Made by a program: the position numbers and the translations under genes
The notes under the pieces: model-generated
Seen by the model: the letters and a program-made list of their open reading frames with translations, nothing else
Databases searched by the model: none
What the model was told of the DNA's origin: nothing
Shown here: piece after piece, positions 1 to 64,000 of the stretch
How positions within the stretch are numbered: position 1 is the first letter of the stretch
Layout of the letters: every line of letters starts with the position of its first letter
Source: Candidatus Nomurabacteria bacterium
GTDB taxonomy: Bacteria; Patescibacteriota; Patescibacteriia; HK-STAS-PATE-3
Assembly: GCA_023898465.1 (NCBI GenBank)
Contig: CP060223.1
Coordinates: 896,001 to 960,000 of the forward strand
Direction: 5' to 3'
Length of the DNA stretch: 64,000 bases

Positions 1-399
1 CCTCCTCGCTTCATTAATGCCGCGTTGATACCGGCGACTGCTTCAATCGAGGGAGCAAAAACCGTGTGATGTACACGGCGCACCTTACCGCCGTGCGAGT
101 AAATACACGACAACTCTGTGGCGCAAATAAAGTGTACTTCCTCATCGCTCTTTTCGGTGAAGCGCGCATCTTTGACTCGATACTCTGGCTTCAAACGGTA
201 GAGACCATCCAGGCTGGGTTCTAGCTTCTCTTGTAACTCTGGAAACCACTTGGGATGCGTAAAATCGCCGGTCGCCATTAAATGCAAACCTTTAATGCGT
301 GCCCATAAATCGATATTCTCTAAAGTAAGCTGAGGGGAACAAGCTCGAGCGTATTTGGAATGAATATGGAGGTCAGCAATGATTTGCATACTTGGGTAT
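1..399 (-). CDS. PHP-domain protein, EndoQ-like (N-terminal part; gene continues past the window start)
   Basis: Reverse-strand translation from the ATG at 399 gives MQIIADLHIHSKYARACSP...GLHLMATGDFTHPKWF...KVRRVHHTVFAPSIE. This has PHP metal-binding motifs (DLHIHS, RVHH) and resembles the endonuclease Q N-terminus. The ORF has no stop inside the window, so it is absent from the ORF track. Confidence 0.55.
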
Positions 400-466
400 G
401 GTAGCGCATACCAAGGCGTCTGGAAAGAAAACAGCGCACTCATGGAAAAGTACGCTGTAGAACAAG

Positions 467-796
467 CTAGTGAATGTCATCAACCAGACTCCAAGGACTC
501 GCTCGATCAAGGCAAGTCTGTGGCGCGCCACCAACATTCCTTATGCGAATCCAGACCATTCGCTGCCACAGTCCCTTGGCACCAGTCCGCTGACTGCGCT
601 TTCGACGAACAGCCACACAGGCATCTCCATCTTCCAGCACTATGAGTATATGGTCATCGTCTGGAGTTGCCTCCTGGCCGGCTCGTAAAATCTGATAGGA
701 GACCTTGCCTTGCAGCACACCGATGCAGCCCTCTGACACCAGGATTCGTGAGTCATCCGGGACAAGCACCACTTTCGTTACATCCCCTTTACTCAT
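467..796 (-). CDS. hypothetical protein (109 aa) with an SEGCIGV segment weakly reminiscent of the L,D-transpeptidase SxGC[IV]R motif
   Basis: ORF 467..856. The start was chosen at internal MSKGDV (ATG at 796) just downstream of the cofD-like stop. I recognised no clear family. Confidence 0.35.
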   Translation of the reverse strand: MSKGDVTKVVLVPDDSRILVSEGCIGVLQGKVSYQILRAGQEATPDDDHILIVLEDGDACVAVRRKRSQRTGAKGLWQRMVWIRIRNVGGAPQTCLDRASPWSLVDDIH

Positions 797-858
797 GCTC
801 CCACCTCTAAAGTAAGAGAGAGCAGCGTACCCTCGAAAGAATACGCTGCCTATCAATG

Positions 859-1869
859 TCAGGCGTCAACAGCTGCCTCGATAGCAGCCAACAAACGACC
901 TGAACTGTGAGTGAGCAAATGCGTCCACTTGGCAAAGTTGCCAGCTCGATCGCCATTCCCTGAGAACTGCGAAGGAACCAAGTCAAGCTCCACGAAGCGA
1001 ACTTGCGGGAAATGCTGACGGGCACCGTTGAAGATCACTGGCCGAGAGCCGAGTGCTCCATAGTGCTGCAACACTTCCTCGGGAATAGAACCCGAATTGA
1101 CAATGACCACATCCGGCTCGCGTCCGCAATACGGATGAAGCTGTCGAACGTGCTGCTCCGCATCCCAGTCATCGGTCAATCCCGGCTGTGTCATCAAGTT
1201 AATGACCTGAATCACTTGCGCTTGTGAAGCATGAAATGCTTCGCGCATCCCAGCTGGCAGCAAGGCGCTCACCAAACCGGTATGAAATGATCCAGGGGCA
1301 ATAATGATGACATCAGCTTGTCGAATCGCTTCCAGACTACCAGAGTAGGCCGGCGCATCAACAGACAAGCTCATCTGCTTGATTGGAATGCGAGGATCAC
1401 GCTTGATGATCTCCCACTCTCCAGTCACGATGCTTCCGTCCTCCAGGCTTGCCCGGATGTGCACATTCGATTCGGTCGCAGGCAACACCTGACCCTGACA
1501 ACCCAGATCAACCCTGAAGATGTCAAAGGCTCGGGCGATCCCGTGCTGATTAGTGAGTCGTGCCAAACGTGTGTTGGCTGGCGATGTGCCATCAGAATTG
1601 CGCGTTGCGAGACGATCTCGCTCAGCACTCTCTGGAGCCAAGGCCAACAAACACTGCTTCCCGTCACCTACCTGTGGGATATGGAACTCAGTACGAAGCA
1701 CTCCACTATGCCCACCATTGTCAGTGACTGATACGATGCCAATGAGGCCCTCCAGCTGCTTTCCGCCGCTGGCGAGCGCTCTCAAGATGTTCGCCTGTCC
1801 GGTTCCTGCACCGATGCAGACGACGCGCTTGCCGCTCAAGGCGGAAACTTGCTGAATCATGAACCTCAC
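859..1869 (-). CDS. YvcK/CofD-like (UPF0052) gluconeogenesis-factor family protein
   Basis: 336 aa. N-terminal Rossmann-like VVCIGAGTGQANILRAL, then IVSVTDNGGHSG and LPAGMREA, typical of the YvcK/CofD family. Confidence 0.75.
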   Translation of the reverse strand: MRFMIQQVSALSGKRVVCIGAGTGQANILRALASGGKQLEGLIGIVSVTDNGGHSGVLRTEFHIPQVGDGKQCLLALAPESAERDRLATRNSDGTSPANTRLARLTNQHGIARAFDIFRVDLGCQGQVLPATESNVHIRASLEDGSIVTGEWEIIKRDPRIPIKQMSLSVDAPAYSGSLEAIRQADVIIIAPGSFHTGLVSALLPAGMREAFHASQAQVIQVINLMTQPGLTDDWDAEQHVRQLHPYCGREPDVVIVNSGSIPEEVLQHYGALGSRPVIFNGARQHFPQVRFVELDLVPSQFSGNGDRAGNFAKWTHLLTHSSGRLLAAIEAAVDA

Positions 1870-1948
1870 TCCTTCTTGGTGATCTCGTCCCTAAAAAGAA
1901 CATCTGCACTGTACCAATGGTCACAGTCCAGATGACTGCTTACGGATG

Positions 1949-2692
1949 CTACTGCAATGTTTTCCATAATGCAGAAAAGATATTCTGCTGAGTTGAAGTA
2001 ATGGCCTGATCTTCAATAATTATCCCGCGTGGCTCTTTATTCTCCCCCACGGTAATCATGGCAATCTTTGCACCATAGAGTATGGTATAGGTTGGCGCTC
2101 CTTCCTCTTTGCGTAACCAACGACGCTGATCAAGTCCGTGCAGCTCGCCACCTTCACCAATAGCAATGACCTTCACTCGAATACCAGCGGCGATACGCTG
2201 TTTGGTAAAATCAGGCCATGCTCGGTGAAGATAAGGACGGATGGTGGAAGAGGAATACACCGCGTACTCTTTCACATCCTGCTGAGCAACCACAGCAATA
2301 AGATCTTCGAGCACCGTTTTCACCCCTCGATAAGCTTCATAGTAGCGAACTACCGGCTTCTCATCACCCCGAGCATACATTGAACGCAGCTCCGGCAACG
2401 CTTCAGCTAGTTCTTCACTTGTGGTAATGAGCGACTGACGTTGTTCAGCGAGCACTTTTTCTAATACTATCGGATCCTCGCAGACAAAATGCTTATGCTG
2501 ATCCTGATGGAAGTAGCTCACCACACCCAACTGAAGCAAGCCCTTCAGGATGTCATAGGTTGTACCACGATTAATTTTTGCGTCAAGAGCAATCTTTCGG
2601 ACAGGTGCTGGCCCTGACTTCAATAAGGCAAGGTAGATGGCAATTTCCTTTTCATCCAGGCCGATTTTTTCTAATAATGTTCCGATTTGCAT
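1949..2692 (-). CDS. TrmB-family transcriptional regulator (sugar-responsive HTH)
   Basis: Start chosen at MQIGTLLEKIGLDEKEIAIYLALLKSGPAPVRKIA. This is a TrmB-type winged helix. The C-terminal domain resembles the TrmB sugar-binding region. It is divergent from pfk. Confidence 0.7.
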   Translation of the reverse strand: MQIGTLLEKIGLDEKEIAIYLALLKSGPAPVRKIALDAKINRGTTYDILKGLLQLGVVSYFHQDQHKHFVCEDPIVLEKVLAEQRQSLITTSEELAEALPELRSMYARGDEKPVVRYYEAYRGVKTVLEDLIAVVAQQDVKEYAVYSSSTIRPYLHRAWPDFTKQRIAAGIRVKVIAIGEGGELHGLDQRRWLRKEEGAPTYTILYGAKIAMITVGENKEPRGIIIEDQAITSTQQNIFSALWKTLQ

Positions 2693-2891
2693 AATACAGA
2701 GATTGATTGAGTAGCGGGGACATTGTGGCTGAATCAATATATTTGTCAAGCAAAAAAATACTGACAAGTGTTTTGCTAAATATTTAGCCCTGTTTTTCAA
2801 TATTATCCTGTGTTTCTTTTGTCAATTTTTTGCCAACAGCTACTTTATTACGATTGACGACCAGGATAAATTGCGCGATACTTCGCATATT

Positions 2892-4052
2892 ATGACGCAT
2901 AAAAAAACAATTCTCGTTCTTACTGGTGGAGGCATTACTCCAGCCCTCAACGCCACCTTGTACGGAGTTATCACTAGTGCCCAAAAAAGTGGGCATACTA
3001 TACTCGGAGGTATCTCAGGATGGAAATCTGTGCTTCAAGGTGGAAAACACATTGATCTCAGCACAGTAGACGTATCATCAATCCAAAAAATCGGTGGTAC
3101 TATTCTACGCTCAAGTCGCACAAATCTTTTTGCTATTGAGAATGGTGTTGCGCAAGTGAAGCAAACGATTGCCAACAATAACATTGATGTCATCATTGCG
3201 ATCGGTGGAGATGATACGCTTGGCGCCTGCGAACGTTTAGTGCGCGAGCATAATATTCAAGCTATCGGCATCCCAAAAACAATTGATAACGATCTCTACG
3301 GCACTTATTGGTCGCCGGGTTATCCTAGCGCCGCTTCGCATGTTGCCCATATTGCTGAACACATTCGCCGTGACGCTGCCTATGCGCTTCGTCGTGCCTT
3401 TGTTATCGAAACCTATGGCATGAAATCCGGCTGGCTCACTGCCGCGGCTGGACTAGGAAAGGCTGATGTAATTCTTACACCTGAAAGGGAAGTTAACACT
3501 GAGCATGTGTTAAATACTATTTACGAGCGCTACGAAGCAAACGGTAGCTACGCCGTAATCGCGGTTGCTGAAAACACCCAATTCTCTGACTCAGTGGAAG
3601 GCGAGGAATATGATGCGGCTGACACCTTTGGACATAAACGACAAAACCATATTTCTATTGCGCTGCGCCGTATTATTAAGAAGCAGCTTAACATCGACTC
3701 TCGCGTCATTATGCCAGGCAACATCGTACAGTCTGGTGAACCTACTCCGATTGATGGAGAAACTGCTACCGCACTTGGACGACAGGCGATCGCTATGATT
3801 GAAAATGAAGACTACGGGCATATCCCGAGCATTGAAGTTGATCAGAAAAACCTTGCGGTCACCATTGGGAAACGACCACTTTCCGAAGTAGTCAGTCATG
3901 AGGGCCCGAGAAAAATAGACGATGAAATGTTTGACTTTGCAAACTATCAAGTGAAGCCTGCCTTCCTCGAATACCTTAAGCCAATGCAAATTCATCCTCA
4001 TACACCAGAGGAATACATTGCCTTGCAAGAAAAGATTCGGGCGATTGAATAA
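2892..4052 (+). CDS. pfk: 6-phosphofructokinase (ATP- or PPi-dependent)
   Basis: KKTILVLTGGGITPALNA, GGDDTLG and PKTIDNDL motifs of the PFK family. The start was chosen at MTHKK. Confidence 0.85.
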   Translation: MTHKKTILVLTGGGITPALNATLYGVITSAQKSGHTILGGISGWKSVLQGGKHIDLSTVDVSSIQKIGGTILRSSRTNLFAIENGVAQVKQTIANNNIDVIIAIGGDDTLGACERLVREHNIQAIGIPKTIDNDLYGTYWSPGYPSAASHVAHIAEHIRRDAAYALRRAFVIETYGMKSGWLTAAAGLGKADVILTPEREVNTEHVLNTIYERYEANGSYAVIAVAENTQFSDSVEGEEYDAADTFGHKRQNHISIALRRIIKKQLNIDSRVIMPGNIVQSGEPTPIDGETATALGRQAIAMIENEDYGHIPSIEVDQKNLAVTIGKRPLSEVVSHEGPRKIDDEMFDFANYQVKPAFLEYLKPMQIHPHTPEEYIALQEKIRAIE

Positions 4053-4083
4053 AAAAACGGTGGCCAGAGAGTTCTGACCACCG
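4051..4083 (-). terminator. rho-independent terminator serving the minus-strand PfkB kinase; lies between convergent genes
   Basis: Hairpin cggtggccagagagttctgaccaccg, preceded on the plus strand by aaaaaaa (a T-run on the minus strand). Confidence 0.55.
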
Positions 4084-4100
4084 GTGAAGGTGCGAATTGA

Positions 4101-5090
4101 CTAGGCAACGGTTTCCCGCTGCGCAAGGAACTGCGTGATTTCGTCACGCGAAGGGACCGAGGATCCCCCGAGACGACTGATCGTAATAGCTGCTCCAGCC
4201 GCGGCCCAACGCAGGGCTTCTGACTTGGACTTGCCATCGAGCAGTGCCCCGATGTAACAGGACAGGAAGGTGTCACCGGCGCCGGTCAAATCCTTGATCG
4301 GCGTATCAGCAAACACTTCGCCGTTGATGCTCTGTTCTCCACCGTTGTACAGAGTGGCACCTTTGGGGCCTCGAGTAACCAAGACCTCCATATGCCGGCC
4401 CTGCCCAATGGCTTGGAGCTCGCTCACCGTACTGAAGCCGAAGCCTCGGAGCAAATGCGCTTCTTCTTCCTCGTTCACGGCCAAGAGGTCGGTGCAAGAG
4501 AGAAGCTGACGCAGGGCTGTGTGGCGACGACGTTCTTCGAGCTCATTACTGAGCTCATACACCAGACTGATCCCGGGATTCAGAATGTTCATCGACGGAG
4601 CAGCTTGACGACCACCCGCTTCAAACATCGCCAGCACCAGAGGCGCATCTGCGATCTGGACACCCGTACCCACAGTCATGTGAGGACGAACTTGATCCAC
4701 CTGTCGGCGAATCAACTCCGCACCACGCTCCATCGCGTCCGGAAGATAGTTGCCCTTTCCAGCGATGATGCGTTGTGCACCGTCCTTGGCTGAGAGACTG
4801 ACCGTGATGTTCGTCCTTTCCCGCAAAGGGAGAGGAAAAGCATCCAACTCCAGCCTACGCAGCTCGGCTTCGAGGTAGCCGGCGTAGCGATCATCACCGA
4901 CCGTACACAGCAGCTTGACCAACTGCCCGCTACGAAGCAGTGCGCGCGCGACGTTGAACGAAGAACCTGCTGCAATCAAGTCAAAGTCACTTGCTGCAAC
5001 CTGTTGCTTCACCACGTCGCTTGTCCCATCAAAACCAGAGACCGCCATTTCCATGTTGGCACTAAAGCCAACCAAAACAGTTCGAGACAT
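4101..5090 (-). CDS. PfkB/ribokinase-family carbohydrate kinase
   Basis: C-terminal DLTGAGDTF anion-hole motif. There is a GGGGGA SD before the ATG at 5090. Local GC (about 58%) is clearly higher than in the neighbouring genes. Confidence 0.8.
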   Translation of the reverse strand: MSRTVLVGFSANMEMAVSGFDGTSDVVKQQVAASDFDLIAAGSSFNVARALLRSGQLVKLLCTVGDDRYAGYLEAELRRLELDAFPLPLRERTNITVSLSAKDGAQRIIAGKGNYLPDAMERGAELIRRQVDQVRPHMTVGTGVQIADAPLVLAMFEAGGRQAAPSMNILNPGISLVYELSNELEERRRHTALRQLLSCTDLLAVNEEEEAHLLRGFGFSTVSELQAIGQGRHMEVLVTRGPKGATLYNGGEQSINGEVFADTPIKDLTGAGDTFLSCYIGALLDGKSKSEALRWAAAGAAITISRLGGSSVPSRDEITQFLAQRETVA

Positions 5091-5219
5091 GCTGTTCCCC
5101 CAGCGTTTCGTAAGCGCTCCCTGTGCTCCCGTGAACACGTTGTAAAGATCATTCAGCGTATGAGCTGATCAGGCATCGCTCGCCTTAACCTGTTGCGATG
5201 ACTGATGACTCAGTCTGAA

Positions 5220-6095
5220 TTACTTTTTCACTGGCCACTCTTTTAGGGCTTGCTCGTACACCTCTGGGGTTCCAATATCGAACCACTGTCCTTCAAATAA
5301 ATATCCGACGAGTTTCTTTTCCTTGGCGAGCTGCGGAAACACGTCCGCCTCTAGCATACTTGACCCGCTGGCCGGTACATAGTCAAGCACTTTTGGCTGC
5401 ATGACTGACACACCGGTAAAAATGAGGTGTGACAAGCGACTTGATCGTTCTGGCTTCTGCAGGAATTCGACAATCTTGCTTCCGTGCATCTTTACCACAC
5501 CATACTCTGATGGCTGACTCACGCTAGTAATTGCCAATGTGGCTAATGCCTTACTCTCCAGGTGGTAATCAACAAACTCGTTAAAGTCGACATCAATGAG
5601 CACGTCACCATAGAGCATAAGGAAGGGACTATCTTTCAGAAGGTGTGCGGCTGCACGCAATGGTGTCGCAGTACCCTCGGACTTACCTTCTTCCACATAC
5701 TGAATGGAAACGCCAAAGCCAGATCCGTCACCAAAATGTTCTTTGATGCGTTCGCCTAAGTGTCCAATGTAAATGATCAGGTTGCGGATGCCACTATCAC
5801 GCAGCGACGTCACGGTGTGTTCCAAGATCGGCTTGCCATGCACTGGAATCATCGCCTTTGGCATCTCATACGTGAATGGACGCATATTCACGCCTCGTCC
5901 ACCAGCCAAGATCAATGCCTTCTGAATACGTGAGCCGAGGACCTTGCCCAGGTGATATTCAATCGCATGGGAACGGTTTCGGATACGCGCACCATCAATG
6001 GTGGCATCGAGCTTATCGAGAATGTCTTGTTTTAAGGTGATAGTGAGGCGTTGTCGTTCCATAAGACTGGGCTTCCGCCTTTCATATACCATCAT
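5220..6095 (-). CDS. sugar-1-phosphate nucleotidyltransferase with an N-terminal ribbon-helix-helix (CopG-like) domain
   Basis: N-terminus MERQRLTITLKQDILDKLDATIDGARIRNRSHAIEYHL is a classic RHH. It is followed by ALILAGGRGVNMRPFT...PKAMIPV...LMLYGDVLID, an NTP_transferase fold. The true start may be at MERQ (6062). Confidence 0.7.
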   Translation of the reverse strand: MMVYERRKPSLMERQRLTITLKQDILDKLDATIDGARIRNRSHAIEYHLGKVLGSRIQKALILAGGRGVNMRPFTYEMPKAMIPVHGKPILEHTVTSLRDSGIRNLIIYIGHLGERIKEHFGDGSGFGVSIQYVEEGKSEGTATPLRAAAHLLKDSPFLMLYGDVLIDVDFNEFVDYHLESKALATLAITSVSQPSEYGVVKMHGSKIVEFLQKPERSSRLSHLIFTGVSVMQPKVLDYVPASGSSMLEADVFPQLAKEKKLVGYLFEGQWFDIGTPEVYEQALKEWPVKK

Positions 6096-6151
6096 ACTCT
6101 AGTGGTATTTGAAAGAAATGTCAATAATATAGGGACTAAATTATGCTAATA

Positions 6152-6910
6152 TTAGCCTTTTTTCTCTTTTTTCTGAGCAAAAAATACTAGCCTTTCTAGA
6201 TCTTCTGGGGTGTTATACCCCATAGCTGATAAGGCGTCTTGTGTTTTGAGGACTTTATAAGGCAACTTATCTTCTGCAGCTATTTTCAGCACATCAGGCA
6301 GGAAATACTCTCCATTTGGATGTTTCGGGATTCGAGCTAACGCGTTCCACACCCATGGGGCATTCATTAAGTAGAGCGCGGGATTCACTTCCCGTATTCG
6401 GAGCTGGGCTGGGCTACACTCATGCGCCTCTCGTATCTCAAGAACACGATTCCGCTTATCTCGAATGATGCGGCCGAATGACTTACACCCTTCATATATT
6501 CCTCGATAGCTTGGCACTTCAACTGTCATCATGGTAAGCACTTCGCCATGATTACGATGAAAGCGAATAAGCTGTTTCAAAGTATTTGCCTGAATAAAAG
6601 GATGATCGCCGTACAAGGGAAGAATATGTTTTGCCTTGGCAGCAGTTTTTTGAGCTGCGCGTACTGCGTATCCCGTGCCCTTGGCTGAAGCGGTAATAAT
6701 CTTTGCCCGCTTGCTAAATTTTTCTTGATATATTTTTTTTGTATCAGGACGGACGACAAGTATAGGCGTAAGAATATCTGACCCGAGCTTATCCAGAGTA
6801 TCTAAAATCCGCTCAAGGGTTGTTTTCCCATTAATCTCATAGAGAGGTTTCAAAGATTTTGTCCCCATTCGCCTATTGCGTCCGGCAGCCAGAACTACGG
6901 GTTGGATCAT
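6152..6910 (-). CDS. GlmU N-terminal-like nucleotidyltransferase (UDP-GlcNAc pyrophosphorylase domain only)
   Basis: MIQPVVLAAGRNRRMGTKSLKPL...LPLYGDHPFI...EVNPALYLM...NGEYFLPDV matches the GlmU uridylyltransferase domain. No LbH acetyltransferase domain is present. Confidence 0.65.
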   Translation of the reverse strand: MIQPVVLAAGRNRRMGTKSLKPLYEINGKTTLERILDTLDKLGSDILTPILVVRPDTKKIYQEKFSKRAKIITASAKGTGYAVRAAQKTAAKAKHILPLYGDHPFIQANTLKQLIRFHRNHGEVLTMMTVEVPSYRGIYEGCKSFGRIIRDKRNRVLEIREAHECSPAQLRIREVNPALYLMNAPWVWNALARIPKHPNGEYFLPDVLKIAAEDKLPYKVLKTQDALSAMGYNTPEDLERLVFFAQKKEKKG

Positions 6911-6996
6911 AAAAAACCGCTAAGCGAAGTTAAGGGAAAACCTGATAAGGTGTACACATATGCTACTGAAAAATACCCTCTCTGGCAAGGCTAGTT

Positions 6997-8157
6997 TTAC
7001 CCAGCCCACTGCCAGTGGGTAAAAGCAAATGTGGTCAGCCCACCGAAGAAAAGCAGAAGAAATAAAAGTAGTGAGCGGATCCAAGCGCTCTGAATCTTCA
7101 ACGCAGCGAAGTAAGCAAGGGGGAATGCTAGCAGGATGTATCGAGTGAATGAATAAAGATGTCCTCCAAGCATTGGTAAGAGCACAACAAAAAAACTATA
7201 AAGTGTAAGTGCAAAGGGTATGCGCTTTTCTCTCAACCCCCACAGGGCAAAAAGAAGTGTAGGTATACTCAGGAGAGTAGCGATAAGCAATTCTCCGCGG
7301 CCGAAAATATCTGCTTGGGTAATGAGTGCATATGCACTTCTCAGCATGCTAGTAATCGGATCGCTTAGTCGATGTCCCCACCACCCCTGACTATGAAGAA
7401 AAGCAAATCCATCACCGCTCACTATATAGTAAAACAGAATTAATAAAGTGCTAGCGATAAAAACACTAGCAATCCAAAGCACATCGCCTAAAGTGATTCG
7501 TCTGCGCTTCACCCACGCTACAATTTCAATAATACAAAGAGTGGCAACTAAGCCTACCCCTACCGGCCGAGCAAAAAGCGCGAGCACAGCAAAAAAAATA
7601 GCTAGCCATCGGTGATGACGCAAGTGAGCAAGGAGGGCGGCGGCGGATACGCAAAAGAAGAGCGACTCGGTGTACCAAGCTGAATAGAAAAAAGCAGCTG
7701 GAAAAAAACTAATCAGTACAAGTGCAAATAGCGCATCTCTTTTTTGTAAGAAGTTACGGGCAATCAAATAACTCAATACTCCTCCAATGAAAAATGAGAG
7801 GTAGGAGACGAGTAAGCCGGCCACCCAAACATTTTGCCATGCATTTCCTATTACGCGAGATAAGACAGGATAGAGGGGAAAGAAGGCTGTCCGATAAAGC
7901 GCATCGCTCTGATACCCACGCACTGCAACATCATAGAGATGATAGCTATCCCATCGAATAAAACTGCTCCACACCTGGCTCTGTGAAAACGCGTCCGGGT
8001 GCGGTTTCACCGATTGCTCAGTATTCACTTGCAAACCAAGCCATGCAACACCAAAGAAAAAAACCCGCGATAAAAAAAGAACCAGCAAAACTATGCCGAT
8101 CTCTCTCTGAAAAAGAAAATGTGTACTTGGGGCTATAGCCCTCGGAGCAATTGCCAC
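6997..8157 (-). CDS. polytopic GT-C membrane glycosyltransferase (PIG-V/GT76-like mannosyltransferase family)
   Basis: 386 aa with about 10 TM helices. The first loop reads FIRWDSYHLYDVAVRGY (an RWD motif as in PIG-V-like mannosyltransferases). Confidence 0.45.
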   Translation of the reverse strand: MAIAPRAIAPSTHFLFQREIGIVLLVLFLSRVFFFGVAWLGLQVNTEQSVKPHPDAFSQSQVWSSFIRWDSYHLYDVAVRGYQSDALYRTAFFPLYPVLSRVIGNAWQNVWVAGLLVSYLSFFIGGVLSYLIARNFLQKRDALFALVLISFFPAAFFYSAWYTESLFFCVSAAALLAHLRHHRWLAIFFAVLALFARPVGVGLVATLCIIEIVAWVKRRRITLGDVLWIASVFIASTLLILFYYIVSGDGFAFLHSQGWWGHRLSDPITSMLRSAYALITQADIFGRGELLIATLLSIPTLLFALWGLREKRIPFALTLYSFFVVLLPMLGGHLYSFTRYILLAFPLAYFAALKIQSAWIRSLLLFLLLFFGGLTTFAFTHWQWAG

Positions 8158-8639
8158 AAAAACAATCCAATCATGGCCACACCAACGGCAAACTTAATAA
8201 TCATGCCGCCCATGTAGCCGATAATAATGTAATGCTTCGTTTCCACGGCAAAGACTCGATCACGACCAACTACCAACTGACTAACCACTGCTCCAAAAAA
8301 AGGCCCAACTACAAAAGCAAAAAGTAAACCAAAGAAGGAACCAATTATTCCTCCAATAACCGCGCCCAAAACGCCCCACAAACTTGCGCGAAATTGTTTA
8401 CCGCCCCAAAGGTAGGCTACGAAGTCTAGCAGCACTACTACTAATCCTAGTACGGAAATAATAAGCAGGAAGGACGGAGTAACTAGTGAAAAGTCTGTAG
8501 CGATCCCATACAATAAAATACCAAACCAAATAAGTGGAATGCTCGGCACTATAGGGAAAGCGATACCAACGAAACCAACGAGTACGATAATGAAGCAGAG
8601 TGTCAGAATGATGAGATGTCCAGCCCCCGTGCTAAACAT
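8133..8639 (-). CDS. DUF456-family small membrane protein
   Basis: Start chosen at MFSTGAGHLIILTL, adjacent to the rnc stop. Four TM helices and a FPIVPSIPLIW segment typical of DUF456. Confidence 0.5.
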   Translation of the reverse strand: MFSTGAGHLIILTLCFIIVLVGFVGIAFPIVPSIPLIWFGILLYGIATDFSLVTPSFLLIISVLGLVVVLLDFVAYLWGGKQFRASLWGVLGAVIGGIIGSFFGLLFAFVVGPFFGAVVSQLVVGRDRVFAVETKHYIIIGYMGGMIIKFAVGVAMIGLFLWQLLRGL

Positions 8640-8640
8640 A

Positions 8641-9330
8641 TTACCATCCCCGGGCGAGTATCCCGGCCTCCGCTGCGCTGACCTGCGCCTCTTGTTTAGA
8701 TGCACCCTCGCCGGTAGCCACCTCTTCATCACCAAAGTAGACTGCTACGCGGAAGTGTTTATTGTGATCTGGACCCCACTCCTCAAGTACTTTGTAGGCA
8801 GGGGTAACGCCTAGCTTTTCCTGACTCGCTTCTTGCAAACGACTCTTTGGGTCGAGATAAAGTTTGTGCTCGATAATGTAGGGGAGTTTAGGAAGCACGG
8901 TTCGCCCAATAAAATCCTTTGCTACTTCAAAACCCTGGTCGAGATAAATTGCTCCGACAATTGCTTCAAAGGCATTTGCTAAAATTGAATGACGTGCTTT
9001 GGCATTTGCGTCTTTTGCTTCACCCCGGCTTAAGAAGATAAACTGATGCACTTCTAATTCTTCCGCGATACTGCCCAGACTTTTTGCGTTCACAAGAGCC
9101 GCTCGCCAGTTTGTCAGATCTCCTTCTGGATTTTCATATTTAGTATAGAGATGTTCAGTGACAGCTAATTCCAAAACAGCGTCGCCGAGAAACTCCAGAC
9201 GTTCGTTATGACCTAAGCGAAAACTAGGGTGTTCGTTCACATATGAACGATGCACTAGTGCTTGATGAAGGTATTCAGTTTTAGTGAAGTGAACGCCGAG
9301 ACGTTCTTCGAGTGCGGTGAATTCAGACAT
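8641..9330 (-). CDS. rnc: ribonuclease III
   Basis: ERLEFLGDAVLELAVTEHLY catalytic signature plus a C-terminal dsRBD. Confidence 0.9.
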   Translation of the reverse strand: MSEFTALEERLGVHFTKTEYLHQALVHRSYVNEHPSFRLGHNERLEFLGDAVLELAVTEHLYTKYENPEGDLTNWRAALVNAKSLGSIAEELEVHQFIFLSRGEAKDANAKARHSILANAFEAIVGAIYLDQGFEVAKDFIGRTVLPKLPYIIEHKLYLDPKSRLQEASQEKLGVTPAYKVLEEWGPDHNKHFRVAVYFGDEEVATGEGASKQEAQVSAAEAGILARGW

Positions 9331-9392
9331 ATGATGAGAGCAACTCGCTTCTCATGGCGACATCGCACCACGACAAGCCAATCGCAAATTAA

Positions 9393-9860
9393 TTATGAAC
9401 TTGCTTGAGGAGGAGTTTCTGTTTTTGTGCTCGGGGCGGTTTCTTGTACATCCATATCTTTAAAGATCGCTCCAAGCACCCCGTTTACGAAGCGGCCAGA
9501 TGATTCTCCACCAAAGCTCTTGGCTAATTCAATTGCTTCATTAATCGCCACCTTTGGAGGAATGTCAGGAGCAAACTTCAGCTCATAGATGCCAATGCGA
9601 AGAATGTTGCGATCAACAATAGTGATTTGATCGAGCGGCCACTCAGGTGCATATTTCACGATCAAGGCATCAATATCTTTTTGATTCTTCTCAATGCCAT
9701 GCACGATGCTGCGTGAAAAATCAGCGTCGCTAAAGTCAGGAGCAAACTCCTTCAGATTCGTTTCGACCATCTCAGAGAGTTCCGTGTTTGATTTGCCGGT
9801 AAAATCCCACTCGTAGAGTGTTTGCATTGCAATCGTTCTGGCAAGGTGGCGATTCGACAT
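9393..9860 (-). CDS. nusB: transcription antitermination factor NusB
   Basis: [17 protein letters not shown] and overall NusB fold motifs. Confidence 0.85.
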
Positions 9861-9900
9861 AGTGGGAAATCAGTGAAACCTTGAGATGGACAAATGAACT

Positions 9901-10140
9901 TTATTCTTTACTTGCTTCGGCCGGCTCTTGTTTCTGTCGCTTTTTCGCTCGCTTATCGAGCTTTGTTTCCATCTTGAGCACGTCCCGACCGCGGTAATAT
10001 CCGCAATTCGTACAGGCCCGATGGGGCATAATAGCCGACTGACAGCGCGGGCAGGTCGTTAATGACCGACCCTGCAGCGCAAAGTGTGACGCGCGGCGCA
10101 AGCGTGACCCCTTTGATCTTCGTTGTGCGGGAAGTCCCAT
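9901..10140 (-). CDS. rpmF: 50S ribosomal protein L32
   Basis: RRSKGSRLRRASHF...CPRC...PHRACTNCGYYRGRDV zinc-ribbon L32 signature. Confidence 0.85.
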   Translation of the reverse strand: MGLPAQRRSKGSRLRRASHFALQGRSLTTCPRCQSAIMPHRACTNCGYYRGRDVLKMETKLDKRAKKRQKQEPAEASKE

Positions 10141-10225
10141 ATCCGTTTCAGATAACAGTAAAACAGTTGCACGATACCAAAAGAAGCCGGAATAAGCAAG
10201 CGCGGCTTAGAAAGGAAATAGTAGA

Positions 10226-12700
10226 CTAGACAAAGGCTACTGTAGCGACCTTATCTCCGCCGTCGGCTAATCGCATAATACGGACACCCTGCGTGTCACG
10301 ACCTAAGACCGATACTGACTTCAAAGGTAGGCGAATAACCTGACCTTTTTGAGACATACAGATGAGGTCGTTTTGCTCTAGTTTCGCATTTACGATAAAG
10401 GCTGACACGATTTGACCGGTCTTTGGGGTGATCTTGGCAGTACGAATGCCGCTACCGCCGCGACCCTGCACCTTGTAATTCCCTAGCTGGGTGCGTTTGC
10501 CATAACCGTTATCCATGACCACTAAGACCTGCTCATTACTCGACGCCTTGCCATCGTGAATGACATCCATGCCAGCTACTTCATCACCTGACTTCAATCG
10601 CATACCGCGAACACCAGCGGCAGTGCGTCCCATTGGCCGAACTCCAGCTTCTTTGAAGCGAATCGCCTGGCCCTTCGCCGTCACGATAAGAATATCATCA
10701 CTACCGGTTGAAGGTTTGGTCCATTGCAAGCGATCGTCATCTTTCACCGTGATGGCAATTAAACCGGATCGACGTACTTTCAGGAATTGCTCAATCGCCA
10801 CTTTCTTAATCAGGCCCTTCTTAGTAACCATGATAAGGTATTTGCAACCTTCGAAATTCGGCGTTGCCAGCACATCAGAAATTCGCTCTTCGCCACGCAG
10901 CTGCAGGAAGTTTACAATCGCCTGGCCCTTGGCAGTACGAGAGGCAACCGGGATATCATAGGCCTTTAATTGGAAAACGCGACCAGTCGTAGTGAAGAAG
11001 AGAATGTCGGCATGCGTCATGGTAGAGAAGAATTCCTGCACCAGGTCTTCTTCTTTGGTGGTTAATCCAATCACGCCTTTGCCGCCGCGGCTCTGTGTCT
11101 TGAAGGTGTCAGGAGCAAGTCGCTTAATATAACCATCGCGCGTCATCATCACAATGGTCGCTTCGTTCGGGATGAGATCCTCTTGACTGAAGCTACCAAC
11201 AGCCTGCGGCACAATTTGTGTGCGTCGCTCGTCGCCAAACTTTTCTCGCAGGGCAAGTAATTCATCCTTAATAATGCCAAGCATTTTCTGCTTTGATTTC
11301 AGGATAGATTCAAACTCTTTAATAAGCTTCTGCTTTTCCTTATACTCGTCTTCAATCTTTTGTCGCTCCAGGTTGGCTAACTGCTGCAACTTCATTTCCA
11401 AAATTGCGACAGCTTGAATTTCTGTCAGCTTGAATTTCTTAATTAAATTAATCTTCGCCTCATCCTTATCTTTTGATTTCTTGATCGTCGCAATAACTGG
11501 ATCAAGTTTGGCGAGAGCGATGCGTAAACCTTCTAAAATGTGAGCGCGCTTCTTTGCCACATCGAGATCAAATGCAGTACGACGTCGCACAACTTCCTGA
11601 CGATGCTTCAGATACTCTTCCAGGATCATCTTTAAGGTCAGCACGCGTGGCTGAATACCATCGACCAAAGCAAGCATATTGAAGTGGAAGGAGCTCTGCA
11701 GGCCGCTAAGCTGGAAAAGGCGATTCAACACCTTCTTTGGATACGCGTCGCGCTTCAACTCAATCACAACGCGAATGCCATCCTTATCTGACTCATCACG
11801 CAAATCGCGAATACCCTCAATACGCTTGTTTGTAACTAACTCGGCAATATCTTTGAGAAGTTGCGCTTTGTTCAGCTGATAAGGAAGCTCAGTCACAATG
11901 ATCTTAAACTGACCGCCATTATCTTCTACAATCTCCGTCTTGGCGCGCACCACAATCGAACCTTTACCTGTAGCGTAGGCTTGCTTCAGCGATTCAATGT
12001 CATACAGGATACCGCCGGTTGGGAAGTCAGGGCCTTTCACAAATTCCATGAGGTCTTCGATCGTGGCGTCTGGATTGGCAATCAGGTGAATAACCGCATC
12101 GATCAATTCGGTCAAATTATGCGGGGGCACGCTGGTTGCCATACCCACCGCAATTCCAACTGCACCATTTAAAAGCAAGTTAGGCAGTTTTGCTGGGAGC
12201 ACCCTTGGCTCTTGCTGTGATCCATCGTAGTTTGGCAGGAAATCAACCGTCTTCTTTTCAATGTCCAGCATCATTTCTTCAGCAATGCGGTCGAGCTTGG
12301 CCTCGGTATAACGCATAGCAGCCGGAGCATCACCATCAACAGATCCAAAGTTACCTTGGCCATCGACCAAGGTATATCGCATAGAGAAATCCTGAGCCAA
12401 GCGTACCATTGCTTCATATACTGGCGCATCACCATGCGGGTGATATTTACCAAGCACCTCACCAACCACCGTAGCTGATTTGCGATACTTCGCCCCAGGG
12501 CGCAAGCCAATATCCCACATAGCGTAGAGAATACGGCGGTGCACTGGCTTCATGCCATCACGTACATCAGGCAAGGCACGCGAAACAATAACCGACATAG
12601 CATAGTCGAGGTAGGAGGTTTCCATTTCCTCGACAATTGGTCGCGGTTGAATTGATCCGATAGAAAAGGTTGGAGTAATTTTTTGCTTCTTGCTTGCCAT
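10226..12700 (-). CDS. gyrA: DNA gyrase subunit A
   Basis: [29 protein letters not shown] (active-site Tyr region) and C-terminal beta-pinwheel repeats. Confidence 0.95.
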
Positions 12701-12702
12701 AC

Positions 12703-13107
12703 TTATTCAGGAAGGGTACGGAAACTGCCGGAGTCTTGAGCATCACTCGGGAATACCCGCTGCTCTAAATCTTGCAGCTCTTCATCACTTAAATTTGCAT
12801 TATTCGTATTAGCCGCTTGTGAGTTTGTGCCAAAGACGCGACTTACTTCGGACTTAATCCGATCATAGAGAGATTCATCACCGCCGCCGGTTCGACTTAA
12901 GTTCAATCCAATCAAAGCGACCCAGAGTACGGCGATAACGAGCGTGGCACCTGCTACAGAGACCCAAAGCTTTTTACTTGCATTCACTGTTGGAGCACTA
13001 GCCTGTAATGGCGCCTTTACTTCTGCTACTGAGCTAGGTGAGGTCTTCGCCTTGCTTGTTCGGGCACTTACTCGCTTACGGGTTGGAACAGTGCGTCGCG
13101 TTGGCAT
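12703..13107 (-). CDS. hypothetical single-pass membrane protein
   Basis: Basic N-terminus, one TM helix ([17 protein letters not shown]) and an acidic C-terminus. Co-oriented and abutting gyrA. Confidence 0.45.
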
Positions 13108-13733
13108 TATGATTGCACGATTACGACGCGAGTAGCATCTTGAGGAAGTTCCTTTGGCGTGATTTTCAATTTATCTACCTTCTCCGCATCTTGCGCACCG
13201 TATTCTTTCAAGAATGCATCAACCGGGTCCAGCTTCATTTTCACGCCTGGGGTTTTATACATCATTGGAATAATGATGCGTGGCTCGATTTCGCTGACCA
13301 AAGCGCTTGCCTTCTTTGCATCCAAGACATCATTTCCACCAACCGGCAAACAGAGGATGTCGACACCCTCTAAACGGTCAAGTTGATTTTCAGTCAAAAC
13401 TGTTGAGAGATCACCGAGGTGAGCAATAGTTAACCCCTCTGCCTCAATAACATAAAGCGTGGTGCGTCGTTTCTTGTCACCGTTGTGTTGCACGCCATGG
13501 CCCCACACAAAAACATTCTTCACCTCGTACTCACCTGGACCAGTAATGCGGAAAGGATCGCCACCGCCAGCAGTAATATTCCCGTGCTCTGGTCGATCGC
13601 TCGTAGCTAATACTAAATCCGATGCAAAGCGGGGCGGTTTCAAACCGACCGAGGCATCATAGGGATCAATTAATATGCTCAGATCGCGGAGCACCAAGCG
13701 GAAGCAGGCGAGACCGTGCCAATAAATATGCAT
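13107..13733 (-). CDS. MBL-fold metallo-hydrolase
   Basis: MHIYWHGLACFRL and DVLCLPVGGN fit a metallo-beta-lactamase superfamily small hydrolase. The HxHxDH region is degenerate. Confidence 0.65.
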   Translation of the reverse strand: MHIYWHGLACFRLVLRDLSILIDPYDASVGLKPPRFASDLVLATSDRPEHGNITAGGGDPFRITGPGEYEVKNVFVWGHGVQHNGDKKRRTTLYVIEAEGLTIAHLGDLSTVLTENQLDRLEGVDILCLPVGGNDVLDAKKASALVSEIEPRIIIPMMYKTPGVKMKLDPVDAFLKEYGAQDAEKVDKLKITPKELPQDATRVVIVQS

Positions 13734-13811
13734 AGCAAAAGTTTCAGCTGAAAGACAAAATTACCCTACCACATTTAGTGCTAAAGGTAAAGCAATACTT
13801 TGCCTAAAAAT

Positions 13812-14591
13812 TTAGTCGATCGGCAAGTCTGGTAAGGACTCCTCATCCCCTGAGGAGACCGGACTTACCAAGCTATCCCGGTGTAAGGGATCTGGAGCAT
13901 CTTCCTCACCATCTTCAGGGTCCGTACTTGGCGCCTCGGTAGTACCTAGTCTCCCTGAGTCACCGAAATGCATGCGAGTATCTTGCTGAGGTACTGAGGG
14001 GGCGACGGTTTTTGGGGTCTCAGTTTTTGATGTGTCTTTATCAAAATCAACCAATATCTTGCGACGGCCAAGCATAGCCTCCTCTCGCTTCTCATCAAGC
14101 TGATCAAGAGTACTTTTGCCAATTTTTTCATCAATGCGTTGGGTTGGGCCGAGATTATTTTTCACACGGGTAATATATTTTTTCCGACGTGCCAGTCGAT
14201 CTAGCCACGACTCTTCAGCCTTCTTTTCAGTCGGAGCTGTAGTAGAGCTAGCTTTTTCAATAAAAGCCTTTGGATATTCTCGAGCAGCCGAAGCGCTTAA
14301 TCGCAGACTTTGGCCGGTTTTGTCTAATTTTAGCGTACGTCGAGGGCCAAAAGTTTGCTTCAGTGCTTTTACAAATTTTTCCCCTCGTTCAGCACTTATG
14401 GCGCCTTTACCACTGGCAACCGCCCGAAGTATTGCTCTAGGTCGGGCAATACCCTGCTTACGCAAAGCACTCTCCAACTCTGGATGCTGGAGGGCTTTTT
14501 GCAGGGTTTCCTTTGGTAAGCGTCCGCCACCTTGGCTCAATATCGAGCGTCCAAGGGCTTTTTGCAGATCTGCTCCTTGTATTTTTGCCAT
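13812..14591 (-). CDS. hypothetical hydrophilic protein
   Basis: 259 aa, no TM helices, low complexity. No family recognised. Confidence 0.4.
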   Translation of the reverse strand: MAKIQGADLQKALGRSILSQGGGRLPKETLQKALQHPELESALRKQGIARPRAILRAVASGKGAISAERGEKFVKALKQTFGPRRTLKLDKTGQSLRLSASAAREYPKAFIEKASSTTAPTEKKAEESWLDRLARRKKYITRVKNNLGPTQRIDEKIGKSTLDQLDEKREEAMLGRRKILVDFDKDTSKTETPKTVAPSVPQQDTRMHFGDSGRLGTTEAPSTDPEDGEEDAPDPLHRDSLVSPVSSGDEESLPDLPID

Positions 14592-14668
14592 ATTTTTTAC
14601 CTACAATTACTATTATACACTTTTTTAATGTTTTTGTCAATATATATCCCTTTTTATACCTTTGAGAC

Positions 14669-14697
14669 TTGCCAAAACAGAGGAGTCAGCGTACAAT
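14669..14697 (+). promoter_or_regulatory. sigma70-type promoter TTGCCA-17-TACAAT upstream of rpsA, followed by a leader of about 100 nt
   Basis: ttgcca (14669-14674), a 17-nt spacer, then tacaat (14692-14697). Confidence 0.45.
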
Positions 14698-14802
14698 TGC
14701 GGGCACTGCCGAATTACTCTCCCCCGGTTTCGTAGAGGGCTACGATACGGCAGCCGGGACTTTCCGCCCTAGGCGTAAGGTTAAACAATATATGTAGTAA
14801 AG

Positions 14803-16035
14803 ATGAACACGGTTACCAAATCTCCCGTGGATCTTCAATCGTCAGCAATGGCAAAATTGCTAGCTGAAGAAGACCAACAACCTCGATTACCAAAGGTTGG
14901 TGATTTAGTTGAAGGGAAAGTATTAAGCGTTTCCAAGAGCGAAGTACACTTGGATATTGATGGCATTACCACGGGCGTTGTCCGAGGTCGCGAATTATTC
15001 GACGAATCAGGTGATTCAGCGGATTTGAAAATTAGCGATCTTGCCCAAGCTACTATTCTCGAGCTTGAAAATGAAAACGGTGAAATGGAATTATCCTTCC
15101 GACACGCCGGACACCAAAAAGCCTGGAATGAATTAGAGGATCTCCAATCAAATGCGAAACCAATTGACGTACCAATCATTGAAGCCAATCGTGGTGGACT
15201 CATGGTCCGCGTCGGTCGCGTAGAAGGATTCTTGCCTGTCTCTCAACTTACTACCGAGCACTATCCTCGCGTAGAAGGTGGCGACAAAAATAAGATTCTT
15301 GAAAAACTACAAAGCTATGTCGGTAGCAGCTTCAAGGTAAAAGTAATTGACGTTGATGAAACTGACAGCAAGCTGATTGTTTCAGAAAAAGCAGCTTGGG
15401 AAGAGCAACATCAAGAAAAGCTTTCTCAGTACGAAGTTGGTCAAAGCGTCAAAGGTAAAGTTACCGGCGTAGTTGACTTCGGTGCTTTTGTAGAATTTGA
15501 TTCTGGGCTCGAGGGTCTAGTCCACATTTCTGAAATGGCATGGCAGCGAGTTGACGACCCACACGACCTCGTCAAGGTTGGCGATGAAATTGAAGTGAAG
15601 ATTATCGGCATTGAGGGAAATAAAATTTCTCTCTCCATGAAGCAACTCACTGAAGATCCTTGGATGCAGGCGGTTGAGAAATATAAGGTTGGCGATGTCG
15701 TGAAAGGAAAAGTAACAAAGCTCAATCCATTTGGCGCCTTTGTAGAACTGGATGAAGAGATTCATGGCTTAGCCCACATCTCTGAACTCTCTGAGAAAAA
15801 TATCAGCCATCCGGGTGAAGTGTTGAAAGTTGACGAAAGCTACGACTTCAAAATTCTCTCCATCGAACCAAAGAGTCACCGCCTCGGTCTCTCCATTAAG
15901 GCTATTAATCAGCCGGATGAGCCAGCAGCAGAAGAGACAAAAGATGAAGAGGAAAAGAGCGTACCAAGTGACGAAAGCTCAGAAGAAAATACAGAGGAAG
16001 AAGTAGATAACGATTCATCAAAGGAACAATCCTAA
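14803..16035 (+). CDS. rpsA: 30S ribosomal protein S1
   Basis: Four S1 repeats (GDLVEGKV, GQSVKGKV, GDVVKGKV) and an acidic C-terminal tail. Confidence 0.9.
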   Translation: MNTVTKSPVDLQSSAMAKLLAEEDQQPRLPKVGDLVEGKVLSVSKSEVHLDIDGITTGVVRGRELFDESGDSADLKISDLAQATILELENENGEMELSFRHAGHQKAWNELEDLQSNAKPIDVPIIEANRGGLMVRVGRVEGFLPVSQLTTEHYPRVEGGDKNKILEKLQSYVGSSFKVKVIDVDETDSKLIVSEKAAWEEQHQEKLSQYEVGQSVKGKVTGVVDFGAFVEFDSGLEGLVHISEMAWQRVDDPHDLVKVGDEIEVKIIGIEGNKISLSMKQLTEDPWMQAVEKYKVGDVVKGKVTKLNPFGAFVELDEEIHGLAHISELSEKNISHPGEVLKVDESYDFKILSIEPKSHRLGLSIKAINQPDEPAAEETKDEEEKSVPSDESSEENTEEEVDNDSSKEQS

Positions 16036-16039
16036 GCCT

Positions 16040-17908
16040 ATGCGTTCACTCTTCAAAAACTTCATCATCTTCGCGTTTATTTTCCTGGTTATTGCCGGGG
16101 TATTAAGCGTACTTAATAGTCCTCTTGGCTCTAGTCAAGAAGTGCCACTCAGTGATGCGCTGGCAAAAGTAAAAGCAGGTGAAGTAAAGGAAGTGGTGGT
16201 TGATGGAGCAAAACTGTCTCTGACACTGCAGGACGATCAGACCATTACCACGAAGAAAGAGGAAAGTGAATCATTCACCGAGCTCGCCCAGAACTATGGC
16301 ATCACCACTGAGCAATTAGATGCAGTGAAACTCAGCGTGAAGGTTGATTCAACTTCCGTTTGGCTCACCCCACTTCTCACTTTCCTGGTTCCATTCCTAC
16401 TCATTGGTGGATTCATTTGGTTCACCTTCCGACAAGTGCAAGGACAAAATAGTCGAGCGCTTTCTTTCGGACGGAGCAACCCTCGCCAGCAAGAACCACA
16501 AAAGCAAAGAAAGCGTGTGCTATTCAAGGACGTGGCTGGTGCCCAAGAATCCAAAGAAGAACTGAAAGAGGTGGTTGAATTCCTTAAGAGTCCGAAGAAG
16601 TTCCTGAGCCTAGGCGCGCGCATACCGCGTGGCGTCCTCCTCGTTGGCTCACCAGGAACAGGTAAGACACTACTCGCTAAAGCTATTGCTGGCGAGGCAG
16701 ACGTACCCTTCTTCAACATCTCTGGATCGGAATTCGTTGAAATGTTTGTTGGTGTGGGAGCTTCTCGCGTACGTGATCTTTTCCGCCGAGCGAAGAAAAG
16801 CGCTCCTTGCATTATCTTCATTGATGAAATTGACGCAGTCGGACGCCAACGCGGTGCCGGCATTGGCGGCAGCCATGATGAGCGTGAACAGACCCTGAAC
16901 CAAATCCTGGTGGAGATGGACGGCTTTGACACTGACACAAACGTGATTGTTATTGCCGCAACCAACCGACCTGACATTCTCGATCCAGCCTTGCTGCGCC
17001 CTGGTCGTTTTGACCGACGTGTTGTCATTGACCTGCCGGATCTGAACGATCGTGAGGCTATCTTAAAGGTACACGCGGATAAAAAGCCATTAGCTCCATC
17101 AGTAAACCTTCGCACCGTTGCTGAGCGCACCCCTGGTTTCTCTGGTGCTGATCTCGCAAACCTGTTGAATGAAGCGGCTATCCTGGCTGCGCGCGCCAAT
17201 CGCAAAAGCGTAGAAATGGATGACTGTCTGCAGGCAATCGAAAAAGTTATCCTGGGACCCGAGCGACGAAGCCGTGTTATCTCAGACAAGGAAAAGAAGA
17301 TTACCGCCTATCACGAAGGCGGACACGCTTTAGTCGGTCACGTGCTTCCAAATGTAGACCCAGTGCGCAAAATCTCAATCATTTCCCGAGGCATGGCTGG
17401 AGGCTACACATTAAAACTACCTTCTGAAGATAAACATTATCGCAGCAAGTCGGAATTCCTCGACGAGCTAGCTATGATGCTCGGTGGCTGGACAGCAGAA
17501 CGACTGATCTTCCATGACATTACGACCGGCGCTTCTAATGACTTAAAGGAAGCGACCGCCCTAGCTCGTCGGATTGTGACGCAATACGGTATGAGTGACG
17601 CATTAGGACCACGCACCTTTGGTCAAAAAGAAGAAATGGTCTTCTTGGGCCGTGAAATCCACGAACGTCGTGATTACTCAGAAAAAATTGCCCAGCAAAT
17701 CGACGAGGAAGTAAGCACAATCATCAAAGACGCGCAGCATCGAGCTGAAAAGATTCTCAATGAGCAGCGCGATATGCTCGAAAACATTGCTGCGTATCTC
17801 ATCGCTCACGAGACTATTGAACAAGAAGAGTTTGAAAAGCTCGTTGGCGCAAAAGAAGCAGCTACCCCAACTGAACACAAGACTGCTGAAGAAACAGTAC
17901 AGACATAG
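16040..17908 (+). CDS. ftsH: ATP-dependent zinc metalloprotease FtsH
   Basis: N-terminal TM helices, Walker [17 protein letters not shown], and the zinc motif HEGGHA. Confidence 0.95.
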
Positions 17909-17929
17909 TTGCGACGCTTGGGGTAAAAG

Positions 17930-17938
17930 TGGTATACT
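17930..17938 (+). promoter_or_regulatory. extended -10 element TGGTATACT
   Basis: The same 9-mer recurs upstream of the pilin-like gene at 36308. It lies 24 nt before the ATG at 17962. Confidence 0.35.
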
Positions 17939-17961
17939 CTCGATAGGGGAAAACAGAATTC

Positions 17962-18888
17962 ATGCATTTCTATCGAGATATTCTCAAGCGCGCCTGGCAA
18001 GTAACCTACCGAAATCCATTCTTATGGTTCTTCGGGGTTTTTGCCGCACTCGCGGGTAACGGAGAGCAATACGACAGCTTCTTTGACAACGTGAGCTTTG
18101 TAGGAAACCTGCAGTTCAACATGGATCAACTGCGCGAAGCTCACATGGATGGTAAGCTAAATGAATTCTGGTCCAACTTTACCGTTTCCTTCGGTGATAA
18201 TGTTGGCTCCATGCTTCTACTGCTTTTTGTAGCTCTGGTGATCCTCTTCCTTTTCTTCTGGCTCGTCACTATTAGCCAGGCTGCGCTTATTCGCAGTGCC
18301 CAAAACTCATCTGAGAATAAACCGATTGCCTTTCTCGATATTTTTGGAGCTGCTATTCACCGATTCTGGCCACTCTTCCGCCTCAACCTCATTGTCGTAC
18401 TCTTTATCTACGGTCCGCTTGTGCTGCTTGGCTTACCAGCCCTGATTATTTATCTTGATTCTGGTAGCTTAGTTTGGTCAGTGGGACTTAGCCTGCTTGC
18501 CTTCCTTTTCCTTATTCCGATCGGCATCGTCCTCGCCTTCTTAACTAAGTTTGCCAGCGCCTACATAGTGCTTGAAGGACAATCCGCCCTCCAGGGTATT
18601 CGAAGTGCTCTTCAGCTCTTCCGAAAGAACTGGTTAGTGGCTGTTGAAACTGGTCTCCTCCTCCTCATCATCAACTTCATCTACGCTTTTGTTGCGGTGA
18701 GCATTATGACTATGCTGGGCTTCCCTCTCACCCAGGCTGGCGTGGTTGCCTTCACCGTAGTAATGATAATTCTGGGCTCAATCTACGCGGTATTCCGTTA
18801 TACGACCTGGACTATGCTTTGGCGAGAACTAGTGAATGACAAAGGCACTGCTAAGCTTGTTCGCCTCTTTCAAAACAAGGAACAATAA
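17962..18888 (+). CDS. hypothetical polytopic membrane protein
   Basis: 308 aa with about 6 TM helices. No family recognised. Confidence 0.5.
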   Translation: MHFYRDILKRAWQVTYRNPFLWFFGVFAALAGNGEQYDSFFDNVSFVGNLQFNMDQLREAHMDGKLNEFWSNFTVSFGDNVGSMLLLLFVALVILFLFFWLVTISQAALIRSAQNSSENKPIAFLDIFGAAIHRFWPLFRLNLIVVLFIYGPLVLLGLPALIIYLDSGSLVWSVGLSLLAFLFLIPIGIVLAFLTKFASAYIVLEGQSALQGIRSALQLFRKNWLVAVETGLLLLIINFIYAFVAVSIMTMLGFPLTQAGVVAFTVVMIILGSIYAVFRYTTWTMLWRELVNDKGTAKLVRLFQNKEQ

Positions 18889-18913
18889 GAAGGACTACGG
18901 AGCATACAGGCAC

Positions 18914-18936
18914 AACGGGCTTCTTGCCCGTTTTTT
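18914..18936 (+). terminator. rho-independent terminator
   Basis: aacgggcttcttgcccgtt followed by a T-run. Confidence 0.6.
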
Positions 18937-18940
18937 AGAC

Positions 18941-18969
18941 TTGGCGAAAGAGGTATTGCCTGCTAGAAT
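18941..18969 (+). promoter_or_regulatory. promoter TTGGCG-17-TAGAAT for tRNA-Ile(UAU)
   Basis: Hexamers with exact 17-nt spacing. The tRNA 5' end lies about 24 nt downstream. Confidence 0.4.
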
Positions 18970-18992
18970 CGAAACCGCTTTACTACATACAT

Positions 18993-19068
18993 GCGCGCCT
19001 AGCTCAATGGTTAGAGCAGTCGGCTTATATCCGACCGGTTCCAGGTTCGAGCCCTGGGGCGCGCACCA
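18993..19068 (+). tRNA. tRNA-Ile with a UAU anticodon, CCA encoded
   Basis: Manual cloverleaf. Acceptor gcgcgcc/ggcgcgc, D stem gctc/gagc, anticodon stem gtcgg/ccgac, loop cttatat (anticodon tat), T arm ccagg-ttcgagc-cctgg. Confidence 0.8.
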
Positions 19069-19117
19069 GGCTTAAAATGAAAACGACCGTAGCGAATTGC
19101 TGCGGCCGTCTTAGTGT

Positions 19118-19531
19118 TCATTCCTCCTGCCTTGGTGGAGCAACGGGCTCATCTTCAAGGAAACGAGCTTCCGGAAAAGCCACCTCCAGGACACCTAAGA
19201 GATCCTTTGTAGACTGTCCTCTCTTAGGTCCAACATAGAACGCCTGCTCGGCAGTTTCACCATCAGACTCCACCCTCACTACCAAGCGAGGTTGAGTGCC
19301 CTTATGCACGCGCACACCAGCTGGATCCGACCCATTTACCCGATGTAAACCTCCCTCCCGACGTACAGCGAGATCAAGTCGACCAAGTTGAACACGAAAG
19401 TCATGGGCTTTCCTGCGGAGCTCCGGATGCGTACAAGTAGACGTAAGCGGCGCTTCATTTGGCCTGGGTAGATGCCCAAAGTCCACGTGCATGCTTCCTC
19501 TTCTACTTCCCATGGAATACCTCCATAACAA
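19118..19531 (-). CDS. hypothetical protein, GC-rich, with possible distant Hsp20-like C-terminal motif (GVLEVAFPEA)
   Basis: 137-aa ORF at about 60% GC, sitting between two tRNA genes. The family assignment is weak. Confidence 0.3.
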   Translation of the reverse strand: MLWRYSMGSRRGSMHVDFGHLPRPNEAPLTSTCTHPELRRKAHDFRVQLGRLDLAVRREGGLHRVNGSDPAGVRVHKGTQPRLVVRVESDGETAEQAFYVGPKRGQSTKDLLGVLEVAFPEARFLEDEPVAPPRQEE

Positions 19532-19593
19532 AAACTCAAAGAGCCGCCCTCAAAGTACCCTAGGAACATGTCATCGTCAAATGTGGCGTCCGC

Positions 19594-19622
19594 TTGACCA
19601 GAAGCCCTGTTCTCGCTACACT
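19594..19622 (+). promoter_or_regulatory. promoter TTGACC-17-TACACT for tRNA-Val(GAC)
   Basis: Exact 17-nt spacing. The tRNA starts 15 nt downstream. Confidence 0.4.
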
Positions 19623-19636
19623 CTACGGCGTTATAT

Positions 19637-19713
19637 GGGCGGTTAGCTCAGTTGGTTAGAGCGCTACCTCGACACGGTAGAGGTCAGAGGTTCGACTCCT
19701 CTACCGCCCACCA
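19637..19713 (+). tRNA. tRNA-Val(GAC)
   Basis: Acceptor gggcggt/accgccc, anticodon stem ctacc/ggtag, loop tcgacac, CCA encoded. Confidence 0.9.
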
Positions 19714-19734
19714 CCATTAATGAGACCTGTCAGT

Positions 19735-20478
19735 CTACATAAAAGTAAACTGGCGGCCTTTTGCTTTTTTCACTAAGCGCAATACCTCATCCATGTCATC
19801 AGTGATGGTATATAACTGTGCGTCTTTTTTGCTAATTGCACCATCTTGCAACATTCGCTTGCGAATAAATGCATCAAGATCACACCAATACTCGCACCCA
19901 AAAAGAATGAGTGGGCGTTTATCAATCTTCCCATTCTGAATAAGAGTAGCAATGGTAAAAAACTCATCGAGTGTTCCAAAACCTCCTGGAAAAAATACAT
20001 AGGCGCGCGATGAGGTAGACATCATAGTCTTACGCGAGAAGAAATAGTAAAACCCAATGCCCCGCTGCACCCACTTATTCATGCGTTGCTCGTACGGTAA
20101 TTGAATGTTAAGACCAATCGATTCAGCCTTTACCTCGACAGCGCCCCGATTTGCAGCCTCCATAATACCTGGCCCGCCGCCGGTCACAATAGTATACCCA
20201 GCCTTACCTAACTTCTTAGCAAGCAAGCGTGCCTGCTTATATTCTTTTTCATTTTCTCCAGTTCGAGCTGAGCCAAAAATAGTCACGGGATGCTTCAACT
20301 CCGAGATAAATTCAAAGCCATCAATAAACTCGGACAGAATGCGAAAAATCCGCCAAGAAATATTATTTTTAAAATCAAAAGGTTGCACATGTCGCTCTGG
20401 CTTCGCCTTTGGACTGAGCTGGGAGGGATGAGTAATGTGCTCCTCTACTGTATTCATGTCTGTTTTTTTGCTTGGCAT
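19735..20478 (-). CDS. LOG-family (TIGR00730) cytokinin riboside 5'-monophosphate phosphoribohydrolase-like protein
   Basis: TIFGSARTGE, VTGGGPGIMEAANRGA and FFPGGFGTLDEFF motifs. Confidence 0.8.
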   Translation of the reverse strand: MPSKKTDMNTVEEHITHPSQLSPKAKPERHVQPFDFKNNISWRIFRILSEFIDGFEFISELKHPVTIFGSARTGENEKEYKQARLLAKKLGKAGYTIVTGGGPGIMEAANRGAVEVKAESIGLNIQLPYEQRMNKWVQRGIGFYYFFSRKTMMSTSSRAYVFFPGGFGTLDEFFTIATLIQNGKIDKRPLILFGCEYWCDLDAFIRKRMLQDGAISKKDAQLYTITDDMDEVLRLVKKAKGRQFTFM

Positions 20479-20585
20479 GGGTACTCAATGAAAAGATAAA
20501 CTCCTTACAGCATAGCAGAGCCTGGCCTGAGCGTCACTGCCATAAGCATTGCTGTCTCGACGCTCATTTGCTAGGCTATAGCTAT

Positions 20586-21137
20586 ATGGCACCAATCGAA
20601 TCAACCCAAGCAAAACTAGGCAGCGAATTACCCGATTTCAATCTCATCGGTACAGGCGGAGGTATGAATGCGCCTCGTGATTTCGCAGATTATAAAGTGT
20701 TGGTGGTTGCCTTTATTTGTAATCACTGTCCATACGCCAAGGCAGCTATTCCGCGCCTTATTAAGCTGCAAGAGGAATATCTAGAGAAGAGCGTCATGTT
20801 TGTCGGTATCAATGCCAATGATCCAAAGGAATACCCTGAGGATGACATGGAACACATGACAAAGTACGCCCAAGAATGGGGCATGAACTTCCCTTACCTG
20901 GTAGACGATACCCAGGAAGTTGCCAAGGCTTTTGGCGCGGTTTGCACTCCGGATATCTTCGTCTATGACCGTGACCGTAAGCTTGCCTACCATGGACGAA
21001 TTGATGATAACTGGCAGGATGAGGAACAGGTAAGCACCTATGATCTCAAGGAAGCGTTGGAAGCACTGATTATTGGTGCGGATGTGAATCCAGAACAGCA
21101 TCCATCCATGGGCTGCTCGATTAAGTGGAAGCAGTAG
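20586..21137 (+). CDS. thioredoxin-fold thiol-disulfide oxidoreductase / peroxiredoxin-like protein
   Basis: CNHC (CxxC) motif within VVAFICNHCPYAKAAIP. Start chosen at MAPIES. Confidence 0.65.
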   Translation: MAPIESTQAKLGSELPDFNLIGTGGGMNAPRDFADYKVLVVAFICNHCPYAKAAIPRLIKLQEEYLEKSVMFVGINANDPKEYPEDDMEHMTKYAQEWGMNFPYLVDDTQEVAKAFGAVCTPDIFVYDRDRKLAYHGRIDDNWQDEEQVSTYDLKEALEALIIGADVNPEQHPSMGCSIKWKQ

Positions 21138-21217
21138 ATAGGATTTCGCTAAGCTTACCAAGATAGTAAAGATGCAATCGAATATGAGTTTATTCGATAT
21201 TTTGGAATTGGCATTCG

Positions 21218-21226
21218 TGCTACAAT
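21218..21226 (+). promoter_or_regulatory. extended -10 TGCTACAAT placed 9 nt before the ATG (leaderless-type)
   Basis: tgctacaat, then agtgtggct, then the ATG at 21236. Confidence 0.4.
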
Positions 21227-21235
21227 AGTGTGGCT

Positions 21236-22714
21236 ATGACGCATTCAGTACTTAGCTCTCGACTTACTCAAGTTCCCATTCTTCCAGCACTTCGAAACCT
21301 GCAGAAGGCCTATGCATCTGCCGAGGTATATGTTGTTGGTGGAGCAATACGCGATGCCCTACTCAAACGAAAGGGTGGAGATATTGACTATCTTATTCGA
21401 AATGTTTCTTATGCAAATCTCGCGCGCCATTTGCAAAAGAGTGGCAGCGCTCAACTTGTTGGCAAACATTTTGGTGTTATCAAATATTCTCCACGTGGAA
21501 CAAAAGAGATATACGATATTGCCCTGCCTCGCTTAGAGCACTCTTTGCACATGAGTGGGGCCTATCATGACTTTGCGGTGCAGTCAGATCCTAAACTCCC
21601 AGTTGCTGAGGATCTCAAGCGACGCGACTTCACTATTAACGCCATGGCCTGGAATATTCATAGCGGCGAATTTGTAGATCCAAGCAATGGTCTGGCTGAC
21701 CTCGTCGCAAAAAAAATCCGGACTGTAGGTAACCCGAAGCAACGCTTCCAAGAAGACTACACTCGTCTACTTCGCGCTCTACGTTTTGCAGTTGAGCTAG
21801 ATTTTCAAATTGAGGATTCTAGCTGGCGCATTTTGAAACAACTGATTGGTAACCTTAGTAACCGCGTACTCCCACGTGAAGCAATTGCGGCTGAGCTAGT
21901 AAAAATGTTTGCTCGAGCGCCCCTGGCTACGGTTGACGCACTAGAAAATTCGGGTGCGCTACGCGTGCTCATGCCTGAAGCGCATGAAATGAAACGAGTT
22001 GTCCAGCCCGTGCTTCATCATCGCGAAGGATCAGTCTGGCAGCATGCCCACCTCAGCTTAGAAGCGTACACACACCCTGAATTCCGTCGGCGTTTCCCTA
22101 AATTCAAACCTGATGCTGAGCTCTACTTCGCAACCTGGATGCACGACATTGCCAAATCCGTCACTATGAAGCATGTCGGTTCGCACAGCACAAAGCCGCA
22201 CTACAAAAATCATGCTTCTGTAGGCGCGCATATGGCCGTCCGTATTGCTGAACGATTAAAGCTATCTTCAGCCGGTGGTCAAATTCTTCCACGCCGACTC
22301 GATTGGCTGTTGAGAAACCACCTTGTCCGCCTCAAAGTACATGAGCTAGATTTAGATGAAGTAGAACATCTTTTTTGCAACCCCAATCTACCAGGCGAAA
22401 AATTACTCGCTTTAAATTTTGCAGATGCCTGGGCATCAATTCCAGAAGAGGGCGGGCATGACCTCCGTGACCTTGATGCACTAATGAAAAAAATTGCTCT
22501 AGTAAAAAAACGTGGATTCAAAAAAGGTAAGCCGTATCACCTACTAAGCGGAAAAGACGTCATGAAAGGCATGCAAGTTTCTGCTGGACCTCAGGTCGGT
22601 AGTTTCCTCAGCCTGGTTCGCTATCAGCAACTAGAGGGCAAGTTGCTAAGTAAAGCGGCCGCGCTAAAATATCTTGCGCAATATTACCAATCAAAGCTAA
22701 AGAAATCCTCATGA
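21236..22714 (+). CDS. CCA-adding tRNA nucleotidyltransferase / poly(A) polymerase family protein with an HD domain
   Basis: VVGGAIRDALLKRKGGDIDYLI (pol-beta NT motif), RRDFTINAMA and a C-terminal HD region. Confidence 0.8.
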   Translation: MTHSVLSSRLTQVPILPALRNLQKAYASAEVYVVGGAIRDALLKRKGGDIDYLIRNVSYANLARHLQKSGSAQLVGKHFGVIKYSPRGTKEIYDIALPRLEHSLHMSGAYHDFAVQSDPKLPVAEDLKRRDFTINAMAWNIHSGEFVDPSNGLADLVAKKIRTVGNPKQRFQEDYTRLLRALRFAVELDFQIEDSSWRILKQLIGNLSNRVLPREAIAAELVKMFARAPLATVDALENSGALRVLMPEAHEMKRVVQPVLHHREGSVWQHAHLSLEAYTHPEFRRRFPKFKPDAELYFATWMHDIAKSVTMKHVGSHSTKPHYKNHASVGAHMAVRIAERLKLSSAGGQILPRRLDWLLRNHLVRLKVHELDLDEVEHLFCNPNLPGEKLLALNFADAWASIPEEGGHDLRDLDALMKKIALVKKRGFKKGKPYHLLSGKDVMKGMQVSAGPQVGSFLSLVRYQQLEGKLLSKAAALKYLAQYYQSKLKKSS

Positions 22715-23649
22715 ACATTGCCGCTATAGAAAAAGATATCGAAGTAGACGCCGCACATGACGGGGCGCGTTTAGATCGCTTCCTGGTTGATCATATTGAG
22801 GGCATTTCACGCGCTGAGCTGCAACGTTGGATTAAGCAAGGTGAGGTTCGAGTGAATGGGAAAAATGCTATTCCTCATCAAGCGCTGAAAGTTTGCGATC
22901 GCATTCACATCGAGCACCAAGCATCCGAACAACACACGCCGGATGCTCTAGCTGCTATTCAAGTGCTAGCCGAAGAAAAAGATTTCCTCATCATCTCAAA
23001 ACCTTCTGGCGTCCTCATGCACGCCACACCAAATTCGCACGAACAAACTTTAGCTGACTGGCTACTCGCGCACTACCCCGAGTTGCATGGTGTCGGCGAA
23101 GATCCTACACGACCTGGCATTGTGCATCGCCTTGATCGTGACGTATCCGGCCTCCTGCTCGTTGCCCGCACTCCAGACGCATTCATCTATTATAAAAATC
23201 TTTTTCAGGAACGGGCAATGGAAAAAGTATATATTGCCTTAGCTCACGGGAGCGTTGAAGAAGATGGAATGATTGAACTGCCCATCTCCCGTTCTCAATC
23301 AAACCGCCGGAGGATGGCAGCCCGAGCTGATGGTATAGGACGTCCGGCAATTACCGCCTATCATATTTTGAAGCGCTATCCTCATCTGACCTTACTTGAG
23401 GTGAAGCCAAAGACTGGACGCATGCATCAAATCCGCGTCCATCTCAATGCCATTGGCCACCCGATTGTGGGCGACCGTCTCTATGTAAAAAAGGCCAGCA
23501 AGGCCACCCAACTGCGACGACCCTTCCTCCATGCCCATAAACTAGCCTTTGTCGACCAAGAGGGCAAAGAAAGGGCCTATACTCTAGCAATACCCCAGGA
23601 ATTACAGGAGTATCTGGATACGCTTGACGAGAAACACGAAAATAGCTAG
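22711..23649 (+). CDS. RluA-family 23S rRNA pseudouridine synthase (RluD-like, with S4 domain)
   Basis: [20 protein letters not shown] catalytic Asp motif and an N-terminal S4-like region. Confidence 0.85.
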
Positions 23650-23689
23650 ACTGAGGGCCGATTTACATTTTCATTACTTTAGAAAAAAC

Positions 23690-24025
23690 ATGTCAGAAAC
23701 ACTAGCTCCGCTGCATGACAGCCTTCCTGAAGTGAAGTCAGGTCAGCAGGTCCGAGTCCATCAAAAAATCAGCGAGGGGGACAAGGAACGCAATCAGGTT
23801 TTTGAAGGCGTTGTCTTAAAGCGCAGTGGCGGCAAAGGCCCATCAGCCAGTATTACTGTTCGCAAAATTGGTGCTGGTGGCATTGGTGTAGAACGCATCT
23901 TCCCTCTTCATTCACCTGTCATCACCAAGGTTGAAGTAGTGGGTGAAGCAAAGACACGACGAGCAAATCTCAGCTATCTCCGTAAGCCTCGCGCCAAGCA
24001 GCTGAAGATGAAGTCAGTCAAATAA
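23690..24025 (+). CDS. rplS: 50S ribosomal protein L19
   Basis: [28 protein letters not shown]...[19 protein letters not shown] is the L19 signature. Start chosen at MSETLAP. Confidence 0.9.
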
Positions 24026-24029
24026 GTTC

Positions 24030-24046
24030 CTGCGCGGGTGGCGGAA
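24030..24046 (+). repeat. 17-nt copy of the tRNA-Leu(GAG) 5' end (ctgcgcgggtggcggaa), followed by two perfect 8-bp hairpins
   Basis: Identical to 24378-24394. Downstream are cccgaacc-acgcag-ggttcggg and cctgcacc-tcacaa-ggtgcagg. Confidence 0.6.
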
Positions 24047-24122
24047 CCCCGAACCACGCAGGGTTCGGGAGTCCTGCACCTCACAAGGTGCAGGGTGGGA
24101 GTAAACATTATGTACTCTTACT

Positions 24123-24371
24123 ATGTCATTCGTTTATATCCTGCTACTTAATAATCAAGAGCTCTACGTCGGATTTACTGCCGACCTTAATCGACGACTT
24201 GAAGAGCATCAACTAGGTAGGAGTGGTTACACAAGTAAGTACCTACCAGTAAAACTACTTTTTTATGAAGCCTTTACCAGCGAAGTGGATGCGCGGCGAA
24301 GAGAGAAATATTTAAAAACGAGTAAAGGTAAATCAACGATACGGATGATGCTCCGTACTACACTGCAGTAA
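24123..24371 (+). CDS. GIY-YIG nuclease family protein (YhbQ/UPF0213-like, 82 aa)
   Basis: VYILLLNNQELYVGFTADLNRRLEEHQLG matches GIY-YIG motifs. Confidence 0.8.
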   Translation: MSFVYILLLNNQELYVGFTADLNRRLEEHQLGRSGYTSKYLPVKLLFYEAFTSEVDARRREKYLKTSKGKSTIRMMLRTTLQ

Positions 24372-24378
24372 TATATCT

Positions 24379-24464
24379 GCGCGGGTGGCGGAATGGTATA
24401 CGCGCTAGCTTGAGGTGCTAGTGGCCGCAAGGCCTTGGAGGTTCAAGTCCTCTCCCGCGCACCA
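24379..24464 (+). tRNA. tRNA-Leu(GAG), type II with a long variable arm
   Basis: Acceptor gcgcggg/cccgcgc, anticodon stem ctagc/gctag, loop ttgaggt, variable arm tggccgcaaggcct, CCA encoded. Confidence 0.9.
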
Positions 24465-24575
24465 CGTGAAGCGTGGTGCTAAATAGCTGAGCAAAATTAG
24501 ACATACCACCGTAGCAAAAGCTGCGTTGCTTTTAAATTGGATAGACTCTTCACTGCTTAAACTCAAATGGTCTTC

Positions 24576-24797
24576 TCAGATGAGTATTAGCAAAACACAC
24601 ACAAGAATTTGCCCTAGGAGAAGTCCTGCACCAACCTGACGACGACCATCAATAATCCGTGCAAATCCAAGTGCAAAGAAAACTATAAAACCGCCTGATA
24701 CAAAAACTAAACTAGCAGGCGCTTGCATGAGCGCTATGTTCCATGCAAAAAACTGATAGAGAAAACTGAGAACGCAAAAAATTATTACTTTTTTCAT
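24576..24797 (-). CDS. hypothetical small membrane protein (73 aa)
   Basis: Two predicted TM helices. Located between tRNA genes. Confidence 0.35.
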   Translation of the reverse strand: MKKVIIFCVLSFLYQFFAWNIALMQAPASLVFVSGGFIVFFALGFARIIDGRRQVGAGLLLGQILVCVLLILI

Positions 24798-24923
24798 AAA
24801 AGGAAATGGACATCGTATTTGTATATATTTAATCGCACGCCTAGCTCTTTTGTTTCATGAAAGCTCGCTGTATTAATTCCAAAATCATGCTACTATGCTA
24901 GCAAGTAATTTTACTCTACCTCT

Positions 24924-25163
24924 ATGAAAAAAATTCTCGCTACCTTTTCATTCATACTTTTAGCCAGTCCATCCATTGCCTCAGCCCACACTGGCGTAGA
25001 ACACACAGGGACTTTTTGGCATATTTTTCTCCACCTGCTTAGCGAACCAGATCACATCTTCATAATAGGATCTATCGTTATCCTGGGTTATGGCGTACTG
25101 CTTCATACGAAACCACAGAGGAGTTTATCTCGTGTTCCACGTGGAAGCATTGCTAAGTATTGA
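24924..25163 (+). CDS. hypothetical small secreted/membrane protein (79 aa)
   Basis: Signal-peptide-like N-terminus MKKILATFSFILLASPSIASA, then a TM helix. Confidence 0.35.
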   Translation: MKKILATFSFILLASPSIASAHTGVEHTGTFWHIFLHLLSEPDHIFIIGSIVILGYGVLLHTKPQRSLSRVPRGSIAKY

Positions 25164-25188
25164 CTTCCCTAGGCTAATCGCGTAATAA
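25160..25188 (+). promoter_or_regulatory. promoter TTGACT-17-TAATAA for tRNA-Val(UAC)
   Basis: Exact 17-nt spacing. The tRNA starts 16 nt downstream. Confidence 0.4.
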
Positions 25189-25203
25189 TCAGGCCTGTCC
25201 CAT

Positions 25204-25280
25204 GGGCGGTTAGCTCAGTTGGTTAGAGCGCCTCGTTTACACCGAGGAGGTCGGGGGTTCGACTCCCTCACCGCCCACCA
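25204..25280 (+). tRNA. tRNA-Val(UAC)
   Basis: Acceptor gggcggt/accgccc, anticodon stem cctcg/cgagg, loop tttacac, CCA encoded. Confidence 0.9.
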
Positions 25281-25355
25281 CACTTAGCGTGGCCGACCAT
25301 ACAAACCATGGCTAGTAATTGAGGACGCGCTCTATAGATGTAAGTAGTGACTTTT

Positions 25356-25364
25356 TGCTATACT
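25356..25364 (+). promoter_or_regulatory. extended -10 TGCTATACT upstream of ugd
   Basis: The same 9-mer as on the minus strand at 44049-44057. Confidence 0.35.
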
Positions 25365-25395
25365 CATCAGGTACTAACTCCTAACTTTTTATTTC

Positions 25396-26682
25396 ATGAA
25401 AATATCTGTAATTGGCGCCACCGGCTACGTCGGTCTCGTCTCAGCAACCTGCCTTGCCGAAATTGGCCATACGGTAACTTGTTTTGGTAGAAACGCAGAA
25501 GCGATAAATAAATTACAGCGTGGCAATATTCCTATTTATGAACCCGGCTTGAACGAACTAGTCAAAAAGAATATAAAGGCAAAGCGTCTTCGCTTCACCA
25601 CGAATTTTGATCTAGCAGTAAAAGAAAGTCTCGCAATCTTTATTGCCGTAGGAACACCTCCGCTACCAAACGGTAAAGCAGACCTACGCGCCGTATTTGA
25701 AGTTGCACAACGTATCGGGCAAAGCATGACCGACTATAAGGTTATTGTTGATAAAAGCACTGTGCCAGTTGGAACGGGCCAAGAGGTGAAGCACATTATT
25801 GCAAAGGAATACTCAGGAAGATTTGATGTTGCTTCATGTCCAGAATTTTTGCGCGAGGGTTCAGCTATTGAAGACTTCATGCATCCAGATCGAGTGGTTA
25901 TTGGTACTGATTCTGAAAAAGCAAAAAGGGTTATGCTTGATATTTTCAAACCCCAGAAGACTACTAAGCTCACTACAAATATTGAAAGTGCCGAACTTAT
26001 TAAGTATGCTTCCAATGCTTTCTTGGCCACCAAAATTTCATTTATCAATGAGATATCCAACCTTTGCGATTTAGTCCGGGCTGATGTTGAGGAAGTCGCT
26101 CGAGGTATGGGCCTAGATAAGCGTATTGGACAAAGTTTCTTAAAGGCTGGAGTGGGATACGGCGGCAGCTGTTTCCCTAAGGATGTGAGTGCCTTAAAAG
26201 AACTTGCGGGATCTAGTGGCTATGACTTTCAGTTACTTAAGGCTGTCATTGAGGTAAACAATACACAACGATCAGTCGTCATTGCAAAAGCAAAACAACT
26301 ACTTGGTTCCTTGCGGAACAAACACATCGGCGTACTTGGACTGGCTTTTAAGCAAAATACTGATGATGTACGGGAGTCTGCTGCCATAGACATTATTAAA
26401 CTGCTGCAAAAGGCTGGTGCAAAAATTACTGCTTTTGACCCAGTGGCTACAGAAAAAGCAAAAAGTAAGCTTACTCGCGTAAAGTATGCCAAGTCAGCCA
26501 AGGAAGCATGTAAGCAGACTGATCTCCTTGTCATTGTGACTGAGTGGCCTGAATTCGCTCAGCTTGATTGGAAAAAAATCCGTCCAACTATGAGACAAGC
26601 AAAAATTGTTGATGGACGTAACCTGCTTGATCCAATAAAGATGCGAGAGTTGGGGTATCAATATCTCAGCGTAGGTCGATAG
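25396..26682 (+). CDS. ugd: UDP-glucose 6-dehydrogenase (nucleotide-sugar dehydrogenase family)
   Basis: MKISVIGATGYVGLVSATCLA (NAD-binding site) and GGSCFPKD catalytic Cys motif. Confidence 0.85.
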   Translation: MKISVIGATGYVGLVSATCLAEIGHTVTCFGRNAEAINKLQRGNIPIYEPGLNELVKKNIKAKRLRFTTNFDLAVKESLAIFIAVGTPPLPNGKADLRAVFEVAQRIGQSMTDYKVIVDKSTVPVGTGQEVKHIIAKEYSGRFDVASCPEFLREGSAIEDFMHPDRVVIGTDSEKAKRVMLDIFKPQKTTKLTTNIESAELIKYASNAFLATKISFINEISNLCDLVRADVEEVARGMGLDKRIGQSFLKAGVGYGGSCFPKDVSALKELAGSSGYDFQLLKAVIEVNNTQRSVVIAKAKQLLGSLRNKHIGVLGLAFKQNTDDVRESAAIDIIKLLQKAGAKITAFDPVATEKAKSKLTRVKYAKSAKEACKQTDLLVIVTEWPEFAQLDWKKIRPTMRQAKIVDGRNLLDPIKMRELGYQYLSVGR

Positions 26683-26744
26683 TAAAAACCCTGCCACTTC
26701 ACTCAAAGAGATAAAGAGACAGGGTTTCAACAGATCACAACTGC

Positions 26745-26960
26745 CTACGCAGTTGATTTGTCGTCGGCGACTTCGTCGCCACTGCTCACGATCTTAGGCT
26801 CATCCATCTTCTGCACCAGCTTTGGCCTGGGCTTTGGCACATACGCCGGAAACTCCCTCTTGCCACGACGATTGGCTATCAGCATAGCGCCGAGCACAAT
26901 CGCTCCTGCCCCCAGGATCGCCAAGAAGAAAAGTACCGGGTTCTGAAGTAGAGACGACAT
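26745..26960 (-). CDS. hypothetical small membrane protein (71 aa)
   Basis: Strong SD (gaggtgaggagg) upstream of the ATG at 26960. One TM helix. Confidence 0.5.
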   Translation of the reverse strand: MSSLLQNPVLFFLAILGAGAIVLGAMLIANRRGKREFPAYVPKPRPKLVQKMDEPKIVSSGDEVADDKSTA

Positions 26961-27073
26961 GATTCCTCCTCACCTCGATTGTTAACCCCCGCATTTACTC
27001 TAGCCTAAAACGACTTTGCTCCTACGTCAAATACCCGCTGCCGACGGGCTATGAAAAATGCAGCAAAGCAATT

Positions 27074-27241
27074 TTAGCGTTTATCTTTTAAGCGCCCTCG
27101 TTTCTTCAACGCTTCACGGAGCACCCACTCGATTTGACCATTCAGGCTGCGCAATTCATCACTAGCCCACCTTTCGAGTGCCTCTAGGGTTGTGCTATCA
27201 ACACGGAGCAAAAATGGCTTTGTCCTCCTTTGTACCGCCAT
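27074..27241 (-). CDS. Arc/MetJ-type ribbon-helix-helix DNA-binding protein (55 aa; not in the ORF track)
   Basis: Reverse translation gives MAVQRRTKPFLLRVDSTTLEALERWASDELRSLNGQIEWVLREALKKRGRLKDKR, a canonical Arc-like RHH. The ATG lies 2 nt after the SPFH stop. Confidence 0.45.
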   Translation of the reverse strand: MAVQRRTKPFLLRVDSTTLEALERWASDELRSLNGQIEWVLREALKKRGRLKDKR

Positions 27242-27243
27242 GC

Positions 27244-28113
27244 TTATTGGTACAAGCTTCCGGTATTCACCACCGGTTGCGCATGACGATCACTGCAAAG
27301 CACAACCAAGAGATTGCTCACCATGGCAGCCTTTCGCTCCTCATCTAATTTTACAACGTCTTTTTTTGAAAGCTCTTCAAGCGCCATCTCTACCATGCCC
27401 ACCGCACCTTCAACTATTCTCGTTCGGGCGGCTACCACCGCACTTGCCTGCTGGCGCTGGAGCATTGCACTGGCAATCTCTGGTGCATAAGCTAAGTGAC
27501 TAATTCGCGCTTCAATAACCTCAACACCTGCTTTTGCCAAACGGTCCTGCACTTCAGCTTTTAGTTTTTCAGCTACGTCATTTGTGTTCCCACGCAATGA
27601 GACCACACCTTCTTGATGAGCGTCATAGGGATATGAGGTAGCCATGTTACGGAGAGCAGCTTCGCTCTGTACATGGACAAAATTTTCATAGTCATCAACA
27701 TTGAACATTGCCTCAGCAGTATCGACAACCTTCCAAACTATGACTGCAGCAATCTCGATGGGGTTACCATCAGAATCATTTACTTTTAACTTTCCGCTTT
27801 CAAAGTTTCGTATGCGAAGAGAAATTCTTCGTCGACTTGTAAAAGGATTCATCCAACGAAAGCCTGACTGTTTTTCTGAACCTATATACTTACCAAACAA
27901 CTGCGCAACTGCAGCCTCATTTGGATTTACAATAAAAAAACCACTTGTACAAAAAAGAACAGCTATCCCTAGGAGTATGGAAACAATTACTAGCCAGATG
28001 GTATTCGCAGTTGCGGCATAAATAAAACCAAACGCCGCCAGACACAAGAGCACAAATAAGGAAGGAGCAGCAACAAAGCCATTAGTCGAACGAACAGCTT
28101 TTTCTTTAATCAT
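27244..28113 (-). CDS. SPFH/Band-7 (stomatin/prohibitin-like) membrane protein
   Basis: N-terminal TM helices, then [21 protein letters not shown]... SPFH domain and a coiled-coil C-terminus. Confidence 0.85.
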
Positions 28114-28127
28114 AGTAAAAAGGTAAA

Positions 28128-28146
28128 TGATATCAAACTGATATCA
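28128..28146. promoter_or_regulatory. double palindromic operator-like site TGATATCA-aac-TGATATCA, 15-33 nt upstream of the SPFH start
   Basis: Two perfect self-complementary 8-mers. A minus-strand TTGACA -35-like hexamer sits at 28169-28174. Confidence 0.4.
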
Positions 28147-28213
28147 GTGAACCTCTTATCTGTACATTTGTCAAGTTAAAAAAAACTACTACGCAGATGT
28201 AGTATGTTTTCTC

Positions 28214-28247
28214 TGGTGGACCCTACCCCGCTGGGCGGGGTCAGCTC
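28214..28247 (-). repeat. degenerate tRNA-Ala 3'-half fragment (T-arm plus acceptor remnant)
   Basis: tggtggaccctacc is identical to the 3' end of tRNA-Ala at 28263 and 29946. It is followed by ccccgctgggcgggg, a T-arm-like hairpin. Confidence 0.5.
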
Positions 28248-28262
28248 TGTATGTTGAGATCT

Positions 28263-28338
28263 TGGTGGACCCTACCGGGCTCGAACCGGTCACCTCCGCG
28301 TTGCAAACGCGGCGCTCTACCAAATGAGCTAAGGGCCC
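28263..28338 (-). tRNA. tRNA-Ala(UGC)
   Basis: Reverse complement gggccct...tttgcaa...agggtcc-a-cca. The G3:U70 Ala identity pair is present. Confidence 0.9.
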
Positions 28339-28626
28339 TTAATTCAGACTATTCGAAACAGGTGAAAAAATATCCCGTAGAAGAGATGGAACAAATCCAG
28401 TCAGTGTAAGAAAAACAATGAAAATCATGAGGATACCGAGAAGCTTTAAAAAAATTCTCGTACCACCCTCGGTACCGAGATGCTGCTCAGCCCATTCGAT
28501 CCGACCAAACCAGTTCATGAAAAAATCAGTCTTGATCACAAGTAGCGCACCTATCAGTATAACGATTCCACCAATTAAATATCGCATAACTCTTCTCGTA
28601 TTATTAACGCCCCCCCCTAGCACCAT
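28339..28626 (-). CDS. hypothetical small membrane protein
   Basis: 95-aa ORF with 2 TM helices. The start is ambiguous (MVLGGG or MRYLIGG). Confidence 0.35.
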   Translation of the reverse strand: MVLGGGVNNTRRVMRYLIGGIVILIGALLVIKTDFFMNWFGRIEWAEQHLGTEGGTRIFLKLLGILMIFIVFLTLTGFVPSLLRDIFSPVSNSLN

Positions 28627-28730
28627 CGAGTACTTGAGCTTGAAAAGCTAAGTACGAGATGAAAAGCGGCACGTTTGCAAAGGGCGCAGTCCGGCTTGGC
28701 CGGGCAAAGCCTGGAGCAAACGATGACGTG

Positions 28731-28807
28731 TGGTGGGCGATCCAGGAATCGAACCTGGGACCTCGTCATTATCAGTGACGCGCTCTAACCAACTGAGCTA
28801 ATCGCCC
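28731..28807 (-). tRNA. tRNA-Ile(GAU)
   Basis: Reverse complement gggcgat...cgtca-ctgataa-tgacg...atcgccc-a-cca. Confidence 0.9.
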
Positions 28808-28813
28808 ATGTTT

Positions 28814-28827
28814 GTTCCCCGTGGAAC
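28814..28827. repeat. 14-nt near-palindrome GTTCCCCGTGGAAC, 7 nt upstream of the tRNA-Ile(GAU) 5' end
   Basis: One of three copies of GTTCCYCGWGGAAC in the window. Confidence 0.5.
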
Positions 28828-28854
28828 ATGATGTAAAACTACATAACAACGCGG

Positions 28855-28940
28855 TGGTGCCGCCGGTCGGACTTGAACCGACATGAGGTTACCCTCAAGG
28901 GATTTTAAGTCCCTCGTGTCTACCATTCCACCACGGCGGC
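28855..28940 (-). tRNA. tRNA-Leu(UAA), type II
   Basis: Reverse complement gccgccg...aggga-cttaaaa-tccct, a long variable arm, and gtcgg-ttcaagt-ccgac-cggcggc-a-cca. Confidence 0.85.
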
Positions 28941-29043
28941 AAGCATTCAAAGCGAATACATGCCATATTTCAACACAAGAATGTCATTCATGCAAGACCA
29001 GCAGGAACCACATGCTAACACGAGTATTTCGGAAAAACAAGAC

Positions 29044-29721
29044 TTACTCGGGTTTATTAAACTCAATCTGCGAAGTAGACTCTTTGCTTCTGCGACTTTT
29101 AATAAACTCCCAGAGGGCGGGCAATAATGAAATAGCAATGATAGCAACTACGACAAAACTAAAATTCTCCTGGATAAAAGGAAGCCTGCCAAAAAAATAT
29201 CCTCCGAACAAGAAAATGCTGACCCAGAGGAATGCTCCAAGCACATTATAAGTGAAAAAGTGACGATATCGCATTAAGCCAACACCTGCAACAAAGGGAG
29301 CTATGGTACGAACAATTGGAACAAATCTCGCAATGACAATTGTCTTTGCTCCATACCTTTCATAAAAACGATGGGTACGGTCAAGATGCTCCTTCCTTAG
29401 CCAACGAGAATTTCTCAACTCATATACTCTTCGACCAAGGTGCTTCCCTATCCAATAGTTTAATCCATCGCCTAACACAGCCGCAGTAAACAGCAAGGCA
29501 AAGAGAAGTATAATATTTAGTGACCCTGCATCAGACAGCGCTCCAGCGGCAAAAAGAAGCGAATCCCCTGGCAAGAAGGGCATAATCACAATGCCCGTCT
29601 CAAGGAAGACAATACCAAAAAGAAGCGCATAGACCCAGGTGCCGTATGTGCTTATAGCTATTCCAAGGCTTTCATCTAAGTGGAGAAAGTATTGAGAAAT
29701 AGTGTGTAATAGCTCGTTCAA
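29044..29721 (-). CDS. DedA-family membrane protein
   Basis: GIVFLETGIVIMPFLPGDSLLFAAGAL and ARFVPIVRT DedA motifs. Confidence 0.85.
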   Translation of the reverse strand: MNELLHTISQYFLHLDESLGIAISTYGTWVYALLFGIVFLETGIVIMPFLPGDSLLFAAGALSDAGSLNIILLFALLFTAAVLGDGLNYWIGKHLGRRVYELRNSRWLRKEHLDRTHRFYERYGAKTIVIARFVPIVRTIAPFVAGVGLMRYRHFFTYNVLGAFLWVSIFLFGGYFFGRLPFIQENFSFVVVAIIAISLLPALWEFIKSRRSKESTSQIEFNKPE

Positions 29722-29796
29722 CTTGAATTAGATAATTGTTTCAGTATTTAGTCAAAATGTTATTTTATTTTTTTTGGCTAACTTTAGTGAGGCGAT

Positions 29797-29810
29797 GTTC
29801 CTCGAGGAAC
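29797..29810. repeat. perfect 14-nt palindrome GTTCCTCGAGGAAC
   Basis: Lies 11 nt 3' of tRNA-Ala(CGC) and about 75 nt upstream of the DedA start. Confidence 0.5.
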
Positions 29811-29820
29811 TTTTTAATTG

Positions 29821-29895
29821 TGGTGGACCAGAGGGGAGTTGAACCCCTGACCCCTGCAATGCGAATGCAGTGCTCTACCACTGAGCTACTGGCCC
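29821..29895 (-). tRNA. tRNA-Ala(CGC)
   Basis: Reverse complement gggccag...ctgca-ttcgcat-tgcag...ctggtcc-a-cca with the G3:U70 pair. Confidence 0.85.
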
Positions 29896-29901
29896 TAGTG
29901 T

Positions 29902-29915
29902 GTTCCTCGTGGAAC
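29902..29915. repeat. 14-nt near-palindrome GTTCCTCGTGGAAC, 7 nt upstream of the tRNA-Ala(CGC) 5' end
   Basis: Same spacing to the tRNA 5' end as the copy at 28814. Confidence 0.5.
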
Positions 29916-29945
29916 AAACGGATGGGAGGCCTAAATTATCTAACG

Positions 29946-30021
29946 TGGTGGACCCTACCGGGCTCGAACCGGTCACCTCTTCCATGCCATGGAAGCGCTC
30001 TACCAAATGAGCTAAGGGCCC
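29946..30021 (-). tRNA. tRNA-Ala(GGC)
   Basis: Body is almost identical to tRNA-Ala(UGC), but the anticodon stem-loop is cttcc-atggcat-ggaag. G3:U70 present. Confidence 0.9.
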
Positions 30022-30073
30022 ATGTGAACTACGGATATTTTAAGCTTCTTTTCTCCGTACCTGCCTCAGCCTT

Positions 30074-30145
30074 TGCCCCCACCATGAATCGAACATGGAT
30101 CCAGGGCTTAGGAGTCCCTTGTTCTATCCTTTGAACTATGGGGGC
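30074..30145 (-). tRNA. tRNA-Arg(CCU); no encoded CCA
   Basis: Reverse complement gccccca...aggga-ctcctaa-gccct (A31:G39 mismatch)...ccatg-ttcgatt-catgg-tgggggc-a. The loop CUCCUAA matches the E. coli argW loop. Confidence 0.7.
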
Positions 30146-30379
30146 AGGGGCGGCGGCAGGCAATTTTCTTTTACCCGAGATTTTGTAACTTTTGTAAAAA
30201 GTTATTTTTTTGCTAGCCTTTGCAAAAAATAAGCGTCGTAGAATATTATGTTAAAAATGCATCTAAGTTACGAGCCATTATTACACCAAGTGGCCATTTT
30301 CGCAATGCCTAAAGAGCCAGATCGATTGACACAGTAGCATCAACAACTTATTGTTACCACGTTTACCACTCATATACAT

Positions 30380-30784
30380 ATGGCACTACTTAATAGAGAA
30401 GAAAAACAATCACAACACATCGATACCGTTATTGGCCGAAACGTTCAGGTTGAGGGCAATTTTAATGGTGAAGGCAATGTAACCGTAGAGGGTACGGTTT
30501 CAGGTACCTTAAAGACAGCTAAAGATCTCATCGTTGGATCAGCCGCAAAGATTAAAGCTGATGTTGAAGCTGAAAACATAAGCGTTGCGGGTGAAATTCA
30601 AGGAAACGTTATCGCACGCGGTAAACTTGAGCTAAGTTCAAGCGCAAAAATAATTGGCAATGTAAAAACCTCAACTTTGTCGGTAGAGTCAGGCGCAGTT
30701 TTGCACGGCAAATGCACTATGAACGAAACGAAAGACAAGCTTGCAACTGATGAAGCGATTGAAATGCCCGCTAAGCTAAAATAA
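30380..30784 (+). CDS. bactofilin (polymer-forming cytoskeletal protein)
   Basis: Repetitive beta-helical V/I-x-G/V-x-V-x-G pattern (VEGNFNGEGNVTVEGTVSGTL...). Confidence 0.75.
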   Translation: MALLNREEKQSQHIDTVIGRNVQVEGNFNGEGNVTVEGTVSGTLKTAKDLIVGSAAKIKADVEAENISVAGEIQGNVIARGKLELSSSAKIIGNVKTSTLSVESGAVLHGKCTMNETKDKLATDEAIEMPAKLK

Positions 30785-30796
30785 GCAGGGCATTGT

Positions 30797-31567
30797 ATGT
30801 ATTGTTACCTGTTTGACACCTTTCTCCGTGAAAGGCAGTACGAAAAAAGCGTACATCGCGTTGAAGCGCGAATCGCTGAGCTTGGCTTACAAGGAAAAAC
30901 TGAGCGGCTCAGCATTCTAAAAAACGCAGGTGAAATAGTTCGCGATGCAGTTAAAAAAGGTGTACAAACTTTTGTTATTGTTGGCGACGATAGCACGATT
31001 CAGAAAGTATTAACCTATGTAGCCGAAGAAAAGGTTACCTTGGGAATTATTCCTCTCGGTACAAAATTAGAAATAGCTGACATGCTTGGTATTCCGCACG
31101 GAGAGGCTGCTTGCGATACACTTTCGAAACGAGTTATTCAATCACTCGATCTCGGCCGAATAAACTCTCAATACTTTTTACGCTCACTCGATATTCAGAG
31201 CAATGCGGTGCAACTTGAAAGTGATCAAGGGTACACAATCTCTCTTCAAGACCCGGAAGCTAAAATTCAAATTGCTAACTTTCTTCCTATGCAAGATGAA
31301 AGGGGAAAAGCAGGCGACCCATCAGATGGAACGCTTGAGGCAATTGTTTCAGCCTCGCCGAAAAAAGGTTTCTTTACCTCGCTTCGTGGACAGTCTGATC
31401 ACCCTAGCATTTTCCCATTCCGCAAAGTAAAAGTGACGTGTCGCGATGCCAGCGTCCCTCTGGTAGTGGACGGGGAAGGGATAGTAAAAACTCCAGCCCA
31501 AATAGAAGTAGTACCACATTGTTTGCGGGTGATCGTCGGAAGAGCGCGGCATTTTGCTCAGGCATAA
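30797..31567 (+). CDS. diacylglycerol-kinase catalytic domain family lipid kinase (YegS-like), degenerate GGDG motif
   Basis: VQTFVIVGDDSTIQKV...LGIIPLGT matches DAGK_cat topology. Confidence 0.55.
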   Translation: MYCYLFDTFLRERQYEKSVHRVEARIAELGLQGKTERLSILKNAGEIVRDAVKKGVQTFVIVGDDSTIQKVLTYVAEEKVTLGIIPLGTKLEIADMLGIPHGEAACDTLSKRVIQSLDLGRINSQYFLRSLDIQSNAVQLESDQGYTISLQDPEAKIQIANFLPMQDERGKAGDPSDGTLEAIVSASPKKGFFTSLRGQSDHPSIFPFRKVKVTCRDASVPLVVDGEGIVKTPAQIEVVPHCLRVIVGRARHFAQA

Positions 31568-31638
31568 GCTCTAGGAAAAAAAACTTTCGCCTAGCCCGTG
31601 TGAACATGGCATTCACATTGTCTTTTCTTAAAATATCT

Positions 31639-31646
31639 TGTATAAT
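31639..31646 (+). promoter_or_regulatory. -10 element TGTATAAT placed 9 nt before the galU ATG
   Basis: ttgtataat, then attcgcgta, then the ATG at 31656. Confidence 0.35.
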
Positions 31647-31655
31647 ATTCGCGTA

Positions 31656-32537
31656 ATGAAAGCAAACGGAACAAAAAAACTTGTACGAAAAGCAGTGATT
31701 CTGGTGGCCGGGTATGGTACCCGATTTTTGCCTGCCACCAAAGCACAGCCAAAAGAAATGCTTCCAGTTATTGACACGCCAGCTGTTCAGCTAAGTGTTG
31801 AGGAAGCCATTAATGCCGGTATTGAAGATATTGTGCTCATTACGGGATCCAGCAAAAGAGCAATTGAGGATCACTTTGATGCAAATACTGACCTGGAAAA
31901 TCGATTACGCCAGCAAAAGAAACATGCGCAACTAGAGAGCATTACACGGATTCAACGTCTGGCAAATTTTATTTACGTTCGACAACCTCAGCCGCTCGGA
32001 AATGGTCATGCCACCTTAATGGCTGAAGCAGCGATTGGAAACGAACCTTTTGTTTTACTCTACCCGGATGACTTAATTGTTTCCAAAAAAAATTCTATCA
32101 AGGAAATGATTCAGGTCTACGAGGAATTTCAAGCGCCAGTTATGGGCCTCTTACACGTAGAGAAAAAAGATGTAACAAAGTACGGCATTGCCAAAGTCAA
32201 CCACATCCGTGAACATATCTACGAAGTCTCTCAGGTTATTGAGAAGCCAACTCTCGCACAAGCACCTTCTCAGCTCGCCTCATTAAAAGGCTTTGTTTTC
32301 CCTCCGATAATTTTTGAATACTTACGCAAAGTACGACGCGGCAAAGATGGAGAAATATGGCTGCCAGATGCCGTAGACCTTTATAACAAAAAACATGCCG
32401 TCTTTGGTTGTGAGCTTAATGGTGAAGTATTTGATCTTGGTTCTAAGCTAGGCTGGTTAAAAGCAAATGTTTCTTTTGCGCTTAAGCGACCAGAGCTGCG
32501 TAAAGAATTCCGCGCCTATCTCAAAAAATTAGTCTAA
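31656..32537 (+). CDS. galU: UTP--glucose-1-phosphate uridylyltransferase
   Basis: KAVILVAGYGTRFLPATKAQPKEMLPV and the overall GalU family. Start chosen at MKANGTKK. Confidence 0.85.
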   Translation: MKANGTKKLVRKAVILVAGYGTRFLPATKAQPKEMLPVIDTPAVQLSVEEAINAGIEDIVLITGSSKRAIEDHFDANTDLENRLRQQKKHAQLESITRIQRLANFIYVRQPQPLGNGHATLMAEAAIGNEPFVLLYPDDLIVSKKNSIKEMIQVYEEFQAPVMGLLHVEKKDVTKYGIAKVNHIREHIYEVSQVIEKPTLAQAPSQLASLKGFVFPPIIFEYLRKVRRGKDGEIWLPDAVDLYNKKHAVFGCELNGEVFDLGSKLGWLKANVSFALKRPELRKEFRAYLKKLV

Positions 32538-32545
32538 GGGGGAAC

Positions 32546-33937
32546 ATGCGACGTTACGTCATTCTCATAGGTATCGTACTCATACCGGTTCTGGCCGTAT
32601 TTATTATCGTGTCCGGGGTTATTAATAAACCACAGCCAAATGTACAGGACGTACCATTAACCTTTTGGACAGTACAAGATGACACAAGCGCCTTTACTGA
32701 CGTGATCGCAGCATATCAGCAAGCCCACCCCTACATTACCATCGAGGTCGTACAAAAGCGTGCTCAAGATTATGGTGAGGCACTTATTCAAGCATGGGCA
32801 CGTGGGGACGGGCCTGATATTTTTTCTCTCCCTAATGCAGAGGTTGGAGAATATGCTGACTTTATTGCCCCATTACCTGAGGCAACACAGGTCTATCAAT
32901 ATCAGAACAAACGCGTGCTTCTCAGTAGGCAGCTTGTGATTACACCGGTCACTTCAAGCTCTATCACCCCGGCCCGCCTCAGTAATGACTATGTAGATGT
33001 TATTGCCAGCGATGTTATCCGAGATGGACAAATATATGCACTCCCATTAAGCGTAGACACCTTAGCAGTCTACGTTAATCGCAACCTTCTAAACACTGCT
33101 AATATTGTTTCACCGGCAACAACCTGGCAAGAGCTTATTTCCCAAGTACCTGATCTCACTATTTTTGATGCGCAAAATAATATTATTCAATCTGGGATCG
33201 CACTTGGAACGGCTGAAAATGTTTCCTACTCAGCTGAAATACTCTCACTGCTCATGATGCAAAACGGTACACAAATGACTGACCCAACTGGAACACGTGT
33301 GCAATTTGATCAGGGAACAAAAGAATATAACGCGGGTGAACGAGCTGTTGATTTCTACACCGACTTCTCTGACGAAACAAAAGCAGTCTACAGCTGGTCA
33401 GGGGATAGCTCACACTCAATTGATAGTTTTATCGAAGGTAAGACTGCCTACTTAATTGGCACCTTAGCTGACCAGGCAACAATTCAGGAGCAAAACCCGG
33501 CACTCCGCTATGACATCGTGCCAATGTTCCACATCAATACCGATGGAACCGACACCAGCGGCAGCACGGGAACGCGTACAAAAATTAACTACGCAAAATA
33601 CTGGGTGCAGACAGTGGCAAAAAATTCCGCTCATAGCAATGAGGCTTGGAATTTTGTGCAATACATGAGTCAGTCAGGCGTCGTCGAGGCATATCTCAAC
33701 GCCAGCGGACGTATTTCTCCTCTCCGAAAAATATTAGCACAACAAGTGAATGTGCCGGCCTTACAAGTCTTTGCCAATCAAGCGCTCACTGCGCAAAATT
33801 GGTATCATGGAAACAGCTGGACACAAACTGAAGGCTATCTCAAGCAACTCATCACCGTTGTTGCTGAAAAAACAAAGTTGCCGTTGGAGGCTTTAAGCCA
33901 AGCTGCTAAACAAGTGCAGCTCACCTTTACTGAATAA
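32546..33937 (+). CDS. extracellular solute-binding protein (ABC-type sugar-binding family 1-like) with an N-terminal membrane anchor
   Basis: 463 aa. N-terminal TM helix and an SBP-like alpha/beta architecture. No permease or ATPase genes are adjacent. Confidence 0.55.
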   Translation: MRRYVILIGIVLIPVLAVFIIVSGVINKPQPNVQDVPLTFWTVQDDTSAFTDVIAAYQQAHPYITIEVVQKRAQDYGEALIQAWARGDGPDIFSLPNAEVGEYADFIAPLPEATQVYQYQNKRVLLSRQLVITPVTSSSITPARLSNDYVDVIASDVIRDGQIYALPLSVDTLAVYVNRNLLNTANIVSPATTWQELISQVPDLTIFDAQNNIIQSGIALGTAENVSYSAEILSLLMMQNGTQMTDPTGTRVQFDQGTKEYNAGERAVDFYTDFSDETKAVYSWSGDSSHSIDSFIEGKTAYLIGTLADQATIQEQNPALRYDIVPMFHINTDGTDTSGSTGTRTKINYAKYWVQTVAKNSAHSNEAWNFVQYMSQSGVVEAYLNASGRISPLRKILAQQVNVPALQVFANQALTAQNWYHGNSWTQTEGYLKQLITVVAEKTKLPLEALSQAAKQVQLTFTE

Positions 33938-33940
33938 CGC

Positions 33941-34924
33941 ATGTTACGTTTACCCTCAACTCGATTCTGGATCATCTCGGGTTTAAGCATGCTTATTGTA
34001 CTTGGCGCAGTAATACCTGCCCGAGCGGAGATCTTACCAAACTGCGAAAAAACACTTTACAAAGTTGAGCTCAATGGAGATCTCGATTGCCCAGATGGAA
34101 CAAACAATTGTATTGATCCAAATGATTACATACAAACTGTACACGGTGATATCGAACAGGTAATGGTCAACCGGAGCTGTGGTTTCAATGACTTCATTCA
34201 GCTCTTTGTGAATCTCGCAAACTGGGGCTTGGCTATTATGGGTGCCCTGGCTGTTTTCTTCTACATGTACGCGGGCTTCCAATTCTTAACTGCCGGCGGT
34301 CGGAGCGAGAATGTCGAGCAGGGTAAAAAAATTCTCTGGGGCACCACTATGGGAGTGATTATCATGCTGACTGCGTGGGCCGTTATTGGTTTCTATATTG
34401 TTGCTACAACTGGCAGTAACCAAGGCTTTGTTTTTCCTAATGATCCTAACTTCCTAGCCCCTTGGTTTGGTCAGACCGAAACTTGTCGACAGACCTATAT
34501 AAAAAATTACGACCAATCTCAGTGTGGACAAAACAATCTTCATATAAACTGTTCAGACCCGATTGATGGAAGCGATGGACCTGTTACTCGTTTGCAAAGC
34601 ATACTTACTCAGCGAGCTTGTAACCCTGGAGGAATAGACGGCTGTTTTGGTTCAAACACTGAAAGTGGGCTCCGACAATTCCAGAGAGTGAATTGGCGCA
34701 GTGGAATTATTGAAGACGGGGTAGTGAATGCCGATGATTGGAGCACCCTACTCAACACTTCTACTGCGTATGATTGTTCAGTCCCGCTAGGTTGCTGCAT
34801 CAATCCTGATGAACCGAGTCTTTGTTATGATCAAATTCCAGAGGCCTACTGTAACCAGAATGGTTGGACCTTCCTACCAGATAGCTGTGCGAGTTACGAC
34901 TTTGACTGTGAAGGACCAAGTTAA
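33941..34924 (+). CDS. long pilin-like paralog: Cys-rich N-terminal region + two-TM hairpin pilin-like core + PG_binding_1 domain + Cys-rich C-terminus
   Basis: The core FIQLFVNLANWGLAIMGALAVFFYMYAGFQFLTAGGRSENVEQGKKILWG...IMLTAWAVIGFYIV is paralogous to the ORFs downstream. Near the C-terminus, LQSILTQRACNPGGIDGCFGSNTESGLRQFQRVNW resembles a peptidoglycan-binding domain. Confidence 0.55.
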   Translation: MLRLPSTRFWIISGLSMLIVLGAVIPARAEILPNCEKTLYKVELNGDLDCPDGTNNCIDPNDYIQTVHGDIEQVMVNRSCGFNDFIQLFVNLANWGLAIMGALAVFFYMYAGFQFLTAGGRSENVEQGKKILWGTTMGVIIMLTAWAVIGFYIVATTGSNQGFVFPNDPNFLAPWFGQTETCRQTYIKNYDQSQCGQNNLHINCSDPIDGSDGPVTRLQSILTQRACNPGGIDGCFGSNTESGLRQFQRVNWRSGIIEDGVVNADDWSTLLNTSTAYDCSVPLGCCINPDEPSLCYDQIPEAYCNQNGWTFLPDSCASYDFDCEGPS

Positions 34925-34937
34925 TTTTCTATTGCAT

Positions 34938-35300
34938 ATGAATACACTACGAAAAAAACGCTTACCACTTATTCTCATGATCGCCGGACTCGTCCTCATG
35001 CCGCTGAGCGCCTTTGCGCAAAGCGGCTCGGCTGTAGCCATACCTAACCCGATTTCGTGTGGTAACTTAATTTGTCTCTTTGTAAACCTCATGCGCCTTA
35101 TTCTGGCCGGCTTAGGTGTCTTTGGCATGGTGATGTTTATTTGGGGAGGCTTTCTCATGCTTACTTCTGCGGGTAATGCTGATCGAATTCAAAAAGGAAA
35201 AGAAACCTTAGTGTGGTCAATTCTTGGTATTTTAGTAATTCTCGGCAGTTGGATACTCCTCAAATCAGTGATTGATGCAATTAACGGGGTTACTAACTAG
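34938..35300 (+). CDS. pilin-like two-TM hairpin protein (divergent paralog, 120 aa)
   Basis: Signal peptide ending AFAQS, then CGNLICLFVNLMRLILAGLGVFGMVMFIWGGFLMLTSAGNADRIQKGKETLVWSILGILVILGSWILL. Confidence 0.6.
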   Translation: MNTLRKKRLPLILMIAGLVLMPLSAFAQSGSAVAIPNPISCGNLICLFVNLMRLILAGLGVFGMVMFIWGGFLMLTSAGNADRIQKGKETLVWSILGILVILGSWILLKSVIDAINGVTN

Positions 35301-35385
35301 GTTTGACGAAGTAGGAAGAGAGAGGTACGCTATATTCGACATAAGGTGAAGGAACACTTCACAATTGAAAGGGGGTGAGAAACAC

Positions 35386-35751
35386 ATGAAACAACGTACA
35401 CGACTGCTCGGCACACTAGCAGCATTTGCTATACTAGCACTTCCGTTGCTTGTTTCCGCCCAATCTGCTTTCACCGTAGAAAACATCGGTGGATCAGTTG
35501 GTCTCGGTACTGCTGACCTCAAAGATACCGTCATCAACATCATTCAATGGGTGCTTGGTATCCTCGCACTCGTTGCTGTCGTTATGATCATCATTGGTGG
35601 TTTCCAGTGGATGACTGCTGGTGGAAACGACGAAAAGGTGGAAAAGGCCAAGAAGATTATCTCAGCCGCGGTAATTGGTCTTATTATCATCTTGTTGGCT
35701 TGGGCTATTGTCATCTTCGTCGCAAATACAACGGCGAATGTCACTACCTAA
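35386..35751 (+). CDS. pilin-like two-TM hairpin protein (VirB2/TrbC-like topology), paralog 1
   Basis: SD agggggtga 6 nt before the ATG. Sec signal peptide ...LLVSAQS/AF. TM1, K-rich loop TAGGNDEKVEKAKK, TM2, C-terminus ANTTANVTT. Confidence 0.7.
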   Translation: MKQRTRLLGTLAAFAILALPLLVSAQSAFTVENIGGSVGLGTADLKDTVINIIQWVLGILALVAVVMIIIGGFQWMTAGGNDEKVEKAKKIISAAVIGLIIILLAWAIVIFVANTTANVTT

Positions 35752-35776
35752 TCCAATCACGTATTTGGACTTTTAG

Positions 35777-35810
35777 AACATACCCAGCTCACTGCTGGGT
35801 ATGTTTTTAT
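35777..35810 (+). terminator. rho-independent terminator
   Basis: aacatacccagc-tcact-gctgggtatgtt followed by tttat. Confidence 0.65.
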
Positions 35811-35873
35811 TCAAAAAAGCCTTACTATGCTATAGTAGTATATATCTTTGAGAAGAAGAGGGGGTGAATATAC

Positions 35874-36230
35874 ATGAAGAAAGCTTTAATCGCAGTCGGT
35901 ACTTTGGCGCTCGTTGCTATGCCAATGCTTGCATCAGCCCAATCTGCTTTCACCGTTGAAAACGTTGGAGGATCCGTCGGTCTCGGTACCGCTGATTTGA
36001 AGGACACCGTCATCAACATCATTCAATGGGTGCTTGGTATTGTCGCCTTAATCGCTGTCGTTATGATCATCATTGGCGGTTTCCAGTGGATGACTGCTGG
36101 TGGAAACGACGAAAAGGTGGAAAAGGCCAAGAAGATTATATCTTCAGCCGTAGTCGGTTTGATTATTGTGTTACTCGCCTGGGCAATTGTTGTATTCGTT
36201 GCAAACACAACCTCAAACGTTACCGCCTAG
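35874..36230 (+). CDS. pilin-like two-TM hairpin protein, paralog 2
   Basis: SD agggggtga. 87-nt and 62-nt segments are nearly identical to paralogs 1 and 3. C-terminus ANTTSNVTA. Confidence 0.75.
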   Translation: MKKALIAVGTLALVAMPMLASAQSAFTVENVGGSVGLGTADLKDTVINIIQWVLGIVALIAVVMIIIGGFQWMTAGGNDEKVEKAKKIISSAVVGLIIVLLAWAIVVFVANTTSNVTA

Positions 36231-36249
36231 CGTACACTTCGCAAATTCT

Positions 36250-36287
36250 GCAAAAGCCCTACCTTATACGAGGGCTTTTGCTTTTTC
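36250..36287 (+). terminator. rho-independent terminator
   Basis: gcaaaagccct...agggcttttgc followed by tttttc. Confidence 0.65.
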
Positions 36288-36307
36288 TGCGCAACTTTTA
36301 TTTTTCA

Positions 36308-36316
36308 TGGTATACT
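36308..36316 (+). promoter_or_regulatory. extended -10 TGGTATACT upstream of paralog 3
   Basis: The same 9-mer as at 17930. Confidence 0.4.
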
Positions 36317-36356
36317 GAATGCATTACATCTTTAGGTAAAGGAGGTGAATGTCAGA

Positions 36357-36725
36357 ATGACCATAAAACGATTTCTTCCCTTAGCGCTACTCGGACTTAC
36401 CTTGGTATTACTGCCTTCTACTGTAGCAGCTCAATCAACCGCCTTTACGATCGAAAATATTGGTGGATCAATCGGTCTCGGTACCGCTGATTTGAAGGAC
36501 ACCGTCATCAACATCATTCAATGGGTGCTTGGTATCCTTTCATTAGTAGCCGTTGTTATGATTATTTTTGGTGGCTTTACCTGGATGACTGCCGGAGGTG
36601 CTGAAGATAAAGTTGATCAAGCCAAGCGTATTATCACCGCTGCAGTAATTGGTCTTATCATCATCTTGTTGGCTTGGGCTATTGTCATCTTCGTCGCAAA
36701 TACAACGGCGAACGTTACCACTTAG
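36357..36725 (+). CDS. pilin-like two-TM hairpin protein, paralog 3
   Basis: SD aaggaggtga. Start chosen at MTIKRF. C-terminus ANTTANVTT. Confidence 0.7.
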   Translation: MTIKRFLPLALLGLTLVLLPSTVAAQSTAFTIENIGGSIGLGTADLKDTVINIIQWVLGILSLVAVVMIIFGGFTWMTAGGAEDKVDQAKRIITAAVIGLIIILLAWAIVIFVANTTANVTT

Positions 36726-36747
36726 GCTACACTAGAATCAAAACACA

Positions 36748-36781
36748 GACCTCTCCATATTTGGGGAGGTTTTGTGCTTTT
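36748..36781 (+). terminator. rho-independent terminator
   Basis: cctctcc-atattt-ggggagg followed by ttttgtgctttt. Confidence 0.6.
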
Positions 36782-36809
36782 GGCTGACTCCGCTACACTA
36801 TGAACGCAT

Positions 36810-38816
36810 ATGTCTAAAATACCGGATAGAACACAGGCCTGGCTGCTAGGAATGATGATCTGTATGATTGTTATCTCTTTTGCAGGTCAATACGTAAAAT
36901 GGCAAAGTCTGGCCTATAACGGACTCGATTTGGGTATTTACACTCAAGTAGTATCAGAAACCAGCCAAGGGAATTTCTTTGGCTTCACCATTCACCCGCA
37001 CTCCTACTTGGGTGACCATGTTGAATTTTTACTATTACTCCTTGTGCCTCTTTTTTGGATTGTGGCTCATCCACTCTGGCTCTTGGCCGCACAAAGCCTT
37101 GTGTTGGCTTTAGGCGCTATCCCTATATTTCGCCTTGCACGCAAAAAACTAAATGGTAACTGGGCTCTAGGTTTAAGTGCAGCCTACCTTTTTTCGCCTT
37201 TCCTCTGGAATGCAAACATGTATGAATTTCACATGTTAGCTTTTGCAATTCCAATCTTACTTGCGGCACTACAAACCTACATCACTAAATCACTCAAGTG
37301 GCATTGGCTTTGGCTGGCTTTGGCCTTGCTCGTACGAGAAGATGTTGCCTTTGTAGTATTTGGCATTGGTATTGTGGCTGCAATTGAGCGGAGGAATTGG
37401 AAATGGTGGCTACCCACCTTTTTGGTTAGCGCTGCCTGGTTTGGATGTAGTATTTATCTCGCTGGATCCTTGGGCACTTTGGGTGAATATAAATTTCTCA
37501 AATACTATGGATGGCTCGGCCCCGATCTTGTTTCTATTATCGGAAACTTTTTTGGACATCCCTGGCTCGTACTCCAACGCGTGCTTCATCCGCAAGCGCT
37601 TGCTTTCTTGCTAGGCCTAGGACTCCCTTTTGCCTATTTGCCAATCTTCCGACTTCGTTGGCTTATCCCGATCTTACCTATCTACTTACAACTTTCTCTC
37701 TCAGGAGTTGCGCGAGAAATCTCACTAGAAATGCACTACGTGAGTTTGTTCTTACCATTTCTCTGGATTGGCTCTATTGAGGCAATACACAAACTTCGTA
37801 GTGAAATGGGAAAAACTCGACGAGGAAAATTTATCCAAGAATACGCCGGGGTTATTGTTAGCGTACTCGCTGTTGTGGCAATATATTGCTTCATCGTAAT
37901 CGGTCCGATTCGCGGCCTGGCACAAACCTGGTATCGACCAGATACGCAACGTGAACATGAACAGTTAGCCAGAGATGTGCTCAACATTGTACCCGATACC
38001 ACACCTCTCGCAACTGGATATCGCTTTATTTCATGGACAGCCACTCGACCCGTGTTGTACTCCTTGCACTATCTTTTTATTGGCCGGCAACAATATAGCG
38101 ATGAAAGTTTCCCACTTGACCCTAGCATCCAAACGCTGCTCATAGACCAAAGTGATTTTGTTACCTATCAATCAGTCTATCCGGAAGATAATACCGACTA
38201 CAAAGGTGGTGCCCAGCGCTTCCGCGATCTCATTGAAGAAAGAAAGCTTCAGCTCAATCTCATGGTTGACGATCTCTTGCTCTATACAAACACCCATACT
38301 ACATCCCAAAAAGAATTAGTGCGTATTGGAAATGAAGATCAACTAAGACAAAGCCTCTTTCAGACAAGCAACGGACTCATCTTGCACTCCTGGGAGAATA
38401 ATGAAGGAATCAACAAACTTCAAAGTGAATATGTGCATATTAACACGCACAACTACCTCACCCTCCCGCTCTCGTTTATCTGGTCTCAGCATGAAATAAC
38501 AACGCGTCATAATACCGTACTACTCACACTGACTCGGGGAGACGGCGCAGTGTATCAAAAAGAATATCCCATCGCCCCGCTCTGGCCGCAATCAGAGTGG
38601 CCATTAGATACTCCAATGATTACGCAACACCAATTTCTCATCCCGACCGACTTCGCCCAAAGTGATACCCAGATAGCAATGGATGTGATGTCGATTCGGG
38701 GTCGATTAAGTTTGGATACCCAACGCTCTATCGTGCCTCGCTACGATGAACACGACTCCTTGGGCCACCTTAATCTCGGAAATCTTATTCTACCGGACGC
38801 AAGCGATACAGAGTAA
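36810..38816 (+). CDS. large polytopic membrane protein (DUF2079-like, putative GT-C-type) with a C-terminal extracytoplasmic domain
   Basis: 668 aa. About 12 N-terminal TM helices, with FTIHPHSYLGDHVEF and LWLLAAQSLVLALGAIPIFRL motifs, then a 300-aa soluble C-terminal domain. Confidence 0.5.
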   Translation: MSKIPDRTQAWLLGMMICMIVISFAGQYVKWQSLAYNGLDLGIYTQVVSETSQGNFFGFTIHPHSYLGDHVEFLLLLLVPLFWIVAHPLWLLAAQSLVLALGAIPIFRLARKKLNGNWALGLSAAYLFSPFLWNANMYEFHMLAFAIPILLAALQTYITKSLKWHWLWLALALLVREDVAFVVFGIGIVAAIERRNWKWWLPTFLVSAAWFGCSIYLAGSLGTLGEYKFLKYYGWLGPDLVSIIGNFFGHPWLVLQRVLHPQALAFLLGLGLPFAYLPIFRLRWLIPILPIYLQLSLSGVAREISLEMHYVSLFLPFLWIGSIEAIHKLRSEMGKTRRGKFIQEYAGVIVSVLAVVAIYCFIVIGPIRGLAQTWYRPDTQREHEQLARDVLNIVPDTTPLATGYRFISWTATRPVLYSLHYLFIGRQQYSDESFPLDPSIQTLLIDQSDFVTYQSVYPEDNTDYKGGAQRFRDLIEERKLQLNLMVDDLLLYTNTHTTSQKELVRIGNEDQLRQSLFQTSNGLILHSWENNEGINKLQSEYVHINTHNYLTLPLSFIWSQHEITTRHNTVLLTLTRGDGAVYQKEYPIAPLWPQSEWPLDTPMITQHQFLIPTDFAQSDTQIAMDVMSIRGRLSLDTQRSIVPRYDEHDSLGHLNLGNLILPDASDTE

Positions 38817-40422
38817 GCTCGCCTGATTGGTATACTGTCTGAAGTGCAGAAATCGCGCTTGGATCAGCCACACTATTCCGCGTATCAAATTCACCCCATA
38901 GTAAATAATCCACACTCTGCTCTCGCAACCATCTTTCAAGGGCAGTATTTCCACTTTGGCGCGCTACAATAAAACCATCTGATTTGTCATTGTAATGCAA
39001 GGTTTCAATCGGGTGTCCAAATACCACTGCCCGACCCGCCCAAGCTGGTATATAGAGATTGCCAATTTTCCCAGCTGCAAAAACTGCACGAGTATCGGTG
39101 TGTGTTTTCATCCAGTCACTCATATCTTGATAAGATTGATCGACGTAGAGGTGGTATGGCGGCTGACGAAAAGTATCATTCGTCCAAAGATGTACATCCA
39201 TGCCCACTAAAGCAATCGGCGAAAGACTAAACACTACTACGGCCAGCATTGGAGTGGCTACATAGCGAGACCAGCTTACTAATGGAAATCGCTTGAATAC
39301 TATACGAAGACCAATAAAAGCAAATAAAGCTAGGGGGAGCATCCAACCTTCAGTTAGGCGGCGACTAAAACTAATCGGCAAAAAGAAAATACATGCTTGC
39401 CCAAACAACCACGCAAGCGGCATTGCGTAGGTGCTTCGATCACGACCTAGTTGAAACAAAGCAAGAAGGGCCAGCGGAATAAGAGCGCCATAGCTAATAA
39501 GTGTGGTAAAAAAGAATGGCATAGTATTCACATTCTGAGCCGCTCGGCTATTCGCAATTGGGTCAAAAAGTATTATCCCAACTTGGTAGAAAATCATTGG
39601 CAGCGCTAGTCCTCCTACAAGAAGCGCCCCCCACAAAGCCCGTGCCGTTTTATCCCGCTGCCATAAAAAAGTGAAGAGTATAAAAAGCACAAAAACCCCT
39701 ATCACTGTTGGTAAGTGAAAGGGGTGAAAGCTCATAAGTAAAAAAAGCGACAGGCCGCTTTGCAAAAAATACTGTATTTGCTTTTGCTGCACCCCGAGGT
39801 AATACCAATGAAAAATGAGAATAAGTAATGAGGTGGCTAAAATAAAATGCGGGCTCTGATACATCGTTAAAAATGTATACGCTTCACTTACCCAGAGATC
39901 CATCGGCCAAATCGCCCACTCAATAAATCCAAAAATGTATTTAATAAAAGGATATGCAATTGCTCCAAATCCTGCAGCAAAAAGAAAAAGCAAAATAGCA
40001 AATTTACGCTCACGCCATGCCGGAAGAAAATTGCGTAAGAAAATTTCGCTCGACCATAGGAGTAAGGGGATGAGGAGGATTCGGGCTAAATGAAAACTTA
40101 CTAATGCGGAAAGGTGCAGCCACTTTGCCATATATCCAACAACAATCCAGATTGGACTGAAAATAAAAGCGTCATGCGGCTCAGCAGTAAACAAATCCCT
40201 AAGCATCACCTGTCCCTGTTTTACCTGTTCTATGTAGGAAAAATAGACCGGCAAATCACCTGGAGCCAGTGTATGTCCTCCGGTAAAAATCATCCCATCT
40301 GCCTGCATCATCCACGCGTAGAGGTAAGGGAACGTTGTGAGAATAACTAAAGCGAGGGCTATCCACCAAAACCAACGACGTGGCATTTTTTCAGCATCTG
40401 GGTGAAGAGAAAAAAACTGCAT
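38785..40422 (-). CDS. polytopic GT-C-like membrane glycosyltransferase (last gene of a four-gene operon)
   Basis: 545 aa with more than 10 TM helices. Its ATG overlaps the stop of the upstream Dpm1-like gene (TAATG). Confidence 0.45.
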   Translation of the reverse strand: MQFFSLHPDAEKMPRRWFWWIALALVILTTFPYLYAWMMQADGMIFTGGHTLAPGDLPVYFSYIEQVKQGQVMLRDLFTAEPHDAFIFSPIWIVVGYMAKWLHLSALVSFHLARILLIPLLLWSSEIFLRNFLPAWRERKFAILLFLFAAGFGAIAYPFIKYIFGFIEWAIWPMDLWVSEAYTFLTMYQSPHFILATSLLILIFHWYYLGVQQKQIQYFLQSGLSLFLLMSFHPFHLPTVIGVFVLFILFTFLWQRDKTARALWGALLVGGLALPMIFYQVGIILFDPIANSRAAQNVNTMPFFFTTLISYGALIPLALLALFQLGRDRSTYAMPLAWLFGQACIFFLPISFSRRLTEGWMLPLALFAFIGLRIVFKRFPLVSWSRYVATPMLAVVVFSLSPIALVGMDVHLWTNDTFRQPPYHLYVDQSYQDMSDWMKTHTDTRAVFAAGKIGNLYIPAWAGRAVVFGHPIETLHYNDKSDGFIVARQSGNTALERWLREQSVDYLLWGEFDTRNSVADPSAISALQTVYQSGELTLYRLRPVE

Positions 40423-41120
40423 TACTTCTGAGAGCGAAACAATAATGCAAGAATCATTTGAGCGTATTCACGAGCAATCGTGAATGAAATTTTACTCTTG
40501 CCATATTGGCGATCCTGAAAAACATAGCCGATTTCTGTGGTCTGAAGTGGACGCGCTCGAACCAAAATCTCTACTAAAAGTTTATACCCGCGCGGACGTA
40601 AAGTATGTGCAATGCGTGTATACACATCTCGTCGTACGGCAAAATATCCGCTCATAGGATCACGCTCTCGAATACCGAGCATCACCTGAGCAATCCTAGT
40701 AGCAAACCAACTCATGGCTTGGCGTCGCAGAGGCCAACCTAACATACCGCCGCCACTAACAAAGCGTGAACCGATAGCCACGTCATTACCTAACTGCACC
40801 GCCCTAATCATCTGCGGAATAATTGCCGTATCATGCGAAAGATCGGCATCCATGCAAATAAAAATTTCTGATCTGGCCTCTTCCATACCAGCCATCAGTG
40901 CAGAAGCAAGGCCTAACTTACCTGTTCGCTCAATAACCCTGACTGGATAGTGAGCAGCCAGCGAACGAACAAGCTGAGCGGTCCCATCTGGCGAAGCATC
41001 GTCAACCACAATTATCTCGACAACCAGCTGCAAGCGGGCAATCTGTCGAAGGCACGCCTCAATGTTCTCCTTTTCATTATAGGTTGGCAGGATAATGCTA
41101 GCTTTTGGCAAGGCGCTCAT
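40422..41120 (-). CDS. polyprenol-phosphate mannose (or other sugar) synthase, GT2 (Dpm1/Ppm1-like)
   Basis: ASIILPTYNEKENIEACL...VVDDASPDGT...DADLSHD motifs of the GT2 dolichol-P-mannose synthase family. Confidence 0.85.
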   Translation of the reverse strand: MSALPKASIILPTYNEKENIEACLRQIARLQLVVEIIVVDDASPDGTAQLVRSLAAHYPVRVIERTGKLGLASALMAGMEEARSEIFICMDADLSHDTAIIPQMIRAVQLGNDVAIGSRFVSGGGMLGWPLRRQAMSWFATRIAQVMLGIRERDPMSGYFAVRRDVYTRIAHTLRPRGYKLLVEILVRARPLQTTEIGYVFQDRQYGKSKISFTIAREYAQMILALLFRSQK

Positions 41121-42406
41121 GAAGATACGGATTTGGACTGATCGCTCGACCCTGATGAAGTATAAGGCAGGGCTGCTAATAGGAAAACAAGCGCGAGGTA
41201 ACCCAGGTGTGTGTCATTAAAATACCGGGCAAAAAACCAAAAAACAAGCAGGGTAAATCCATAGTACCAGAAGATATTTTGCAGGGAAATGTCTAGTCGA
41301 CTCTTCCTCAATAAAAGGAGAAAACTCGGGATTCCAATGCAGAGAGAAAAAACCCAAAATGGGAAATGTCCGTAGGGATCAATAACATGAAAAGTTGCCA
41401 TCCACTGGGCAATACCTAAACCTGATGCTGGATAACTCAACTCAGCGCTGCCGTTTGCATACTTCCAAACGTCATCATAAAAAGCTCCTGGCGACCAGAG
41501 AAAGAAAAAACCCATAACCACAATAAGGAGAAGTAGCGAAGGAAATAATGGACGATATACTTGCCGCCAAGGACCTGGTTTCCGGCGCTGCCATACTGCT
41601 ACGAGGTAAAATGGCACAAAGAGCCAGGCGGACTGCTTCATCAGTAAAGCAAAAACCAGAGCAAATCCCGAGCTCGTGTATCTGCCTCGATAAAGCGCTA
41701 GGGCTGCGAGGAAGAGGAAAAGCAATACGGTGATGTCATTCAACCCAGCCACAATAAACTTCAACATAAATGGATTCAACGCAGTAAGGATAATTGCTAG
41801 ATCTCTCCAAGGAGCTTGCACGGTTTTTGCTAAGAGTAAGAGGAAGGCAATCCAAAAAAGTAAGTACAGCGCACGTACATCAAACCAACCAGTAAATCGC
41901 TCTAGGCTCCATTGCCACGGCGCCACGATAAGGAAAGAGCCTGGTAAATACACATAGTGCTCCCAGGCTGGATTGGGTCGCGTGCTATCAGAAAAACGAT
42001 CAGGGAACACACCAAAAGCTGTACCACGATAATCACTCGCATAAGGATTTTTACCCTGTAGGAGAAAATGACTCGCTTCCTCAGTCTGGATTGCACCATC
42101 GTGCACATATGCTTCTAGTGGACGATAAGGTCGTACCAGCATCTGCAAGGTACAGACGGTCACTAGGATGCCTATGCTTAAGATAAGGACGATCCTTGTT
42201 CGCATCTCATCTGCTGATGGGGCAAAGATAAGACTTAATCCATACGCAAACACCAGCAACAAAGGCAGGATGCCAAACCAGAAAAGTGGTGTGGGGGAAA
42301 AGAAATAACTAAAGGCCTGCTGACCTGAAAAAACCTCGGCCATCACATAAAGCACGAGGAGAAGAATGAGAACAAAAGTAAAACGTCGAATCGTGATTCC
42401 GTTCAT
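41117..42406 (-). CDS. polytopic membrane glycosyltransferase (DUF2029/GT87-like, polyprenol-P-sugar dependent)
   Basis: 429 aa with more than 10 TM helices. Contains the FLLQGKNPY motif. Overlaps its downstream neighbour by 4 nt. Confidence 0.45.
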   Translation of the reverse strand: MNGITIRRFTFVLILLLVLYVMAEVFSGQQAFSYFFSPTPLFWFGILPLLLVFAYGLSLIFAPSADEMRTRIVLILSIGILVTVCTLQMLVRPYRPLEAYVHDGAIQTEEASHFLLQGKNPYASDYRGTAFGVFPDRFSDSTRPNPAWEHYVYLPGSFLIVAPWQWSLERFTGWFDVRALYLLFWIAFLLLLAKTVQAPWRDLAIILTALNPFMLKFIVAGLNDITVLLFLFLAALALYRGRYTSSGFALVFALLMKQSAWLFVPFYLVAVWQRRKPGPWRQVYRPLFPSLLLLIVVMGFFFLWSPGAFYDDVWKYANGSAELSYPASGLGIAQWMATFHVIDPYGHFPFWVFSLCIGIPSFLLLLRKSRLDISLQNIFWYYGFTLLVFWFFARYFNDTHLGYLALVFLLAALPYTSSGSSDQSKSVSS

Positions 42407-44041
42407 TTACGGAGCAACTGCATAAATCTTAGCCTCCTTGTCTTCGTAGACCAGTGAGACCCCCTCTGTACCATCTACTAAACGATCCATAGCTACATGA
42501 TCTTTAGTAACAACTACGTACGATGCATGAAAAGTATCACGTAGAGTGGTACTCACCGTGCTCGGATCTGACTTCCCGGTGGTTAAATCAACCCAAGCCC
42601 AATAGCGATCTTCATCGTGGGCATACAAAAAGGTTGGATCTAAACCAGCAATATAGCGATGTGATGGATCATAGTAAAAAAGGAGTGGAAACTCATCCCA
42701 GTCACTATGTACGACAATCTCGTCTGATGGGGCATTTGCTTTTAACCAAGTGCCAACACCAGACAGGGTTGAGGCATCTTGCCCACCCGCTAGGTCGCGT
42801 CGCACATTTCGCAAGTCACGTACACCCACGCCAACCACTCCTATAACAACATAGGCGAGGATTATCACTGCGACCGTTTTTGAAAGGACGCTATGACGCC
42901 ACCCGGCCACAACATCTCGCAAAAGCGCTTTACCTGCCTTACCAGAGAGTGCGTCGCTGATGGAAAAAGCTCCAAACAACATACCAATCGGCACATAGTA
43001 TTCAACGTAGCGCTTGGACTTCAGGGTAAGCAGGAAAAAGAAAATGGTTAGCAAGAAGAGGGTCCAGGAGCGGACAGACTGCTTTCGTAATTGCAGAGCC
43101 ATACCGAATATCCCTAACACCACCACAATAGAAACAAAGATGGTGGTAGGAATAAGCTCACCGATGTGATACGGATACCACTCTCCGCCTACGCCAATGC
43201 TATGTTGCGCATTAATAATGCCAATCTTAAAAAGCTGGTATTCGTAAAATCGAATGTTGTGCGGGAAGCTAGGATTAAGCAATAGACCTGCCAGCATCCC
43301 ACCCCCAACCGCCAAACCTATGGTGATGTAAAGACGCCAAGAAGCTTCATGGTGTCGCCAACGATCATACTGCTCATGCAGACGAGTAAGGAGAGAACGA
43401 GAATCACTCTGATGGAGTATCCAATAACGGACTAAGCCCACCAGGCAAAACACCGCTGTACAAACAAGCAGCAGGGAAAATCCGCCGTATACCCAAACAA
43501 AAATCCATGAGTACACAAAAGCCCACTTTGCTCGGAAGTGAAACACCAACCATAAACCAGCCAAAAGAAGTGTCACTCCCAGAACAGGCGCTTTTGGTAA
43601 ACCCATCCGAAACATGAATGGATTCACAAACAAAAGCAACAAGGTAAATACAAATGCCCATCGCACTTGGAAGGAACGAAGGAGGCCATAGAACATGCCA
43701 GCCATCACTGCAGTGAGTAAAATAGTGGCGACTTTTATCCCGACCAGTGGATCAGCTATAGAAACAAACGGGATGAGAATAACGTGATAAAGAAAATGCT
43801 GATTAATGTAATTCTCACTCAGGGATGTAAAAGGCAGCCAGGGAAACTGCGTAAAAAAACCTTTGTCAGCTACCAGGGTTGCCATCCGAGCATGATAAAA
43901 AGAATCAGGATCAGCAAAAGCATCATGCAATTGCAAATACGATGCAATGACCAGGGCAATCATCATGATAAGCAGACCGGTCAGAAAGGGCGTCCGGCAA
44001 AAGATACGATAGATTTTATACCACCAAGCCTCCTTTTCCAT
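42407..44041 (-). CDS. GT-C membrane glycosyltransferase with an STT3/AglB-like first-loop motif DPDSFYHAR
   Basis: 544 aa. First external loop DAFADPDSFYHARMATLV resembles the STT3/AglB DxD loop (compare eukaryotic FDPWFNYR). The C-terminal soluble domain contains SDWDEF, a possible degenerate WWDYG. Confidence 0.4.
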   Translation of the reverse strand: MEKEAWWYKIYRIFCRTPFLTGLLIMMIALVIASYLQLHDAFADPDSFYHARMATLVADKGFFTQFPWLPFTSLSENYINQHFLYHVILIPFVSIADPLVGIKVATILLTAVMAGMFYGLLRSFQVRWAFVFTLLLLFVNPFMFRMGLPKAPVLGVTLLLAGLWLVFHFRAKWAFVYSWIFVWVYGGFSLLLVCTAVFCLVGLVRYWILHQSDSRSLLTRLHEQYDRWRHHEASWRLYITIGLAVGGGMLAGLLLNPSFPHNIRFYEYQLFKIGIINAQHSIGVGGEWYPYHIGELIPTTIFVSIVVVLGIFGMALQLRKQSVRSWTLFLLTIFFFLLTLKSKRYVEYYVPIGMLFGAFSISDALSGKAGKALLRDVVAGWRHSVLSKTVAVIILAYVVIGVVGVGVRDLRNVRRDLAGGQDASTLSGVGTWLKANAPSDEIVVHSDWDEFPLLFYYDPSHRYIAGLDPTFLYAHDEDRYWAWVDLTTGKSDPSTVSTTLRDTFHASYVVVTKDHVAMDRLVDGTEGVSLVYEDKEAKIYAVAP

Positions 44042-44048
44042 ACGCTAA

Positions 44049-44057
44049 AGTATAGCA
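44049..44057 (-). promoter_or_regulatory. extended -10 TGCTATACT placed 7 nt before the first ATG of the glycosylation operon (leaderless-type)
   Basis: Minus strand reads gaatgctatact, then ttagcgt, then the ATG at 44041. Confidence 0.4.
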
Positions 44058-44094
44058 TTCTCATGCCTACACGGCGAACTGCTGATTAGCGAAT

Positions 44095-45147
44095 TTACTT
44101 CAGCTGCGCTTTGAAATAATCCACCCAAGGAATCGGCGATGGATCTATGTCATGCTCCATAGCGAGCCAGAAGCTGAGATAGCCACTAAAGGTGAGGTGT
44201 AAAACTATCTCTTCTAAGCGCGACTGAGCAGAAACCTTCACATCATCAACGCTAAAGTGCTGTCGTTGAAAAACCTTTTTACTAATACCGTAACGTTTTT
44301 CATTTCGAGCATGTAAAAACTTTGAACGAAGCATGAGTACATGCAGGGCTACTTTAGGATGCGCTAAGCCCTCCATGAGGTGGTGATTTAATCCTGGGAT
44401 AGGGAAATGTAGCGCAAAATGCTTACTGTTTTCATGGAAGCGATTTCGATAGGCCAGGGCTACATTTTCTAAGTGCTCGCTCCCCACAATAAGCGGGATG
44501 CGAGTGCACAACTTCTTGGCTAACTGCAGAGTAGTATTTCGTTGTTGAGGCGCCTGCACTGACCATTGTTTACCAGCTCGTCGAGCCTTCTCTATTGCGC
44601 GATGTAATTCTGGAGTAGATACACGTAGCTGCCCAGCAGCCGCAAGTAGCCCCATAATACCAAAAAGCATGTATCCAGTACCCATGCGAGGTTGCTGGGA
44701 TGGATTATACCGTGCATCAAAAATATAGGCGGGAATTTTCCATTGCGTAGCCAACTTGGCCAATGTCCCACCCGAGGAAATAACCATGAGTTTGGCGCCA
44801 CGTTGTCGAGCCTGACGAAGCGCGCTCACACTTTCTTCCGTACCGCCTGAATAACTTGAGGCGATTACGAGAGTATCAGGACCAACATAGGCTGGAATAT
44901 CGTACTGCTCTATTACCTCAAAAGTCGCTTTTGATGAGGGACGCAAAAAATCCGCTGCGATCCGAGCTGGAAATGCAGAGCCACCCATACCAGCCACCAC
45001 AATTTTTTTCACTGCACGATAACTAGCAGGCACAGCTATGCGTGAGGATTCGTCCCAGGCTTGTGCAATCTGATCAGGAAAAGCATCGAGCGAACTTAAC
45101 ATTTGTTGCTTATCAAGTCTTTGGACTTTTTGTTGTAGTGTCATCAT
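44095..45147 (-). CDS. bifunctional phosphoglucose/phosphomannose isomerase (SIS domain, archaeal-type PGI/PMI)
   Basis: IVVAGMGGSAFPARIAADFL, VIASSYSGGTEES and the TIGR02128-like architecture. Confidence 0.7.
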   Translation of the reverse strand: MMTLQQKVQRLDKQQMLSSLDAFPDQIAQAWDESSRIAVPASYRAVKKIVVAGMGGSAFPARIAADFLRPSSKATFEVIEQYDIPAYVGPDTLVIASSYSGGTEESVSALRQARQRGAKLMVISSGGTLAKLATQWKIPAYIFDARYNPSQQPRMGTGYMLFGIMGLLAAAGQLRVSTPELHRAIEKARRAGKQWSVQAPQQRNTTLQLAKKLCTRIPLIVGSEHLENVALAYRNRFHENSKHFALHFPIPGLNHHLMEGLAHPKVALHVLMLRSKFLHARNEKRYGISKKVFQRQHFSVDDVKVSAQSRLEEIVLHLTFSGYLSFWLAMEHDIDPSPIPWVDYFKAQLK

Positions 45148-45192
45148 GCATTAAATAGTATCAGTCTTTATGGGCAAAGAAAAGGAAAGTAT

Positions 45193-45221
45193 ATTGACCG
45201 TTCGGCTTTTTTTTGGTATAG
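45193..45221 (+). promoter_or_regulatory. near-consensus sigma70 promoter TTGACC-17-TATAGT with extended TG, upstream of yebC
   Basis: ttgacc at 45193-45198; tggtatagt at 45213-45221. Confidence 0.5.
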
Positions 45222-45283
45222 TAATAGCAAGGAACTCACGGGGAGATGGCGCTTTTAGTGATGAAGTCTCCGCTCATCAAGCT

Positions 45284-46006
45284 ATGTCCGGACATTCCAA
45301 GTGGTCACAAATTAAACGACAAAAAGGTGCGGCGGATGTAAAACGCAGCAGTCTTTTTACTAAACTCGCTAATAATATTGCGGTAGCTGCCAGAGATGGA
45401 AAAGATCCTGACATGAATTTTCGTCTCCGTTTAGCTATAGATCGTGCTCGAGCCGCCAATATGCCCAATGACAATATTGACCGAGCAGTGAAACGGGGTG
45501 CTGGTGAACTTGAAGGACAGATTATTGAGGAGATCACCTACGAAGCCTATGGCCCGGGTGGCGCTGCACTCGTTATACGCGTGCTCAGTGATAATAAGAA
45601 TCGAAGCGCAAGCGAGGTACGGACGACGCTCAATAAATACAATGGCAATTTGGGAGCAGCAGGAAGTGTGGTATGGAACTTCACGCTCAAAGGCGTCATC
45701 CGCGTCGAACAAGAGCATGTGCAGGAAAAAGATATCGACACCTTAAGCCTAGAACTCGTTGATGCAGGAGCGGAGGATATAGCTCAATCTGAAGAGGGAC
45801 TAACAATCTTCACCGCCGTGTCAGGTCTGGCTGAAGTACAAAGTGCACTTCACAAACAAAATATCGCAATTGCCGAAGCTGGACTCGAATATGTGCCAAA
45901 CACTACTGTAGCGCTAGATGAAAAAGCTTCTGGACAAATGCACACCTTAATTGACGCTCTTGAAGAGCTTGATGACGTTGACGCCGTCTTCACCAATGCC
46001 CAATAA
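45284..46006 (+). CDS. yebC: YebC/PmpR-family transcriptional regulator
   Basis: MSGHSKWSQIKRQKGAADVKRSSLFTKL is the YebC signature. Followed by ruvC, the conserved gene order. Confidence 0.9.
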   Translation: MSGHSKWSQIKRQKGAADVKRSSLFTKLANNIAVAARDGKDPDMNFRLRLAIDRARAANMPNDNIDRAVKRGAGELEGQIIEEITYEAYGPGGAALVIRVLSDNKNRSASEVRTTLNKYNGNLGAAGSVVWNFTLKGVIRVEQEHVQEKDIDTLSLELVDAGAEDIAQSEEGLTIFTAVSGLAEVQSALHKQNIAIAEAGLEYVPNTTVALDEKASGQMHTLIDALEELDDVDAVFTNAQ

Positions 46007-46487
46007 GTCACGTCGCATTCTCGGAATTGACCCTGGCTATGGACGACTCGGTTACGGAGTGCTGGAGGAAAAAGATCGGACGCTCCACTGTGAAAGCTAC
46101 GGCTGCATCGAAACACCGGCGAAAGAAGAAGCACCAGTCCGGCTAGCTAAGATTGCCCAAGAGCTACGCAGCATTTTACAACGCTATCAACCTGACCTCA
46201 TCGCAGTAGAAAAACTTTTCTTTGCAAAAAACACCAAGACAGCCCTCGGGGTAAGTGAAGCACGGGGAGTAGTACTCCTGATTGCACAAGAATACGGTGC
46301 AGAAATACAAGAATTTACACCAGTAGAAGTAAAACTAGCCTTAACCGGCTACGGACAAGCAAATAAAGATCAAGTACAGCAGATGGTAGAACGCCTCCTC
46401 AAAGTAGAGGAAAAAATCGCCAGCGATGATGCGGCAGACGCACTGGCAATCGCCATCTGTGCCGCCCACACAAAAATACCTACATGA
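45996..46487 (+). CDS. ruvC: Holliday junction resolvase RuvC
   Basis: ILGIDPGYGRLGYGVL, IAVEKLFFAKN and DAADALAIAICAAH catalytic motifs. The start overlaps the yebC stop by 11 nt. Confidence 0.85.
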   Translation: MPNKSRRILGIDPGYGRLGYGVLEEKDRTLHCESYGCIETPAKEEAPVRLAKIAQELRSILQRYQPDLIAVEKLFFAKNTKTALGVSEARGVVLLIAQEYGAEIQEFTPVEVKLALTGYGQANKDQVQQMVERLLKVEEKIASDDAADALAIAICAAHTKIPT

Positions 46488-47539
46488 GTTCGATGAAACA
46501 ACAAAGTGAACAGCTCATTCATGCCACCGAGCGAATCTTTCGTGAATGTGTGCAGACAAATGGGGCTATCACTATCTCTCCTGATAGTAAACTGGTAATA
46601 CCTCATCACGCTGCTTTTGTTACTGTGGCAGCACCTTTTGTTGGTTTAGAGCTTGCTCCAGAATTTTTTGCTTGGGTTAAAAAAACTCTAGAGAATGAGG
46701 AGAATAACGGAGCCTTAAGTAATGCCTATGATTGGGAGGGAAAAGCAACCCATTCGCCAGCCCGATTTGCACCCGAACAAAACGGCGCCATGCTCTGGAG
46801 TATTGATGCCTATATTGAACGACATCCAGAGGAGCTGGCTCATATGAAGGAATTAGTAAGCCTGCTCGTGCAAGGAATTACTCAGCACTGGAAAAAAAAT
46901 GGATTTTCGCGTACTACTAATGAGGTATGGGGGGAACATCATCACATAGGAGCGCCTGAGATGAATCAGCGCTTTACATATGCCCTAGCCGCCTGTGCAC
47001 ATGGGCTTGAACGTGCGGCCGCTCGCTATAAGCAACGGCGATGGAAAGCTATTGCCGGGCAAATGCGTGAGCATATAAATAATGCCTGGGATGAAAACAA
47101 AAAGACTTTTCATCGCGCGCTTGGTAAACATAATGATACAAGCATTGATAGTCTAACTCTCGGACTTTGCTGGCCTTATCATATTTACGAGGCAAAAGAG
47201 AAACGCATGCAGGCAGCTGTCGAACGCATTGAAGAGGTGCTTATTGATGGTGGTGGAGTGCACCGCTTCCAATATGATTACCACGACAGCGAAGGGGATG
47301 CAGAAGATGGTGGTGGTATTTGGCCAGCTCTTAATTTTTGGATGAGCATCTATTTTGTTGAACAAGGCGATGAGGCAAAGGCGCGGGCTTACTTCCAATG
47401 GGTATTAGAACGCGTGCATGAAGAACTCCCAGAACAAATGTTTAAAGATTTTCGTATCGGCATTACTCCTTTTGCCTGGAGTCACGCACTCTTTCTCTTG
47501 GCTGCTCATAGTTTAAAACTTCTCCCAAATGAAGCGTAA
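46484..47539 (+). CDS. GH15-family glycoside hydrolase (glucoamylase/trehalase-like catalytic domain)
   Basis: (alpha/alpha)6-barrel-type motifs: WGEHHHIGAPEMNQ, IWPALNFWMSIY and FAWSHALFLLA. Confidence 0.6.
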   Translation: MSSMKQQSEQLIHATERIFRECVQTNGAITISPDSKLVIPHHAAFVTVAAPFVGLELAPEFFAWVKKTLENEENNGALSNAYDWEGKATHSPARFAPEQNGAMLWSIDAYIERHPEELAHMKELVSLLVQGITQHWKKNGFSRTTNEVWGEHHHIGAPEMNQRFTYALAACAHGLERAAARYKQRRWKAIAGQMREHINNAWDENKKTFHRALGKHNDTSIDSLTLGLCWPYHIYEAKEKRMQAAVERIEEVLIDGGGVHRFQYDYHDSEGDAEDGGGIWPALNFWMSIYFVEQGDEAKARAYFQWVLERVHEELPEQMFKDFRIGITPFAWSHALFLLAAHSLKLLPNEA

Positions 47540-49004
47540 ACTTCGCATCATGAACGTAGCTGCAGAAGTGGCTCCCTATGCCAAAACCGGGGGCCTGGCT
47601 GACGTAGTACATGCGCTACCAAAAGAATTAGTACACCAGGGCCATAGCGTCAGTATTATCATGCCCTGCTACGGCTTCATGAAAAAGCAAAATATTCCCA
47701 TGACTGAGGTGGATCGCTTCCGCATTAGTGTGGGGAGTAAAAACTTTGGAGCGACTATCTATCAAACTGAATTTTCACCAGGCTTAACAATCTACTTTGT
47801 TGCCAATCACGAACTCTTTGGTCGTTCGCGACTCTATGGCTACCCAAACGACAACACTCGCTTCATGTTCTTTTGTAAGGCCGTTGTACGCTTTATTAAA
47901 GAAATGAATAACCGGCCTCATGTCGTTCACTGCCATGATTGGCACACCGGGTTAATACCAAACTACCTCAAGCAAAAATTTAATCACGACCCATCTCTCC
48001 GCTCAATCGCAACACTCTACACGATTCACAACCTACCTTTCCAATTCGGATCAGACTGGTGGAAGGTGCCGCCAAAGCAGCAAGATGACGGACGCGGCGT
48101 ACCCCCTGAAACACCGACGAAGAAGTTGAATCGAGTAAACTTTGCCAAACGCGCCTTACTCAACGCCGACATCATCAACACGGTAAGTGAGCGCTATGCT
48201 GAAGAAATCCTCACCCCAGAATTTGGCCAAGACCTTGATGGAATACTCCGACGTCGAGAAGAAGATGTCTACGGCATTGTAAATGGCATTGACTACACCG
48301 TATATAATCCGGTGTATGATAAAAACATCCCGGTAAACTACGACTGGAACCAGCTCGATAAAAAACAGCTCAACAAAAACGCCTTGCAGCGTAAGGTTGG
48401 CCTAGAGCAAAAAGCTGATATCCCGCTCATCGGGGTAGTGAATCGCTTAAGTGAGCAAAAGGGATTTAACCTGCTACGTGAAATTGCCTACGTGCTCGTG
48501 AAGCTGCCTCTGCAGCTCGTTATTGTGGGAAGTGGACATCCGGATTATGTGCGCTTCTTTAAGCGCTTAGCAAAAAAATATCCTAAGCGGATTGGCTTTT
48601 ACTCTCCTTTTACCGAGGAGCTCGCTTCGCTTACCTATGCTGGCTCTGACATGTTCCTCATGCCCTCGCGCTATGAGCCATGTGGAATTTCCCAAATGAT
48701 CAGTTTACGATACGGCTCTATTCCGATTGTCCGAGAAACAGGCGGGCTCTCTGACACTATTACCAATTTCAATCCAAAGACGCAAAAAGGTATTGGCTTT
48801 GTATTTTCTGGATATACCAAGGAAGATTTTCTCATCGCTATTGTCCGAGCCCTCGAAACCTATCGCTATGCACAGGTCTGGGAACACCTCACCTGGCGAG
48901 CTATGAAAACGTCATACTCATGGGAGGTGCCAGCAAAAAAATATGCGCAGTTATATCGCTTAGCTTATCGACATAAACGGGCACGAAAGAAGGGGACAAC
49001 ATAA
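47529..49004 (+). CDS. glgA: glycogen/starch synthase (GT5)
   Basis: KLRIMNVAAEVAPYAKTGGLADVV aligns to the GlgA N-terminus. Also HCHDWHTGL and the C-terminal GT-B domain. Confidence 0.85.
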   Translation: MKRKLRIMNVAAEVAPYAKTGGLADVVHALPKELVHQGHSVSIIMPCYGFMKKQNIPMTEVDRFRISVGSKNFGATIYQTEFSPGLTIYFVANHELFGRSRLYGYPNDNTRFMFFCKAVVRFIKEMNNRPHVVHCHDWHTGLIPNYLKQKFNHDPSLRSIATLYTIHNLPFQFGSDWWKVPPKQQDDGRGVPPETPTKKLNRVNFAKRALLNADIINTVSERYAEEILTPEFGQDLDGILRRREEDVYGIVNGIDYTVYNPVYDKNIPVNYDWNQLDKKQLNKNALQRKVGLEQKADIPLIGVVNRLSEQKGFNLLREIAYVLVKLPLQLVIVGSGHPDYVRFFKRLAKKYPKRIGFYSPFTEELASLTYAGSDMFLMPSRYEPCGISQMISLRYGSIPIVRETGGLSDTITNFNPKTQKGIGFVFSGYTKEDFLIAIVRALETYRYAQVWEHLTWRAMKTSYSWEVPAKKYAQLYRLAYRHKRARKKGTT

Positions 49005-50248
49005 TGCGCTGGGCCGCCCTCCTACATATTTATCAACCTCCGCACTGGGATGCTCGCGTCATTGCTAAAGTAGTGAGTGAAAGCTATCGACCTTTAGTGG
49101 ATATTTTAACGCGAAATCCCAAGATTAAGATTACGCTAAACATCAACGCCTCGTTGACTGAGCAACTTGCTCGACATGGCTACCTCGATGTTATTGATGG
49201 ATTACGCAGCTTGGCTGAACGAGGACAAATTGAATTTACTGGCAGCGCAAAATACCACCCGATTTTACCCCTCCTGCCAGCTGATGAGGTACGTCGTCAA
49301 ATCCGCCTCAACACTGAAACAAACCGAGCTCTCTTTGGTGATATTTATCGCCCACGAGGATTTTTCCCGCCTGAGATGGCAGTCGATCTCGACCTCATCC
49401 GCATCTTAGTGGAAATGGGATTTGAATGGGTAGCAGTTGACGAATTAGCCGGTGAGAAAAAACTTGGCGATCTTCCTTTAAATAAAAAATATTTAGTTGA
49501 GCCTTTTGATATCTCTCTGGTTCTACGCAATCGTTTCATGAGCGACTATCTGGCCTTTGCGGCTCCAATTGATAAGCCAGGTGAATTTTTTGCTGAGGTA
49601 GAAAAAGAAAAACGCTCAAAGGAAATTCTCATCACTGCAATGGATGGAGAAAACCTTGGCCACCACCGTCCAGGCACTGAACGACTATGGGAGGAGTTAG
49701 TAACAAATCCTTCAGTCGAAATGGTCACCTTCACTGAAGCGCTGGAAGGTTTTAGCACGCAGGAAAAACTCATGGTGCAGGAAAGCAGTTGGTCGACTCG
49801 AGCAATTGATCGAGTCCGCAATGCACCTTATCCGCTTTGGCAGCATCCGGAAAATCAACTTCATCAACTACAGTGGTCGCTCACCACGCTCATCATCGAA
49901 GCGATTAACCAAGCAGAGAAGCGAAGTGACCACACCATTGAACAAGCTCGGATTGCTTTAGACGAGGCGCTGTCTTCTGATCAATACTGGTGGGCCTCAG
50001 CCACGCCCTGGTGGAGTGTGGAGATTATTAATGAAGGAGCCGAGCGACTTGGTAAAGTGTTAGAAGCGCTCAGTGAAGTGCCGCCCGCTACGCAGAAAGA
50101 AGCGCGACAGCTCATTCGCTCAATTCGAGAAACTTCACGTCGCTGGCAGGACAAAGGAGTTGCTTCTCAGCGTATGGCTGAATACAACAAAGAAACAAAG
50201 CAAGTACATTACATGGCTGGACAACGCATTGACGGTTCTGCCAAGTGA
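49004..50248 (+). CDS. GH57-family alpha-glucan enzyme (amylopullulanase/branching/4-alpha-glucanotransferase type)
   Basis: WAALLHIYQPP N-terminus, AMDGENLGHHRPG catalytic region, and SDQYWWASATPWW. Confidence 0.7.
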   Translation: MRWAALLHIYQPPHWDARVIAKVVSESYRPLVDILTRNPKIKITLNINASLTEQLARHGYLDVIDGLRSLAERGQIEFTGSAKYHPILPLLPADEVRRQIRLNTETNRALFGDIYRPRGFFPPEMAVDLDLIRILVEMGFEWVAVDELAGEKKLGDLPLNKKYLVEPFDISLVLRNRFMSDYLAFAAPIDKPGEFFAEVEKEKRSKEILITAMDGENLGHHRPGTERLWEELVTNPSVEMVTFTEALEGFSTQEKLMVQESSWSTRAIDRVRNAPYPLWQHPENQLHQLQWSLTTLIIEAINQAEKRSDHTIEQARIALDEALSSDQYWWASATPWWSVEIINEGAERLGKVLEALSEVPPATQKEARQLIRSIRETSRRWQDKGVASQRMAEYNKETKQVHYMAGQRIDGSAK

Positions 50249-50304
50249 TTGTACGGTAGGTGCGCATAGAACTTTCATTAGACAATTAATTCCTTAGAAA
50301 AAAC

Positions 50305-51675
50305 ATGTATTGGGCAAATTTCCTGCATATTTATCAACCACCAACCCAAAAACCATATTGGGTGAAGCGAGTCACTGAAGAGTCGTATCGAAAAATCGTT
50401 GCTGAATTAAAGCGCGCTCCGGGTGCTAAACTCACTCTGAACATTAGCGCGGTGCTTGTTGAATTGCTGGATAAGAATGGATGTGGAGATGTTATTGATG
50501 ACATTCGTCTCTTGCTCGAGCGTGGACAAATTGAATTAACCAGCTCAGCAAAGTTTCATCCATTACTACCAAAGATTCCCAAGGATGAAGTTATTCGACA
50601 AATCCAACTGAACGACGAAACGCATCGTAAATATTTTGGTGAACTCTACAAGCCGAAGGGATTTTTCCCACCTGAGATGGCCTTCTCTACCGATGTGGCA
50701 AAGATCGTAAAAGAGCTGGGCTATGAATGGATCATTGTTGATGAATTATCCTTCTCTCGCGAAATCGGCAATATTGATTACAGCAAGCGCTACACGGTTG
50801 AGGGTCTGGATGATTTTTCCATCTACTTCCGTGAACGGCGCATGAGCTACAAAATCCTTTCCGGACAATTAGGATCCGGCTCGCTTCTTATTCAGAGCCT
50901 GGGTGATCGATTAAAGAAAAATGAATACCTCCTAACTGCAATGGATGGAGAAACTTTCGGCCACCACCGTCCAGGTATGGAGCACCTCCTTTTTGAGATT
51001 TACGAATCAAAGGAACTCGAAACTATCCTTATCTCGGATATCCCAAAACACTTCCCAGAGTCCACGCCGATTGATCCTTTGCCATCCACTTGGGCGCTGA
51101 TGGAAAAAGACCTTGAAAAGAATGCGCCGTTTTCTCGCTGGCTTGATCCAGGTAACACAATTCATGAACGACAATGGGAATTAACCAACCTGGCGATTAA
51201 GGCGGTACATGCAAGCGATCAAAGCGATCCAAAATTTCCTGAGGTGCGGACAGCGCTTGATCGAGCAATTCACTCAGATCAATACTGGTGGGCCTCGGCA
51301 AAACCATGGTGGAGTATGGAAATGATTGAGGCAGGCGCTAAGGAGCTGTCTGATGTGGTATTAAACGCGCCAGGCTCAAGTGAAGAGGAGAAGGAACGAG
51401 CGAAACAGCTCTACCAAGAAATTATCTATACCGGCTTTGACTGGCAGCGATCTGGTTTAGTGGAAAAGCTTTCCCAGCAAGAGGATGAGGAAATACGACA
51501 GCGAACTGATGAAGCTATTCCTGAATTACCTGCTGAAGAAATTGATAAAATTATTGCGAACTTGCGCAAAGATATCGATGATGTGGTGAAGCGAGAAGAA
51601 TACGAGCGAGCAGCTCAATTGCGCAATCGCATTAAAGAACTCGAGCAATATCGAGACAAAAAAAGTAAAGAATAA
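50305..51675 (+). CDS. GH57-family alpha-glucan enzyme with a C-terminal UVR domain
   Basis: Paralog of the gene upstream (WANFLHIYQPP, AMDGETFGHHRPG, SDQYWWASAKPWW). It also has EEIDKIIANLRKDIDDVVKREEYERAAQLRNRIKELEQ, a UvrB/UvrC-type UVR motif. Confidence 0.7.
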   Translation: MYWANFLHIYQPPTQKPYWVKRVTEESYRKIVAELKRAPGAKLTLNISAVLVELLDKNGCGDVIDDIRLLLERGQIELTSSAKFHPLLPKIPKDEVIRQIQLNDETHRKYFGELYKPKGFFPPEMAFSTDVAKIVKELGYEWIIVDELSFSREIGNIDYSKRYTVEGLDDFSIYFRERRMSYKILSGQLGSGSLLIQSLGDRLKKNEYLLTAMDGETFGHHRPGMEHLLFEIYESKELETILISDIPKHFPESTPIDPLPSTWALMEKDLEKNAPFSRWLDPGNTIHERQWELTNLAIKAVHASDQSDPKFPEVRTALDRAIHSDQYWWASAKPWWSMEMIEAGAKELSDVVLNAPGSSEEEKERAKQLYQEIIYTGFDWQRSGLVEKLSQQEDEEIRQRTDEAIPELPAEEIDKIIANLRKDIDDVVKREEYERAAQLRNRIKELEQYRDKKSKE

Positions 51676-51735
51676 GCAGGTTCTTATATAGAATACGTGC
51701 AGCGCGTCCAAATGGGCGCGCTGTTTGTAAAAAAA

Positions 51736-51744
51736 TGCTACAAT
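51736..51744 (+). promoter_or_regulatory. extended -10 TGCTACAAT placed 9 nt before the ATG (leaderless-type), same geometry as at 21218
   Basis: tgctacaat, then aagtgaagc, then the ATG at 51754. Confidence 0.4.
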
Positions 51745-51753
51745 AAGTGAAGC

Positions 51754-52677
51754 ATGTCACGACTTTCCGCTGAAAAAGTACACTCACTACTCAAACAAAA
51801 AGCTGTTTTTAAGGCTGAGATTACCCATGTGGTACTTGAGAAACACAAAGCCTTTTCTCATTCCAGTCGACTTGCTCGCTATATCGTGTCTCTGGCAAAT
51901 GGGCAAACAAAATATATCCGAGCAAATGTTTGGCCAATCTCAGCTTTTCGTATTGCAGAAGCGCTCAGCGCACAGCAAAGCTTAAAAGCGCCTCAACCGA
52001 TATACTACGACAAGAGTAGTCACACTATTCTTTACGAGGAACTAAATGGTGACACCCTGCGCAGCGTGCCGCTCACCGCAAAAGCATGGAAGCCCATTAT
52101 TCCTAAGGTTGCTCAACTCCTAGCCGCTTTTCATCAAACGCCACTACCTAAGGGCTTAGCACCTGAGACGCAAAGCGCCGCAAAGAAGCGAAGAAAAAAC
52201 CTTGTCCAAGGAATACAAAAGGCTGATAAGGGATATGGCGCACTAGCGAAAGTTGCGTGTAGCCAGCTCGAGTCACAGATTGCTCGCCAGGCCGGAAAAG
52301 TAAAGGCACTCACCCATGGCGATTTCCAGGCAAGTAATATACTCATCGCAAAAAAGAATCTCTCGCTTATTGACTTCACGCTGAGTCGACCAAATCATCC
52401 AGCCAGCGACCTTGGTCTCTGGTTAGTACATTGGCAGGCTATGACGCGCGATCACCTTAGTCACACACAAAGGGAAGAGTTGGGCTATCTCTTTTTACAG
52501 TACTACTTCTCAGCCGTGCCAAAGGCCTGGCACGCACCTATCCGAGCAATGCTTCCAGTCTATGTGAGCGAGGCCACGCTCGAGGTCGCCGCTACCACCT
52601 TGCTTATGTACGGCGCCCACGATACCAATGTTCGCGCATTACTTGATGAATTATTTTCTAGTTTGCACTATGTCTGA
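51754..52677 (+). CDS. APH-like phosphotransferase (aminoglycoside-kinase fold; maltokinase-like candidate)
   Basis: LTHGDFQASNILI catalytic loop and IDFTLS. Embedded in the alpha-glucan cluster. Confidence 0.6.
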   Translation: MSRLSAEKVHSLLKQKAVFKAEITHVVLEKHKAFSHSSRLARYIVSLANGQTKYIRANVWPISAFRIAEALSAQQSLKAPQPIYYDKSSHTILYEELNGDTLRSVPLTAKAWKPIIPKVAQLLAAFHQTPLPKGLAPETQSAAKKRRKNLVQGIQKADKGYGALAKVACSQLESQIARQAGKVKALTHGDFQASNILIAKKNLSLIDFTLSRPNHPASDLGLWLVHWQAMTRDHLSHTQREELGYLFLQYYFSAVPKAWHAPIRAMLPVYVSEATLEVAATTLLMYGAHDTNVRALLDELFSSLHYV

Positions 52678-54130
52678 ACGCATCCTCTTTATCTCAGCCG
52701 AAGTAACACCGCTCGCAAAAGTCGGGGGACTGGCCGATGTGGTTGGCGCCCTACCTCCAGCTCTACGAAAACTGGGAGCTGACGCTCGTATCCTCATGCC
52801 AAAGTATGGCGTGATTGATGAAGAAAAATATCCCATGGAAATACGTGGGCAAGGCATCCCAGTCCAGATTGGACAAGGTACGGTGTATGTCGATCTATGG
52901 GAAACAAAATTACCTAATACTGACACTCCGGTCTATCTCATTGGTAATGACAAATTTTTCGGAGGAAGCCGTATCTATTTTGATGCTTCAGCTTTTGCCA
53001 GCCAGTTTGTGGAATTCGAGCGATTCCTTTTCTTTGCCATGTCGAGCGTGGCCGTGCTTGATGCACTCGAATGGAAGCCTACGATTATTCACTGCCATGA
53101 TTGGCACACCGGATTAATTCCCGCTTTACTCAAGCAGGAGAAGCCTCGCATCGCGACAGTCTTCACCATTCATAACCTAGGCAACCAAGGTAAATGGAAC
53201 ACGCCAGATATTTTCCGCTTCCTAGGTTTGCAAGCGCAGGATCGCGCATCATTTAGCCTGACCGACTCCCAGGGTAATTTTAATTGTTTGCTCCAAGGTG
53301 TAGTGAATGCAGATGCGGTAAATACGGTTAGTCCGAGCTATGCCAAAGAGATTCTCACTGCCGAGTATGGAGAGGGTCTCGAAAAAACACTTCAGCAACA
53401 AGGTGACCGCCTAATGGGAATACTGAATGGGATTGATGTTGAACGCTTTGACCCGAGTCGTAATCCTGACCTACCTGAACATTTCAGTGCGGAGAAGCTT
53501 GAGGGAAAAATACGAGCTAAGGAAGCGCTTCAAAAAGAATGCAATCTCGAAGTAAATAAAGAGGTCCCTCTTTTCAGCTTCATCGGTCGACTCACTGATC
53601 AAAAAGGTATGGACCTGATCGGACAATCAGTTGAACATATTTTGAAGCTTGGTGGTCAGCTGGTTCTACTCGGCAGTGGAATGGATGAATTTGAAAAAAT
53701 TGCCCAGGAAGCGGCGGCAAAATATCCCGGGAAGGTGTACACAAAAATTGGCTTTGACGCAGCACTGGCCCAACGGATATACGCCGGAAGTGACTTTTTC
53801 CTCATGCCCTCAAAATATGAGCCATGCGGACTGGGGCAAATAATTGCCATGCGCTATGGCACTATCCCAGTAGTCCGAGCAACTGGAGGCTTGAAAGATA
53901 CCGTGCCAGACTATACCATGAATAGTGCAGAGGGTAGGGGGTTTGCTTTTACGCCATATGCGGCCAGCGATCTCCAAGATGCTATTACCCGAGCGCATCA
54001 GCTTTATCAAAACCAAACCGAGTTTATTCAACTGCAAAAACGCATCATGGGTATTGACCTCTCCTGGAAGCAATCAGCTCGCCAATACCTTGATCTCTAT
54101 ACCCGCGCCCGACAAGAACAACGACCATGA
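52670..54130 (+). CDS. second glycogen synthase-like GT5 enzyme
   Basis: RILFISAEVTPLAKVGGLADVV, HCHDWHTGL. Paralogous to glgA at 47529 but divergent. Confidence 0.8.
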   Translation: MSERILFISAEVTPLAKVGGLADVVGALPPALRKLGADARILMPKYGVIDEEKYPMEIRGQGIPVQIGQGTVYVDLWETKLPNTDTPVYLIGNDKFFGGSRIYFDASAFASQFVEFERFLFFAMSSVAVLDALEWKPTIIHCHDWHTGLIPALLKQEKPRIATVFTIHNLGNQGKWNTPDIFRFLGLQAQDRASFSLTDSQGNFNCLLQGVVNADAVNTVSPSYAKEILTAEYGEGLEKTLQQQGDRLMGILNGIDVERFDPSRNPDLPEHFSAEKLEGKIRAKEALQKECNLEVNKEVPLFSFIGRLTDQKGMDLIGQSVEHILKLGGQLVLLGSGMDEFEKIAQEAAAKYPGKVYTKIGFDAALAQRIYAGSDFFLMPSKYEPCGLGQIIAMRYGTIPVVRATGGLKDTVPDYTMNSAEGRGFAFTPYAASDLQDAITRAHQLYQNQTEFIQLQKRIMGIDLSWKQSARQYLDLYTRARQEQRP

Positions 54131-55128
54131 AACAAAGTGAAATCCGCCAAGATTACGTTCATAACCGAGTAGTCATTATCTCGCCAGGTCGCTCAAAGCG
54201 CCCGCATGATTTTCATCCTACTGGCACGCCGCACCAGGTTCATCGAGCTGAGTGTCCGTTTTGTCCTGAGCAAGTAGATAAGGTGAAGGCGGTAGCGAGC
54301 TACAAAGGTCAAAAGCCTTGGAGTATTAAGGTTATCAAAAACATCTTCCCGGCGGTTCGGAAAGATAATCCTAAGGCCTACGGTGATCAAGAGGTTGTTA
54401 TTGAAACGCCTGAACATGATTTAGAGCTATCAGAACTTTCTGTCGAGCATATTGAGCAACTTTTGAAAGTATATGCTGACCGTACTTGGGCGCAATCAAA
54501 AGACAAGAAGATTCAATACATCATGATCTTCAAAAACAACGGGGGTCGAGCTGGCGCTTCTATTGACCATGCTCACTCTCAAGTGTTTGCCACAAACTTC
54601 CTCCCACCGCACATTGTCGATAAGCTTCGCCGCGCTGAGGAATATCTTATCCGCTATGGAACTTGTTACTACTGTGACTTGATTGCGAAAGAGGGTAAGG
54701 GACCGCGCATGATCGAGAATAATGAATTTGTTTTTGTGGAAGCTCCCTATGCTTCATCGTATAATTACGAAGCTTGGATCTTGCCAAAGCGCCACCTCGA
54801 TAATATTACGAATCTCAATAAGGCGGAACGTCTGGCTTTTGCAAGGGCGCTAAAAAATATACTTGGCAAGTTAAATAGCATTGGCCTCCCATATAATTAC
54901 TACCTGCACCAGGTGGTTCGCTATGGAAATGAACACCTTTACTTCCGTGTAGCACCGCGTCGTGATGTATGGGCAGGAGTGGAATTAGGATCGCGACTTA
55001 TTGTGAATACCGTACCACCGGAAGACGCCGCCGCCTTTTACCGCGGTGACGATGAGAAAAAGAAAGGTAAGAAAAAGTCCGCAACGAAAAAGCTTTCTAA
55101 TAAACGAAAGTCCGCCAAGCGCAAATAG
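54127..55128 (+). CDS. galactose-1-phosphate uridylyltransferase-like (HIT superfamily; possibly NDP-glucose phosphorylase) with a Lys-rich C-terminal tail
   Basis: CPFCPE zinc motif, SIDHAHSQVFA (HxHxQ), and a C-terminal KKKGKKKSATKKLSNKRKSAKRK. Confidence 0.7.
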   Translation: MKQSEIRQDYVHNRVVIISPGRSKRPHDFHPTGTPHQVHRAECPFCPEQVDKVKAVASYKGQKPWSIKVIKNIFPAVRKDNPKAYGDQEVVIETPEHDLELSELSVEHIEQLLKVYADRTWAQSKDKKIQYIMIFKNNGGRAGASIDHAHSQVFATNFLPPHIVDKLRRAEEYLIRYGTCYYCDLIAKEGKGPRMIENNEFVFVEAPYASSYNYEAWILPKRHLDNITNLNKAERLAFARALKNILGKLNSIGLPYNYYLHQVVRYGNEHLYFRVAPRRDVWAGVELGSRLIVNTVPPEDAAAFYRGDDEKKKGKKKSATKKLSNKRKSAKRK

Positions 55129-55264
55129 CTCGTACTTGCCAAATCCCATGTCGTAGCCGAAGCATTGAGCTTCGGCGGCTTCAATTGATAAAAGAAAACC
55201 CCGACCACAGCGCTAGTCCTCGTGCATAGACACGTGGATAGATGTGATCGGGGAAAGTACGGAG

Positions 55265-55843
55265 CTACTGGTAGATTGACTTCACCTGACCCCAACTCCT
55301 GCTGAGGGTTGGCACCGGCCCGATTGTACCATAGGTCCGGAAGAGCCAATCATACGGCTTTTCTTCGCCTGCACTGTAGGCGGTGCCGCCAGGGTATTCG
55401 CATCCACCTTCTACCCGTCGTTCGGTGGCCCAACCGTTGTTTGAATGCGAAACAGGATGAAGGTAGTAGGTGGCGCCAGGCTGAATGGTCACACCACCGA
55501 AGTCGAAACTGATCCAGTTGTCCCCGCCCGACTCAACGTCTTGCGTCGCAACAGCCAGAACACTCTCGCCAGGCACCACTGAGTTCTGGAGAAAGAGCGT
55601 CACCGTACCCGCGGCTGGGTAAAAGAACAGCTCAACACCGCACAAGTAGTCCATCGTCGGCGTGAAAGACTGCAACAAACAACTTGAAAGTTCTTCCTCT
55701 GGAGTGCAGTACATACTGTGTCCAAAAGTCGGACCGATGATTGGTTCACAGCTCTGGTCGAGGTCACCGCAGGGTGCTTGCGCATTCGCGCTGCTTGCAC
55801 ACAGCACCACCAAAGCAAAAACGAGGCCACTGAAACGCGACAT
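55265..55843 (-). CDS. hypothetical secreted Cys-rich protein (GC-rich gene)
   Basis: Signal peptide MSRFSGLVFALVVLCASSANAQA. 8 Cys. About 57% GC. Confidence 0.45.
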   Translation of the reverse strand: MSRFSGLVFALVVLCASSANAQAPCGDLDQSCEPIIGPTFGHSMYCTPEEELSSCLLQSFTPTMDYLCGVELFFYPAAGTVTLFLQNSVVPGESVLAVATQDVESGGDNWISFDFGGVTIQPGATYYLHPVSHSNNGWATERRVEGGCEYPGGTAYSAGEEKPYDWLFRTYGTIGPVPTLSRSWGQVKSIYQ

Positions 55844-55951
55844 GAGACACCTCCCACTTTGTTTGTAAGGAGCCTTGATTAGCTTTACTGCTTCAATAAT
55901 AAACCCCGACCACAGCGCTGCGCAAGCACAGCCGTGGCCGGGGAAGTACTG

Positions 55952-56470
55952 TCACCAGCCATCCATAGTGGTTGACTGGTAATGGAAGTTGCGCTCCTCG
56001 ATCATGCCGGGATCAACGAGACGATCTCCATAGTAACGCCAGTAGTAAGCCCAGCGTCTCATATCGTCGAAGCTCAGACGCCTCCCAGTACAAGAGAGAC
56101 ATAGGTCACCGGCCTCCAAGGTGCGGCAACGCAAATCCCAGTAGAGAGAACCCTCCGTATCGAGTGGGTATTGACGCCACTGACCCCTGCACCAAGCAAG
56201 AGCGTCGCGCAGATCACGGTCATTGCGCTGATGCCACTCCTGCACCAACTCAGCTTGGAACTCGGGCTCGAGGGTCACTCCCTGGGAAAGAGTGATGAGA
56301 AGATTCTGGGCGCTCCGATCTCCGCCGGCCTGACCCTGAATCGTTCTCCAGGGCTTGGCCTTCATAAACGCGAGGTCCCAGACCTTCTCTCGGTCGCTCC
56401 GAGCATCAGCCTGAGCTAATGTGGCGAAACCGAACAGCATCAACACTAGGACGGTAACCCGAATACGCAT
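55952..56470 (-). CDS. hypothetical secreted protein (GC-rich gene)
   Basis: Signal peptide MRIRVTVLVLMLFGFATLAQADA. Trp/Arg-rich. About 58% GC. Confidence 0.45.
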   Translation of the reverse strand: MRIRVTVLVLMLFGFATLAQADARSDREKVWDLAFMKAKPWRTIQGQAGGDRSAQNLLITLSQGVTLEPEFQAELVQEWHQRNDRDLRDALAWCRGQWRQYPLDTEGSLYWDLRCRTLEAGDLCLSCTGRRLSFDDMRRWAYYWRYYGDRLVDPGMIEERNFHYQSTTMDGW

Positions 56471-56586
56471 GCATCTCCTCCTTGTTTCATGTGCGGTTGT
56501 CGATGTACAGCTGCGTACCGTATACTACGGGTAAGCAACCTTGTCAATCCTTATCCTTCGGAATTCAAGTTTATAACATTAGCATT

Positions 56587-56961
56587 ATGGGTAGTTTCAT
56601 CGAAATCAACGACACGCTCCAACTTACTACTGAGCAAGGCTTTCCCTCGGAGCTTACTTTAGAGAAACACTTGAAAAAGGCGTTCACTGTTGAGGATTTT
56701 AAAGACCAAGTCTTTGAATTTCACCACAAGCCGGACCTGCGGATCTACCACCTTAAACCTACTCGAGTATTTCTCGTTCATAACATTGATGGTAAGTGGT
56801 TGTATTGGGGCCACGCCATGATACTTGAAGAAACGCTCCACGCAGAAACGAAAACAACTTCCGGGAAATTTATCATCACAAAAATTTATTCACCCGAGCA
56901 CCAAAGAACAATGAGCACTATCGAAGTAAGCGAAGGCAAGGAGTATCCTTTTGATGAGTAA
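56587..56961 (+). CDS. hypothetical protein
   Basis: Start chosen at MGSFIEIND. No family recognised. Overlaps the xth start. Confidence 0.35.
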   Translation: MGSFIEINDTLQLTTEQGFPSELTLEKHLKKAFTVEDFKDQVFEFHHKPDLRIYHLKPTRVFLVHNIDGKWLYWGHAMILEETLHAETKTTSGKFIITKIYSPEHQRTMSTIEVSEGKEYPFDE

Positions 56962-57724
56962 ATCTCTAGTGCTGCAATCGTGGAACATTAACGGTATTCG
57001 GGCTGCAGTGCGTAAGGGCTTTACCGATTATCTCAAAAAAGAAAAACCTGATGTAATTGGTCTGCAGGAAATAAAAATAAGCGAAGAAGCGCGCTTGGCT
57101 ACTGAGTTTGATTTTGGAGGATATGTGGAGCATTGGCACTCAGCAAAAAAACCTGGATATTCCGGCACTGCGGTGTTGGTAAAAAACGGTATCGCACATA
57201 CAGCTCTGCCGAAACTAGCCTGGGACGACGAAGGACGAATTCAAGCCATCGATATGGGGAAGTATATTTTCCTTAATATCTACTTTCCTAATGCCAGTAA
57301 TGACGGCTTGAAGCGCCTAGCCTTTAAGATGCAGTGGAATGAAAAGCTGCTTAACTACCTCAAGCAACTTGAAAAGAAAAAACCACTTGTCATCACGGGT
57401 GACTATAATGTGGCACATGAAGAAATTGACCTAGCTCGACCGAAAGAAAATACCCAGAGCCCGGGCTTCACTCCTGAGGAGCGTACCTGGATGACGAAGT
57501 TTCTCAAAACAGGTTACGTTGATACTTGGCGTGAAGCCAATCCGAAGAAAGTACAATACACCTGGTGGAGTCAGCGCGGTGGCGCTCGCAGCCGAAATGT
57601 AGGCTGGAGGATTGACTACTTTTGTGTGAGTCAAAAATTCCTCAAACAAACAACTAAACCGGCTATCCTCGACCAAGTGATGGGCTCAGATCACTGTCCG
57701 GTTAGTTTAATAGTATCCTCATAG
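56951..57724 (+). CDS. xth: exodeoxyribonuclease III (AP endonuclease)
   Basis: LQSWNINGIRA, GLQEIK, and C-terminal SDHCPV motifs. Confidence 0.9.
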   Translation: MMSKSLVLQSWNINGIRAAVRKGFTDYLKKEKPDVIGLQEIKISEEARLATEFDFGGYVEHWHSAKKPGYSGTAVLVKNGIAHTALPKLAWDDEGRIQAIDMGKYIFLNIYFPNASNDGLKRLAFKMQWNEKLLNYLKQLEKKKPLVITGDYNVAHEEIDLARPKENTQSPGFTPEERTWMTKFLKTGYVDTWREANPKKVQYTWWSQRGGARSRNVGWRIDYFCVSQKFLKQTTKPAILDQVMGSDHCPVSLIVSS

Positions 57725-57937
57725 CCGCTGCCTCCGGGCTTTGGCGATGATGAAGTAACGTTTATTCATCTCATATTCCATTGACATCTGCTTTGACTCA
57801 AGGTAATTCAGCTAACCATAGAAATACTGTGGTTAGCTCCTTGAAACAAGTCGAATTTGGAGTACTGCAACGCCTGCAGACAGCCAAAATCGACGCTTCC
57901 ATTAGCGTGACACTGAGCACGTTAAGTGGAGGTTATC

Positions 57938-58894
57938 ATGTCACGGCAAGAAACCTGTCCTCGATGTGTAAAGAAAAACGTTTACGGCGCTCCTCGCCTG
58001 AGAATCACCACTGGAATCACTTGGCTTTGTTACATTGCCTTGTTTACGGCGCTCCTCTGTCTCGCCATTTTCCTGGGAGAGCCAAGCTCTTTCAAGAAGA
58101 GCATTGTGCTCATGTTCATCATCGTTAACGCGGCAACTCTGCTAGGCGCCGCTCACGACCTCCTGATACCCAAGCGGGTTTGGATATGGCGCGATAGAGG
58201 AGACAGTGTACATATTCACAAGGAAGCTCCAACGCTTCCCGACTTCGACTTCTGTGGATTCAAACATCCACTCGTTATGGCCTGGATCAACCGGCCGTGG
58301 CGTCGAGCTGACCTAAGTTGGGGTGCTGACACCTCGGGCATGTGTCTTCCTGAAGTCACTATGTCTTGGACACGCAAACGTCCATACTTCATCGTCACCT
58401 ACCACCAGCTTGGGACGATAACGCAGACTATCCGGATTCGGATAACTGAACCATCCACCATGCTCGACACCCTGAACTGGATTCGCTTCGCACCCAACCC
58501 TTTCAACTTTCAGGCGCACCTCGAGTCGCTAGATAATGAGAGGAGAGTCTCCCATACACTACACGAGCAAACAGAGTGGCTTACCTGGCTCAATGAACTC
58601 GTGTGCGCGCTGTACGTGGCTACCGAGCGACGGCGTACCTCGCTTGGCCAATCTCCTCATGGTCAGTTTGTTCACGCTTATCTCGGCCACCTGCTTGGCT
58701 TCATGCGAGTCCACAACATAACAGGAAGGGAAAGCCCAAACCATGCGGTCCGGGTAGAGGATGAGGCAACACAGATCGCCGACACCATCGCGTCAGCTAA
58801 GCAGGAGGGGGGTAAACACTGGGCAGAACGAGCTGCGGACAAGGTTTGGGAAAACCGAAATCGAGCAGCGCTTGAACCCGTCACTGAGTCGTGA
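57938..58894 (+). CDS. hypothetical membrane protein
   Basis: SD ggagg 7 nt before the ATG. CPRC pair near the N-terminus and 2 TM helices. No family recognised. Confidence 0.4.
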   Translation: MSRQETCPRCVKKNVYGAPRLRITTGITWLCYIALFTALLCLAIFLGEPSSFKKSIVLMFIIVNAATLLGAAHDLLIPKRVWIWRDRGDSVHIHKEAPTLPDFDFCGFKHPLVMAWINRPWRRADLSWGADTSGMCLPEVTMSWTRKRPYFIVTYHQLGTITQTIRIRITEPSTMLDTLNWIRFAPNPFNFQAHLESLDNERRVSHTLHEQTEWLTWLNELVCALYVATERRRTSLGQSPHGQFVHAYLGHLLGFMRVHNITGRESPNHAVRVEDEATQIADTIASAKQEGGKHWAERAADKVWENRNRAALEPVTES

Positions 58895-58903
58895 CAATTC
58901 TAC

Positions 58904-58937
58904 GCGCCCTGATCTCTAGGAGATTGGGGCGCTTTTT
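58904..58937 (+). terminator. rho-independent terminator (copy 1 of a duplicated 43-nt module)
   Basis: gcgccc-tg-atctc-tag-gagat-tg-gggcgc followed by ttttt. Confidence 0.65.
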
Positions 58938-59100
58938 ACATTGACGAAATTTTCTGCGCTTGCTAGCGTGAGTCCGCATGAGGAAATGCCTCACGTAAGC
59001 TCTTTACAATAGAGCAATCCTGTAACAAGCCGACGCAAGTAAGGCAATTTGCATCCGCTTGTTTCCCGCCTTGAAAAATCAGGGCCGGTAAGGAGTAAAA

Positions 59101-59931
59101 ATGACCTGCGCGAAAGAATCTACCAAAGAGTTGGATCTCACCAACTACCTACCTCTTCCCAGGGGCGGCTTGCGATGGACGGTCTCCACGCTATGCTTTT
59201 CCCTTGCTGCTTTTCTGGGACTCTTCTTGCTCTTCAAAATGGCCGTCAATAGTGAGGGGCTATGGTGGTCACGCCTGTTCTACGGCTGCCTGATTATCGC
59301 CATCTTAGTCTCACTACTTGGATTTTTTGGCTTGAAGCTACTCCGATTCAACTATGCGTATTGGAGAAGAAATGTGAGGGGTTACTACATCTCCTATCCG
59401 CAAATGGATCGAGTGTACTATCGTGGCGAGCGGGCCAAGGAAAGCTTGGCACTCGTAGAGATGCACCTAGCTCTGGGCGGTTGGCGCCATCAACTTGGGA
59501 GCTTTCATCGAGGCTTTGTGGTTACCTCGCGAGACACTTCCGCGGACTCCATCTTTTGGTATGGAGTAAAAATCGTTCAACAATCACCACAACCTTCAGG
59601 GCTTCGCGTGATCGTCTACAGTCACCGGAAAAAGGAACAAACACCACCAATGAGCCTACGGCATGCCAGCGTGCTTATCGGTAAGTTATGCCGCAACCAG
59701 AGCTCCTTGGAACTTGAGTTTGCAACCTTTCTCACCAGTGAAGATGGGCTCGTTAACGCCTGTATTCGCTTGCTTGAACGGATAAAGACAACCTCGCGCT
59801 TATCCTCTACACAAGAAGGTAGGGCCTTTGCTCGAGATCTTGCAACTGCGGCACTCAGTCACTCCATTCGTGGAACTCGGGAACACCGAGAACTTGTGGA
59901 TCTGCAAGAATACTGGGGTCGAACCAGGTAG
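59101..59931 (+). CDS. hypothetical membrane protein
   Basis: SD aaggag before the ATG. 2-3 TM helices. No family recognised. Confidence 0.4.
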   Translation: MTCAKESTKELDLTNYLPLPRGGLRWTVSTLCFSLAAFLGLFLLFKMAVNSEGLWWSRLFYGCLIIAILVSLLGFFGLKLLRFNYAYWRRNVRGYYISYPQMDRVYYRGERAKESLALVEMHLALGGWRHQLGSFHRGFVVTSRDTSADSIFWYGVKIVQQSPQPSGLRVIVYSHRKKEQTPPMSLRHASVLIGKLCRNQSSLELEFATFLTSEDGLVNACIRLLERIKTTSRLSSTQEGRAFARDLATAALSHSIRGTREHRELVDLQEYWGRTR

Positions 59932-59956
59932 ACTCACTTCTCAGTGACAATCCTAC

Positions 59957-59993
59957 GCGCCCTGATCTCTAGGAGATTGGGGCGCTTTACTTT
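59957..59993 (+). terminator. rho-independent terminator (copy 2 of the module; overlaps the tyrS 3' end)
   Basis: The same hairpin as at 58904, followed by tttacttt. Confidence 0.6.
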
Positions 59994-61180
59994 ATCTGCA
60001 CAAACCGTCGCTTCCCAACCTGAAGCAAGGGTGCCTTTTTTGCATCCAATTCCTTTGCGCCATCTTTCTCTACCTTGCCATCAATACGGACCGCTCCTTG
60101 CTCAAGCATGCGACGTCCTTCTGACTTTGATGGCACCAACTTTGCGCTGACTAAAATTTCTAACAGCGTGCTTTTTTGCTTCAGGCTGAACTCTGGCACC
60201 TCGTCTGGAGTGGCACCTTTTTGAAATACATTTTGAAATTCAGTTGCCGCCTTATCCGCATCGTTTAAGGAATGATATTGTGCAACCAGAGTATGGGCCA
60301 GCTTTGCTTTGACGTCGCGGGGATTATGGCCTGACTTCAAGCCTTGCGCCATTTCCTCGATCTCGGATAATGGTAAACGACTTAGTAAGGTAAAAAACGT
60401 AACAATCTGCTCGTCAGGAATACGCATGAGCTTGCCATACATATCTTTAGGCGTGTCAGAGAGCAATATTGCGTTGCCATAACTCTGACTCATCTTGCGC
60501 TTCCCGTCAGTACCGACGAGCAAGGGCATAATTACTAAATCTTGCGGAGACTGTTTTGCAGCCTCTTGAAGTGGGCGCGCCTGCAGCTCGTTAAATGTTT
60601 GATCACGACCAATCACTGTCACGTCAGCTTTCAACATTACCGAATCATAACCCTGCAAAAGGGGGTAGGTAATTTCGTGCAATCCAATCTCTTTGCCCTC
60701 TTTCATGCGTTGCTGAAACATGTCCCGCTCAAGCATGCGCTGGACGCTCACCTGAGAGAGTAAGTGAAGAAAATCCTCGGCTGACATTTTATCGTACCAC
60801 TCAGCATTTGAACGTACTTCAACCTTCTTAATATCAAGTATTTTACCTAACTGTGTAACATATTTCTTGGCCAGGCGATGTACTTCTGCGGCCGAACGAA
60901 GCGCTCGACGCTCAGCTCGATCAGTTGGATCACCGAAACGGGCCGTAAAACCACCGATTAGGAACTGGATAGTGTGACCTGCTTCTTGAAATTGGCGCAA
61001 CTTTTCATAAATAACTGCGTGACCCAAATGGAGGTCGGCAGTGGTCGGATCAACTCCGTGCTTAATCTTTAGCTTCTTGCCTGAGGCTAGCTTCTTCTCT
61101 AAGGATGCTCGAACTACGACCTCCGCAACGCCTCGGTCAAGTAAATCGCTTCTCATTGATTGGGCCTGTTTTTTCGCCAT
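59987..61180 (-). CDS. tyrS: tyrosine--tRNA ligase
   Basis: GVDPTTADLHLGHAVIYEKLRQFQEAGH (HIGH region), KMSQSYGN (KMSKS), and a C-terminal S4-like domain. Confidence 0.9.
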   Translation of the reverse strand: MAKKQAQSMRSDLLDRGVAEVVVRASLEKKLASGKKLKIKHGVDPTTADLHLGHAVIYEKLRQFQEAGHTIQFLIGGFTARFGDPTDRAERRALRSAAEVHRLAKKYVTQLGKILDIKKVEVRSNAEWYDKMSAEDFLHLLSQVSVQRMLERDMFQQRMKEGKEIGLHEITYPLLQGYDSVMLKADVTVIGRDQTFNELQARPLQEAAKQSPQDLVIMPLLVGTDGKRKMSQSYGNAILLSDTPKDMYGKLMRIPDEQIVTFFTLLSRLPLSEIEEMAQGLKSGHNPRDVKAKLAHTLVAQYHSLNDADKAATEFQNVFQKGATPDEVPEFSLKQKSTLLEILVSAKLVPSKSEGRRMLEQGAVRIDGKVEKDGAKELDAKKAPLLQVGKRRFVQIK

Positions 61181-61329
61181 AAGAACAGTTGAAAGTATAG
61201 CAAAAAAATGCTAAGATAAGAACTGCTTCGGGGCGCATACTCGGCCCCGCTTCTCTACAACGAATGCCTATCCCTACTCTCACCCCACGCTCTCGTAATA
61301 GTGCGGCTACCTGGCGCAGTGCTAAAAAT

Positions 61330-64000
61330 ATGCCGGGATCTGAGCGACCTCGCAAATCTCGCCCCATATGGAAACGGCGGGAATTTTGGGTGCGTCGCGC
61401 GCTTCCTGTTGCTGCCGGACTTTTTCTGATTGGCGTGCTAGGAGTGGTGGGATTATTTGCCTGGTACTCACGCGACCTGCCTGACCCAAACGGTATAGTC
61501 GATCGTTCAGTTGCGCAAAGCACTAAAATATATGCTCGCGACGGGGAAACTCTACTCTACGAGGTGCACGGCGAAGAACGTCGCACTGTTGTTGAGTTAG
61601 AAAAAATTCCATTTAACTTACAAAAAGCCACCATTGCCATTGAGGATAAAGATTTTTACAAGCACGGCGGCATTGATTTTCGTGGACTCTTCCGGGCTGT
61701 CTTTACAAACATTATTAATCTCGACGTAACGGGTCAGGGCGGTTCAACTATCACCCAGCAGTTTGTAAAAAACGCCATCCTTACTACTGAGAAGAGCTAC
61801 GTTCGAAAAATTAAAGAGGCGGTGCTGGCCTATCAAATTGAGAAACGCTTTACAAAAGATCAGATATTAAAGCTGTACTTCAATGAAATTCCCTATGGTC
61901 GTAATGCTTATGGCGCCGAAGCTGCCGCGCAGGTATATTTTGGCAAATCAGTCAGCGAGGTGAGTCTAGATGAAGCAGCGCTCTTAGCCGCCCTCCCTCA
62001 GGCTCCGTCCTACTACTCGCCTGATGGTAATCATGTTGATCTACTTGAAGGTCGGCAAGGTCGCGTCCTGCAAAACATGGCTGACCAGGGCTACATTACT
62101 CAAGAAGAAGCTGACGCAGCAAAAGAAGAGGACACGGTGGCGAAAATAATTCCACGCCGAGAAGTGATTAAAGCGCCGCACTTTGTTATCTATGTAAAAG
62201 AGCTACTCACTGAAAAATACGGCGAGAAGCAGATAGAGCAAGGGGGATTGCGAGTCATCACCACACTCGAGCCAAATCTGCAGCAAATGGCTGAGGATGC
62301 GGTGAGTAATGGTATGGCAAAAGTGGAGCGCTACGGTGGATCAAATGCGGCCCTGGTATCCCTAAACCCACAAACCGGCCAAATACTCGCTATGGTTGGC
62401 TCGCGCGACTACTTTGATGCCGAACATGATGGGAACGTAAACGTGGCCCTTAGACCACGTCAGCCTGGTTCCTCTTTTAAACCCATAGTCTATGCTCAGG
62501 CTTTTCGGGAGGGCTACACTCCGGAAACTATTTTATTTGACCTGATTACTAACTTTGGTGGCACACCAAACTATATTCCACAAAACTACAACGGCCGAGA
62601 AAATGGTCCAGTCACTATGCGTAAGGCTTTAGCTGGTTCTCTTAATGTCCCAGCAGTAAAAACACTTTATTTGGTTGGCGTAAATGATGCAGTGAATTTA
62701 GCAAAGAGCCTCGGCTACACCACACTGAATGATCCTGACCGCTATGGACTCTCGCTCACCTTAGGGGGCGGAGAAGTGAAGCTCTTAGAGCACACGGCTG
62801 CCTTTGGTGTTTTTGCAAATGAGGGCGTACGACAATCTACTGTTGCCATACTCCGAGTCGAAGATCGAAATGGAAAGATCTTAGAAGAAACAAACGAGGG
62901 TGAAGGAGAGCGCGTCTTGGATCAAAATGTTGCTCGCGAAATTTCCAGCGTACTCTCTGATAATGGAGCCCGGGCATATATTTTTGGCACGCAAAACTCC
63001 CTTATTCTGTCTGGTCGACCAGTTGCCGCAAAAACTGGTACTACAAATGATTTCCGAGATGCCTGGACCATGGGCTACACTCCTAACCTGGTTACCGGGG
63101 TATGGACAGGGAACAATGATAACTCTGAAATGAGCACCGGCGCTGATGGGTCAGTTATTGCGGCTCCGATTTGGAAAAGCTTTATGCAAGCAGCCACGGC
63201 CGGCGCTCCAGTGGTAAATTTCACCGCACCAAAGCCCAATGATGCAGAAAAACCAATACTCCAAGGTCGTTTAAGCTCTGGGGAAACCTTAACAGTAGAT
63301 ACGATCACTGGTAAGGAAATCCCAAGTGAGTGTGTAGATGAATGGCCCGAGGAGTTTAAGAAGCAGAAAGAATTAGAGCAGGTGCACACTATCCTTTATT
63401 TTGTGAATAAAGATAATCCCCGTGGACCAGTTCCTGATAACCCAGCCAGCGACCCTCAATTCACTCGTTGGGAAGAACCGGTCCGACGCTGGGCCGAAGA
63501 AAACGACAAGTTGGTCGATCGTCCAGCCAAGGAGGATTGTGATCTTCGAACAATAGCAAACACTCCAAAGGTAACAATTACTTCACCTGCGTCTGGAAGT
63601 ACTATTACGGGGAACAGTGTCTCGGTAAGCGCTACGGTGGACGCGACGCGCGCTATTACACTTACAAAATTCGTTATTGACGGGGTGGAAATAACCGAAG
63701 ACACAACCGCGCCTTTCCAAGCCTCGCTCGATGTGAGTGATCTTGAAAATGGTTATCATAAGTTAAAGGTTATTGCCTACGATACTGTTGAACAAGCAGG
63801 GTCTCAAACAATTGACGTAATTATTCAACACGAAAGCTCTGGCACAAGCATTTACTTCACTGCCCCAGTACCCGGCAGTCGTCATGCAATAAGCGATGGG
63901 GCGATATCAATTAGCGTTGTAGCCCAAAGCGCGATTGGTATTGATTCAGTAAAAGTAAATATCACCGACGCGAATGGTGTAGTCACAAAACTTTCCACTT
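61330..64000 (+). CDS. class A penicillin-binding protein (PBP1A-type, GT51 transglycosylase + transpeptidase + C-terminal Ig-like repeats); 3' end truncated by the window edge
   Basis: EDKDFYKHGGID, GGSTITQQ, RKIKE (GT51); SSFKP, SLN, KTGTT (transpeptidase). Runs to the window end without a stop, so it is not in the ORF track. Confidence 0.85.
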   Translation, partial: MPGSERPRKSRPIWKRREFWVRRALPVAAGLFLIGVLGVVGLFAWYSRDLPDPNGIVDRSVAQSTKIYARDGETLLYEVHGEERRTVVELEKIPFNLQKATIAIEDKDFYKHGGIDFRGLFRAVFTNIINLDVTGQGGSTITQQFVKNAILTTEKSYVRKIKEAVLAYQIEKRFTKDQILKLYFNEIPYGRNAYGAEAAAQVYFGKSVSEVSLDEAALLAALPQAPSYYSPDGNHVDLLEGRQGRVLQNMADQGYITQEEADAAKEEDTVAKIIPRREVIKAPHFVIYVKELLTEKYGEKQIEQGGLRVITTLEPNLQQMAEDAVSNGMAKVERYGGSNAALVSLNPQTGQILAMVGSRDYFDAEHDGNVNVALRPRQPGSSFKPIVYAQAFREGYTPETILFDLITNFGGTPNYIPQNYNGRENGPVTMRKALAGSLNVPAVKTLYLVGVNDAVNLAKSLGYTTLNDPDRYGLSLTLGGGEVKLLEHTAAFGVFANEGVRQSTVAILRVEDRNGKILEETNEGEGERVLDQNVAREISSVLSDNGARAYIFGTQNSLILSGRPVAAKTGTTNDFRDAWTMGYTPNLVTGVWTGNNDNSEMSTGADGSVIAAPIWKSFMQAATAGAPVVNFTAPKPNDAEKPILQGRLSSGETLTVDTITGKEIPSECVDEWPEEFKKQKELEQVHTILYFVNKDNPRGPVPDNPASDPQFTRWEEPVRRWAEENDKLVDRPAKEDCDLRTIANTPKVTITSPASGSTITGNSVSVSATVDATRAITLTKFVIDGVEITEDTTAPFQASLDVSDLENGYHKLKVIAYDTVEQAGSQTIDVIIQHESSGTSIYFTAPVPGSRHAISDGAISISVVAQSAIGIDSVKVNITDANGVVTKLST

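What the first reader, a model, noticed from the sequence alone, without database searches (positions are those of the whole stretch)
5220..8157. Sugar-nucleotide/glycosyltransferase trio including a ribbon-helix-helix fused to a sugar-1-phosphate nucleotidyltransferase
The gene at 5220-6095 joins a canonical CopG/Arc-type RHH DNA-binding domain (RLTITLKQDILDKLDATIDGARIRNRSHAIEYHL) in frame to a complete NTP_transferase domain. It is followed, in the same orientation on the minus strand, by a GlmU-N-terminal-like nucleotidyltransferase and a PIG-V-like GT-C membrane glycosyltransferase. A DNA-binding domain on a nucleotide-sugar-forming enzyme would be a one-polypeptide 'trigger enzyme' coupling metabolite status to transcription. 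I do not recognise this fusion as a described family.
Basis: partly seen in the sequence, partly recalled or inferred. Interest (0 to 1): 0.5.

Follow-up and report, generated by a model that had tools for sequence, protein, structure and literature searches.

The report
Enzyme–repressor fusion with conserved operator
A sugar-activating enzyme of tiny, uncultured groundwater bacteria carries a built-in DNA-binding domain, and a matching binding site is conserved in its own promoter across dozens of genomes. The enzyme itself therefore probably switches sugar-metabolism genes on and off.

Summary
The minus-strand gene (true start probably 6062, not 6095) encodes a 280-aa protein: a NikR/CopG-like ribbon-helix-helix (RHH) domain fused to a complete sugar-1-phosphate nucleotidyltransferase (NT). 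It is not a frameshift. The fusion is conserved at about 278 aa in relatives confirmed in 370 species-representative genomes of Patescibacteria and some archaea.

New evidence: a tandem repeat, GTATGAT-N3-GTATGAT, sits 10 nt after a TTGAC -35 box in front of the gene in 39 of 80 related loci. In the window it lies at 6082-6097, the only such site in 64 kb. The same promoter-operator unit precedes neighbouring or unlinked sugar and central-metabolism genes. GTATGA is also the E. coli NikR half-site, and the strand residues R-x-T-x-T match NikR. A roughly 211-aa sister family keeps the RHH but has lost the catalytic loops, and it heads NT/PGM/ROK operons.

Best reading: an autoregulated enzyme-repressor for hexose activation and glycolysis genes. 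DNA binding and metabolite control are inferred, not shown.

The "trio" with the GlmU-like and GT-C genes is not conserved. The likely co-transcribed partner is the downstream PfkB kinase. I found no description in the literature. Novelty: new variant of a known kind.

The parts
6119..6124 (-). -35 box TTGACA of the fusion gene's own promoter
   Evidence: Best sigma-70-like site in 3900-8900 (10 of 12 matches, 17-nt spacer). A TTGAC box at a fixed distance from the repeat is conserved in 40 aligned sites.
6096..6101 (-). -10 box TAGAGT
   Evidence: It overlaps the first 2 nt of the repeat element.
6082..6097 (-). Predicted operator: tandem half-sites GTATGAT-GGT-ATATGA, 10-bp period, covering the -10 edge and the expected transcription start, 20 nt upstream of ATG 6062
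   Evidence: It is the only match with at most 1 mismatch to GTATGA-N4-GTATGA in the 64-kb window (0.14 expected). PWM score is 20.2 bits; the next best hit in the window scores 12.9 and lies inside a gene. The same element sits upstream of the orthologous gene in 39 of 80 loci.
5928..6062 (-). RHH DNA-binding domain (residues 1-45 counted from M at 6062): strand RLTITL, helix A, turn G-x-x-I-R-N-R-S, helix B
   Evidence: AF2 helices at 12-21 and 30-42/45.
5244..5921 (-). Sugar-1-phosphate nucleotidyltransferase domain (residues 48-273), catalytic motifs intact
   Evidence: PF00483 E 1e-43. Foldseek and PDB sequence hits to UDP-Glc pyrophosphorylase 8x7s, GDP-Man pyrophosphorylases, MurU and RmlA. 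The GGxGxRxxP, PK, GT, YGD, EKP and WxDxG residues are invariant in 30 homologs.
5220..6062 (-). Whole RHH-NT coding sequence (280 aa plus stop). The ORF-finder start at 6095 is probably spurious.
4101..5090 (-). PfkB-family sugar kinase, probably co-transcribed with the fusion gene (start ATG 5090 preceded by GGGGGA)
   Evidence: PF00294 E 1e-28. No strong terminator lies between the two genes. PfkB, ROK or other kinase-like genes follow the fusion gene in many loci.
4058..4083 (-). Intrinsic terminator ending the RHH-NT/PfkB unit
   Evidence: 11-bp stem (7 GC pairs) plus a T-run.
6152..6910 (-). GlmU N-terminal-like nucleotidyltransferase (upstream neighbour, not a conserved partner)
6997..8157 (-). 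PIG-V/GT-C-like membrane glycosyltransferase (upstream neighbour, not a conserved partner)

Best explanation
The gene encodes a bifunctional enzyme-repressor.

The C-terminal domain is a catalytically competent hexose-1-phosphate nucleotidyltransferase of the UDP-glucose / GDP-mannose pyrophosphorylase / MurU clade. The exact sugar and nucleotide are unassigned.

The N-terminal NikR-like RHH domain dimerises. Two dimers bind two GTATGA half-sites one helical turn apart (10 bp centre to centre). These half-sites overlap the -10 box and the transcription start of the gene's own promoter, so binding represses the RHH-NT/PfkB-kinase unit.

In other genomes the same promoter-operator unit controls adjacent or unlinked genes for sugar phosphorylation, hexose-phosphate interconversion and glycolysis.

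Occupancy of the NT active site by hexose-1-P/NTP or by the NDP-sugar product is proposed to change the geometry or oligomeric state of the RHH dimers, and so DNA affinity. That would couple hexose-phosphate supply to transcription. My preferred direction is substrate-induced release, as in PutA or CggR; product co-repression is almost as likely.

Shown here: the fusion, its conservation, RHH homology, intact catalytic motifs, and the conserved motif with its position and distribution. Inferred: that this protein binds the motif, that binding represses, and that ligands modulate it.
For: (1) The fusion is conserved. Relatives were confirmed by tblastn in 370 genomes of the species-representative collection, from many Patescibacteria lineages and Altiarchaeota-type archaea; the 80 best loci were read and their matches begin within the RHH (query residues 1-6). 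All 120 best protein hits are full length.

(2) RHH homology is supported by profile hits to NikR (E 7.8e-5), CopG and an RHH antitoxin, by 22 of 27 members hitting RHH_1, and by helices in the expected places.

(3) The operator is specific. GTATGA-N4-GTATGA (at most 1 mismatch) occurs 57 times in 613 kb of 80 loci. Forty of these lie within 200 nt upstream of the fusion gene on the gene's strand (39 loci), and about 10 more lie in front of the next gene. A PWM scan gives 66 hits against 2.6 expected.

(4) The distance to the -35 box is fixed (TTGAC-N10-repeat), while the distance to the start codon varies from 6 to about 150 nt. The element is therefore promoter-level rather than translational.

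(5) An unbiased metagenome scan for -35 box plus repeat gave 61 loci. In 29 the next gene is an RHH-NT. Recurrent others are PFK-family genes (2), glutamate dehydrogenase (3) and HAD hydrolases (2), plus a single xylose-isomerase-like TIM barrel gene.

(6) The half-site GTATGA equals the E. coli NikR half-site (PMC7055735, PMC4486848). The outward-facing strand residues R-x-T-x-T are the same as in NikR's QRVTITL.

(7) A sister family of about 211 aa keeps the RHH but has deletions of the GxRxxP...PK loop, the EKP segment and the C-terminal WxDxG (hhalign probability 100%, E 7e-49). It heads operons of ManC-like NT, PGM/PMM and ROK kinase, and has TATGA-N5-TCATA, again 10 bp centre to centre, abutting its start codon. 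Retention of the RHH after loss of catalysis argues that regulation is a selected function.

(8) Downstream neighbours are strongly biased to sugar-phosphate metabolism: PGM/PMM, PGK, GAPDH, PFK, PfkB, ROK, HAD, aldolase and transketolase.

(9) In the window, promoter, operator, two genes and terminator form a coherent unit.
Against: There is no experimental evidence of any kind.

The window protein on its own is below Pfam's RHH_1 threshold.

Foldseek with the isolated domain model gives only an insignificant top hit, although that hit is an RHH regulator (Reg576, E 3.3). The monomer models do not form the N-terminal strand, which is expected because the sheet forms between subunits.

About half of the loci have no recognisable repeat upstream of the gene.

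Part of the motif doubles as a -10-like sequence (TATGAT, TATAGT), so some of its conservation may be promoter conservation.

The archaeal loci show only suggestive TCATA/TATGA elements that may be TATA boxes.

That the motif is bound by this protein rather than another factor rests on co-occurrence and the NikR analogy. The NikR base contacts (R3, T5, T7) are recalled from memory and could not be checked in the held literature.

The direction and identity of the metabolite signal are unknown.
Confidence: 0.65

Rival explanations
1. The protein is a dedicated transcription factor. Its NT domain is only a ligand sensor or oligomerisation scaffold, and the protein no longer works as an enzyme in vivo.
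For: A sister lineage has clearly gone this way, with the catalytic loops deleted and the RHH kept. In those genomes a separate ManC-like NT is encoded next door. The window also has a second NT gene at 6152-6910.
Against: In the window protein and 29 aligned homologs every canonical catalytic or substrate residue is invariant: GGxGxRxxP, PK, GT, YGD, EKP and WxDxG. Identity to a solved UDP-Glc pyrophosphorylase is 34% over the whole domain. That pattern indicates selection for catalysis.
Confidence: 0.12
2. The RHH-like N-terminus is only a dimerisation or stability appendage of the enzyme. The GTATGA repeats are bound by a different regulator, and the fusion gene is merely one of that regulator's targets.
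For: No binding data exist. About half of the family's loci lack the motif. The motif also occurs at loci with no RHH-NT gene on the stretch of contig held.
Against: The residues expected to face DNA (R, T, T) and the NRSH helix-B cap are the most invariant part of the whole protein. The half-site equals that of NikR, which has the same strand residues. The motif's strongest association by far is with this gene: 40 of 57 sites in the genome loci and 29 of 61 in an unbiased scan. The pseudo-enzyme sister keeps both the RHH and the half-site.
Confidence: 0.1
3. The repeat is simply a strong or extended -10 promoter element typical of these organisms, not an operator.
For: It sits where a -10 box is expected, and TGATATAGT or TATGAT inside it resemble (extended) -10 boxes.
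Against: A generic promoter element should precede many genes. In 613 kb of related genomes nearly all copies flank this one gene, and the 64-kb window has a single copy. The second heptamer lies downstream of any -10 box yet is as conserved as the first. Inverted versions with the same 10-bp spacing occur (L071, L142, L144).
Confidence: 0.07
4. The fusion is an assembly or frameshift artefact, or a toxin-antitoxin-like module (RHH antitoxin plus nucleotidyltransferase toxin).
For: RHH plus 'nucleotidyltransferase' is a frequent pairing in the toxin-antitoxin literature.
Against: The same single ORF occurs in hundreds of independent assemblies from NCBI, JGI, ENA and Logan. The NT is a GT-A-like sugar-1-P nucleotidyltransferase, not a Pol-beta-type toxin. 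The gene context is housekeeping sugar metabolism.
Confidence: 0.01

Closest known systems
PutA (trifunctional proline utilisation A)
   Same: An N-terminal RHH domain is fused to a metabolic enzyme in one polypeptide, and the protein acts as an autogenous repressor of its own regulon (PMC5293562 abstract). It is the classic RHH 'trigger enzyme'.
   Different: PutA is a roughly 1300-aa flavoenzyme (PRODH/P5CDH), and its switch works through flavin reduction and membrane binding. Here the protein is a 280-aa sugar-1-P nucleotidyltransferase with a different operator (GTATGA repeats). There is no sequence relationship outside the RHH fold.
NikR
   Same: It is the closest solved relative of the RHH domain (E 7.8e-5). 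It shares the strand pattern R-x-T-x-T and the N-R-S helix cap, and its half-site GTATGA is identical. It also consists of an RHH plus a C-terminal ligand-binding oligomerisation domain.
   Different: NikR's C-terminal domain is a nickel-binding ACT-like tetramerisation domain, not an enzyme. Its half-sites are inverted and 16 bp apart. Here they are direct (sometimes inverted) and one helical turn apart.
BirA and NadR (DNA-binding adenylyl/nucleotidyl-transferring enzymes)
   Same: The logic is the same: an enzyme that activates a metabolite with a nucleotide also represses the related genes. BirA's co-repressor is its own reaction intermediate (own knowledge; BirA is mentioned as a trigger enzyme in PMC8449670).
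   Different: They use HTH or winged-HTH DNA-binding domains and unrelated catalytic folds.
CggR and ROK repressors (Mlc, NagC)
   Same: These are regulators of glycolytic or sugar genes whose sensor domain derives from a sugar-phosphate enzyme fold. The regulon content is similar (gap, pgk, pfk, kinases) (own knowledge).
   Different: They have different DNA-binding domains, and their sensor domains are not catalytically active nucleotidyltransferases.
CugP-type UDP-glucose pyrophosphorylase (8x7s), GDP-mannose pyrophosphorylases, MurU
   Same: These are the best sequence and structure matches of the catalytic domain (E 1e-39 to 1e-25, TM 0.7-0.77, about 30-34% identity).
   Different: None carries an RHH. 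CugP and GMPP have a C-terminal beta-helix that is absent here. No NCBIfam equivalog cutoff is reached.

Membership tests
Ribbon-helix-helix (CopG/Arc/MetJ/NikR) DNA-binding domains | Significant profile similarity to known RHH domains | tested here: met
   The family profile hits NikR 1q5v (E 7.8e-5), with weaker, non-significant matches to CopG (E 0.089) and an RHH antitoxin (E 1.1). Of 27 members, 22 hit PF01402, best E 8e-6. The window sequence alone is sub-threshold (18.4 against 20.5 bits).
Ribbon-helix-helix (CopG/Arc/MetJ/NikR) DNA-binding domains | Strand-helix-helix topology of about 45 aa | tested here: inconclusive
   AF2 gives helices at 12-21 and 30-42/45 with pLDDT of about 89. 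The N-terminal segment is extended but not scored as a strand in a monomer. Foldseek's top hit is the RHH regulator Reg576, but at E 3.3.
Ribbon-helix-helix (CopG/Arc/MetJ/NikR) DNA-binding domains | Alternating polar and hydrophobic N-terminal strand, and a G-x-(S/T/N) turn capping helix B | tested here: met
   R-L-T-I-T-L and D-G-x-x-I-R-N-R-S-H are invariant or nearly invariant in 30 homologs. They align with NikR's R-V-T-I-T-L and N-N-R-S-E.
Ribbon-helix-helix (CopG/Arc/MetJ/NikR) DNA-binding domains | Repeated operator half-sites at the regulated promoter | tested here: met
   GTATGAT-N3-GTATGAT overlaps the -10 box and transcription start in 39 of 80 loci and in the window. Enrichment is 66 PWM hits against 2.6 expected.
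Ribbon-helix-helix (CopG/Arc/MetJ/NikR) DNA-binding domains | Dimer formation and sequence-specific DNA binding | not testable with these tools
   This needs EMSA or footprinting, or a multimer-DNA structure prediction.
Sugar-1-phosphate nucleotidyltransferase (PF00483) | Domain match above the curated cutoff, and GT-A-like fold | tested here: met
   150 bits against a cutoff of 21.2. Foldseek E 1e-23 to 8x7s, VTC1, GMPPB, MurU and RmlA.
Sugar-1-phosphate nucleotidyltransferase (PF00483) | Catalytic and substrate motifs: GGxGxRxxP, PK, GT, (Y)GD, EKP, WxDxG | tested here: met
   All are invariant across 30 homologs and align to the same motifs in 8x7s and GMPPB.
Specific enzymes (UDP-Glc PPase GalU/AglF, ManC, MurU, RmlA, GlmU) | NCBIfam equivalog score cutoff | tested here: not met
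   Best scores: mannose-1-P guanylyltransferase 157 against 440, MurU 151 against 250, archaeal GlmU 147 against 292, RmlA-long 138 against 320. The substrate cannot be assigned.
Trigger enzymes (PutA-like enzyme/repressors) | Enzyme and DNA-binding domain in one polypeptide, with an operator at its own promoter | tested here: met
   The evidence is comparative, not biochemical.
Trigger enzymes (PutA-like enzyme/repressors) | DNA binding switched by the enzyme's substrate or product state | not testable with these tools
   This is inference only.
NikR family | C-terminal nickel-binding ACT-like tetramerisation domain | tested here: not met
   The C-terminal domain is an NT. Only the RHH aligns to NikR (residues 2-42 of 133).
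Type II toxin-antitoxin (RHH antitoxin) | A small RHH protein paired with an adjacent toxin gene | tested here: not met
   The RHH is fused to a housekeeping-type enzyme, and the neighbours are metabolic genes.
GlmU (neighbour gene 6152-6910) | C-terminal left-handed beta-helix acetyltransferase domain | tested here: not met
   Matches cover only profile positions of about 3-240 of about 450; the protein is 252 aa.
PIG-V / GT-C mannosyltransferases (neighbour gene 6997-8157) | Pfam PF04188 match | tested here: inconclusive
   The gene's own score is 20.7 against a cutoff of 22.4. Most of its 96 homologs are annotated PF04188 and/or PF13231.

The most novel reading that the evidence does not exclude
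The RHH-NT is the master regulator of hexose activation and central carbohydrate metabolism across much of the Candidate Phyla Radiation, and it is shared with Altiarchaeota-type archaea. In this reading the NDP-hexose-forming enzyme itself reads hexose-phosphate status and partitions carbon between envelope glycan synthesis and fermentative glycolysis by binding GTATGA repeats.

It would be the first transcription factor-operator-regulon triplet defined for Patescibacteria. It would also be a living series from bifunctional trigger enzyme to pure pseudo-enzyme repressor (the roughly 211-aa sister family).
Probability: 0.4. Interest if true: 0.75.

Novelty: new variant of a known kind. Interest (0 to 1): 0.6.

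Why it matters
Almost nothing is known about transcriptional regulation in Patescibacteria (CPR). These are ultra-small, mostly uncultured bacteria with minimal metabolism and very few recognisable regulators.

Here a regulator, its DNA site and a plausible regulon can be read directly from sequence, and they can be tested with one recombinant protein and a 30-bp oligonucleotide.

The finding adds a second RHH-enzyme architecture to PutA. It shows the same recognition code (R-x-T-x-T and GTATGA) reused outside NikR. Together with the catalytically degenerate sister family, it offers a natural example of how an enzyme becomes a transcription factor.

It also improves annotation. Hundreds of database entries are labelled only 'NTP transferase domain-containing protein'.

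Tried and rejected
- **Frameshift or missed stop.** Rejected: the single ORF is conserved everywhere.
- **Trio as a conserved module.** Rejected: tblastn of the window's neighbours against 80 loci found a GlmU-like gene in 4 and GT-C in none.
- **Toxin-antitoxin reading.** Rejected: wrong NT superfamily and wrong gene context.
- **Foldseek with the isolated 47-aa domain model.** Only insignificant hits. The domain is too small and monomeric to be informative.
- **Riboswitch in the long (70-170 nt) leaders of some loci.** Rfam found only rRNA and tRNA.
- **Identity of the most common downstream family (about 330 aa, weak DUF6206).** The PDB profile search and NCBIfam gave nothing. The 'kinase-like' label rests only on motifs (K, GxDPxPxNF, YVDLxPP).
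- **Archaeal operator.** TCATAT...TATGA-like elements are present in some loci but cannot be separated from TATA boxes. Left as inconclusive.
- **Other operator copies in the window.** None. The 12.9-bit hit at 51347 lies inside a gene.
- **Literature check of NikR residues R3, T5 and T7.** The papers are not held. Only the half-site and the strand-in-major-groove statement could be cited.
- **Names or taxonomy for the roughly 211-aa family.** None in the cluster tables.


Full report
**What is in the window.** On the minus strand the order of transcription is as follows:
- a GT-C-like membrane glycosyltransferase, 8157-6997;
- a GlmU N-terminal-like nucleotidyltransferase (NT), 6910-6152;
- the fusion gene (ORF 6095-5220);
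- a PfkB-family sugar kinase (start probably ATG 5090, end 4101);
- a strong intrinsic terminator, 4083-4058.

The source is a Candidatus Nomurabacteria genome. The identical database proteins are P0001 and P0121 (H6760_04445), on a 1.08-Mb contig.

**The fusion is real.** The 291-aa ORF matches PF00483 over residues 59-284 (E 1e-43). On its own it matches RHH_1 only weakly. A homolog search returned 1785 proteins. The best 120 are all 269-307 aa and cover 92-99% of the query, and 118 of them carry the R-N-R-S-H motif of the N-terminal domain. Nearly all begin MxRxRLTITL, as does the identical 280-aa database entry, so the true start is ATG 6062.

In an alignment of 30 homologs at 51-69% identity, the N-terminal 45 residues are the most conserved part of the protein (RLTITLkkDLLxxxDxxIDGxRIRNRSHAIEYLL). 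Every canonical NT motif is invariant: GGxGxRxxP, PK, GT, YGD, EKP and WxDxG. A scan of one genome per species (GTDB r232) found 370 loci encoding a relative. These come from many Patescibacteria lineages and also from Altiarchaeota-type archaea, whose contigs carry archaeal markers such as PAC2 and DUF835. A frameshift or assembly artefact is excluded.

**The N-terminal domain is an RHH.** A profile of the domain hits the RHH domain of E. coli NikR in the PDB (E 7.8e-5), aligning ERLTITL...RNRSHAIEYLL to QRVTITL...NNRSEAIRDIL. CopG and an RHH antitoxin follow. Of 27 members, 22 hit PF01402. AF2 models of the full protein (pLDDT 90) and of the isolated domain (pLDDT 89) place helices at 12-21 and 30-42/45, behind an extended N-terminal segment. 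Foldseek on the 47-aa monomer is uninformative: the top hit is the RHH regulator Reg576, at E 3.3.

**The catalytic domain.** It is closest to the CugP-type UDP-glucose pyrophosphorylase 8x7s (E 1e-39, 34% identity), then to GDP-mannose pyrophosphorylases, MurU and RmlA. No NCBIfam equivalog cutoff is reached. I therefore call it a hexose-1-phosphate NT of unassigned specificity.

**A conserved operator.** This is the main new result. Aligning the upstream regions of the 80 fetched loci revealed a tandem direct repeat, GTATGAT-N3-GTATGAT, with a 10-bp period.
- With at most one mismatch, the pattern GTATGA-N4-GTATGA occurs 57 times in 613 kb (both strands). Forty copies lie within 200 nt upstream of the fusion gene on the gene's strand (39 loci). 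About ten more lie just after its stop codon, in front of the next gene.
- A PWM scan gives 66 hits against 2.6 expected from shuffles.
- In 40 aligned sites the repeat starts 10 nt after a TTGAC -35 box, so it covers the -10 region and the transcription start. Its distance to the start codon varies from 6 to about 150 nt. It is therefore a promoter-level DNA element.
- The sites in front of downstream genes have the same -35 box and repeat geometry.

In the window, the best promoter-like site of the region (TTGACA 6124-6119, 17-nt spacer, TAGAGT 6101-6096) is followed directly by GTATGATGGTATATGA (6097-6082), 20 nt before ATG 6062. This is the only match with at most 1 mismatch in 64 kb, against 0.14 expected.

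**An unbiased check.** Scanning the metagenome collection for TTGAC-N10-GTATGAT-N3-GTATGA gave 61 loci. In 29 of them the next gene is an RHH-NT, including two cut by contig ends. Recurrent other targets, on stretches of contig without an RHH-NT gene, are PFK-family genes (L088, L116), glutamate dehydrogenase (L100, L114, L134) and HAD hydrolases (L113, L125); a xylose-isomerase-like TIM-barrel gene (L093) occurs once. The element therefore behaves like the operator of a small trans-acting regulon that includes the regulator's own gene.

**The link to the RHH.** GTATGA is the half-site of E. coli NikR (GTATGA-N16-TCATAC; PMC7055735 and PMC4486848). NikR's antiparallel strands occupy the major groove of each half-site. 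The outward-facing strand residues here, R-x-T-x-T, are identical to NikR's. From memory, NikR R3, T5 and T7 make the base contacts; I could not verify this in the held papers.

Inverted versions of the site keep the same 10-bp centre-to-centre spacing: TATGA-N5-TCATA in L071, L142 and L144. This is what one expects if two symmetric RHH dimers sit side by side on one face of the DNA.

**A pseudo-enzyme sister family.** An exhaustive profile search with the RHH domain alone found 599 cluster representatives (170 at E no greater than 1e-10). They show two architectures: the 260-290-aa RHH-NT and a class of roughly 205-218 aa. The short class aligns with the RHH-NT family over its whole length (hhalign probability 100%, E 7e-49). 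It lacks the GxRxxP...PK catalytic loop, the EKP segment and the C-terminal WxDxG motif.

In L142 and L144 the short gene heads an operon of a ManC-like NT, then PGM/PMM, then a ROK kinase. The inverted TATGA pair abuts its start codon. The RHH and its DNA site are thus retained where catalysis has been lost, which argues that regulation is a selected function of this domain. The pathway association (sugar to hexose-6-P to hexose-1-P to NDP-hexose) is also explicit there.

**Genomic context of the fusion gene.** The GlmU-like and GT-C genes of the window are not conserved neighbours. The gene that follows the fusion gene is co-directional in 64 loci; the gap is at most 40 nt in 20 of them and at most 150 nt in 46. 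It is most often one of the following:
- an uncharacterised family of about 330 aa (17 loci, weak DUF6206);
- PGM/PMM (8 archaeal loci);
- PGK (4);
- ROK kinase (3);
- PfkB (3, including the window);
- PFK, GAPDH, TrmB or HAD (2 each);
- aldolase or transketolase.

A PPi-type PFK lies within 1-3 kb in about 12 loci and also in the window (2871-4052).

**Mechanism proposed.** The protein is an autoregulated enzyme-repressor. RHH dimers bind the two half-sites over the -10 box and transcription start and block transcription of the RHH-NT/PfkB unit. In other genomes they do the same for kinase, mutase and glycolytic genes. The ligand state of the NT domain modulates binding. I favour release by substrate (hexose-1-P/NTP), which would induce sugar-handling genes when hexose phosphates are available, by analogy with PutA and CggR. 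Co-repression by the NDP-sugar product, in the manner of BirA, is nearly as plausible.
- Shown: the architecture, its conservation, RHH homology, intact catalytic motifs, and the motif with its position and distribution.
- Inferred: binding, repression and allostery.

**Rival explanations.** I considered four (details in the Rival explanations section):
- a pure sensor or regulator without catalysis;
- an RHH used only for oligomerisation, with another factor binding the motif;
- the motif as a mere promoter element;
- an artefact or a toxin-antitoxin module.

None fits the distribution of the motif, the invariance of both the DNA-facing and the catalytic residues, and the sister family as well as the main explanation does.

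**Novelty.** Full-text searches for RHH together with sugar nucleotidyltransferase or pyrophosphorylase, and with Patescibacteria or CPR, found no description. Database names are generic, such as 'NTP transferase domain-containing protein'. The kind of system is known: an RHH-enzyme trigger enzyme, as in PutA. This architecture, its operator and its predicted regulon are new. Verdict: new variant of a known kind, interest 0.6.

Noticed in passing
L003, L005, L007-L010, L012, L013, L027, L028, L031, L032, L037, L040, L056, L059, L064 (25-100 nt upstream of the repeat); absent at window 6125-6200: A DnaA-box-like 9-mer (TTATCCACA or TGTGGATAA, either orientation) sits 10-40 nt upstream of the -35 box of many operator-controlled promoters. 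About 15-19 of 53 relaxed matches in 613 kb are in this position. It could be a second regulator site, DNA bound by DnaA acting as a transcription factor, or a general upstream promoter element of these bacteria.
   Followed up: partly
L142 875-1510, L144 4001-4645, L143 4001-4636; proteins P0271, P0278, P0363 and alignment A5: A family of roughly 211 aa has the same RHH fused to a catalytically degenerate NT domain. In L142 and L144 it heads operons of a ManC-like NT, PGM/PMM and a ROK kinase directly after rpsT, with TATGA-N5-TCATA abutting its start codon. Its taxonomy is unknown.
   Followed up: partly
L010 5211-6245, L017 5012-6046, L035 4927-5907 and 14 other loci (alignment A4): The most frequent gene after the RHH-NT is an uncharacterised family of about 330 aa (weak DUF6206) with the conserved motifs K, GxDPxPxNF and YVDLxPP. 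These suggest a protein-kinase-like small-molecule kinase. It has no PDB or NCBIfam match.
   Followed up: partly
L065 4906-4921 (-), L066 4869-4884 (-): Good copies of the repeat lie on the opposite strand in the convergent intergenic region between the RHH-NT gene and a ROK kinase gene. There is no -35 box and no obvious downstream gene. Unexplained.
   Followed up: no
L018, L020, L022, L024, L029, L035, L049 (upstream part of the loci): In a Buchananbacteria-type subgroup the RHH-NT gene lies shortly downstream of the 23S-5S rRNA genes. In L020 and L029 the 23S match spans 1-1.7 kb more DNA than the model positions covered, suggesting insertions in the rRNA gene.
   Followed up: no
L010, L018, L020, L022, L024, L028-L030, L035, L040, L047, L049 (between operator and start codon); L023 and L056 (500-700 nt): Long untranslated leaders of 70-170 nt (up to about 700 nt) lie between the promoter-operator and the RHH-NT start codon. 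There are no Rfam matches, and their function is unknown.
   Followed up: partly
window 2871-4052 (+): A PFK-family phosphofructokinase lies convergent with the RHH-NT/PfkB unit. A homolog lies within 1-3 kb of the fusion gene in about 12 of 80 loci, and PFK-like genes carry the operator in L032, L037, L088 and L116. The window copy has no operator.
   Followed up: partly
L001, L007, L008, L018, L029, L049, L055, L058 record titles: Several contigs whose gene content and best matches are Patescibacteria-like are titled 'uncultured Gammaproteobacteria' (binchicken or SRP co-assembly MAGs). The record names look unreliable for taxonomy.
   Followed up: no
window 51754-52677 (+): The ORF carries an HGDFQASNILI motif typical of aminoglycoside-phosphotransferase-like small-molecule kinases. 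It was seen while checking a weak, intragenic PWM hit at 51347 and appears unrelated to the operator.
   Followed up: no

What the first reader, a model, noticed from the sequence alone, without database searches (positions are those of the whole stretch)
18993..19068. tRNA-Ile with a UAU anticodon
The cloverleaf is unambiguous, and the anticodon loop cttatat places TAT at positions 34-36. Most bacteria decode AUA with a lysidine-modified CAU tRNA (TilS). Genomically encoded UAU tRNA-Ile is rare and usually coincides with loss of tilS. It has its own TTGGCG-17-TAGAAT promoter. It is followed by a GC-rich orphan ORF and then tRNA-Val.
Basis: partly seen in the sequence, partly recalled or inferred. 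Interest (0 to 1): 0.5.

Follow-up and report, generated by a model that had tools for sequence, protein, structure and literature searches.

The report
Conserved tRNA-Ile(UAU) gene in a CPR bacterium
This is a genuine, functional isoleucine tRNA with a UAU anticodon that reads the AUA codon without the usual lysidine modification; the type is rare in classical bacteria, but in this ultra-small (Patescibacteria/CPR) lineage and many of its relatives it is a conserved gene sitting next to ftsH.

Summary
Window 18993-19068 (+) is a canonical 76-nt tRNA with anticodon TAT at positions 34-36, A37, A73 and an encoded CCA (ARAGORN; Rfam 67 bits; the cloverleaf is the minimum-energy fold).

It is neither a pseudogene nor a recent C-to-T mutant. 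It sits on the tRNA-Ile2 scaffold. At least 35 other genomes, almost all Patescibacteria, carry the same scaffold with T34, and their stems covary (99.6% paired; 15 of 21 pairs compensatory). In 22 of those loci, plus two loci found through FtsH, the tRNA lies just downstream of ftsH, as it does here.

AUA makes up 8.25 per 1000 codons. It falls on conserved Ile columns in FtsH and UDP-glucose dehydrogenase, so AUA means Ile.

The window comes from a 1.08-Mb MAG, NCBI label Candidatus Nomurabacteria (protein USN53405.1).

No TilS is encoded in the 64-kb window. None occupies the widespread tilS-(hpt)-ftsH position in any related locus. The cultured Saccharibacterium Southlakia does have tilS directly upstream of ftsH and has no TAT tRNA, so the loss is not CPR-wide.

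Verdict: a new member of a known kind (TilS-independent tRNA-Ile(UAU)). Its clade-wide spread appears undescribed in the literature I could search.

The parts
18993..19068 (+). tRNA-Ile(UAU) gene, 73 nt plus encoded CCA. Acceptor stem GCGCGCC/GGCGCGC, anticodon arm GTCGG-CTTATAT-CCGAC, A37, A73.
   Evidence: ARAGORN. Rfam 67.1 bits. Cloverleaf is the MFE fold. 35-sequence family with 99.6% of cells paired and 15 of 21 pairs compensatory.
18941..18969 (+). Promoter-like site TTGGCG-17 nt-TAGAAT with a TG extended -10; the -10 ends 23 nt before the mature 5' end.
   Evidence: Consensus scan; weak on its own. Several relatives have TGn-TAnnnT -10-like boxes 10-17 nt upstream of their copy.
18914..18936 (+). 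Intrinsic-terminator-like hairpin (AACGGGC/GCCCGUU) plus U6, ending the ftsH-DUF7544 transcription unit just before the tRNA promoter.
   Evidence: Fold -13.3 kcal/mol, z = -2.9; sequence.
16040..17908 (+). ftsH, the conserved upstream neighbour of the tRNA-Ile(UAU) gene across Patescibacteria.
   Evidence: Pfam M41/AAA/FtsH_ext. ftsH lies 45-2900 bp upstream of the TAT tRNA in 24 other loci.
17962..18888 (+). DUF7544/DUF7847-like membrane protein between ftsH and the tRNA; conserved in the closest relatives.
   Evidence: Pfam, weak. Same slot occupied in L056, L123 and L125.
19080..19112 (-). Hairpin that folds much better on the minus strand and is followed there by UUUUCAUUUU. Read as the terminator of the convergent ORFan; it possibly also stops read-through from the tRNA.
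   Evidence: -21.2 kcal/mol, z = -3.7 on the minus strand; -16 kcal/mol, z = -1.8 on the plus strand.
19118..19492 (-). ORFan of 124 aa from the ATG (137 aa from the upstream TTG at 19531). It occupies a variable slot between tRNA-Ile(UAU) and tRNA-Val(GAC). Not part of the decoding system.
   Evidence: No Pfam hit. The only hit among 1.84 billion representatives is itself. The slot holds unrelated genes, or nothing, in L056, L123 and L125.
19637..19713 (+). tRNA-Val(GAC), conserved downstream partner. The order Ile(TAT)-Val(GAC)-Leu(GAG)-Val(TAC) is also found in L065.
21230..22714 (+). CCA-adding enzyme / poly(A) polymerase family gene, followed by an RluD-type pseudouridine synthase (22711-23649). 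Syntenic in relatives. Listed as context only; no link to this tRNA is shown.
   Evidence: Pfam; same order in L125.

Best explanation
The gene encodes a functional minor isoleucine tRNA whose genomically encoded UAU anticodon reads AUA as Ile without lysidine. It is the orthologue of bacterial tRNA-Ile2, with T instead of C at position 34. In this branch of the Patescibacteria the T34 state is old and fixed, and the gene travels with ftsH. It is transcribed from its own promoter, after the terminator of the ftsH-DUF7544 unit. It is presumably processed by RNase P, and its CCA end is encoded in the gene. IleRS presumably charges it using A73, t6A37 and the anticodon. It most likely is the only AUA decoder of a genome that has no tilS and no tRNA-Ile2(CAU).

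Shown: the gene, its fold, its conservation, its synteny, and the meaning of AUA. Inferred: charging by IleRS, absence of tilS elsewhere in the genome, and how AUG misreading by a U34-G wobble is avoided. For the last point my best guess is an unmodified or lightly modified U34, competition from tRNA-Met, and tuning by the lineage-specific pyrimidine at position 38 and by the ribosome, as in Mycoplasma mobile.
For: Real tRNA with a TAT anticodon.

Scaffold: it shares the D-arm, variable loop and T-loop of tRNA-Ile2(CAU) genes from more than 8 other phyla, and differs from the window's own tRNA-Ile(GAU).

Conservation:
- 37 TAT copies among the 120 loci returned; 26 are labelled CPR, and none of the 81 CAT copies is.
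- 35 non-phage copies give 99.6% paired cells, 15 of 21 pairs with compensatory changes, 0 of 500 shuffles as good, and slid controls at 27-46%.
- A73, A37 and C32 are invariant. Position 38 is always C or T in the TAT set and always A in the CAT set. 27:43 is mostly C:G in the TAT set and G:T in the CAT set.

Synteny: S1-ftsH-DUF-tRNA-Ile(TAT)-tRNA-Val(GAC) in L056, L123 and L125. ftsH lies directly upstream of the tRNA in 24 other loci.

Codon meaning: ATA is 135 of 16,366 codons. The single ATA in FtsH aligns with Ile in 113 of 120 homologues. Four of the six ATA sites in UGDH align with Ile in 101-112 of 119 homologues. Met is essentially absent at these sites.

No TilS:
- None among 57 window ORFs scanned with Pfam, none by phmmer, and no PP-loop motif, in the window or in 1.03 Mb of fetched loci.
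- By contrast, 28 of 80 metagenomic TilS loci have ftsH directly downstream.
- Southlakia (Saccharimonadia) has tilS 126 bp upstream of ftsH, three CAT tRNAs and no second tRNA-Ile. This is the expected mutual exclusivity.

A related lineage: Minisyncoccus archaeiphilus belongs to the class Minisyncoccia, and a MAG labelled Minisyncoccia (L048) carries a TAT copy. The Minisyncoccus IleRS has the DUF5915 C-terminal domain. My reading from Pfam knowledge is that this marks the eukaryote/archaeal-type IleRS, the type found in tilS-less Bifidobacterium and Neorickettsia (PMC3575796).
Against: Only 64 kb of a 1.08-Mb genome could be read, so a tilS gene and a tRNA-Ile2(CAU) elsewhere are not excluded. 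Some bacteria carry both systems, for example Lactobacillus casei, Cyanothece and Ferrimonas (PMC3575796). At least one Patescibacterium (Southlakia) has tilS, so loss is not phylum-wide. Some NCBI organism labels are unreliable: L109 is labelled 'Saccharibacteria' but is nearly identical in its tRNA and tmRNA tag to L048, labelled 'Minisyncoccia'. Nothing here addresses aminoacylation, the modification state of U34, or AUG misreading.
Confidence: 0.7

Rival explanations
1. Redundant decoder. The genome also has tilS and a tRNA-Ile2(CAU), and AUA is read by both LAU and UAU tRNAs, as proposed for Lactobacillus casei, Cyanothece PCC 7424 and Ferrimonas balearica.
For: Coexistence is documented in a few bacteria (PMC3575796). 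TilS exists in at least one Patescibacterium. About 94% of this genome was not readable.
Against: There is no tilS at the conserved position next to ftsH in the window or in any related locus. In Southlakia and in 28 of 80 unrelated TilS loci tilS sits exactly there. All CPR copies of the Ile2 scaffold in the sample carry T34, and none carries C34. The TilS-bearing Southlakia has no TAT tRNA. Long-term retention of a dispensable enzyme is unlikely in a 1-Mb reduced genome (inference).
Confidence: 0.2
2. Mobile or phage-derived tRNA. The gene was brought in by a phage or integrative element to boost AUA decoding, and the neighbouring ORFan is a remnant of that element.
For: 25 IMG/VR contigs carry TAT tRNAs on the same D-arm scaffold. 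Two Bacteroidota MAG contigs hold it inside tRNA arrays (L079, L120). The slot between tRNA-Ile and tRNA-Val is variable and here holds an ORFan.
Against: The best viral copy is only 60 of 73 identical to the window's tRNA. The gene is in conserved chromosomal synteny with gyrA, S1 and ftsH across relatives whose FtsH is 57-74% identical. There are no phage genes around it in the window. It is single, not part of an array.
Confidence: 0.03
3. Decaying or recently mutated gene: a tRNA-Ile2(CAU) or tRNA-Ile(GAU) copy that recently acquired T34 and is non-functional or a suppressor, like the tRNA-Ile1 G34U suppressor of Bacillus subtilis lacking tilS.
For: A single C-to-T transition separates CAT from TAT. 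Such suppressors arise in the laboratory (PMC3919564, listed).
Against: T34 is shared by all 35 aligned relatives, with many compensatory stem changes. The TAT set has class-specific differences at positions 38, 27:43 and 44 relative to CAT tRNAs. The scaffold differs from the window's tRNA-Ile(GAU). The cloverleaf is perfect.
Confidence: 0.02
4. AUA is reassigned, and the UAU tRNA is charged with another amino acid, for example Met as for AUA in many mitochondria.
For: CPR lineages are known for code changes, such as UGA = Gly in SR1 (PMC3812714).
Against: ATA codons align with conserved Ile (and Val), not Met, in FtsH and UGDH, with the same profile as ATT and ATC. A73 and the Ile2 scaffold are retained.
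Confidence: 0.02

Closest known systems
Mycoplasma mobile tRNA-Ile2(UAU) (Taniguchi et al. 2013, PMC3575796)
   Same: A genomically encoded UAU anticodon on a tRNA-Ile2-type body. It decodes AUA without lysidine in a small, reduced genome. A37 (t6A in M. mobile) and A73 are present.
   Different: In M. mobile the loss of tilS is a recent event within one genus. U34 was shown to be unmodified, IleRS carries a Trp-to-Arg change, and the ribosome rejects AUG. None of these could be tested here. In the present case the T34 state is shared by a large radiation and is linked to ftsH.
Bifidobacterium and Neorickettsia tRNA-Ile(UAU), with a eukaryote-type IleRS and no tilS (PMC3575796; PMC8450103)
   Same: A clade-level rather than single-species replacement of the lysidine system. 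A related Patescibacterium, Minisyncoccus, has an IleRS with DUF5915, which I read as the same eukaryote/archaeal IleRS type.
   Different: The IleRS of this genome was not seen. Different phylum.
Bacteria with both tilS and tRNA-Ile(UAU): Lactobacillus casei, Cyanothece PCC 7424, Ferrimonas balearica
   Same: A TAT tRNA gene in a bacterial chromosome.
   Different: Those cases are sporadic and the TAT tRNA is possibly redundant. Here the gene is conserved across many lineages, and no tilS lies at its usual locus.
Canonical bacterial tRNA-Ile2(CAU) plus TilS (lysidine), e.g. E. coli ileX/ileY and tilS
   Same: Same D-arm (TAGCTCAATGGTTAGAGCA in the sampled phyla), same variable-loop and T-loop architecture, A37 and A73, and the same codon served.
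   Different: T34 instead of C34, so it cannot be lysidinylated. A pyrimidine instead of A at position 38. C27:G43 instead of G27:U43. The acceptor stem is not held at G1-G2-G3.
Eukaryotic cytoplasmic tRNA-Ile(UAU), and archaeal tRNA-Ile3(UAU) of Nanoarchaeum and Korarchaeum
   Same: AUA read by a U34 tRNA rather than by a modified C34.
   Different: From my own knowledge, eukaryotes protect against AUG reading with pseudouridine at positions 34 and 36, introduced in an intron-dependent way. There is no intron here, and no evidence on modification.

Membership tests
tRNA (Rfam RF00005) | Scores above the family gathering threshold with a complete cloverleaf | tested here: met
   67.1 bits against 29, model positions 1-71 of 71. 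ARAGORN. MFE fold is the cloverleaf.
Bacterial tRNA-Ile(UAU), TilS-independent AUA decoder ('tRNA-Ile3') | Genomic anticodon TAT at positions 34-36 in a 7-nt loop with U33 and A37 | tested here: met
   Loop CTTATAT. Invariant in 35 relatives.
Bacterial tRNA-Ile(UAU), TilS-independent AUA decoder ('tRNA-Ile3') | AUA codons are used and specify isoleucine | tested here: met
   8.25 ATA per 1000 codons. ATA sites align with conserved Ile in FtsH and UGDH.
Bacterial tRNA-Ile(UAU), TilS-independent AUA decoder ('tRNA-Ile3') | Aminoacylated with Ile by IleRS; discriminator A73 and t6A37 as identity elements | not testable with these tools
   A73 and A37 are present and invariant in the family. TsaD and TsaE are encoded in related CPR loci. 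Charging itself needs an experiment.
Bacterial tRNA-Ile(UAU), TilS-independent AUA decoder ('tRNA-Ile3') | Genome lacks tilS and tRNA-Ile2(CAU), as in the 'instead of' cases of PMC8450103 | tested here: inconclusive
   Absent from the 64-kb window and from the ftsH-adjacent position in all related loci. The rest of the 1.08-Mb genome (USN53405.1 record) could not be read.
Bacterial tRNA-Ile(UAU), TilS-independent AUA decoder ('tRNA-Ile3') | IleRS adapted to a UAU anticodon: either Arg/Lys in place of the Zn-domain Trp, or a eukaryote-type IleRS | not testable with these tools
   ileS is not in the window. Only an indirect hint exists: the Minisyncoccus IleRS carries PF19302 DUF5915.
tRNA-Ile2(CAU), the lysidine-dependent substrate of TilS | C34 (anticodon CAT), the base that TilS modifies | tested here: not met
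   T34.
tRNA-Ile2(CAU), the lysidine-dependent substrate of TilS | Body shared with tRNA-Ile2 genes of other phyla (D-arm, 5-nt variable loop, A73); acceptor pairs 3:70, 4:69 and 5:68 read by type I TilS (PMC11947777) | tested here: inconclusive
   The D-arm and architecture are identical to 81 CAT genes. The window tRNA has G3:C70 and C4:G69, but G5:C68. The family differs from the CAT set at 38, 27:43 and 44, and has a freely varying acceptor stem.
Phage-borne tRNA-Ile(UAU) | Located in a phage genome, prophage or tRNA array | tested here: not met
   A single gene in conserved chromosomal synteny. The nearest IMG/VR copy is 60 of 73 identical.

The most novel reading that the evidence does not exclude
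Most Patescibacteria outside Saccharimonadia (Paceibacteria/Parcubacteria-type, ABY1/Kerfeld-type and Woesebacteria-type lineages) have no TilS/lysidine system at all. They decode AUA with an ancient, ftsH-linked, genomically encoded tRNA-Ile(UAU), probably paired with a non-canonical IleRS. That would make them by far the largest bacterial clade without lysidine. It would also provide a natural TilS-plus versus UAU split inside one radiation, on which to test whether UAU or LAU decoding is ancestral and how U34 avoids reading AUG.
Probability: 0.5. Interest if true: 0.65.

Novelty: new member of a known kind. Interest (0 to 1): 0.45.

Why it matters
Recent papers still describe lysidine as the near-universal bacterial solution for AUA and tRNA-Ile(UAU) as a rarity. 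This window shows the UAU solution as a conserved, syntenic and evidently selected gene in a CPR genome. The comparative scan suggests the same holds for many CPR lineages, while Saccharimonadia keep tilS.

If whole-genome surveys confirm this, three things follow:
- TilS-based marker sets (from my own recollection, TIGR02432 belongs to the bac120 marker set) and TilS-targeted antibacterial ideas would not apply to a large part of bacterial diversity.
- The evolutionary scenario of Taniguchi et al., with a UAU ancestor, later acquisition of tilS, and repeated reversions, becomes testable within one radiation.
- A cultured Minisyncoccus-type organism would be the place to look for how an A-ending split-box codon is read accurately by U34.

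For annotation, it warns that the AUA decoder in these genomes is a TAT tRNA. It also warns that 'tRNA(Ile)-lysidine synthase' labels can be false; the one in the Minisyncoccus MAG has a sugar amidotransferase as its best UniRef match.

Tried and rejected
1. Reaching the rest of the source genome.
- Exact-protein look-ups for the DUF7544 protein and UGDH returned only Logan contigs of 2-3 kb; look-ups for FtsH and the CCA-adding enzyme found no record.
- The 1.08-Mb NCBI contig is known to the protein database but is not in the gene-position index.
- tilS, ileS and the full tRNA set therefore could not be checked.

2. Finding a CPR TilS seed.
- No TilS lies within 10 kb of ftsH in five FtsH-anchored CPR loci.
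- A metagenome scan with a three-species TilS profile gave 80 TilS loci, none recognisably CPR.
- I spent the last large protein search on a groundwater TilS fragment (L236). It turned out to be Omnitrophota, a dead end.

3. tRNA(CAT) genes next to tilS in metagenomic loci first looked like linked tRNA-Ile2 substrates. The one upstream of tilS in L222 and three others are initiator-type by their C1 end and GGG/CCC anticodon stem; the rest I read as elongator-Met-like. I dropped the idea.

4. 'CPR-wide loss of tilS' was my working idea. It is refuted by Southlakia epibionticum, which has tilS (SEML1_0730) next to ftsH and no TAT tRNA.

5. Literature searches pairing lysidine, tilS or tRNA modification with Patescibacteria, candidate phyla radiation, Saccharibacteria or Parcubacteria found nothing relevant.
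- The annotation tables for the Minisyncoccus genomes were incomplete: two files were cut when stored, and the MAG lacks ftsH. The absence of TilS there is only suggestive.
- The Kantor 2013 supplements are not held.

6. The nearby RluD-type pseudouridine synthase as a possible psi34 enzyme: such genes are ubiquitous and there is no specific evidence. Not pursued.
Full report
**The observation**

ARAGORN finds ten tRNA genes in the window. One is tRNA-Ile with anticodon tat, at exactly 18993-19068 on the plus strand. Rfam's tRNA model scores it 67.1 bits against a gathering score of 29, E = 2e-12.

The sequence is GCGCGCC-TA-GCTC-AATGGTTA-GAGC-A-GTCGG-CTTATAT-CCGAC-CGGTT-CCAGG-TTCGAGC-CCTGG-GGCGCGC-A-CCA. 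It folds as a perfect cloverleaf as its minimum-energy structure: -33.8 kcal/mol, with none of 200 shuffles as stable. The register is unambiguous: U33, T34-A35-T36, A37.

**The surroundings**

The window is a bacterial chromosome segment. It carries CofD, PFK, RNase III, NusB, GyrA, an S1-domain protein, FtsH, a CCA-adding enzyme, an RluD-type pseudouridine synthase, L19, UDP-glucose dehydrogenase, T4SS-pilin-like genes, GH57 and glycogen synthase genes, and TyrRS.

The nearest named relatives of its FtsH and UGDH are Patescibacteria: Kerfeldbacteria, Falkowbacteria, Buchananbacteria, 'Patescibacteria group'. The UGDH is 100% identical to NCBI USN53405.1, 'MAG: Candidatus Nomurabacteria bacterium', on a contig of 1,082,586 bp. 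That record is evidently the source genome.

The tRNA lies 1,088 bp downstream of ftsH, after a DUF7544-like membrane protein. A hairpin plus U6 terminator at 18914-18936 ends that unit. The TTGGCG-17-TAGAAT match with a TG extended -10 follows at 18941-18969. Such consensus matches are weak evidence: 4 were found against 1.2 expected in the region. The terminator-promoter-tRNA order still makes independent transcription plausible, and several relatives have extended -10-like boxes just upstream of their copy.

The 'orphan ORF' is on the opposite strand (19118-19531). It has 53% G+C against 47% for the window. A strong minus-strand terminator hairpin lies at 19080-19112. The ORF has no Pfam match. 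It has no homologue other than itself among 1.84 billion representative proteins. In relatives the same slot between tRNA-Ile and tRNA-Val is 51 bp long (L123) or holds unrelated genes (L056, L125). It is a variable slot and not part of the decoding system.

**Is the tRNA functional and old?**

I scanned one genome per species of 185,579 prokaryotic species for the D-arm plus an anticodon loop with either C or T at position 34.

- 81 loci carry CAT, always in the loop CTCATAA. They come from Alphaproteobacteria, Deinococcota, Chloroflexota, Mycoplasmatota, Verrucomicrobiota, Omnitrophota, Actinomycetota and other phyla. None is labelled CPR.
- 37 loci carry TAT. 26 are labelled as CPR lineages: Kaiser-, Vogel-, Taylor- and Woesebacteria, Paceibacteria, Parcubacteria, Minisyncoccia, 'Saccharibacteria' and 'Patescibacteria group'. 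6 are labelled only 'bacterium'. 2 are labelled 'uncultured Gammaproteobacteria'; one of these (L005) shares the window's RluD/CCA-enzyme neighbourhood and is probably a mislabelled CPR. 1 is a Chloroflexota (Ca. Aquidulcis). 2 are tRNA arrays in Bacteroidota contigs.

This tRNA therefore sits on the tRNA-Ile2 scaffold, and in CPR genomes that scaffold carries T34.

An alignment of the 35 non-array TAT sequences gives 99.6% of cells paired and 15 of 21 pairs with compensatory double changes. There are 156 double-change cells against 39 in shuffles. No shuffle in 500 does as well, and slid controls reach only 27-46% paired. The D-arm and the 31:39 pair were fixed by the search pattern and say nothing; the other three helices vary freely and stay paired.

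The TAT and CAT classes differ systematically:
- Position 38 is C or T in all TAT sequences and A in all CAT sequences.
- 27:43 is mostly C:G in the TAT set and G:T in the CAT set.
- Position 44 is C or G in the TAT set and T in the CAT set.
- G1-G2-G3 is invariant in the CAT set across many phyla. The TAT set flips 1:72 between G:C and C:G.
- A73, A37 and C32 are invariant in both sets.

The body differs from the window's own tRNA-Ile(GAU). This is an old, selected gene. It is not a pseudogene, a recent C-to-T mutant, or a derivative of tRNA-Ile1.

**Synteny**

The closest copy is L056, SAG AM-311-M06, identical at 74 of 76 positions. It sits in S1-ftsH-DUF-tRNA-Ile(TAT)-[variable]-tRNA-Val(GAC). 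Two MAGs, whose FtsH is 74% (L123) and 67% (L125, labelled Kerfeldbacteria) identical to the window's, have the same order within gyrA...S1-ftsH-DUF-tRNA-tRNA.

A tblastn search with FtsH over all fetched loci shows ftsH immediately upstream of the TAT tRNA, at 45-2,900 bp. This holds in 22 of the 35 non-array TAT loci from the genome scan, and in the two FtsH-anchored loci. Upstream of ftsH these loci carry an S1 gene or the tmRNA gene.

**Meaning and use of AUA**

In 47 window genes ATA accounts for 135 of 16,366 codons. That is 8.25 per 1000 codons, or 12% of Ile codons. It is nearly absent from gyrA, S1 and ftsH, as expected for a minor codon.

The single ATA of FtsH aligns with Ile in 113 of 120 homologues. 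Four of the six ATA sites of UGDH align with Ile in 101-112 of 119 homologues, one with Val or Ile, and one lies in a variable column. Met is essentially absent, and the profile matches that of ATT and ATC sites. AUA is therefore Ile, and the cell needs an accurate AUA decoder.

**The tilS question**

A UAU anticodon cannot be a TilS substrate, so this tRNA works without lysidine whatever else the genome holds. Whether the genome also lacks tilS could not be settled.

- The window has no CAT tRNA.
- The window has no PF01171 protein among 57 ORFs scanned.
- phmmer with E. coli TilS and a PP-loop motif search found nothing in the window or in 1.03 Mb of fetched loci.

Position gives indirect evidence. 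In 28 of 80 TilS loci drawn from metagenomes, ftsH lies directly downstream of tilS, with or without hpt between them. In the cultured Saccharibacterium Southlakia epibionticum ML1, tilS (SEML1_0730, PF01171, K04075) lies 126 bp upstream of ftsH. That genome has three CAT tRNAs annotated tRNA-Met and only one tRNA-Ile (supplement of PMC10633639). The classical system thus exists inside the Patescibacteria, at the classical place, and there without a TAT tRNA. The TAT-bearing loci have ftsH without tilS. This is the expected mutual exclusivity. It also refutes my interim idea of a CPR-wide loss.

Two weaker hints:
- In a Minisyncoccus MAG the only 'lysidine synthase' label belongs to a protein whose best UniRef match is an N-acetyl sugar amidotransferase. 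That MAG lacks ftsH, however, and the later genome table is truncated.
- The Minisyncoccus IleRS carries PF19302 (DUF5915) and best matches a spirochaete enzyme. I read this as the eukaryote/archaeal-type IleRS. PMC3575796 reports that type in the tilS-less Bifidobacterium and Neorickettsia.

I put the probability that this genome lacks tilS at about 0.7.

**Mechanism**

Shown: the gene, its fold, its conservation, the meaning of AUA, and independence from TilS by chemistry.

Inferred: charging by IleRS through A73, t6A37 and the anticodon. TsaD and TsaE are present in related loci.

Unknown: how a U34-G wobble on AUG is avoided. In M. mobile U34 is unmodified and the cognate ribosome rejects AUG (PMC3575796). 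Here the class-specific pyrimidine at position 38 is a candidate tuning element for A-site affinity. It changes the 32-38 pair relative to every CAT-type tRNA sampled. This is a hypothesis only.

**Rivals**

- Redundancy with a TilS system elsewhere in the genome remains possible (0.2).
- A phage or mobile origin is unlikely. 25 IMG/VR contigs carry TAT tRNAs on this scaffold, but the best is 60 of 73 identical, and the window's gene is in conserved chromosomal synteny.
- Pseudogene or recent mutant, and codon reassignment, are contradicted.

**Comparison with what is known, and novelty**

tRNA-Ile(UAU) replacing lysidine is known from some Mycoplasma species (M. mobile among them), Bifidobacterium and Neorickettsia. 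It coexists with tilS in a few species. Papers from 2024 to 2026 still call it rare.

No paper in the searchable library links lysidine or tilS with Patescibacteria, CPR or Parcubacteria, and the only hit for Saccharibacteria was an unrelated phage paper. The gene in this window is therefore a new member of a known kind. Its apparent spread over many CPR lineages, its linkage to ftsH, and the contrast with tilS-bearing Saccharimonadia look undescribed and worth a proper survey.

**Caveats**

- NCBI organism labels for MAGs are unreliable. L109, labelled 'Saccharibacteria', and L048, labelled 'Minisyncoccia', have near-identical tRNAs and tmRNA tags.
- Non-open-access literature was not searched.

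Noticed in passing
window 16040-19068, and loci L004, L008, L017, L029, L038, L046, L048-L050, L056, L065, L085, L086, L090, L091, L097, L105, L106, L108, L109, L116, L117, L123, L125: ftsH lies directly upstream (45-2,900 bp) of tRNA-Ile(TAT) in 24 other, mostly CPR-labelled loci. In other bacteria, and in the Saccharibacterium Southlakia, tilS lies directly upstream of ftsH. Both AUA-decoding determinants are thus linked to ftsH, on opposite sides. Whether this is more than coincidence is unexplained.
   Followed up: partly
L008, L017, L048, L109, L117 (tmRNA 0.5-1.3 kb upstream of ftsH): In several Paceibacteria/Minisyncoccia-like loci the tmRNA gene sits just upstream of ftsH, giving the order tmRNA-ftsH-tRNA-Ile(UAU). 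From my own knowledge, FtsH is one of the proteases that degrade ssrA-tagged proteins.
   Followed up: no
window 19118-19531 (-), with hairpin 19080-19112: An ORFan of 124-137 aa with a strong terminator. Its only hit among 1.84 billion representative proteins is itself. It occupies a slot between tRNA-Ile and tRNA-Val that is 51 bp long in L123, holds a nucleotidyltransferase-like gene in L056, and holds a 2'-5' RNA ligase-like gene in L125. The slot looks like an insertion hot spot.
   Followed up: partly
L106 626-762 (Parcubacteria GW2011_GWA2_42_14): A truncated 5' half-copy of tRNA-Ile(TAT), running through the anticodon loop, lies immediately upstream of the intact gene. It could be a duplication or an integration scar.
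   Followed up: no
L070 4592-4668 (Ca. Aquidulcis, Chloroflexota, class Limnocylindria): A CPR-type tRNA-Ile(TAT), with C27, T38 and the CGGTT variable loop, in a streamlined freshwater Chloroflexota MAG. It is the only clearly non-CPR cellular hit. Whether that genome has tilS is unknown.
   Followed up: no
window 18993-30146: Ten dispersed tRNA genes lie within 11 kb, none with a CAT anticodon. The order Ile(TAT)-Val(GAC)-Leu(GAG)-Val(TAC) is conserved in L065. A small GIY-YIG ORF (24123-24371) sits just upstream of tRNA-Leu(GAG), and similar small GIY-YIG genes recur in L127 and L131.
   Followed up: no
window 33941-36725: An array of four T4SS-pilin-like (PF18895) small genes, one of them fused to a peptidoglycan-binding domain. 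I regard this as typical of CPR genomes.
   Followed up: no
window 47529-55128: A glycogen-type cluster: two starch/glycogen synthases, two GH57 enzymes (one with a UVR motif), an APH-family kinase and a GalT-like transferase.
   Followed up: no
Supplements of PMC10936435, PMC9600506 and PMC12281837; text of PMC3812714 (not in the window): IleRS genes of a Minisyncoccus MAG (PMX_810_sub_00382) and of an SR1 genome carry inserted histidine-phosphatase / phosphoglycerate-mutase domains (a nudix domain as well in SR1), and the Minisyncoccus archaeiphilus IleRS (MNSC_03180) carries DUF5915. In the Minisyncoccus MAG, Prokka's 'tRNA(Ile)-lysidine synthase' has an N-acetyl sugar amidotransferase as its best UniRef match. 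Both are annotation traps for anyone surveying this system.
   Followed up: partly
L132-L156 (IMG/VR contigs): 25 viral contigs carry tRNA(TAT) genes on the same D-arm scaffold. Some are in arrays of up to 20 tRNAs. Others are single genes with CPR-like or Chloroflexota-like bodies, which may be host tRNAs at prophage ends.
   Followed up: partly

What the first reader, a model, noticed from the sequence alone, without database searches (positions are those of the whole stretch)
24026..24470. GIY-YIG nuclease gene flanked by a duplicated tRNA-Leu 5' segment and two perfect hairpins
The 17-nt start of tRNA-Leu(GAG), ctgcgcgggtggcggaa, is duplicated at 24030-24046, 348 bp upstream of the intact tRNA. 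The duplicate is followed by two perfect 8-bp hairpins; the second also looks like a distorted T-arm. The only gene between the two repeat copies is a free-standing 82-aa GIY-YIG nuclease, ending 7 nt before the tRNA. This layout fits a small insertion next to or into the tRNA gene that regenerated the tRNA 5' end, for example a homing-type GIY-YIG element. It could also be a remnant pseudo-tRNA.
Basis: partly seen in the sequence, partly recalled or inferred. Interest (0 to 1): 0.5.

Follow-up and report, generated by a model that had tools for sequence, protein, structure and literature searches.

The report
tRNA-targeting GIY-YIG double-hairpin mobile element
A 347-bp selfish-looking DNA element, made of two conserved hairpins and a tiny nuclease gene, sits inside what used to be the start of a leucine tRNA gene and carries a replacement for the tRNA start; it belongs to a widespread family in ultra-small (CPR) bacteria that I could not find described.

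Summary
An exact 17-nt repeat (24030-24046 and 24377-24393) flanks two perfect 8-bp hairpins and an 82-aa GIY-YIG gene. The gene ends 7 nt before tRNA-Leu(GAG).

It is an insertion. Two distant relatives have rplS followed 8-18 nt later by tRNA-Leu(GAG), with nothing between. Two closer relatives carry the whole element.

The pattern recurs. Of 174 homologous GIY-YIG genes from genomes and metagenomes, 113 abut a co-oriented tRNA. Most genes that sit upstream of a tRNA also have a displaced copy of that tRNA's 5' part. That copy is interrupted in its D, anticodon or T loop by the same kind of hairpin pair.

The hairpin stems covary. The pair looks alike on both strands. Anticodon- and T-loop insertions carry a 2-nt target duplication. 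Nuclease clades track the target tRNA and the hairpin class.

In the window lineage the gene (dN/dS 0.10), the hairpin stems (31/32) and the tRNA remnant (17/17) are conserved, while neutral positions have diverged by about 40-50%.

Best reading: a homing-type element that targets tRNA genes and spares them by regenerating the 5' part. The protein is closest to Slx1/UPF0213 nucleases. The cleavage mechanism is inferred, not shown. I found no published description.

The parts
23690..24025 (+). rplS (ribosomal protein L19). This is the upstream neighbour and marks the ancestral left flank of the tRNA gene.
   Evidence: PF01245, E = 3.1e-33. In the empty-site relatives L088 and L089 the rplS stop codon is followed 8-18 nt later by tRNA-Leu(GAG).
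24030..24046 (+). Direct-repeat copy 1. It holds 2 nt of spacer plus nucleotides 1-15 of tRNA-Leu(GAG). I read it as the displaced original 5' end of the tRNA gene, cut off in the D loop after position 15.
   Evidence: Exact 17-nt repeat. It lies 4 nt after the rplS stop codon, with the first tRNA-derived base (24032) 6 nt after it; in relatives the intact tRNA starts 8-18 nt after the stop. It is 17/17 identical in L001 although third codon positions are only 65% identical. No tRNA model matches here.
24047..24094 (+). Double-hairpin module: HP1 24048-24069 and HP2 24073-24094. It is inserted between tRNA positions 15 and 16 and is the conserved signature of the element family.
   Evidence: It is the only hit of covariance model R1 in the window: 56 bits on the + strand and 49 bits on the - strand. 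In 16 homologous pairs 95% of cells are paired and 13/20 pairs show changes on both sides. Stems are 31/32 identical to L001, loops 7/12. The same D-loop site carries an insert in L030, L013 and L077.
24095..24122 (+). Leader between the hairpins and the start codon. It may hold a decayed continuation of the tRNA (nt 16-25, TGGTATACGC) at about 24096-24106. A third hairpin is predicted but is not conserved.
   Evidence: Only 14/28 identical to L001. L001 reads TGGTGAC at the equivalent place, closer to the tRNA's TGGTATAC. Clear continuations are seen in L018, L077, L012 and L007. No promoter-like site was found.
24123..24371 (+). 82-aa GIY-YIG nuclease gene. It consists of the catalytic domain only and is Slx1/UPF0213-like.
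   Evidence: PF01541, E = 3.6e-14. Y5, Y15, G17, R25, H29 and E61 are invariant in 29 homologs. AlphaFold pLDDT is 93.8. Nearest structures are UPF0213 BH0048 and Slx1. dN/dS is 0.10 against L001, and there are 7 synonymous and 0 non-synonymous differences against L087.
24377..24393 (+). Direct-repeat copy 2. It holds the last 2 nt of the 7-nt spacer after the stop codon plus tRNA nucleotides 1-15, and is the regenerated 5' end of the working tRNA gene.
   Evidence: In L001 the repeat is 22 nt and starts right after the GIY-YIG stop codon.
24379..24464 (+). Intact tRNA-Leu(GAG) with encoded CCA. This is the target gene, restored downstream of the element.
   Evidence: ARAGORN. Rfam tRNA, 55 bits, E = 9.8e-11. 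86/86 identical in L001 and L087.
24460..24478 (+). 7-bp hairpin (CACCACG/CGTGGTG) that pairs the tRNA's own ACCA end with the trailer. Whether it belongs to the element is uncertain.
   Evidence: Read from the sequence. It is present with different loops in L001 and L087 and absent from the empty site in L089. It is the only strong 3' hairpin among the 10 tRNAs of the window, though tRNA-Val(TAC) has a weak similar trailer. R1 scores it only 7.5 bits.

Best explanation
Window 24047-24376, together with the repeat, is a copy of a small element that targets tRNA genes. The element consists of a pair of conserved hairpins, a short leader and an 82-aa GIY-YIG nuclease gene.

SHOWN
- The ancestral arrangement was rplS, then 8-18 nt, then tRNA-Leu(GAG).
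- In the lineage of the window, about 347 bp now separate a 15-nt remnant of the tRNA 5' end from a complete tRNA gene.
- The hairpin pair sits exactly at D-loop position 15/16 of the remnant.
- The same architecture recurs at Leu, Gln, Ser and other tRNA genes in many CPR genomes. It reads: tRNA or 5' tRNA fragment, hairpin pair in the D, anticodon or T loop or at the 3' end, 10-30 nt, GIY-YIG gene, 0-12 nt, intact tRNA.
- Nuclease clades match the target tRNA and the hairpin class.
- Tandem arrays exist.
- Anticodon- and T-loop insertions read XY-HP1-rc(XY)-HP2-XY, where XY is the target dinucleotide. That is a 2-nt target duplication.
- Gene, hairpin stems and remnant are under purifying selection.

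INFERRED
- The nuclease, probably as a dimer and probably recognising DNA structure or symmetry like its Slx1/UPF0213 relatives, cuts tRNA genes in the loop-coding segments that lie between the inverted repeats of the stems.
- Repair copies the element from a filled allele.
- The displaced 5' fragment serves as the left homology arm and the tRNA itself as the right arm. The element therefore needs no other homology and can enter any genome with a similar tRNA.
- Duplicating the 5' part keeps the essential single-copy tRNA gene intact, doing the job that splicing does for intron-borne homing endonucleases.
- In the window the gene is probably co-transcribed from rplS through to the tRNA, and RNase P would release the tRNA 7 nt after the stop codon.
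For: Empty versus filled sites
- L088 and L089 are empty. The window, L087 (94.9% nt identity) and L001 are filled.

Recurrence
- 60/86 genome-derived and 53/88 metagenome-derived GIY-YIG copies have a co-oriented tRNA. It either starts from 70 nt before to 30 nt after the end of the stop codon or ends within 300 nt upstream of the start codon. My rough chance expectation is under 1%.
- About 29 of 37 'tRNA downstream' loci have the tRNA's first 12 nt repeated upstream of the gene.
- Those repeats break off where hairpins begin: at position 12-24, at 35-37 or at 55-57.
- In the clearly resolved cases the tRNA copy resumes after the hairpins. It resumes completely in L044 and L049.

Hairpin module
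- Covariation score is 0.449 against 0.123 in shuffles (0/500) and at most 0.08 in slid controls.
- Both strands score alike with model R1.
- In 11 'tRNA upstream' loci the module starts within 3 nt of the tRNA 3' end.
- A 2-nt duplication is seen with four different dinucleotides: TA, CA, TG and CG.

Mobility and specificity
- Tandem arrays occur in L012 (three copies), L059 and L080.
- Nuclease clades track target tRNA and hairpin class.

The protein
- The catalytic residues are intact and the model is a confident GIY-YIG fold nearest to Slx1/UPF0213.

Selection in the window lineage
- dN/dS is 0.10. The repeat is 17/17 conserved and the stems 31/32, against 14/28 in the leader and 53/82 at third codon positions.

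Published support
- GIY-YIG homing endonucleases leave 2-nt 3' overhangs, for example SegB (PMC2330249).
Against: - No cleavage or mobility has been observed. Everything about mechanism is comparative inference.
- The regenerated tRNA should still be a target, so it is unclear how the host avoids cutting itself.
- An 82-aa catalytic domain has no obvious DNA-binding domain to give it specificity.
- In the window lineage the element has been inherited vertically: its dS (0.99) equals that of rplS (1.03). It is single-copy in 64 kb. It may therefore be immobile or domesticated here.
- D-loop insertions, including this one, show no target duplication.
- How the first duplication arose is not explained.
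- The 160 comparison loci were the best 80 tblastn-confirmed candidates from each of two scans, so the figures describe this subfamily and not all UPF0213 proteins.
- The 16 hairpin pairs used for the covariation test were picked by eye.
Confidence: 0.72

Rival explanations
1. A domesticated host gene. The element arrived once as described. The nuclease, the hairpins and the remnant are now kept because they serve the cell, and the element no longer moves. Possible services include cutting DNA of other elements that integrate into tRNA genes, or resolving hairpin or cruciform DNA at tRNA genes.
For: - Strong purifying selection: dN/dS 0.10, and 7 synonymous versus 0 non-synonymous changes against L087.
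- Its dS equals that of rplS, so inheritance has been vertical since the split from L001.
- The stems and the remnant are conserved.
- There is a single copy in the window.
- No relatives were found in viral contigs.
- Homing endonuclease genes that have stopped moving normally decay (general knowledge).
Against: - Presence/absence between relatives.
- Tandem arrays, and several lineages per genome at different tRNAs.
- A 2-nt target duplication.
- Extra hairpin insertions inside dead tRNA fragments.
- No match to known defence systems.
- Continued homing within populations would also maintain the gene.
Confidence: 0.18
2. An RNA-level expression device. The nuclease gene rides in tRNA transcription units. 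The tRNA fragment and the hairpins are RNA signals for processing, stability or translation of its mRNA. The association with tRNA genes then reflects expression, not DNA targeting.
For: - The gene is always co-oriented with the tRNA, and the stop codon lies 0-12 nt from the tRNA start. RNase P could therefore form the mRNA 3' end.
- No promoter-like site lies in the leader.
- Stem covariation fits RNA as well as single-stranded DNA.
- HP1 and HP2 loops are complementary to each other and could form a kissing pair.
Against: - The module scores almost equally on both strands, a symmetry with no obvious use in an RNA.
- The 2-nt target duplication and the inverted copy in the spacer are DNA-level scars.
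- Hairpin pairs also sit in 3' tRNA fragments downstream of a tRNA, far from any GIY-YIG start codon (L009).
- This reading does not explain why the tRNA 5' part is duplicated.
Confidence: 0.08
3. An unrelated coincidence. A local tandem duplication left a decayed pseudo-tRNA, the hairpins are a terminator for rplS, and the GIY-YIG gene is simply a neighbour.
For: Short tRNA fragments and GC-rich hairpins after ribosomal protein genes are both common (general knowledge). The remnant is only 15 nt long.
Against: - The same three-part layout recurs at dozens of unrelated tRNA loci.
- The hairpin pair belongs to a family with conserved tops.
- An efficient terminator here would silence what is probably the genome's only tRNA-Leu(GAG) (inference; its copy number in the genome was not checked).
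- Neither hairpin is followed by a T run.
Confidence: 0.02

Closest known systems
Free-standing GIY-YIG homing endonucleases of phages, e.g. T4 SegB in the T4 tRNA gene cluster (PMC2330249)
   Same: A GIY-YIG nuclease gene that stands free of any intron, sits among or next to tRNA genes and is inherited together with its flanks. The 2-nt 3' overhangs reported for SegB match the 2-nt target duplication seen in relatives of this element.
   Different: - SegB-type enzymes are about 200 aa or more and have a DNA-binding domain. This protein is 82 aa, catalytic domain only, and scores 22 bits against a 56-bit cut-off on the group I intron endonuclease model.
- Seg genes sit between genes and duplicate nothing.
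- They have no hairpin module.
- No relatives of this protein were found in viral contigs.
Mobile endonuclease ORFs (mORFs) of fungal mitochondria that create hybrid genes, as in Allomyces atp6 and Glomus atp6/atp9/cox2/nad3 (PMC3630166)
   Same: An endonuclease gene is inserted into a gene together with a replacement copy of the interrupted end. The displaced native end stays next to it as a dead fragment. This is the same way of sparing the target without splicing.
   Different: - Those are in mitochondria, in protein-coding genes, and replace the 3' (C-terminal) end. The enzymes are mostly LAGLIDADG, and the inserted end is foreign and divergent.
- Here the host is bacterial, the target is a tRNA gene and the 5' end is replaced. 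The duplicated parts are usually identical, and a hairpin pair marks the break.
Double-hairpin elements (DHEs) of chytrid and fission-yeast mitochondria (PMC10085805, citing Paquin et al. 2000)
   Same: Short GC-rich units of two adjacent hairpins, thought to be mobile, found between genes and inside structural RNA genes.
   Different: No sequence relationship was tested or is expected. DHEs are not known to be tied to one nuclease gene or to tRNA loops. Their mechanism is also unknown.
Non-intron insertion sequences that encode GIY-YIG proteins in rRNA genes of CPR bacteria (PMC11270868)
   Same: The same group of bacteria. GIY-YIG genes sit in insertions that are not group I or II introns, and most of the rRNA insertions in that study lie at the top or base of stem-loops of a structural RNA gene.
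   Different: That study covers rRNA genes and never mentions tRNA. It reports no duplication of the target and no double hairpin. Its authors judged those GIY-YIG genes to lie outside spread by homing. Whether the proteins are the same subfamily was not tested here.
Slx1 and bacterial UPF0213 proteins (BH0048, EF2693; E. coli YhbQ from memory)
   Same: These are the nearest relatives in sequence and in fold. Slx1 cuts branched and stem-loop DNA, which suits a target defined by stems and loops.
   Different: Slx1 works with Slx4 in DNA repair and is not mobile. No function or tRNA linkage is known to me for UPF0213 proteins.
Integrase-borne genomic islands and prophages that integrate into tRNA genes (from memory: Williams 2002, preferred sublocations are the anticodon loop, the T loop and the 3' end)
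   Same: They use the same places in tRNA genes, namely loop-coding segments flanked by the inverted repeats of the stems, and the 3' end. The element carries a copy of part of the tRNA, so the gene stays intact.
   Different: Those elements use tyrosine or serine recombinases, are kilobases long and duplicate the 3' part of the tRNA. This element has no recombinase, is about 350 bp long and duplicates the 5' part.

Membership tests
GIY-YIG nuclease superfamily (Pfam PF01541) | Significant match to the domain model | tested here: met
   E = 3.6e-14, 53 bits against a cut-off of 22.6, residues 2-70
GIY-YIG nuclease superfamily (Pfam PF01541) | Catalytic residues present: Tyr of GIY, Tyr of YIG, Arg, His/Tyr and Glu | tested here: met
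   Y5, Y15, G17, R25, H29 and E61 are invariant in 29 homologs
GIY-YIG nuclease superfamily (Pfam PF01541) | GIY-YIG alpha/beta fold | tested here: met
   AlphaFold model with pLDDT 93.8. Foldseek hits to UPF0213, Slx1 and the I-TevI catalytic domain
GIY-YIG nuclease superfamily (Pfam PF01541) | Nuclease activity | not testable with these tools
   Needs biochemistry
UPF0213 / Slx1-like subfamily | Closer in sequence and fold to UPF0213 and Slx1 than to other GIY-YIG branches | tested here: met
   Profile against PDB sequences: 1zg2 at 1.9e-13 and 1ywl at 5.2e-12, then SLX1 and T4 EndoII near 1e-3. Foldseek: 1zg2 and Slx1 rank above I-TevI
Canonical GIY-YIG homing endonucleases (I-TevI / Seg type) | Two-domain protein: catalytic domain plus linker plus DNA-binding domain, about 200 aa or more | tested here: not met
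   82 aa, catalytic domain only. TIGR01453 scores 22 bits against a cut-off of 56 and covers residues 1-29 only
Canonical GIY-YIG homing endonucleases (I-TevI / Seg type) | Presence/absence at a conserved target site in related genomes | tested here: met
   Filled: window, L087, L001. Empty: L088, L089
Canonical GIY-YIG homing endonucleases (I-TevI / Seg type) | Cleaves the empty target and leaves 2-nt 3' overhangs | not testable with these tools
   Only indirect: a 2-nt target duplication at anticodon- and T-loop insertions in relatives. None at the D-loop site of the window
Group I intron in a tRNA gene | Ribozyme core that interrupts a single tRNA gene | tested here: not met
   No intron family matched in 23500-25000 at E <= 10, and the downstream tRNA is complete on its own
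Integrase-type tRNA-integrating island | A tyrosine or serine recombinase gene, with a direct repeat of the tRNA 3' part | tested here: not met
   The only homology-supported gene between the repeats is the GIY-YIG gene, and the repeat is the 5' part
Endonuclease ORF with regenerated target end (fungal mORF type) | The nuclease gene lies between a working, regenerated gene end and the displaced dead end | tested here: met
   Displaced nt 1-15 at 24032-24046, gene at 24123-24371, working tRNA at 24379-24464. This is the mirror image of the fungal cases
Endonuclease ORF with regenerated target end (fungal mORF type) | The regenerated end is of foreign origin, brought in with the ORF | tested here: inconclusive
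   The copies are identical (17/17). In L001 the repeat also covers the 7-nt spacer, which could mean duplication in place. There are too few informative positions
tRNA gene or pseudogene at 24030-24110 | Match to a tRNA covariance model | tested here: not met
   No ARAGORN or Rfam hit even at E <= 10
tRNA-associated double-hairpin / GIY-YIG element family (defined here) | A hairpin pair that matches model R1, ends 10-30 nt before the start codon, and sits at a loop position of a tRNA copy | tested here: met
   Window 24047-24094, 56 bits, 28 nt before the ATG, after tRNA position 15. Same in about 35 loci
tRNA-associated double-hairpin / GIY-YIG element family (defined here) | A co-oriented intact tRNA within about 12 nt after the stop codon | tested here: met
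   7-nt spacer.

The most novel reading that the evidence does not exclude
This is a previously unrecognised class of bacterial mobile DNA. A minimal (about 80-aa) structure-specific GIY-YIG nuclease, with a two-fold-symmetric double-hairpin module, inserts into the loop-coding segments of DNA stem-loops: tRNA D, anticodon and T loops, tRNA 3' ends, and even the loops of its own hairpins. It survives in single-copy essential tRNA genes by duplicating the 5' part of the target. The tRNA halves then act as built-in homology arms, which would make it a context-independent gene drive able to cross between CPR lineages.
Probability: 0.35. Interest if true: 0.9.

Novelty: new variant of a known kind. 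Interest (0 to 1): 0.78.

Why it matters
- It would add a third way for selfish nuclease genes to live inside essential genes. Self-splicing introns and inteins are the known ways. Here the target is regenerated by duplication, which so far has been described only for protein genes of fungal mitochondria.
- It would give a function and a natural substrate to the large, uncharacterised UPF0213/YhbQ-like family of mini GIY-YIG proteins.
- It would explain stray tRNA fragments and hairpin-laden pseudo-tRNAs in CPR genomes, which affect tRNA annotation.
- If an 80-aa nuclease really reads DNA shape at stem-loop sequences, that is of interest both mechanistically and as a tool.
- The strong purifying selection on the gene, the hairpins and a 15-nt tRNA stub makes the system experimentally tractable. 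There are three small conserved parts to mutate.

Tried and rejected
- Rfam at permissive thresholds over 23500-25000 found only the real tRNA. There was no intron, ribozyme or tRNA-like hit in the leader.
- A promoter and terminator scan found nothing in the leader.
- tblastn and blastn of the element against the window found no second copy.
- Covariance model R1 with filters off found no second hairpin pair in 64 kb.
- A viral-contig scan with the protein profile found no relatives, so there is no sign of a phage vector.
- PADLOC and NCBIfam gave no defence-system or named-family assignment.
- My own hairpin finder was confused because HP2 is nearly the reverse complement of HP1. I replaced it with the covariance model.
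- My seed-chaining script for insertion points resolved only part of the loci. I used only the clear cases.
- The segment-identity figures for the 3' hairpin used coordinates 2 nt off and are not cited.
- The idea that the 3' hairpin is part of the element is left open, because tRNA-Val(TAC) has a similar weak trailer.
- Whether the regenerated 5' end is imported or copied in place could not be decided. There is only one informative position against the empty-site tRNAs.
- Six literature searches found no description of this arrangement.
Full report
1. THE OBSERVATION

The window reads as follows around the finding.
- rplS: 23690-24025, PF01245.
- 4 nt of spacer.
- CTGCGCGGGTGGCGGAA: 24030-24046.
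- Two perfect 8-bp hairpins: HP1 24048-24069 and HP2 24073-24094.
- A 28-nt leader.
- An 82-aa ORF: 24123-24371, PF01541 GIY-YIG, E = 3.6e-14.
- 7 nt of spacer.
- tRNA-Leu(GAG): 24379-24464.

The 17-mer recurs exactly at 24377-24393 and nowhere else in the 64 kb. It consists of 2 spacer bases plus tRNA bases 1-15. The leader folds far better than shuffled sequence, z = -5.4. Neither ARAGORN nor Rfam, even at E <= 10, sees a tRNA or any other RNA family in 24030-24122. The protein is identical to a GIY-YIG protein of a Candidatus Nomurabacteria MAG with a 1.08-Mb contig. The host is therefore a CPR/Patescibacteria bacterium.

2. IT IS AN INSERTION

I looked up the contigs that encode the closest L19 proteins.

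Filled sites:
- L087 (L19 99% identical, 94.9% nt identity over 2.5 kb) has the whole arrangement.
- L001 (L19 88%, GIY-YIG 85%) also has it. There the repeat is 22 nt long, CATATCTGCGCGGGTGGCGGAA. That is the entire 7-nt spacer after the stop codon plus tRNA 1-15.

Empty sites:
- L089 (L19 65%) has the rplS stop codon, then 18 nt, then tRNA-Leu(GAG).
- L088 (L19 65%) shares the upstream order of CCA-adding enzyme, pseudouridine synthase and rplS. It has the stop codon, then 8 nt, then tRNA-Leu(GAG).
- Neither has a GIY-YIG gene, hairpins or a repeat.

The ancestral state was therefore rplS followed directly by the tRNA. The copy of tRNA 1-15 that now begins 6 nt after the rplS stop codon is the displaced original 5' end.

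3. THE SAME LAYOUT RECURS

A profile of 29 homologs (A1) retrieved 80 loci from species-representative genomes and 80 from metagenomes. The genome loci, which carry organism names, are mostly CPR, with some Omnitrophota, Lentisphaerae and others.

Association with tRNA genes (ARAGORN plus tblastn):
- 60 of 86 non-redundant genome copies, and 53 of 88 metagenome copies, have a co-oriented tRNA next to them.
- In about half of those the tRNA starts from 70 nt before to 30 nt after the end of the stop codon.
- In the rest it ends within 300 nt upstream of the start codon.
- With about 45 tRNA genes per megabase-sized genome, I estimate under 1% by chance.

Duplication of the tRNA 5' part:
- In about 29 of 37 'tRNA downstream' loci the first 12 nt of that tRNA recur upstream of the gene.
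- Many of these repeats are perfect over 36-46 nt.
- The repeat breaks off at one of three places: the D loop (position 12-24), the anticodon loop (35-37) or the T loop (55-57).
- At each break the sequence runs straight into GC-rich hairpins.

After the hairpins:
- In the clearly resolved cases the tRNA sequence resumes for 5-9 nt, which is the 3' strand of that arm.
- Examples: L007 CTTAA[..]AAATCTC, L012 GGTTCG[..]AATCCTC, L018 TTGGCA[..]GACGC, L077 GGTGAAA[..]TGGTATAGC.
- In L044 and L049 it resumes all the way to the tRNA 3' end.

When the tRNA is upstream, the hairpins start within 3 nt of its 3' end in 11 loci.

Tandem arrays occur: L012 has three units before one tRNA-Gln, and L059 and L080 have two.

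Dead tRNA copies can hold further hairpins:
- In other loops (L002, L022, L030, L013, L059).
- Apparently nested in a hairpin loop (L030).
- In 3' tRNA fragments downstream of a working tRNA (L009).

The window's insertion point, GGCGGAA^TGGTA in the D loop, is used in other tRNA-Leu isoacceptors: L030 and L013, and GGTGAAA^TGGTA in L077.

4. THE HAIRPIN MODULE

Covariation:
- Sixteen pairs of the window's type align well (A3).
- For the two-hairpin structure, 95.3% of cells pair.
- 13 of 20 pairs show changes on both sides.
- The covariation score is 0.449, against 0.123 in shuffles (0/500) and at most 0.08 when partners are slid.
- Caveat: I chose these 16 by eye.

Conserved and symmetric features:
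- The tops of the stems and the loops are conserved: ACC-ACGTRG-GGT in HP1 and ACC-CNACGT-GGT in HP2.
- HP2 is close to the reverse complement of HP1.
- Accordingly model R1 scores the module on both strands: 56 and 49 bits in the window, and similar pairs of scores in the loci.
- A second hairpin class (GTCATCCGAC / GTCGAATGAC) shows the same inverted relation.

Target duplication:
- Anticodon- and T-loop insertions read XY-HP1-rc(XY)-HP2-XY, where XY is the target dinucleotide.
- Cases seen: TA (Leu-TAA), CA/TG/CA (Leu-CAA), TG/CA/TG (Gln-CTG) and CG (Ser-CGA and the T loop).
- That is a 2-nt target duplication plus an inverted copy in the spacer.
- D-loop insertions of 48-49 nt, the window's included, have neither a duplication nor a spacer.

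The symmetry and the duplication point to events on DNA rather than on RNA.

5. THE PROTEIN

- It is a bare catalytic domain.
- The catalytic residues are invariant.
- The AlphaFold model is confident, pLDDT 93.8.
- The nearest solved relatives are the UPF0213 proteins BH0048 and EF2693, then the nuclease domain of Slx1, which cuts branched DNA. I-TevI is more distant.
- It fails the group I intron endonuclease model, 22 bits against a 56-bit cut-off.
- It matches no defence family.
- In a neighbour-joining tree of 86 copies, clades follow target and hairpin class. One clade, which includes the window, goes with class-A hairpins and tRNA-Leu (TAA, CAA, TAG, GAG). Another goes with class-B hairpins and Gln-CTG, Ser-CGA and Ser-GCT. 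Others go with an upstream Ser, Asn, Gln-TTG or Arg tRNA.
- Single genomes carry several lineages at different tRNAs, for example L012/L071, L015/L073 and L049/L052.

6. SELECTION IN THE WINDOW LINEAGE

Window versus L001:
- GIY-YIG: dS 0.99, dN/dS 0.10.
- rplS: dS 1.03, dN/dS 0.06.

Window versus L087: 7 synonymous and 0 non-synonymous changes.

Identity to L001 by segment:

| Segment | Identical positions |
|---|---|
| Upstream repeat copy | 17/17 |
| Hairpin stems | 31/32 |
| Hairpin loops | 7/12 |
| Leader | 14/28 |
| Third codon positions | 53/82 |
| tRNA | 86/86 |

The element has been inherited vertically here for a long time. Three of its parts are constrained: the gene, the stems and the 15-nt stub. 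The stub may also be kept identical by gene conversion with the tRNA.

7. HOW IT MOST LIKELY WORKS (INFERENCE)

- The nuclease cuts tRNA genes in the loop-coding segments, which in duplex DNA are short spacers between inverted repeats. These are the same sublocations that integrases prefer in tRNA genes (from memory: Williams 2002).
- A broken empty allele is repaired from a filled one.
- The end that carries tRNA 1..x pairs with the displaced fragment. The end that carries x+1..3' pairs with the working tRNA. Everything between is copied.
- The hairpin pair at the break point would make the displaced copy uncuttable and would mark the end of the left arm.
- Duplicating the 5' part keeps the tRNA gene whole.
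- Re-cutting of the regenerated tRNA followed by out-of-register repair, or unequal crossing-over, would give the tandem arrays.
- In the window the tRNA must still be transcribed from upstream. The module is therefore probably read through, and the nuclease mRNA lies between rplS and the tRNA.

Open problems:
- How the cell avoids cutting itself.
- How 82 residues achieve specificity.
- Why D-loop insertions lack a duplication.
- How the first duplication arose.

8. COMPARISON WITH WHAT IS KNOWN

Closest in logic:
- Fungal mitochondrial endonuclease ORFs that bring a replacement gene end and leave the native end as a dead copy (Allomyces atp6, Glomus; PMC3630166).
- Fungal double-hairpin elements (PMC10085805).

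Closest in enzyme family and neighbourhood:
- T4 SegB, a GIY-YIG homing endonuclease in a tRNA cluster (PMC2330249).

Closest in host:
- GIY-YIG genes in non-intron insertions of CPR rRNA genes; most insertions in that study sit at stem-loop tops or bases. That paper does not mention tRNA (PMC11270868).
- A study of group I introns in Patescibacteria tRNA genes does not mention GIY-YIG (PMC13011429).

Six full-text searches found no description of this arrangement. Absence from that library is not proof of novelty.

9. VERDICT

- I am confident, about 0.9, that this is an inserted member of a recurrent tRNA-associated GIY-YIG/double-hairpin element family.
- The homing-by-tRNA-arms mechanism is plausible but untested. 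Confidence in the whole statement is about 0.7.
- I file it as a new variant of a known kind: a homing-type endonuclease element that regenerates its target.
- There is a real chance that it deserves a class of its own.

Noticed in passing
window 24460-24478: A 7-bp hairpin (CACCACG tgaag CGTGGTG) pairs the encoded ACCA end of tRNA-Leu(GAG) with its trailer. It is kept, with different loops, in L001 and L087, and is absent from the empty site in L089. It is the only strong 3' hairpin among the 10 tRNAs of the window (-15.7 kcal/mol).
   Followed up: partly
window 25281-25300 (trailer of tRNA-Val(TAC), 25204-25280): The trailer CACTTAGCGTGGCC resembles the trailer of tRNA-Leu(GAG) in L087 (CGCTTAGCGTGGCG). 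This may be a shared 3' trailer motif of tRNA genes in this lineage.
   Followed up: no
window 24097-24151: GGGAG lies 8 nt before an ATG at 24110. That ATG opens a 13-codon ORF (MYSYYVIRLYPAT) in another frame, overlapping the GIY-YIG start at 24123. The GIY-YIG ATG has no Shine-Dalgarno-like sequence of its own. This could be an upstream ORF or translational coupling. It is not conserved in L001.
   Followed up: no
window 18993-19068: ARAGORN calls a tRNA-Ile with anticodon TAT (UAU). That is an uncommon way to read AUA in bacteria.
   Followed up: no
window 28263-30146, minus strand: A cluster of six tRNA genes: Ala-TGC, Ile-GAT, Leu-TAA, Ala-CGC, Ala-GGC and Arg-CCT. Ala-TGC and Ile-GAT are the pair usually found in rRNA spacers. 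I did not check whether rRNA genes are nearby.
   Followed up: no
L009 1842-2470: Downstream of GIY-YIG and tRNA-Leu(CAA) lies a run of 3' tRNA fragments. Each carries a class-A hairpin pair in its anticodon loop (gactc[..]aaaatc) or T loop (ggttcg[..]gattcc). Part of the run is duplicated with a period of about 194 nt, and there is another hairpin after tRNA-Met. So hairpin pairs also occur away from any GIY-YIG start codon, and in 3' fragments.
   Followed up: partly
L012 1501-2640: Three tandem units of 394 nt, each made of tRNA-Gln 1-57, a hairpin pair, AATCCTC and a GIY-YIG gene, are followed by one intact tRNA-Gln(CTG). The repeat is perfect over 409 nt.
   Followed up: partly
L030 1340-1500; L002 2843-2960: The displaced tRNA copies hold several separate hairpin insertions: in the D and anticodon loops in L030, with one hairpin apparently nested in the loop of another, and in the D, anticodon and T loops in L002. 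Dead tRNA copies seem to collect these hairpins.
   Followed up: partly
L013, L011, L019, L027 and other loci labelled 'uncultured Gammaproteobacteria' (binchicken MAGs): Several records that carry typical CPR-type elements are titled Gammaproteobacteria, Bdellovibrionales or Victivallales. Either the labels are unreliable or the element has crossed phyla. One paper reports GIY-YIG genes among those transferred out of Patescibacteria (PMC12455944).
   Followed up: no
L087 1659-1907: The source's gene calls for this contig omit the GIY-YIG ORF, although it is intact and identical in protein sequence to the window's. Such small genes are easily missed in annotation.
   Followed up: yes
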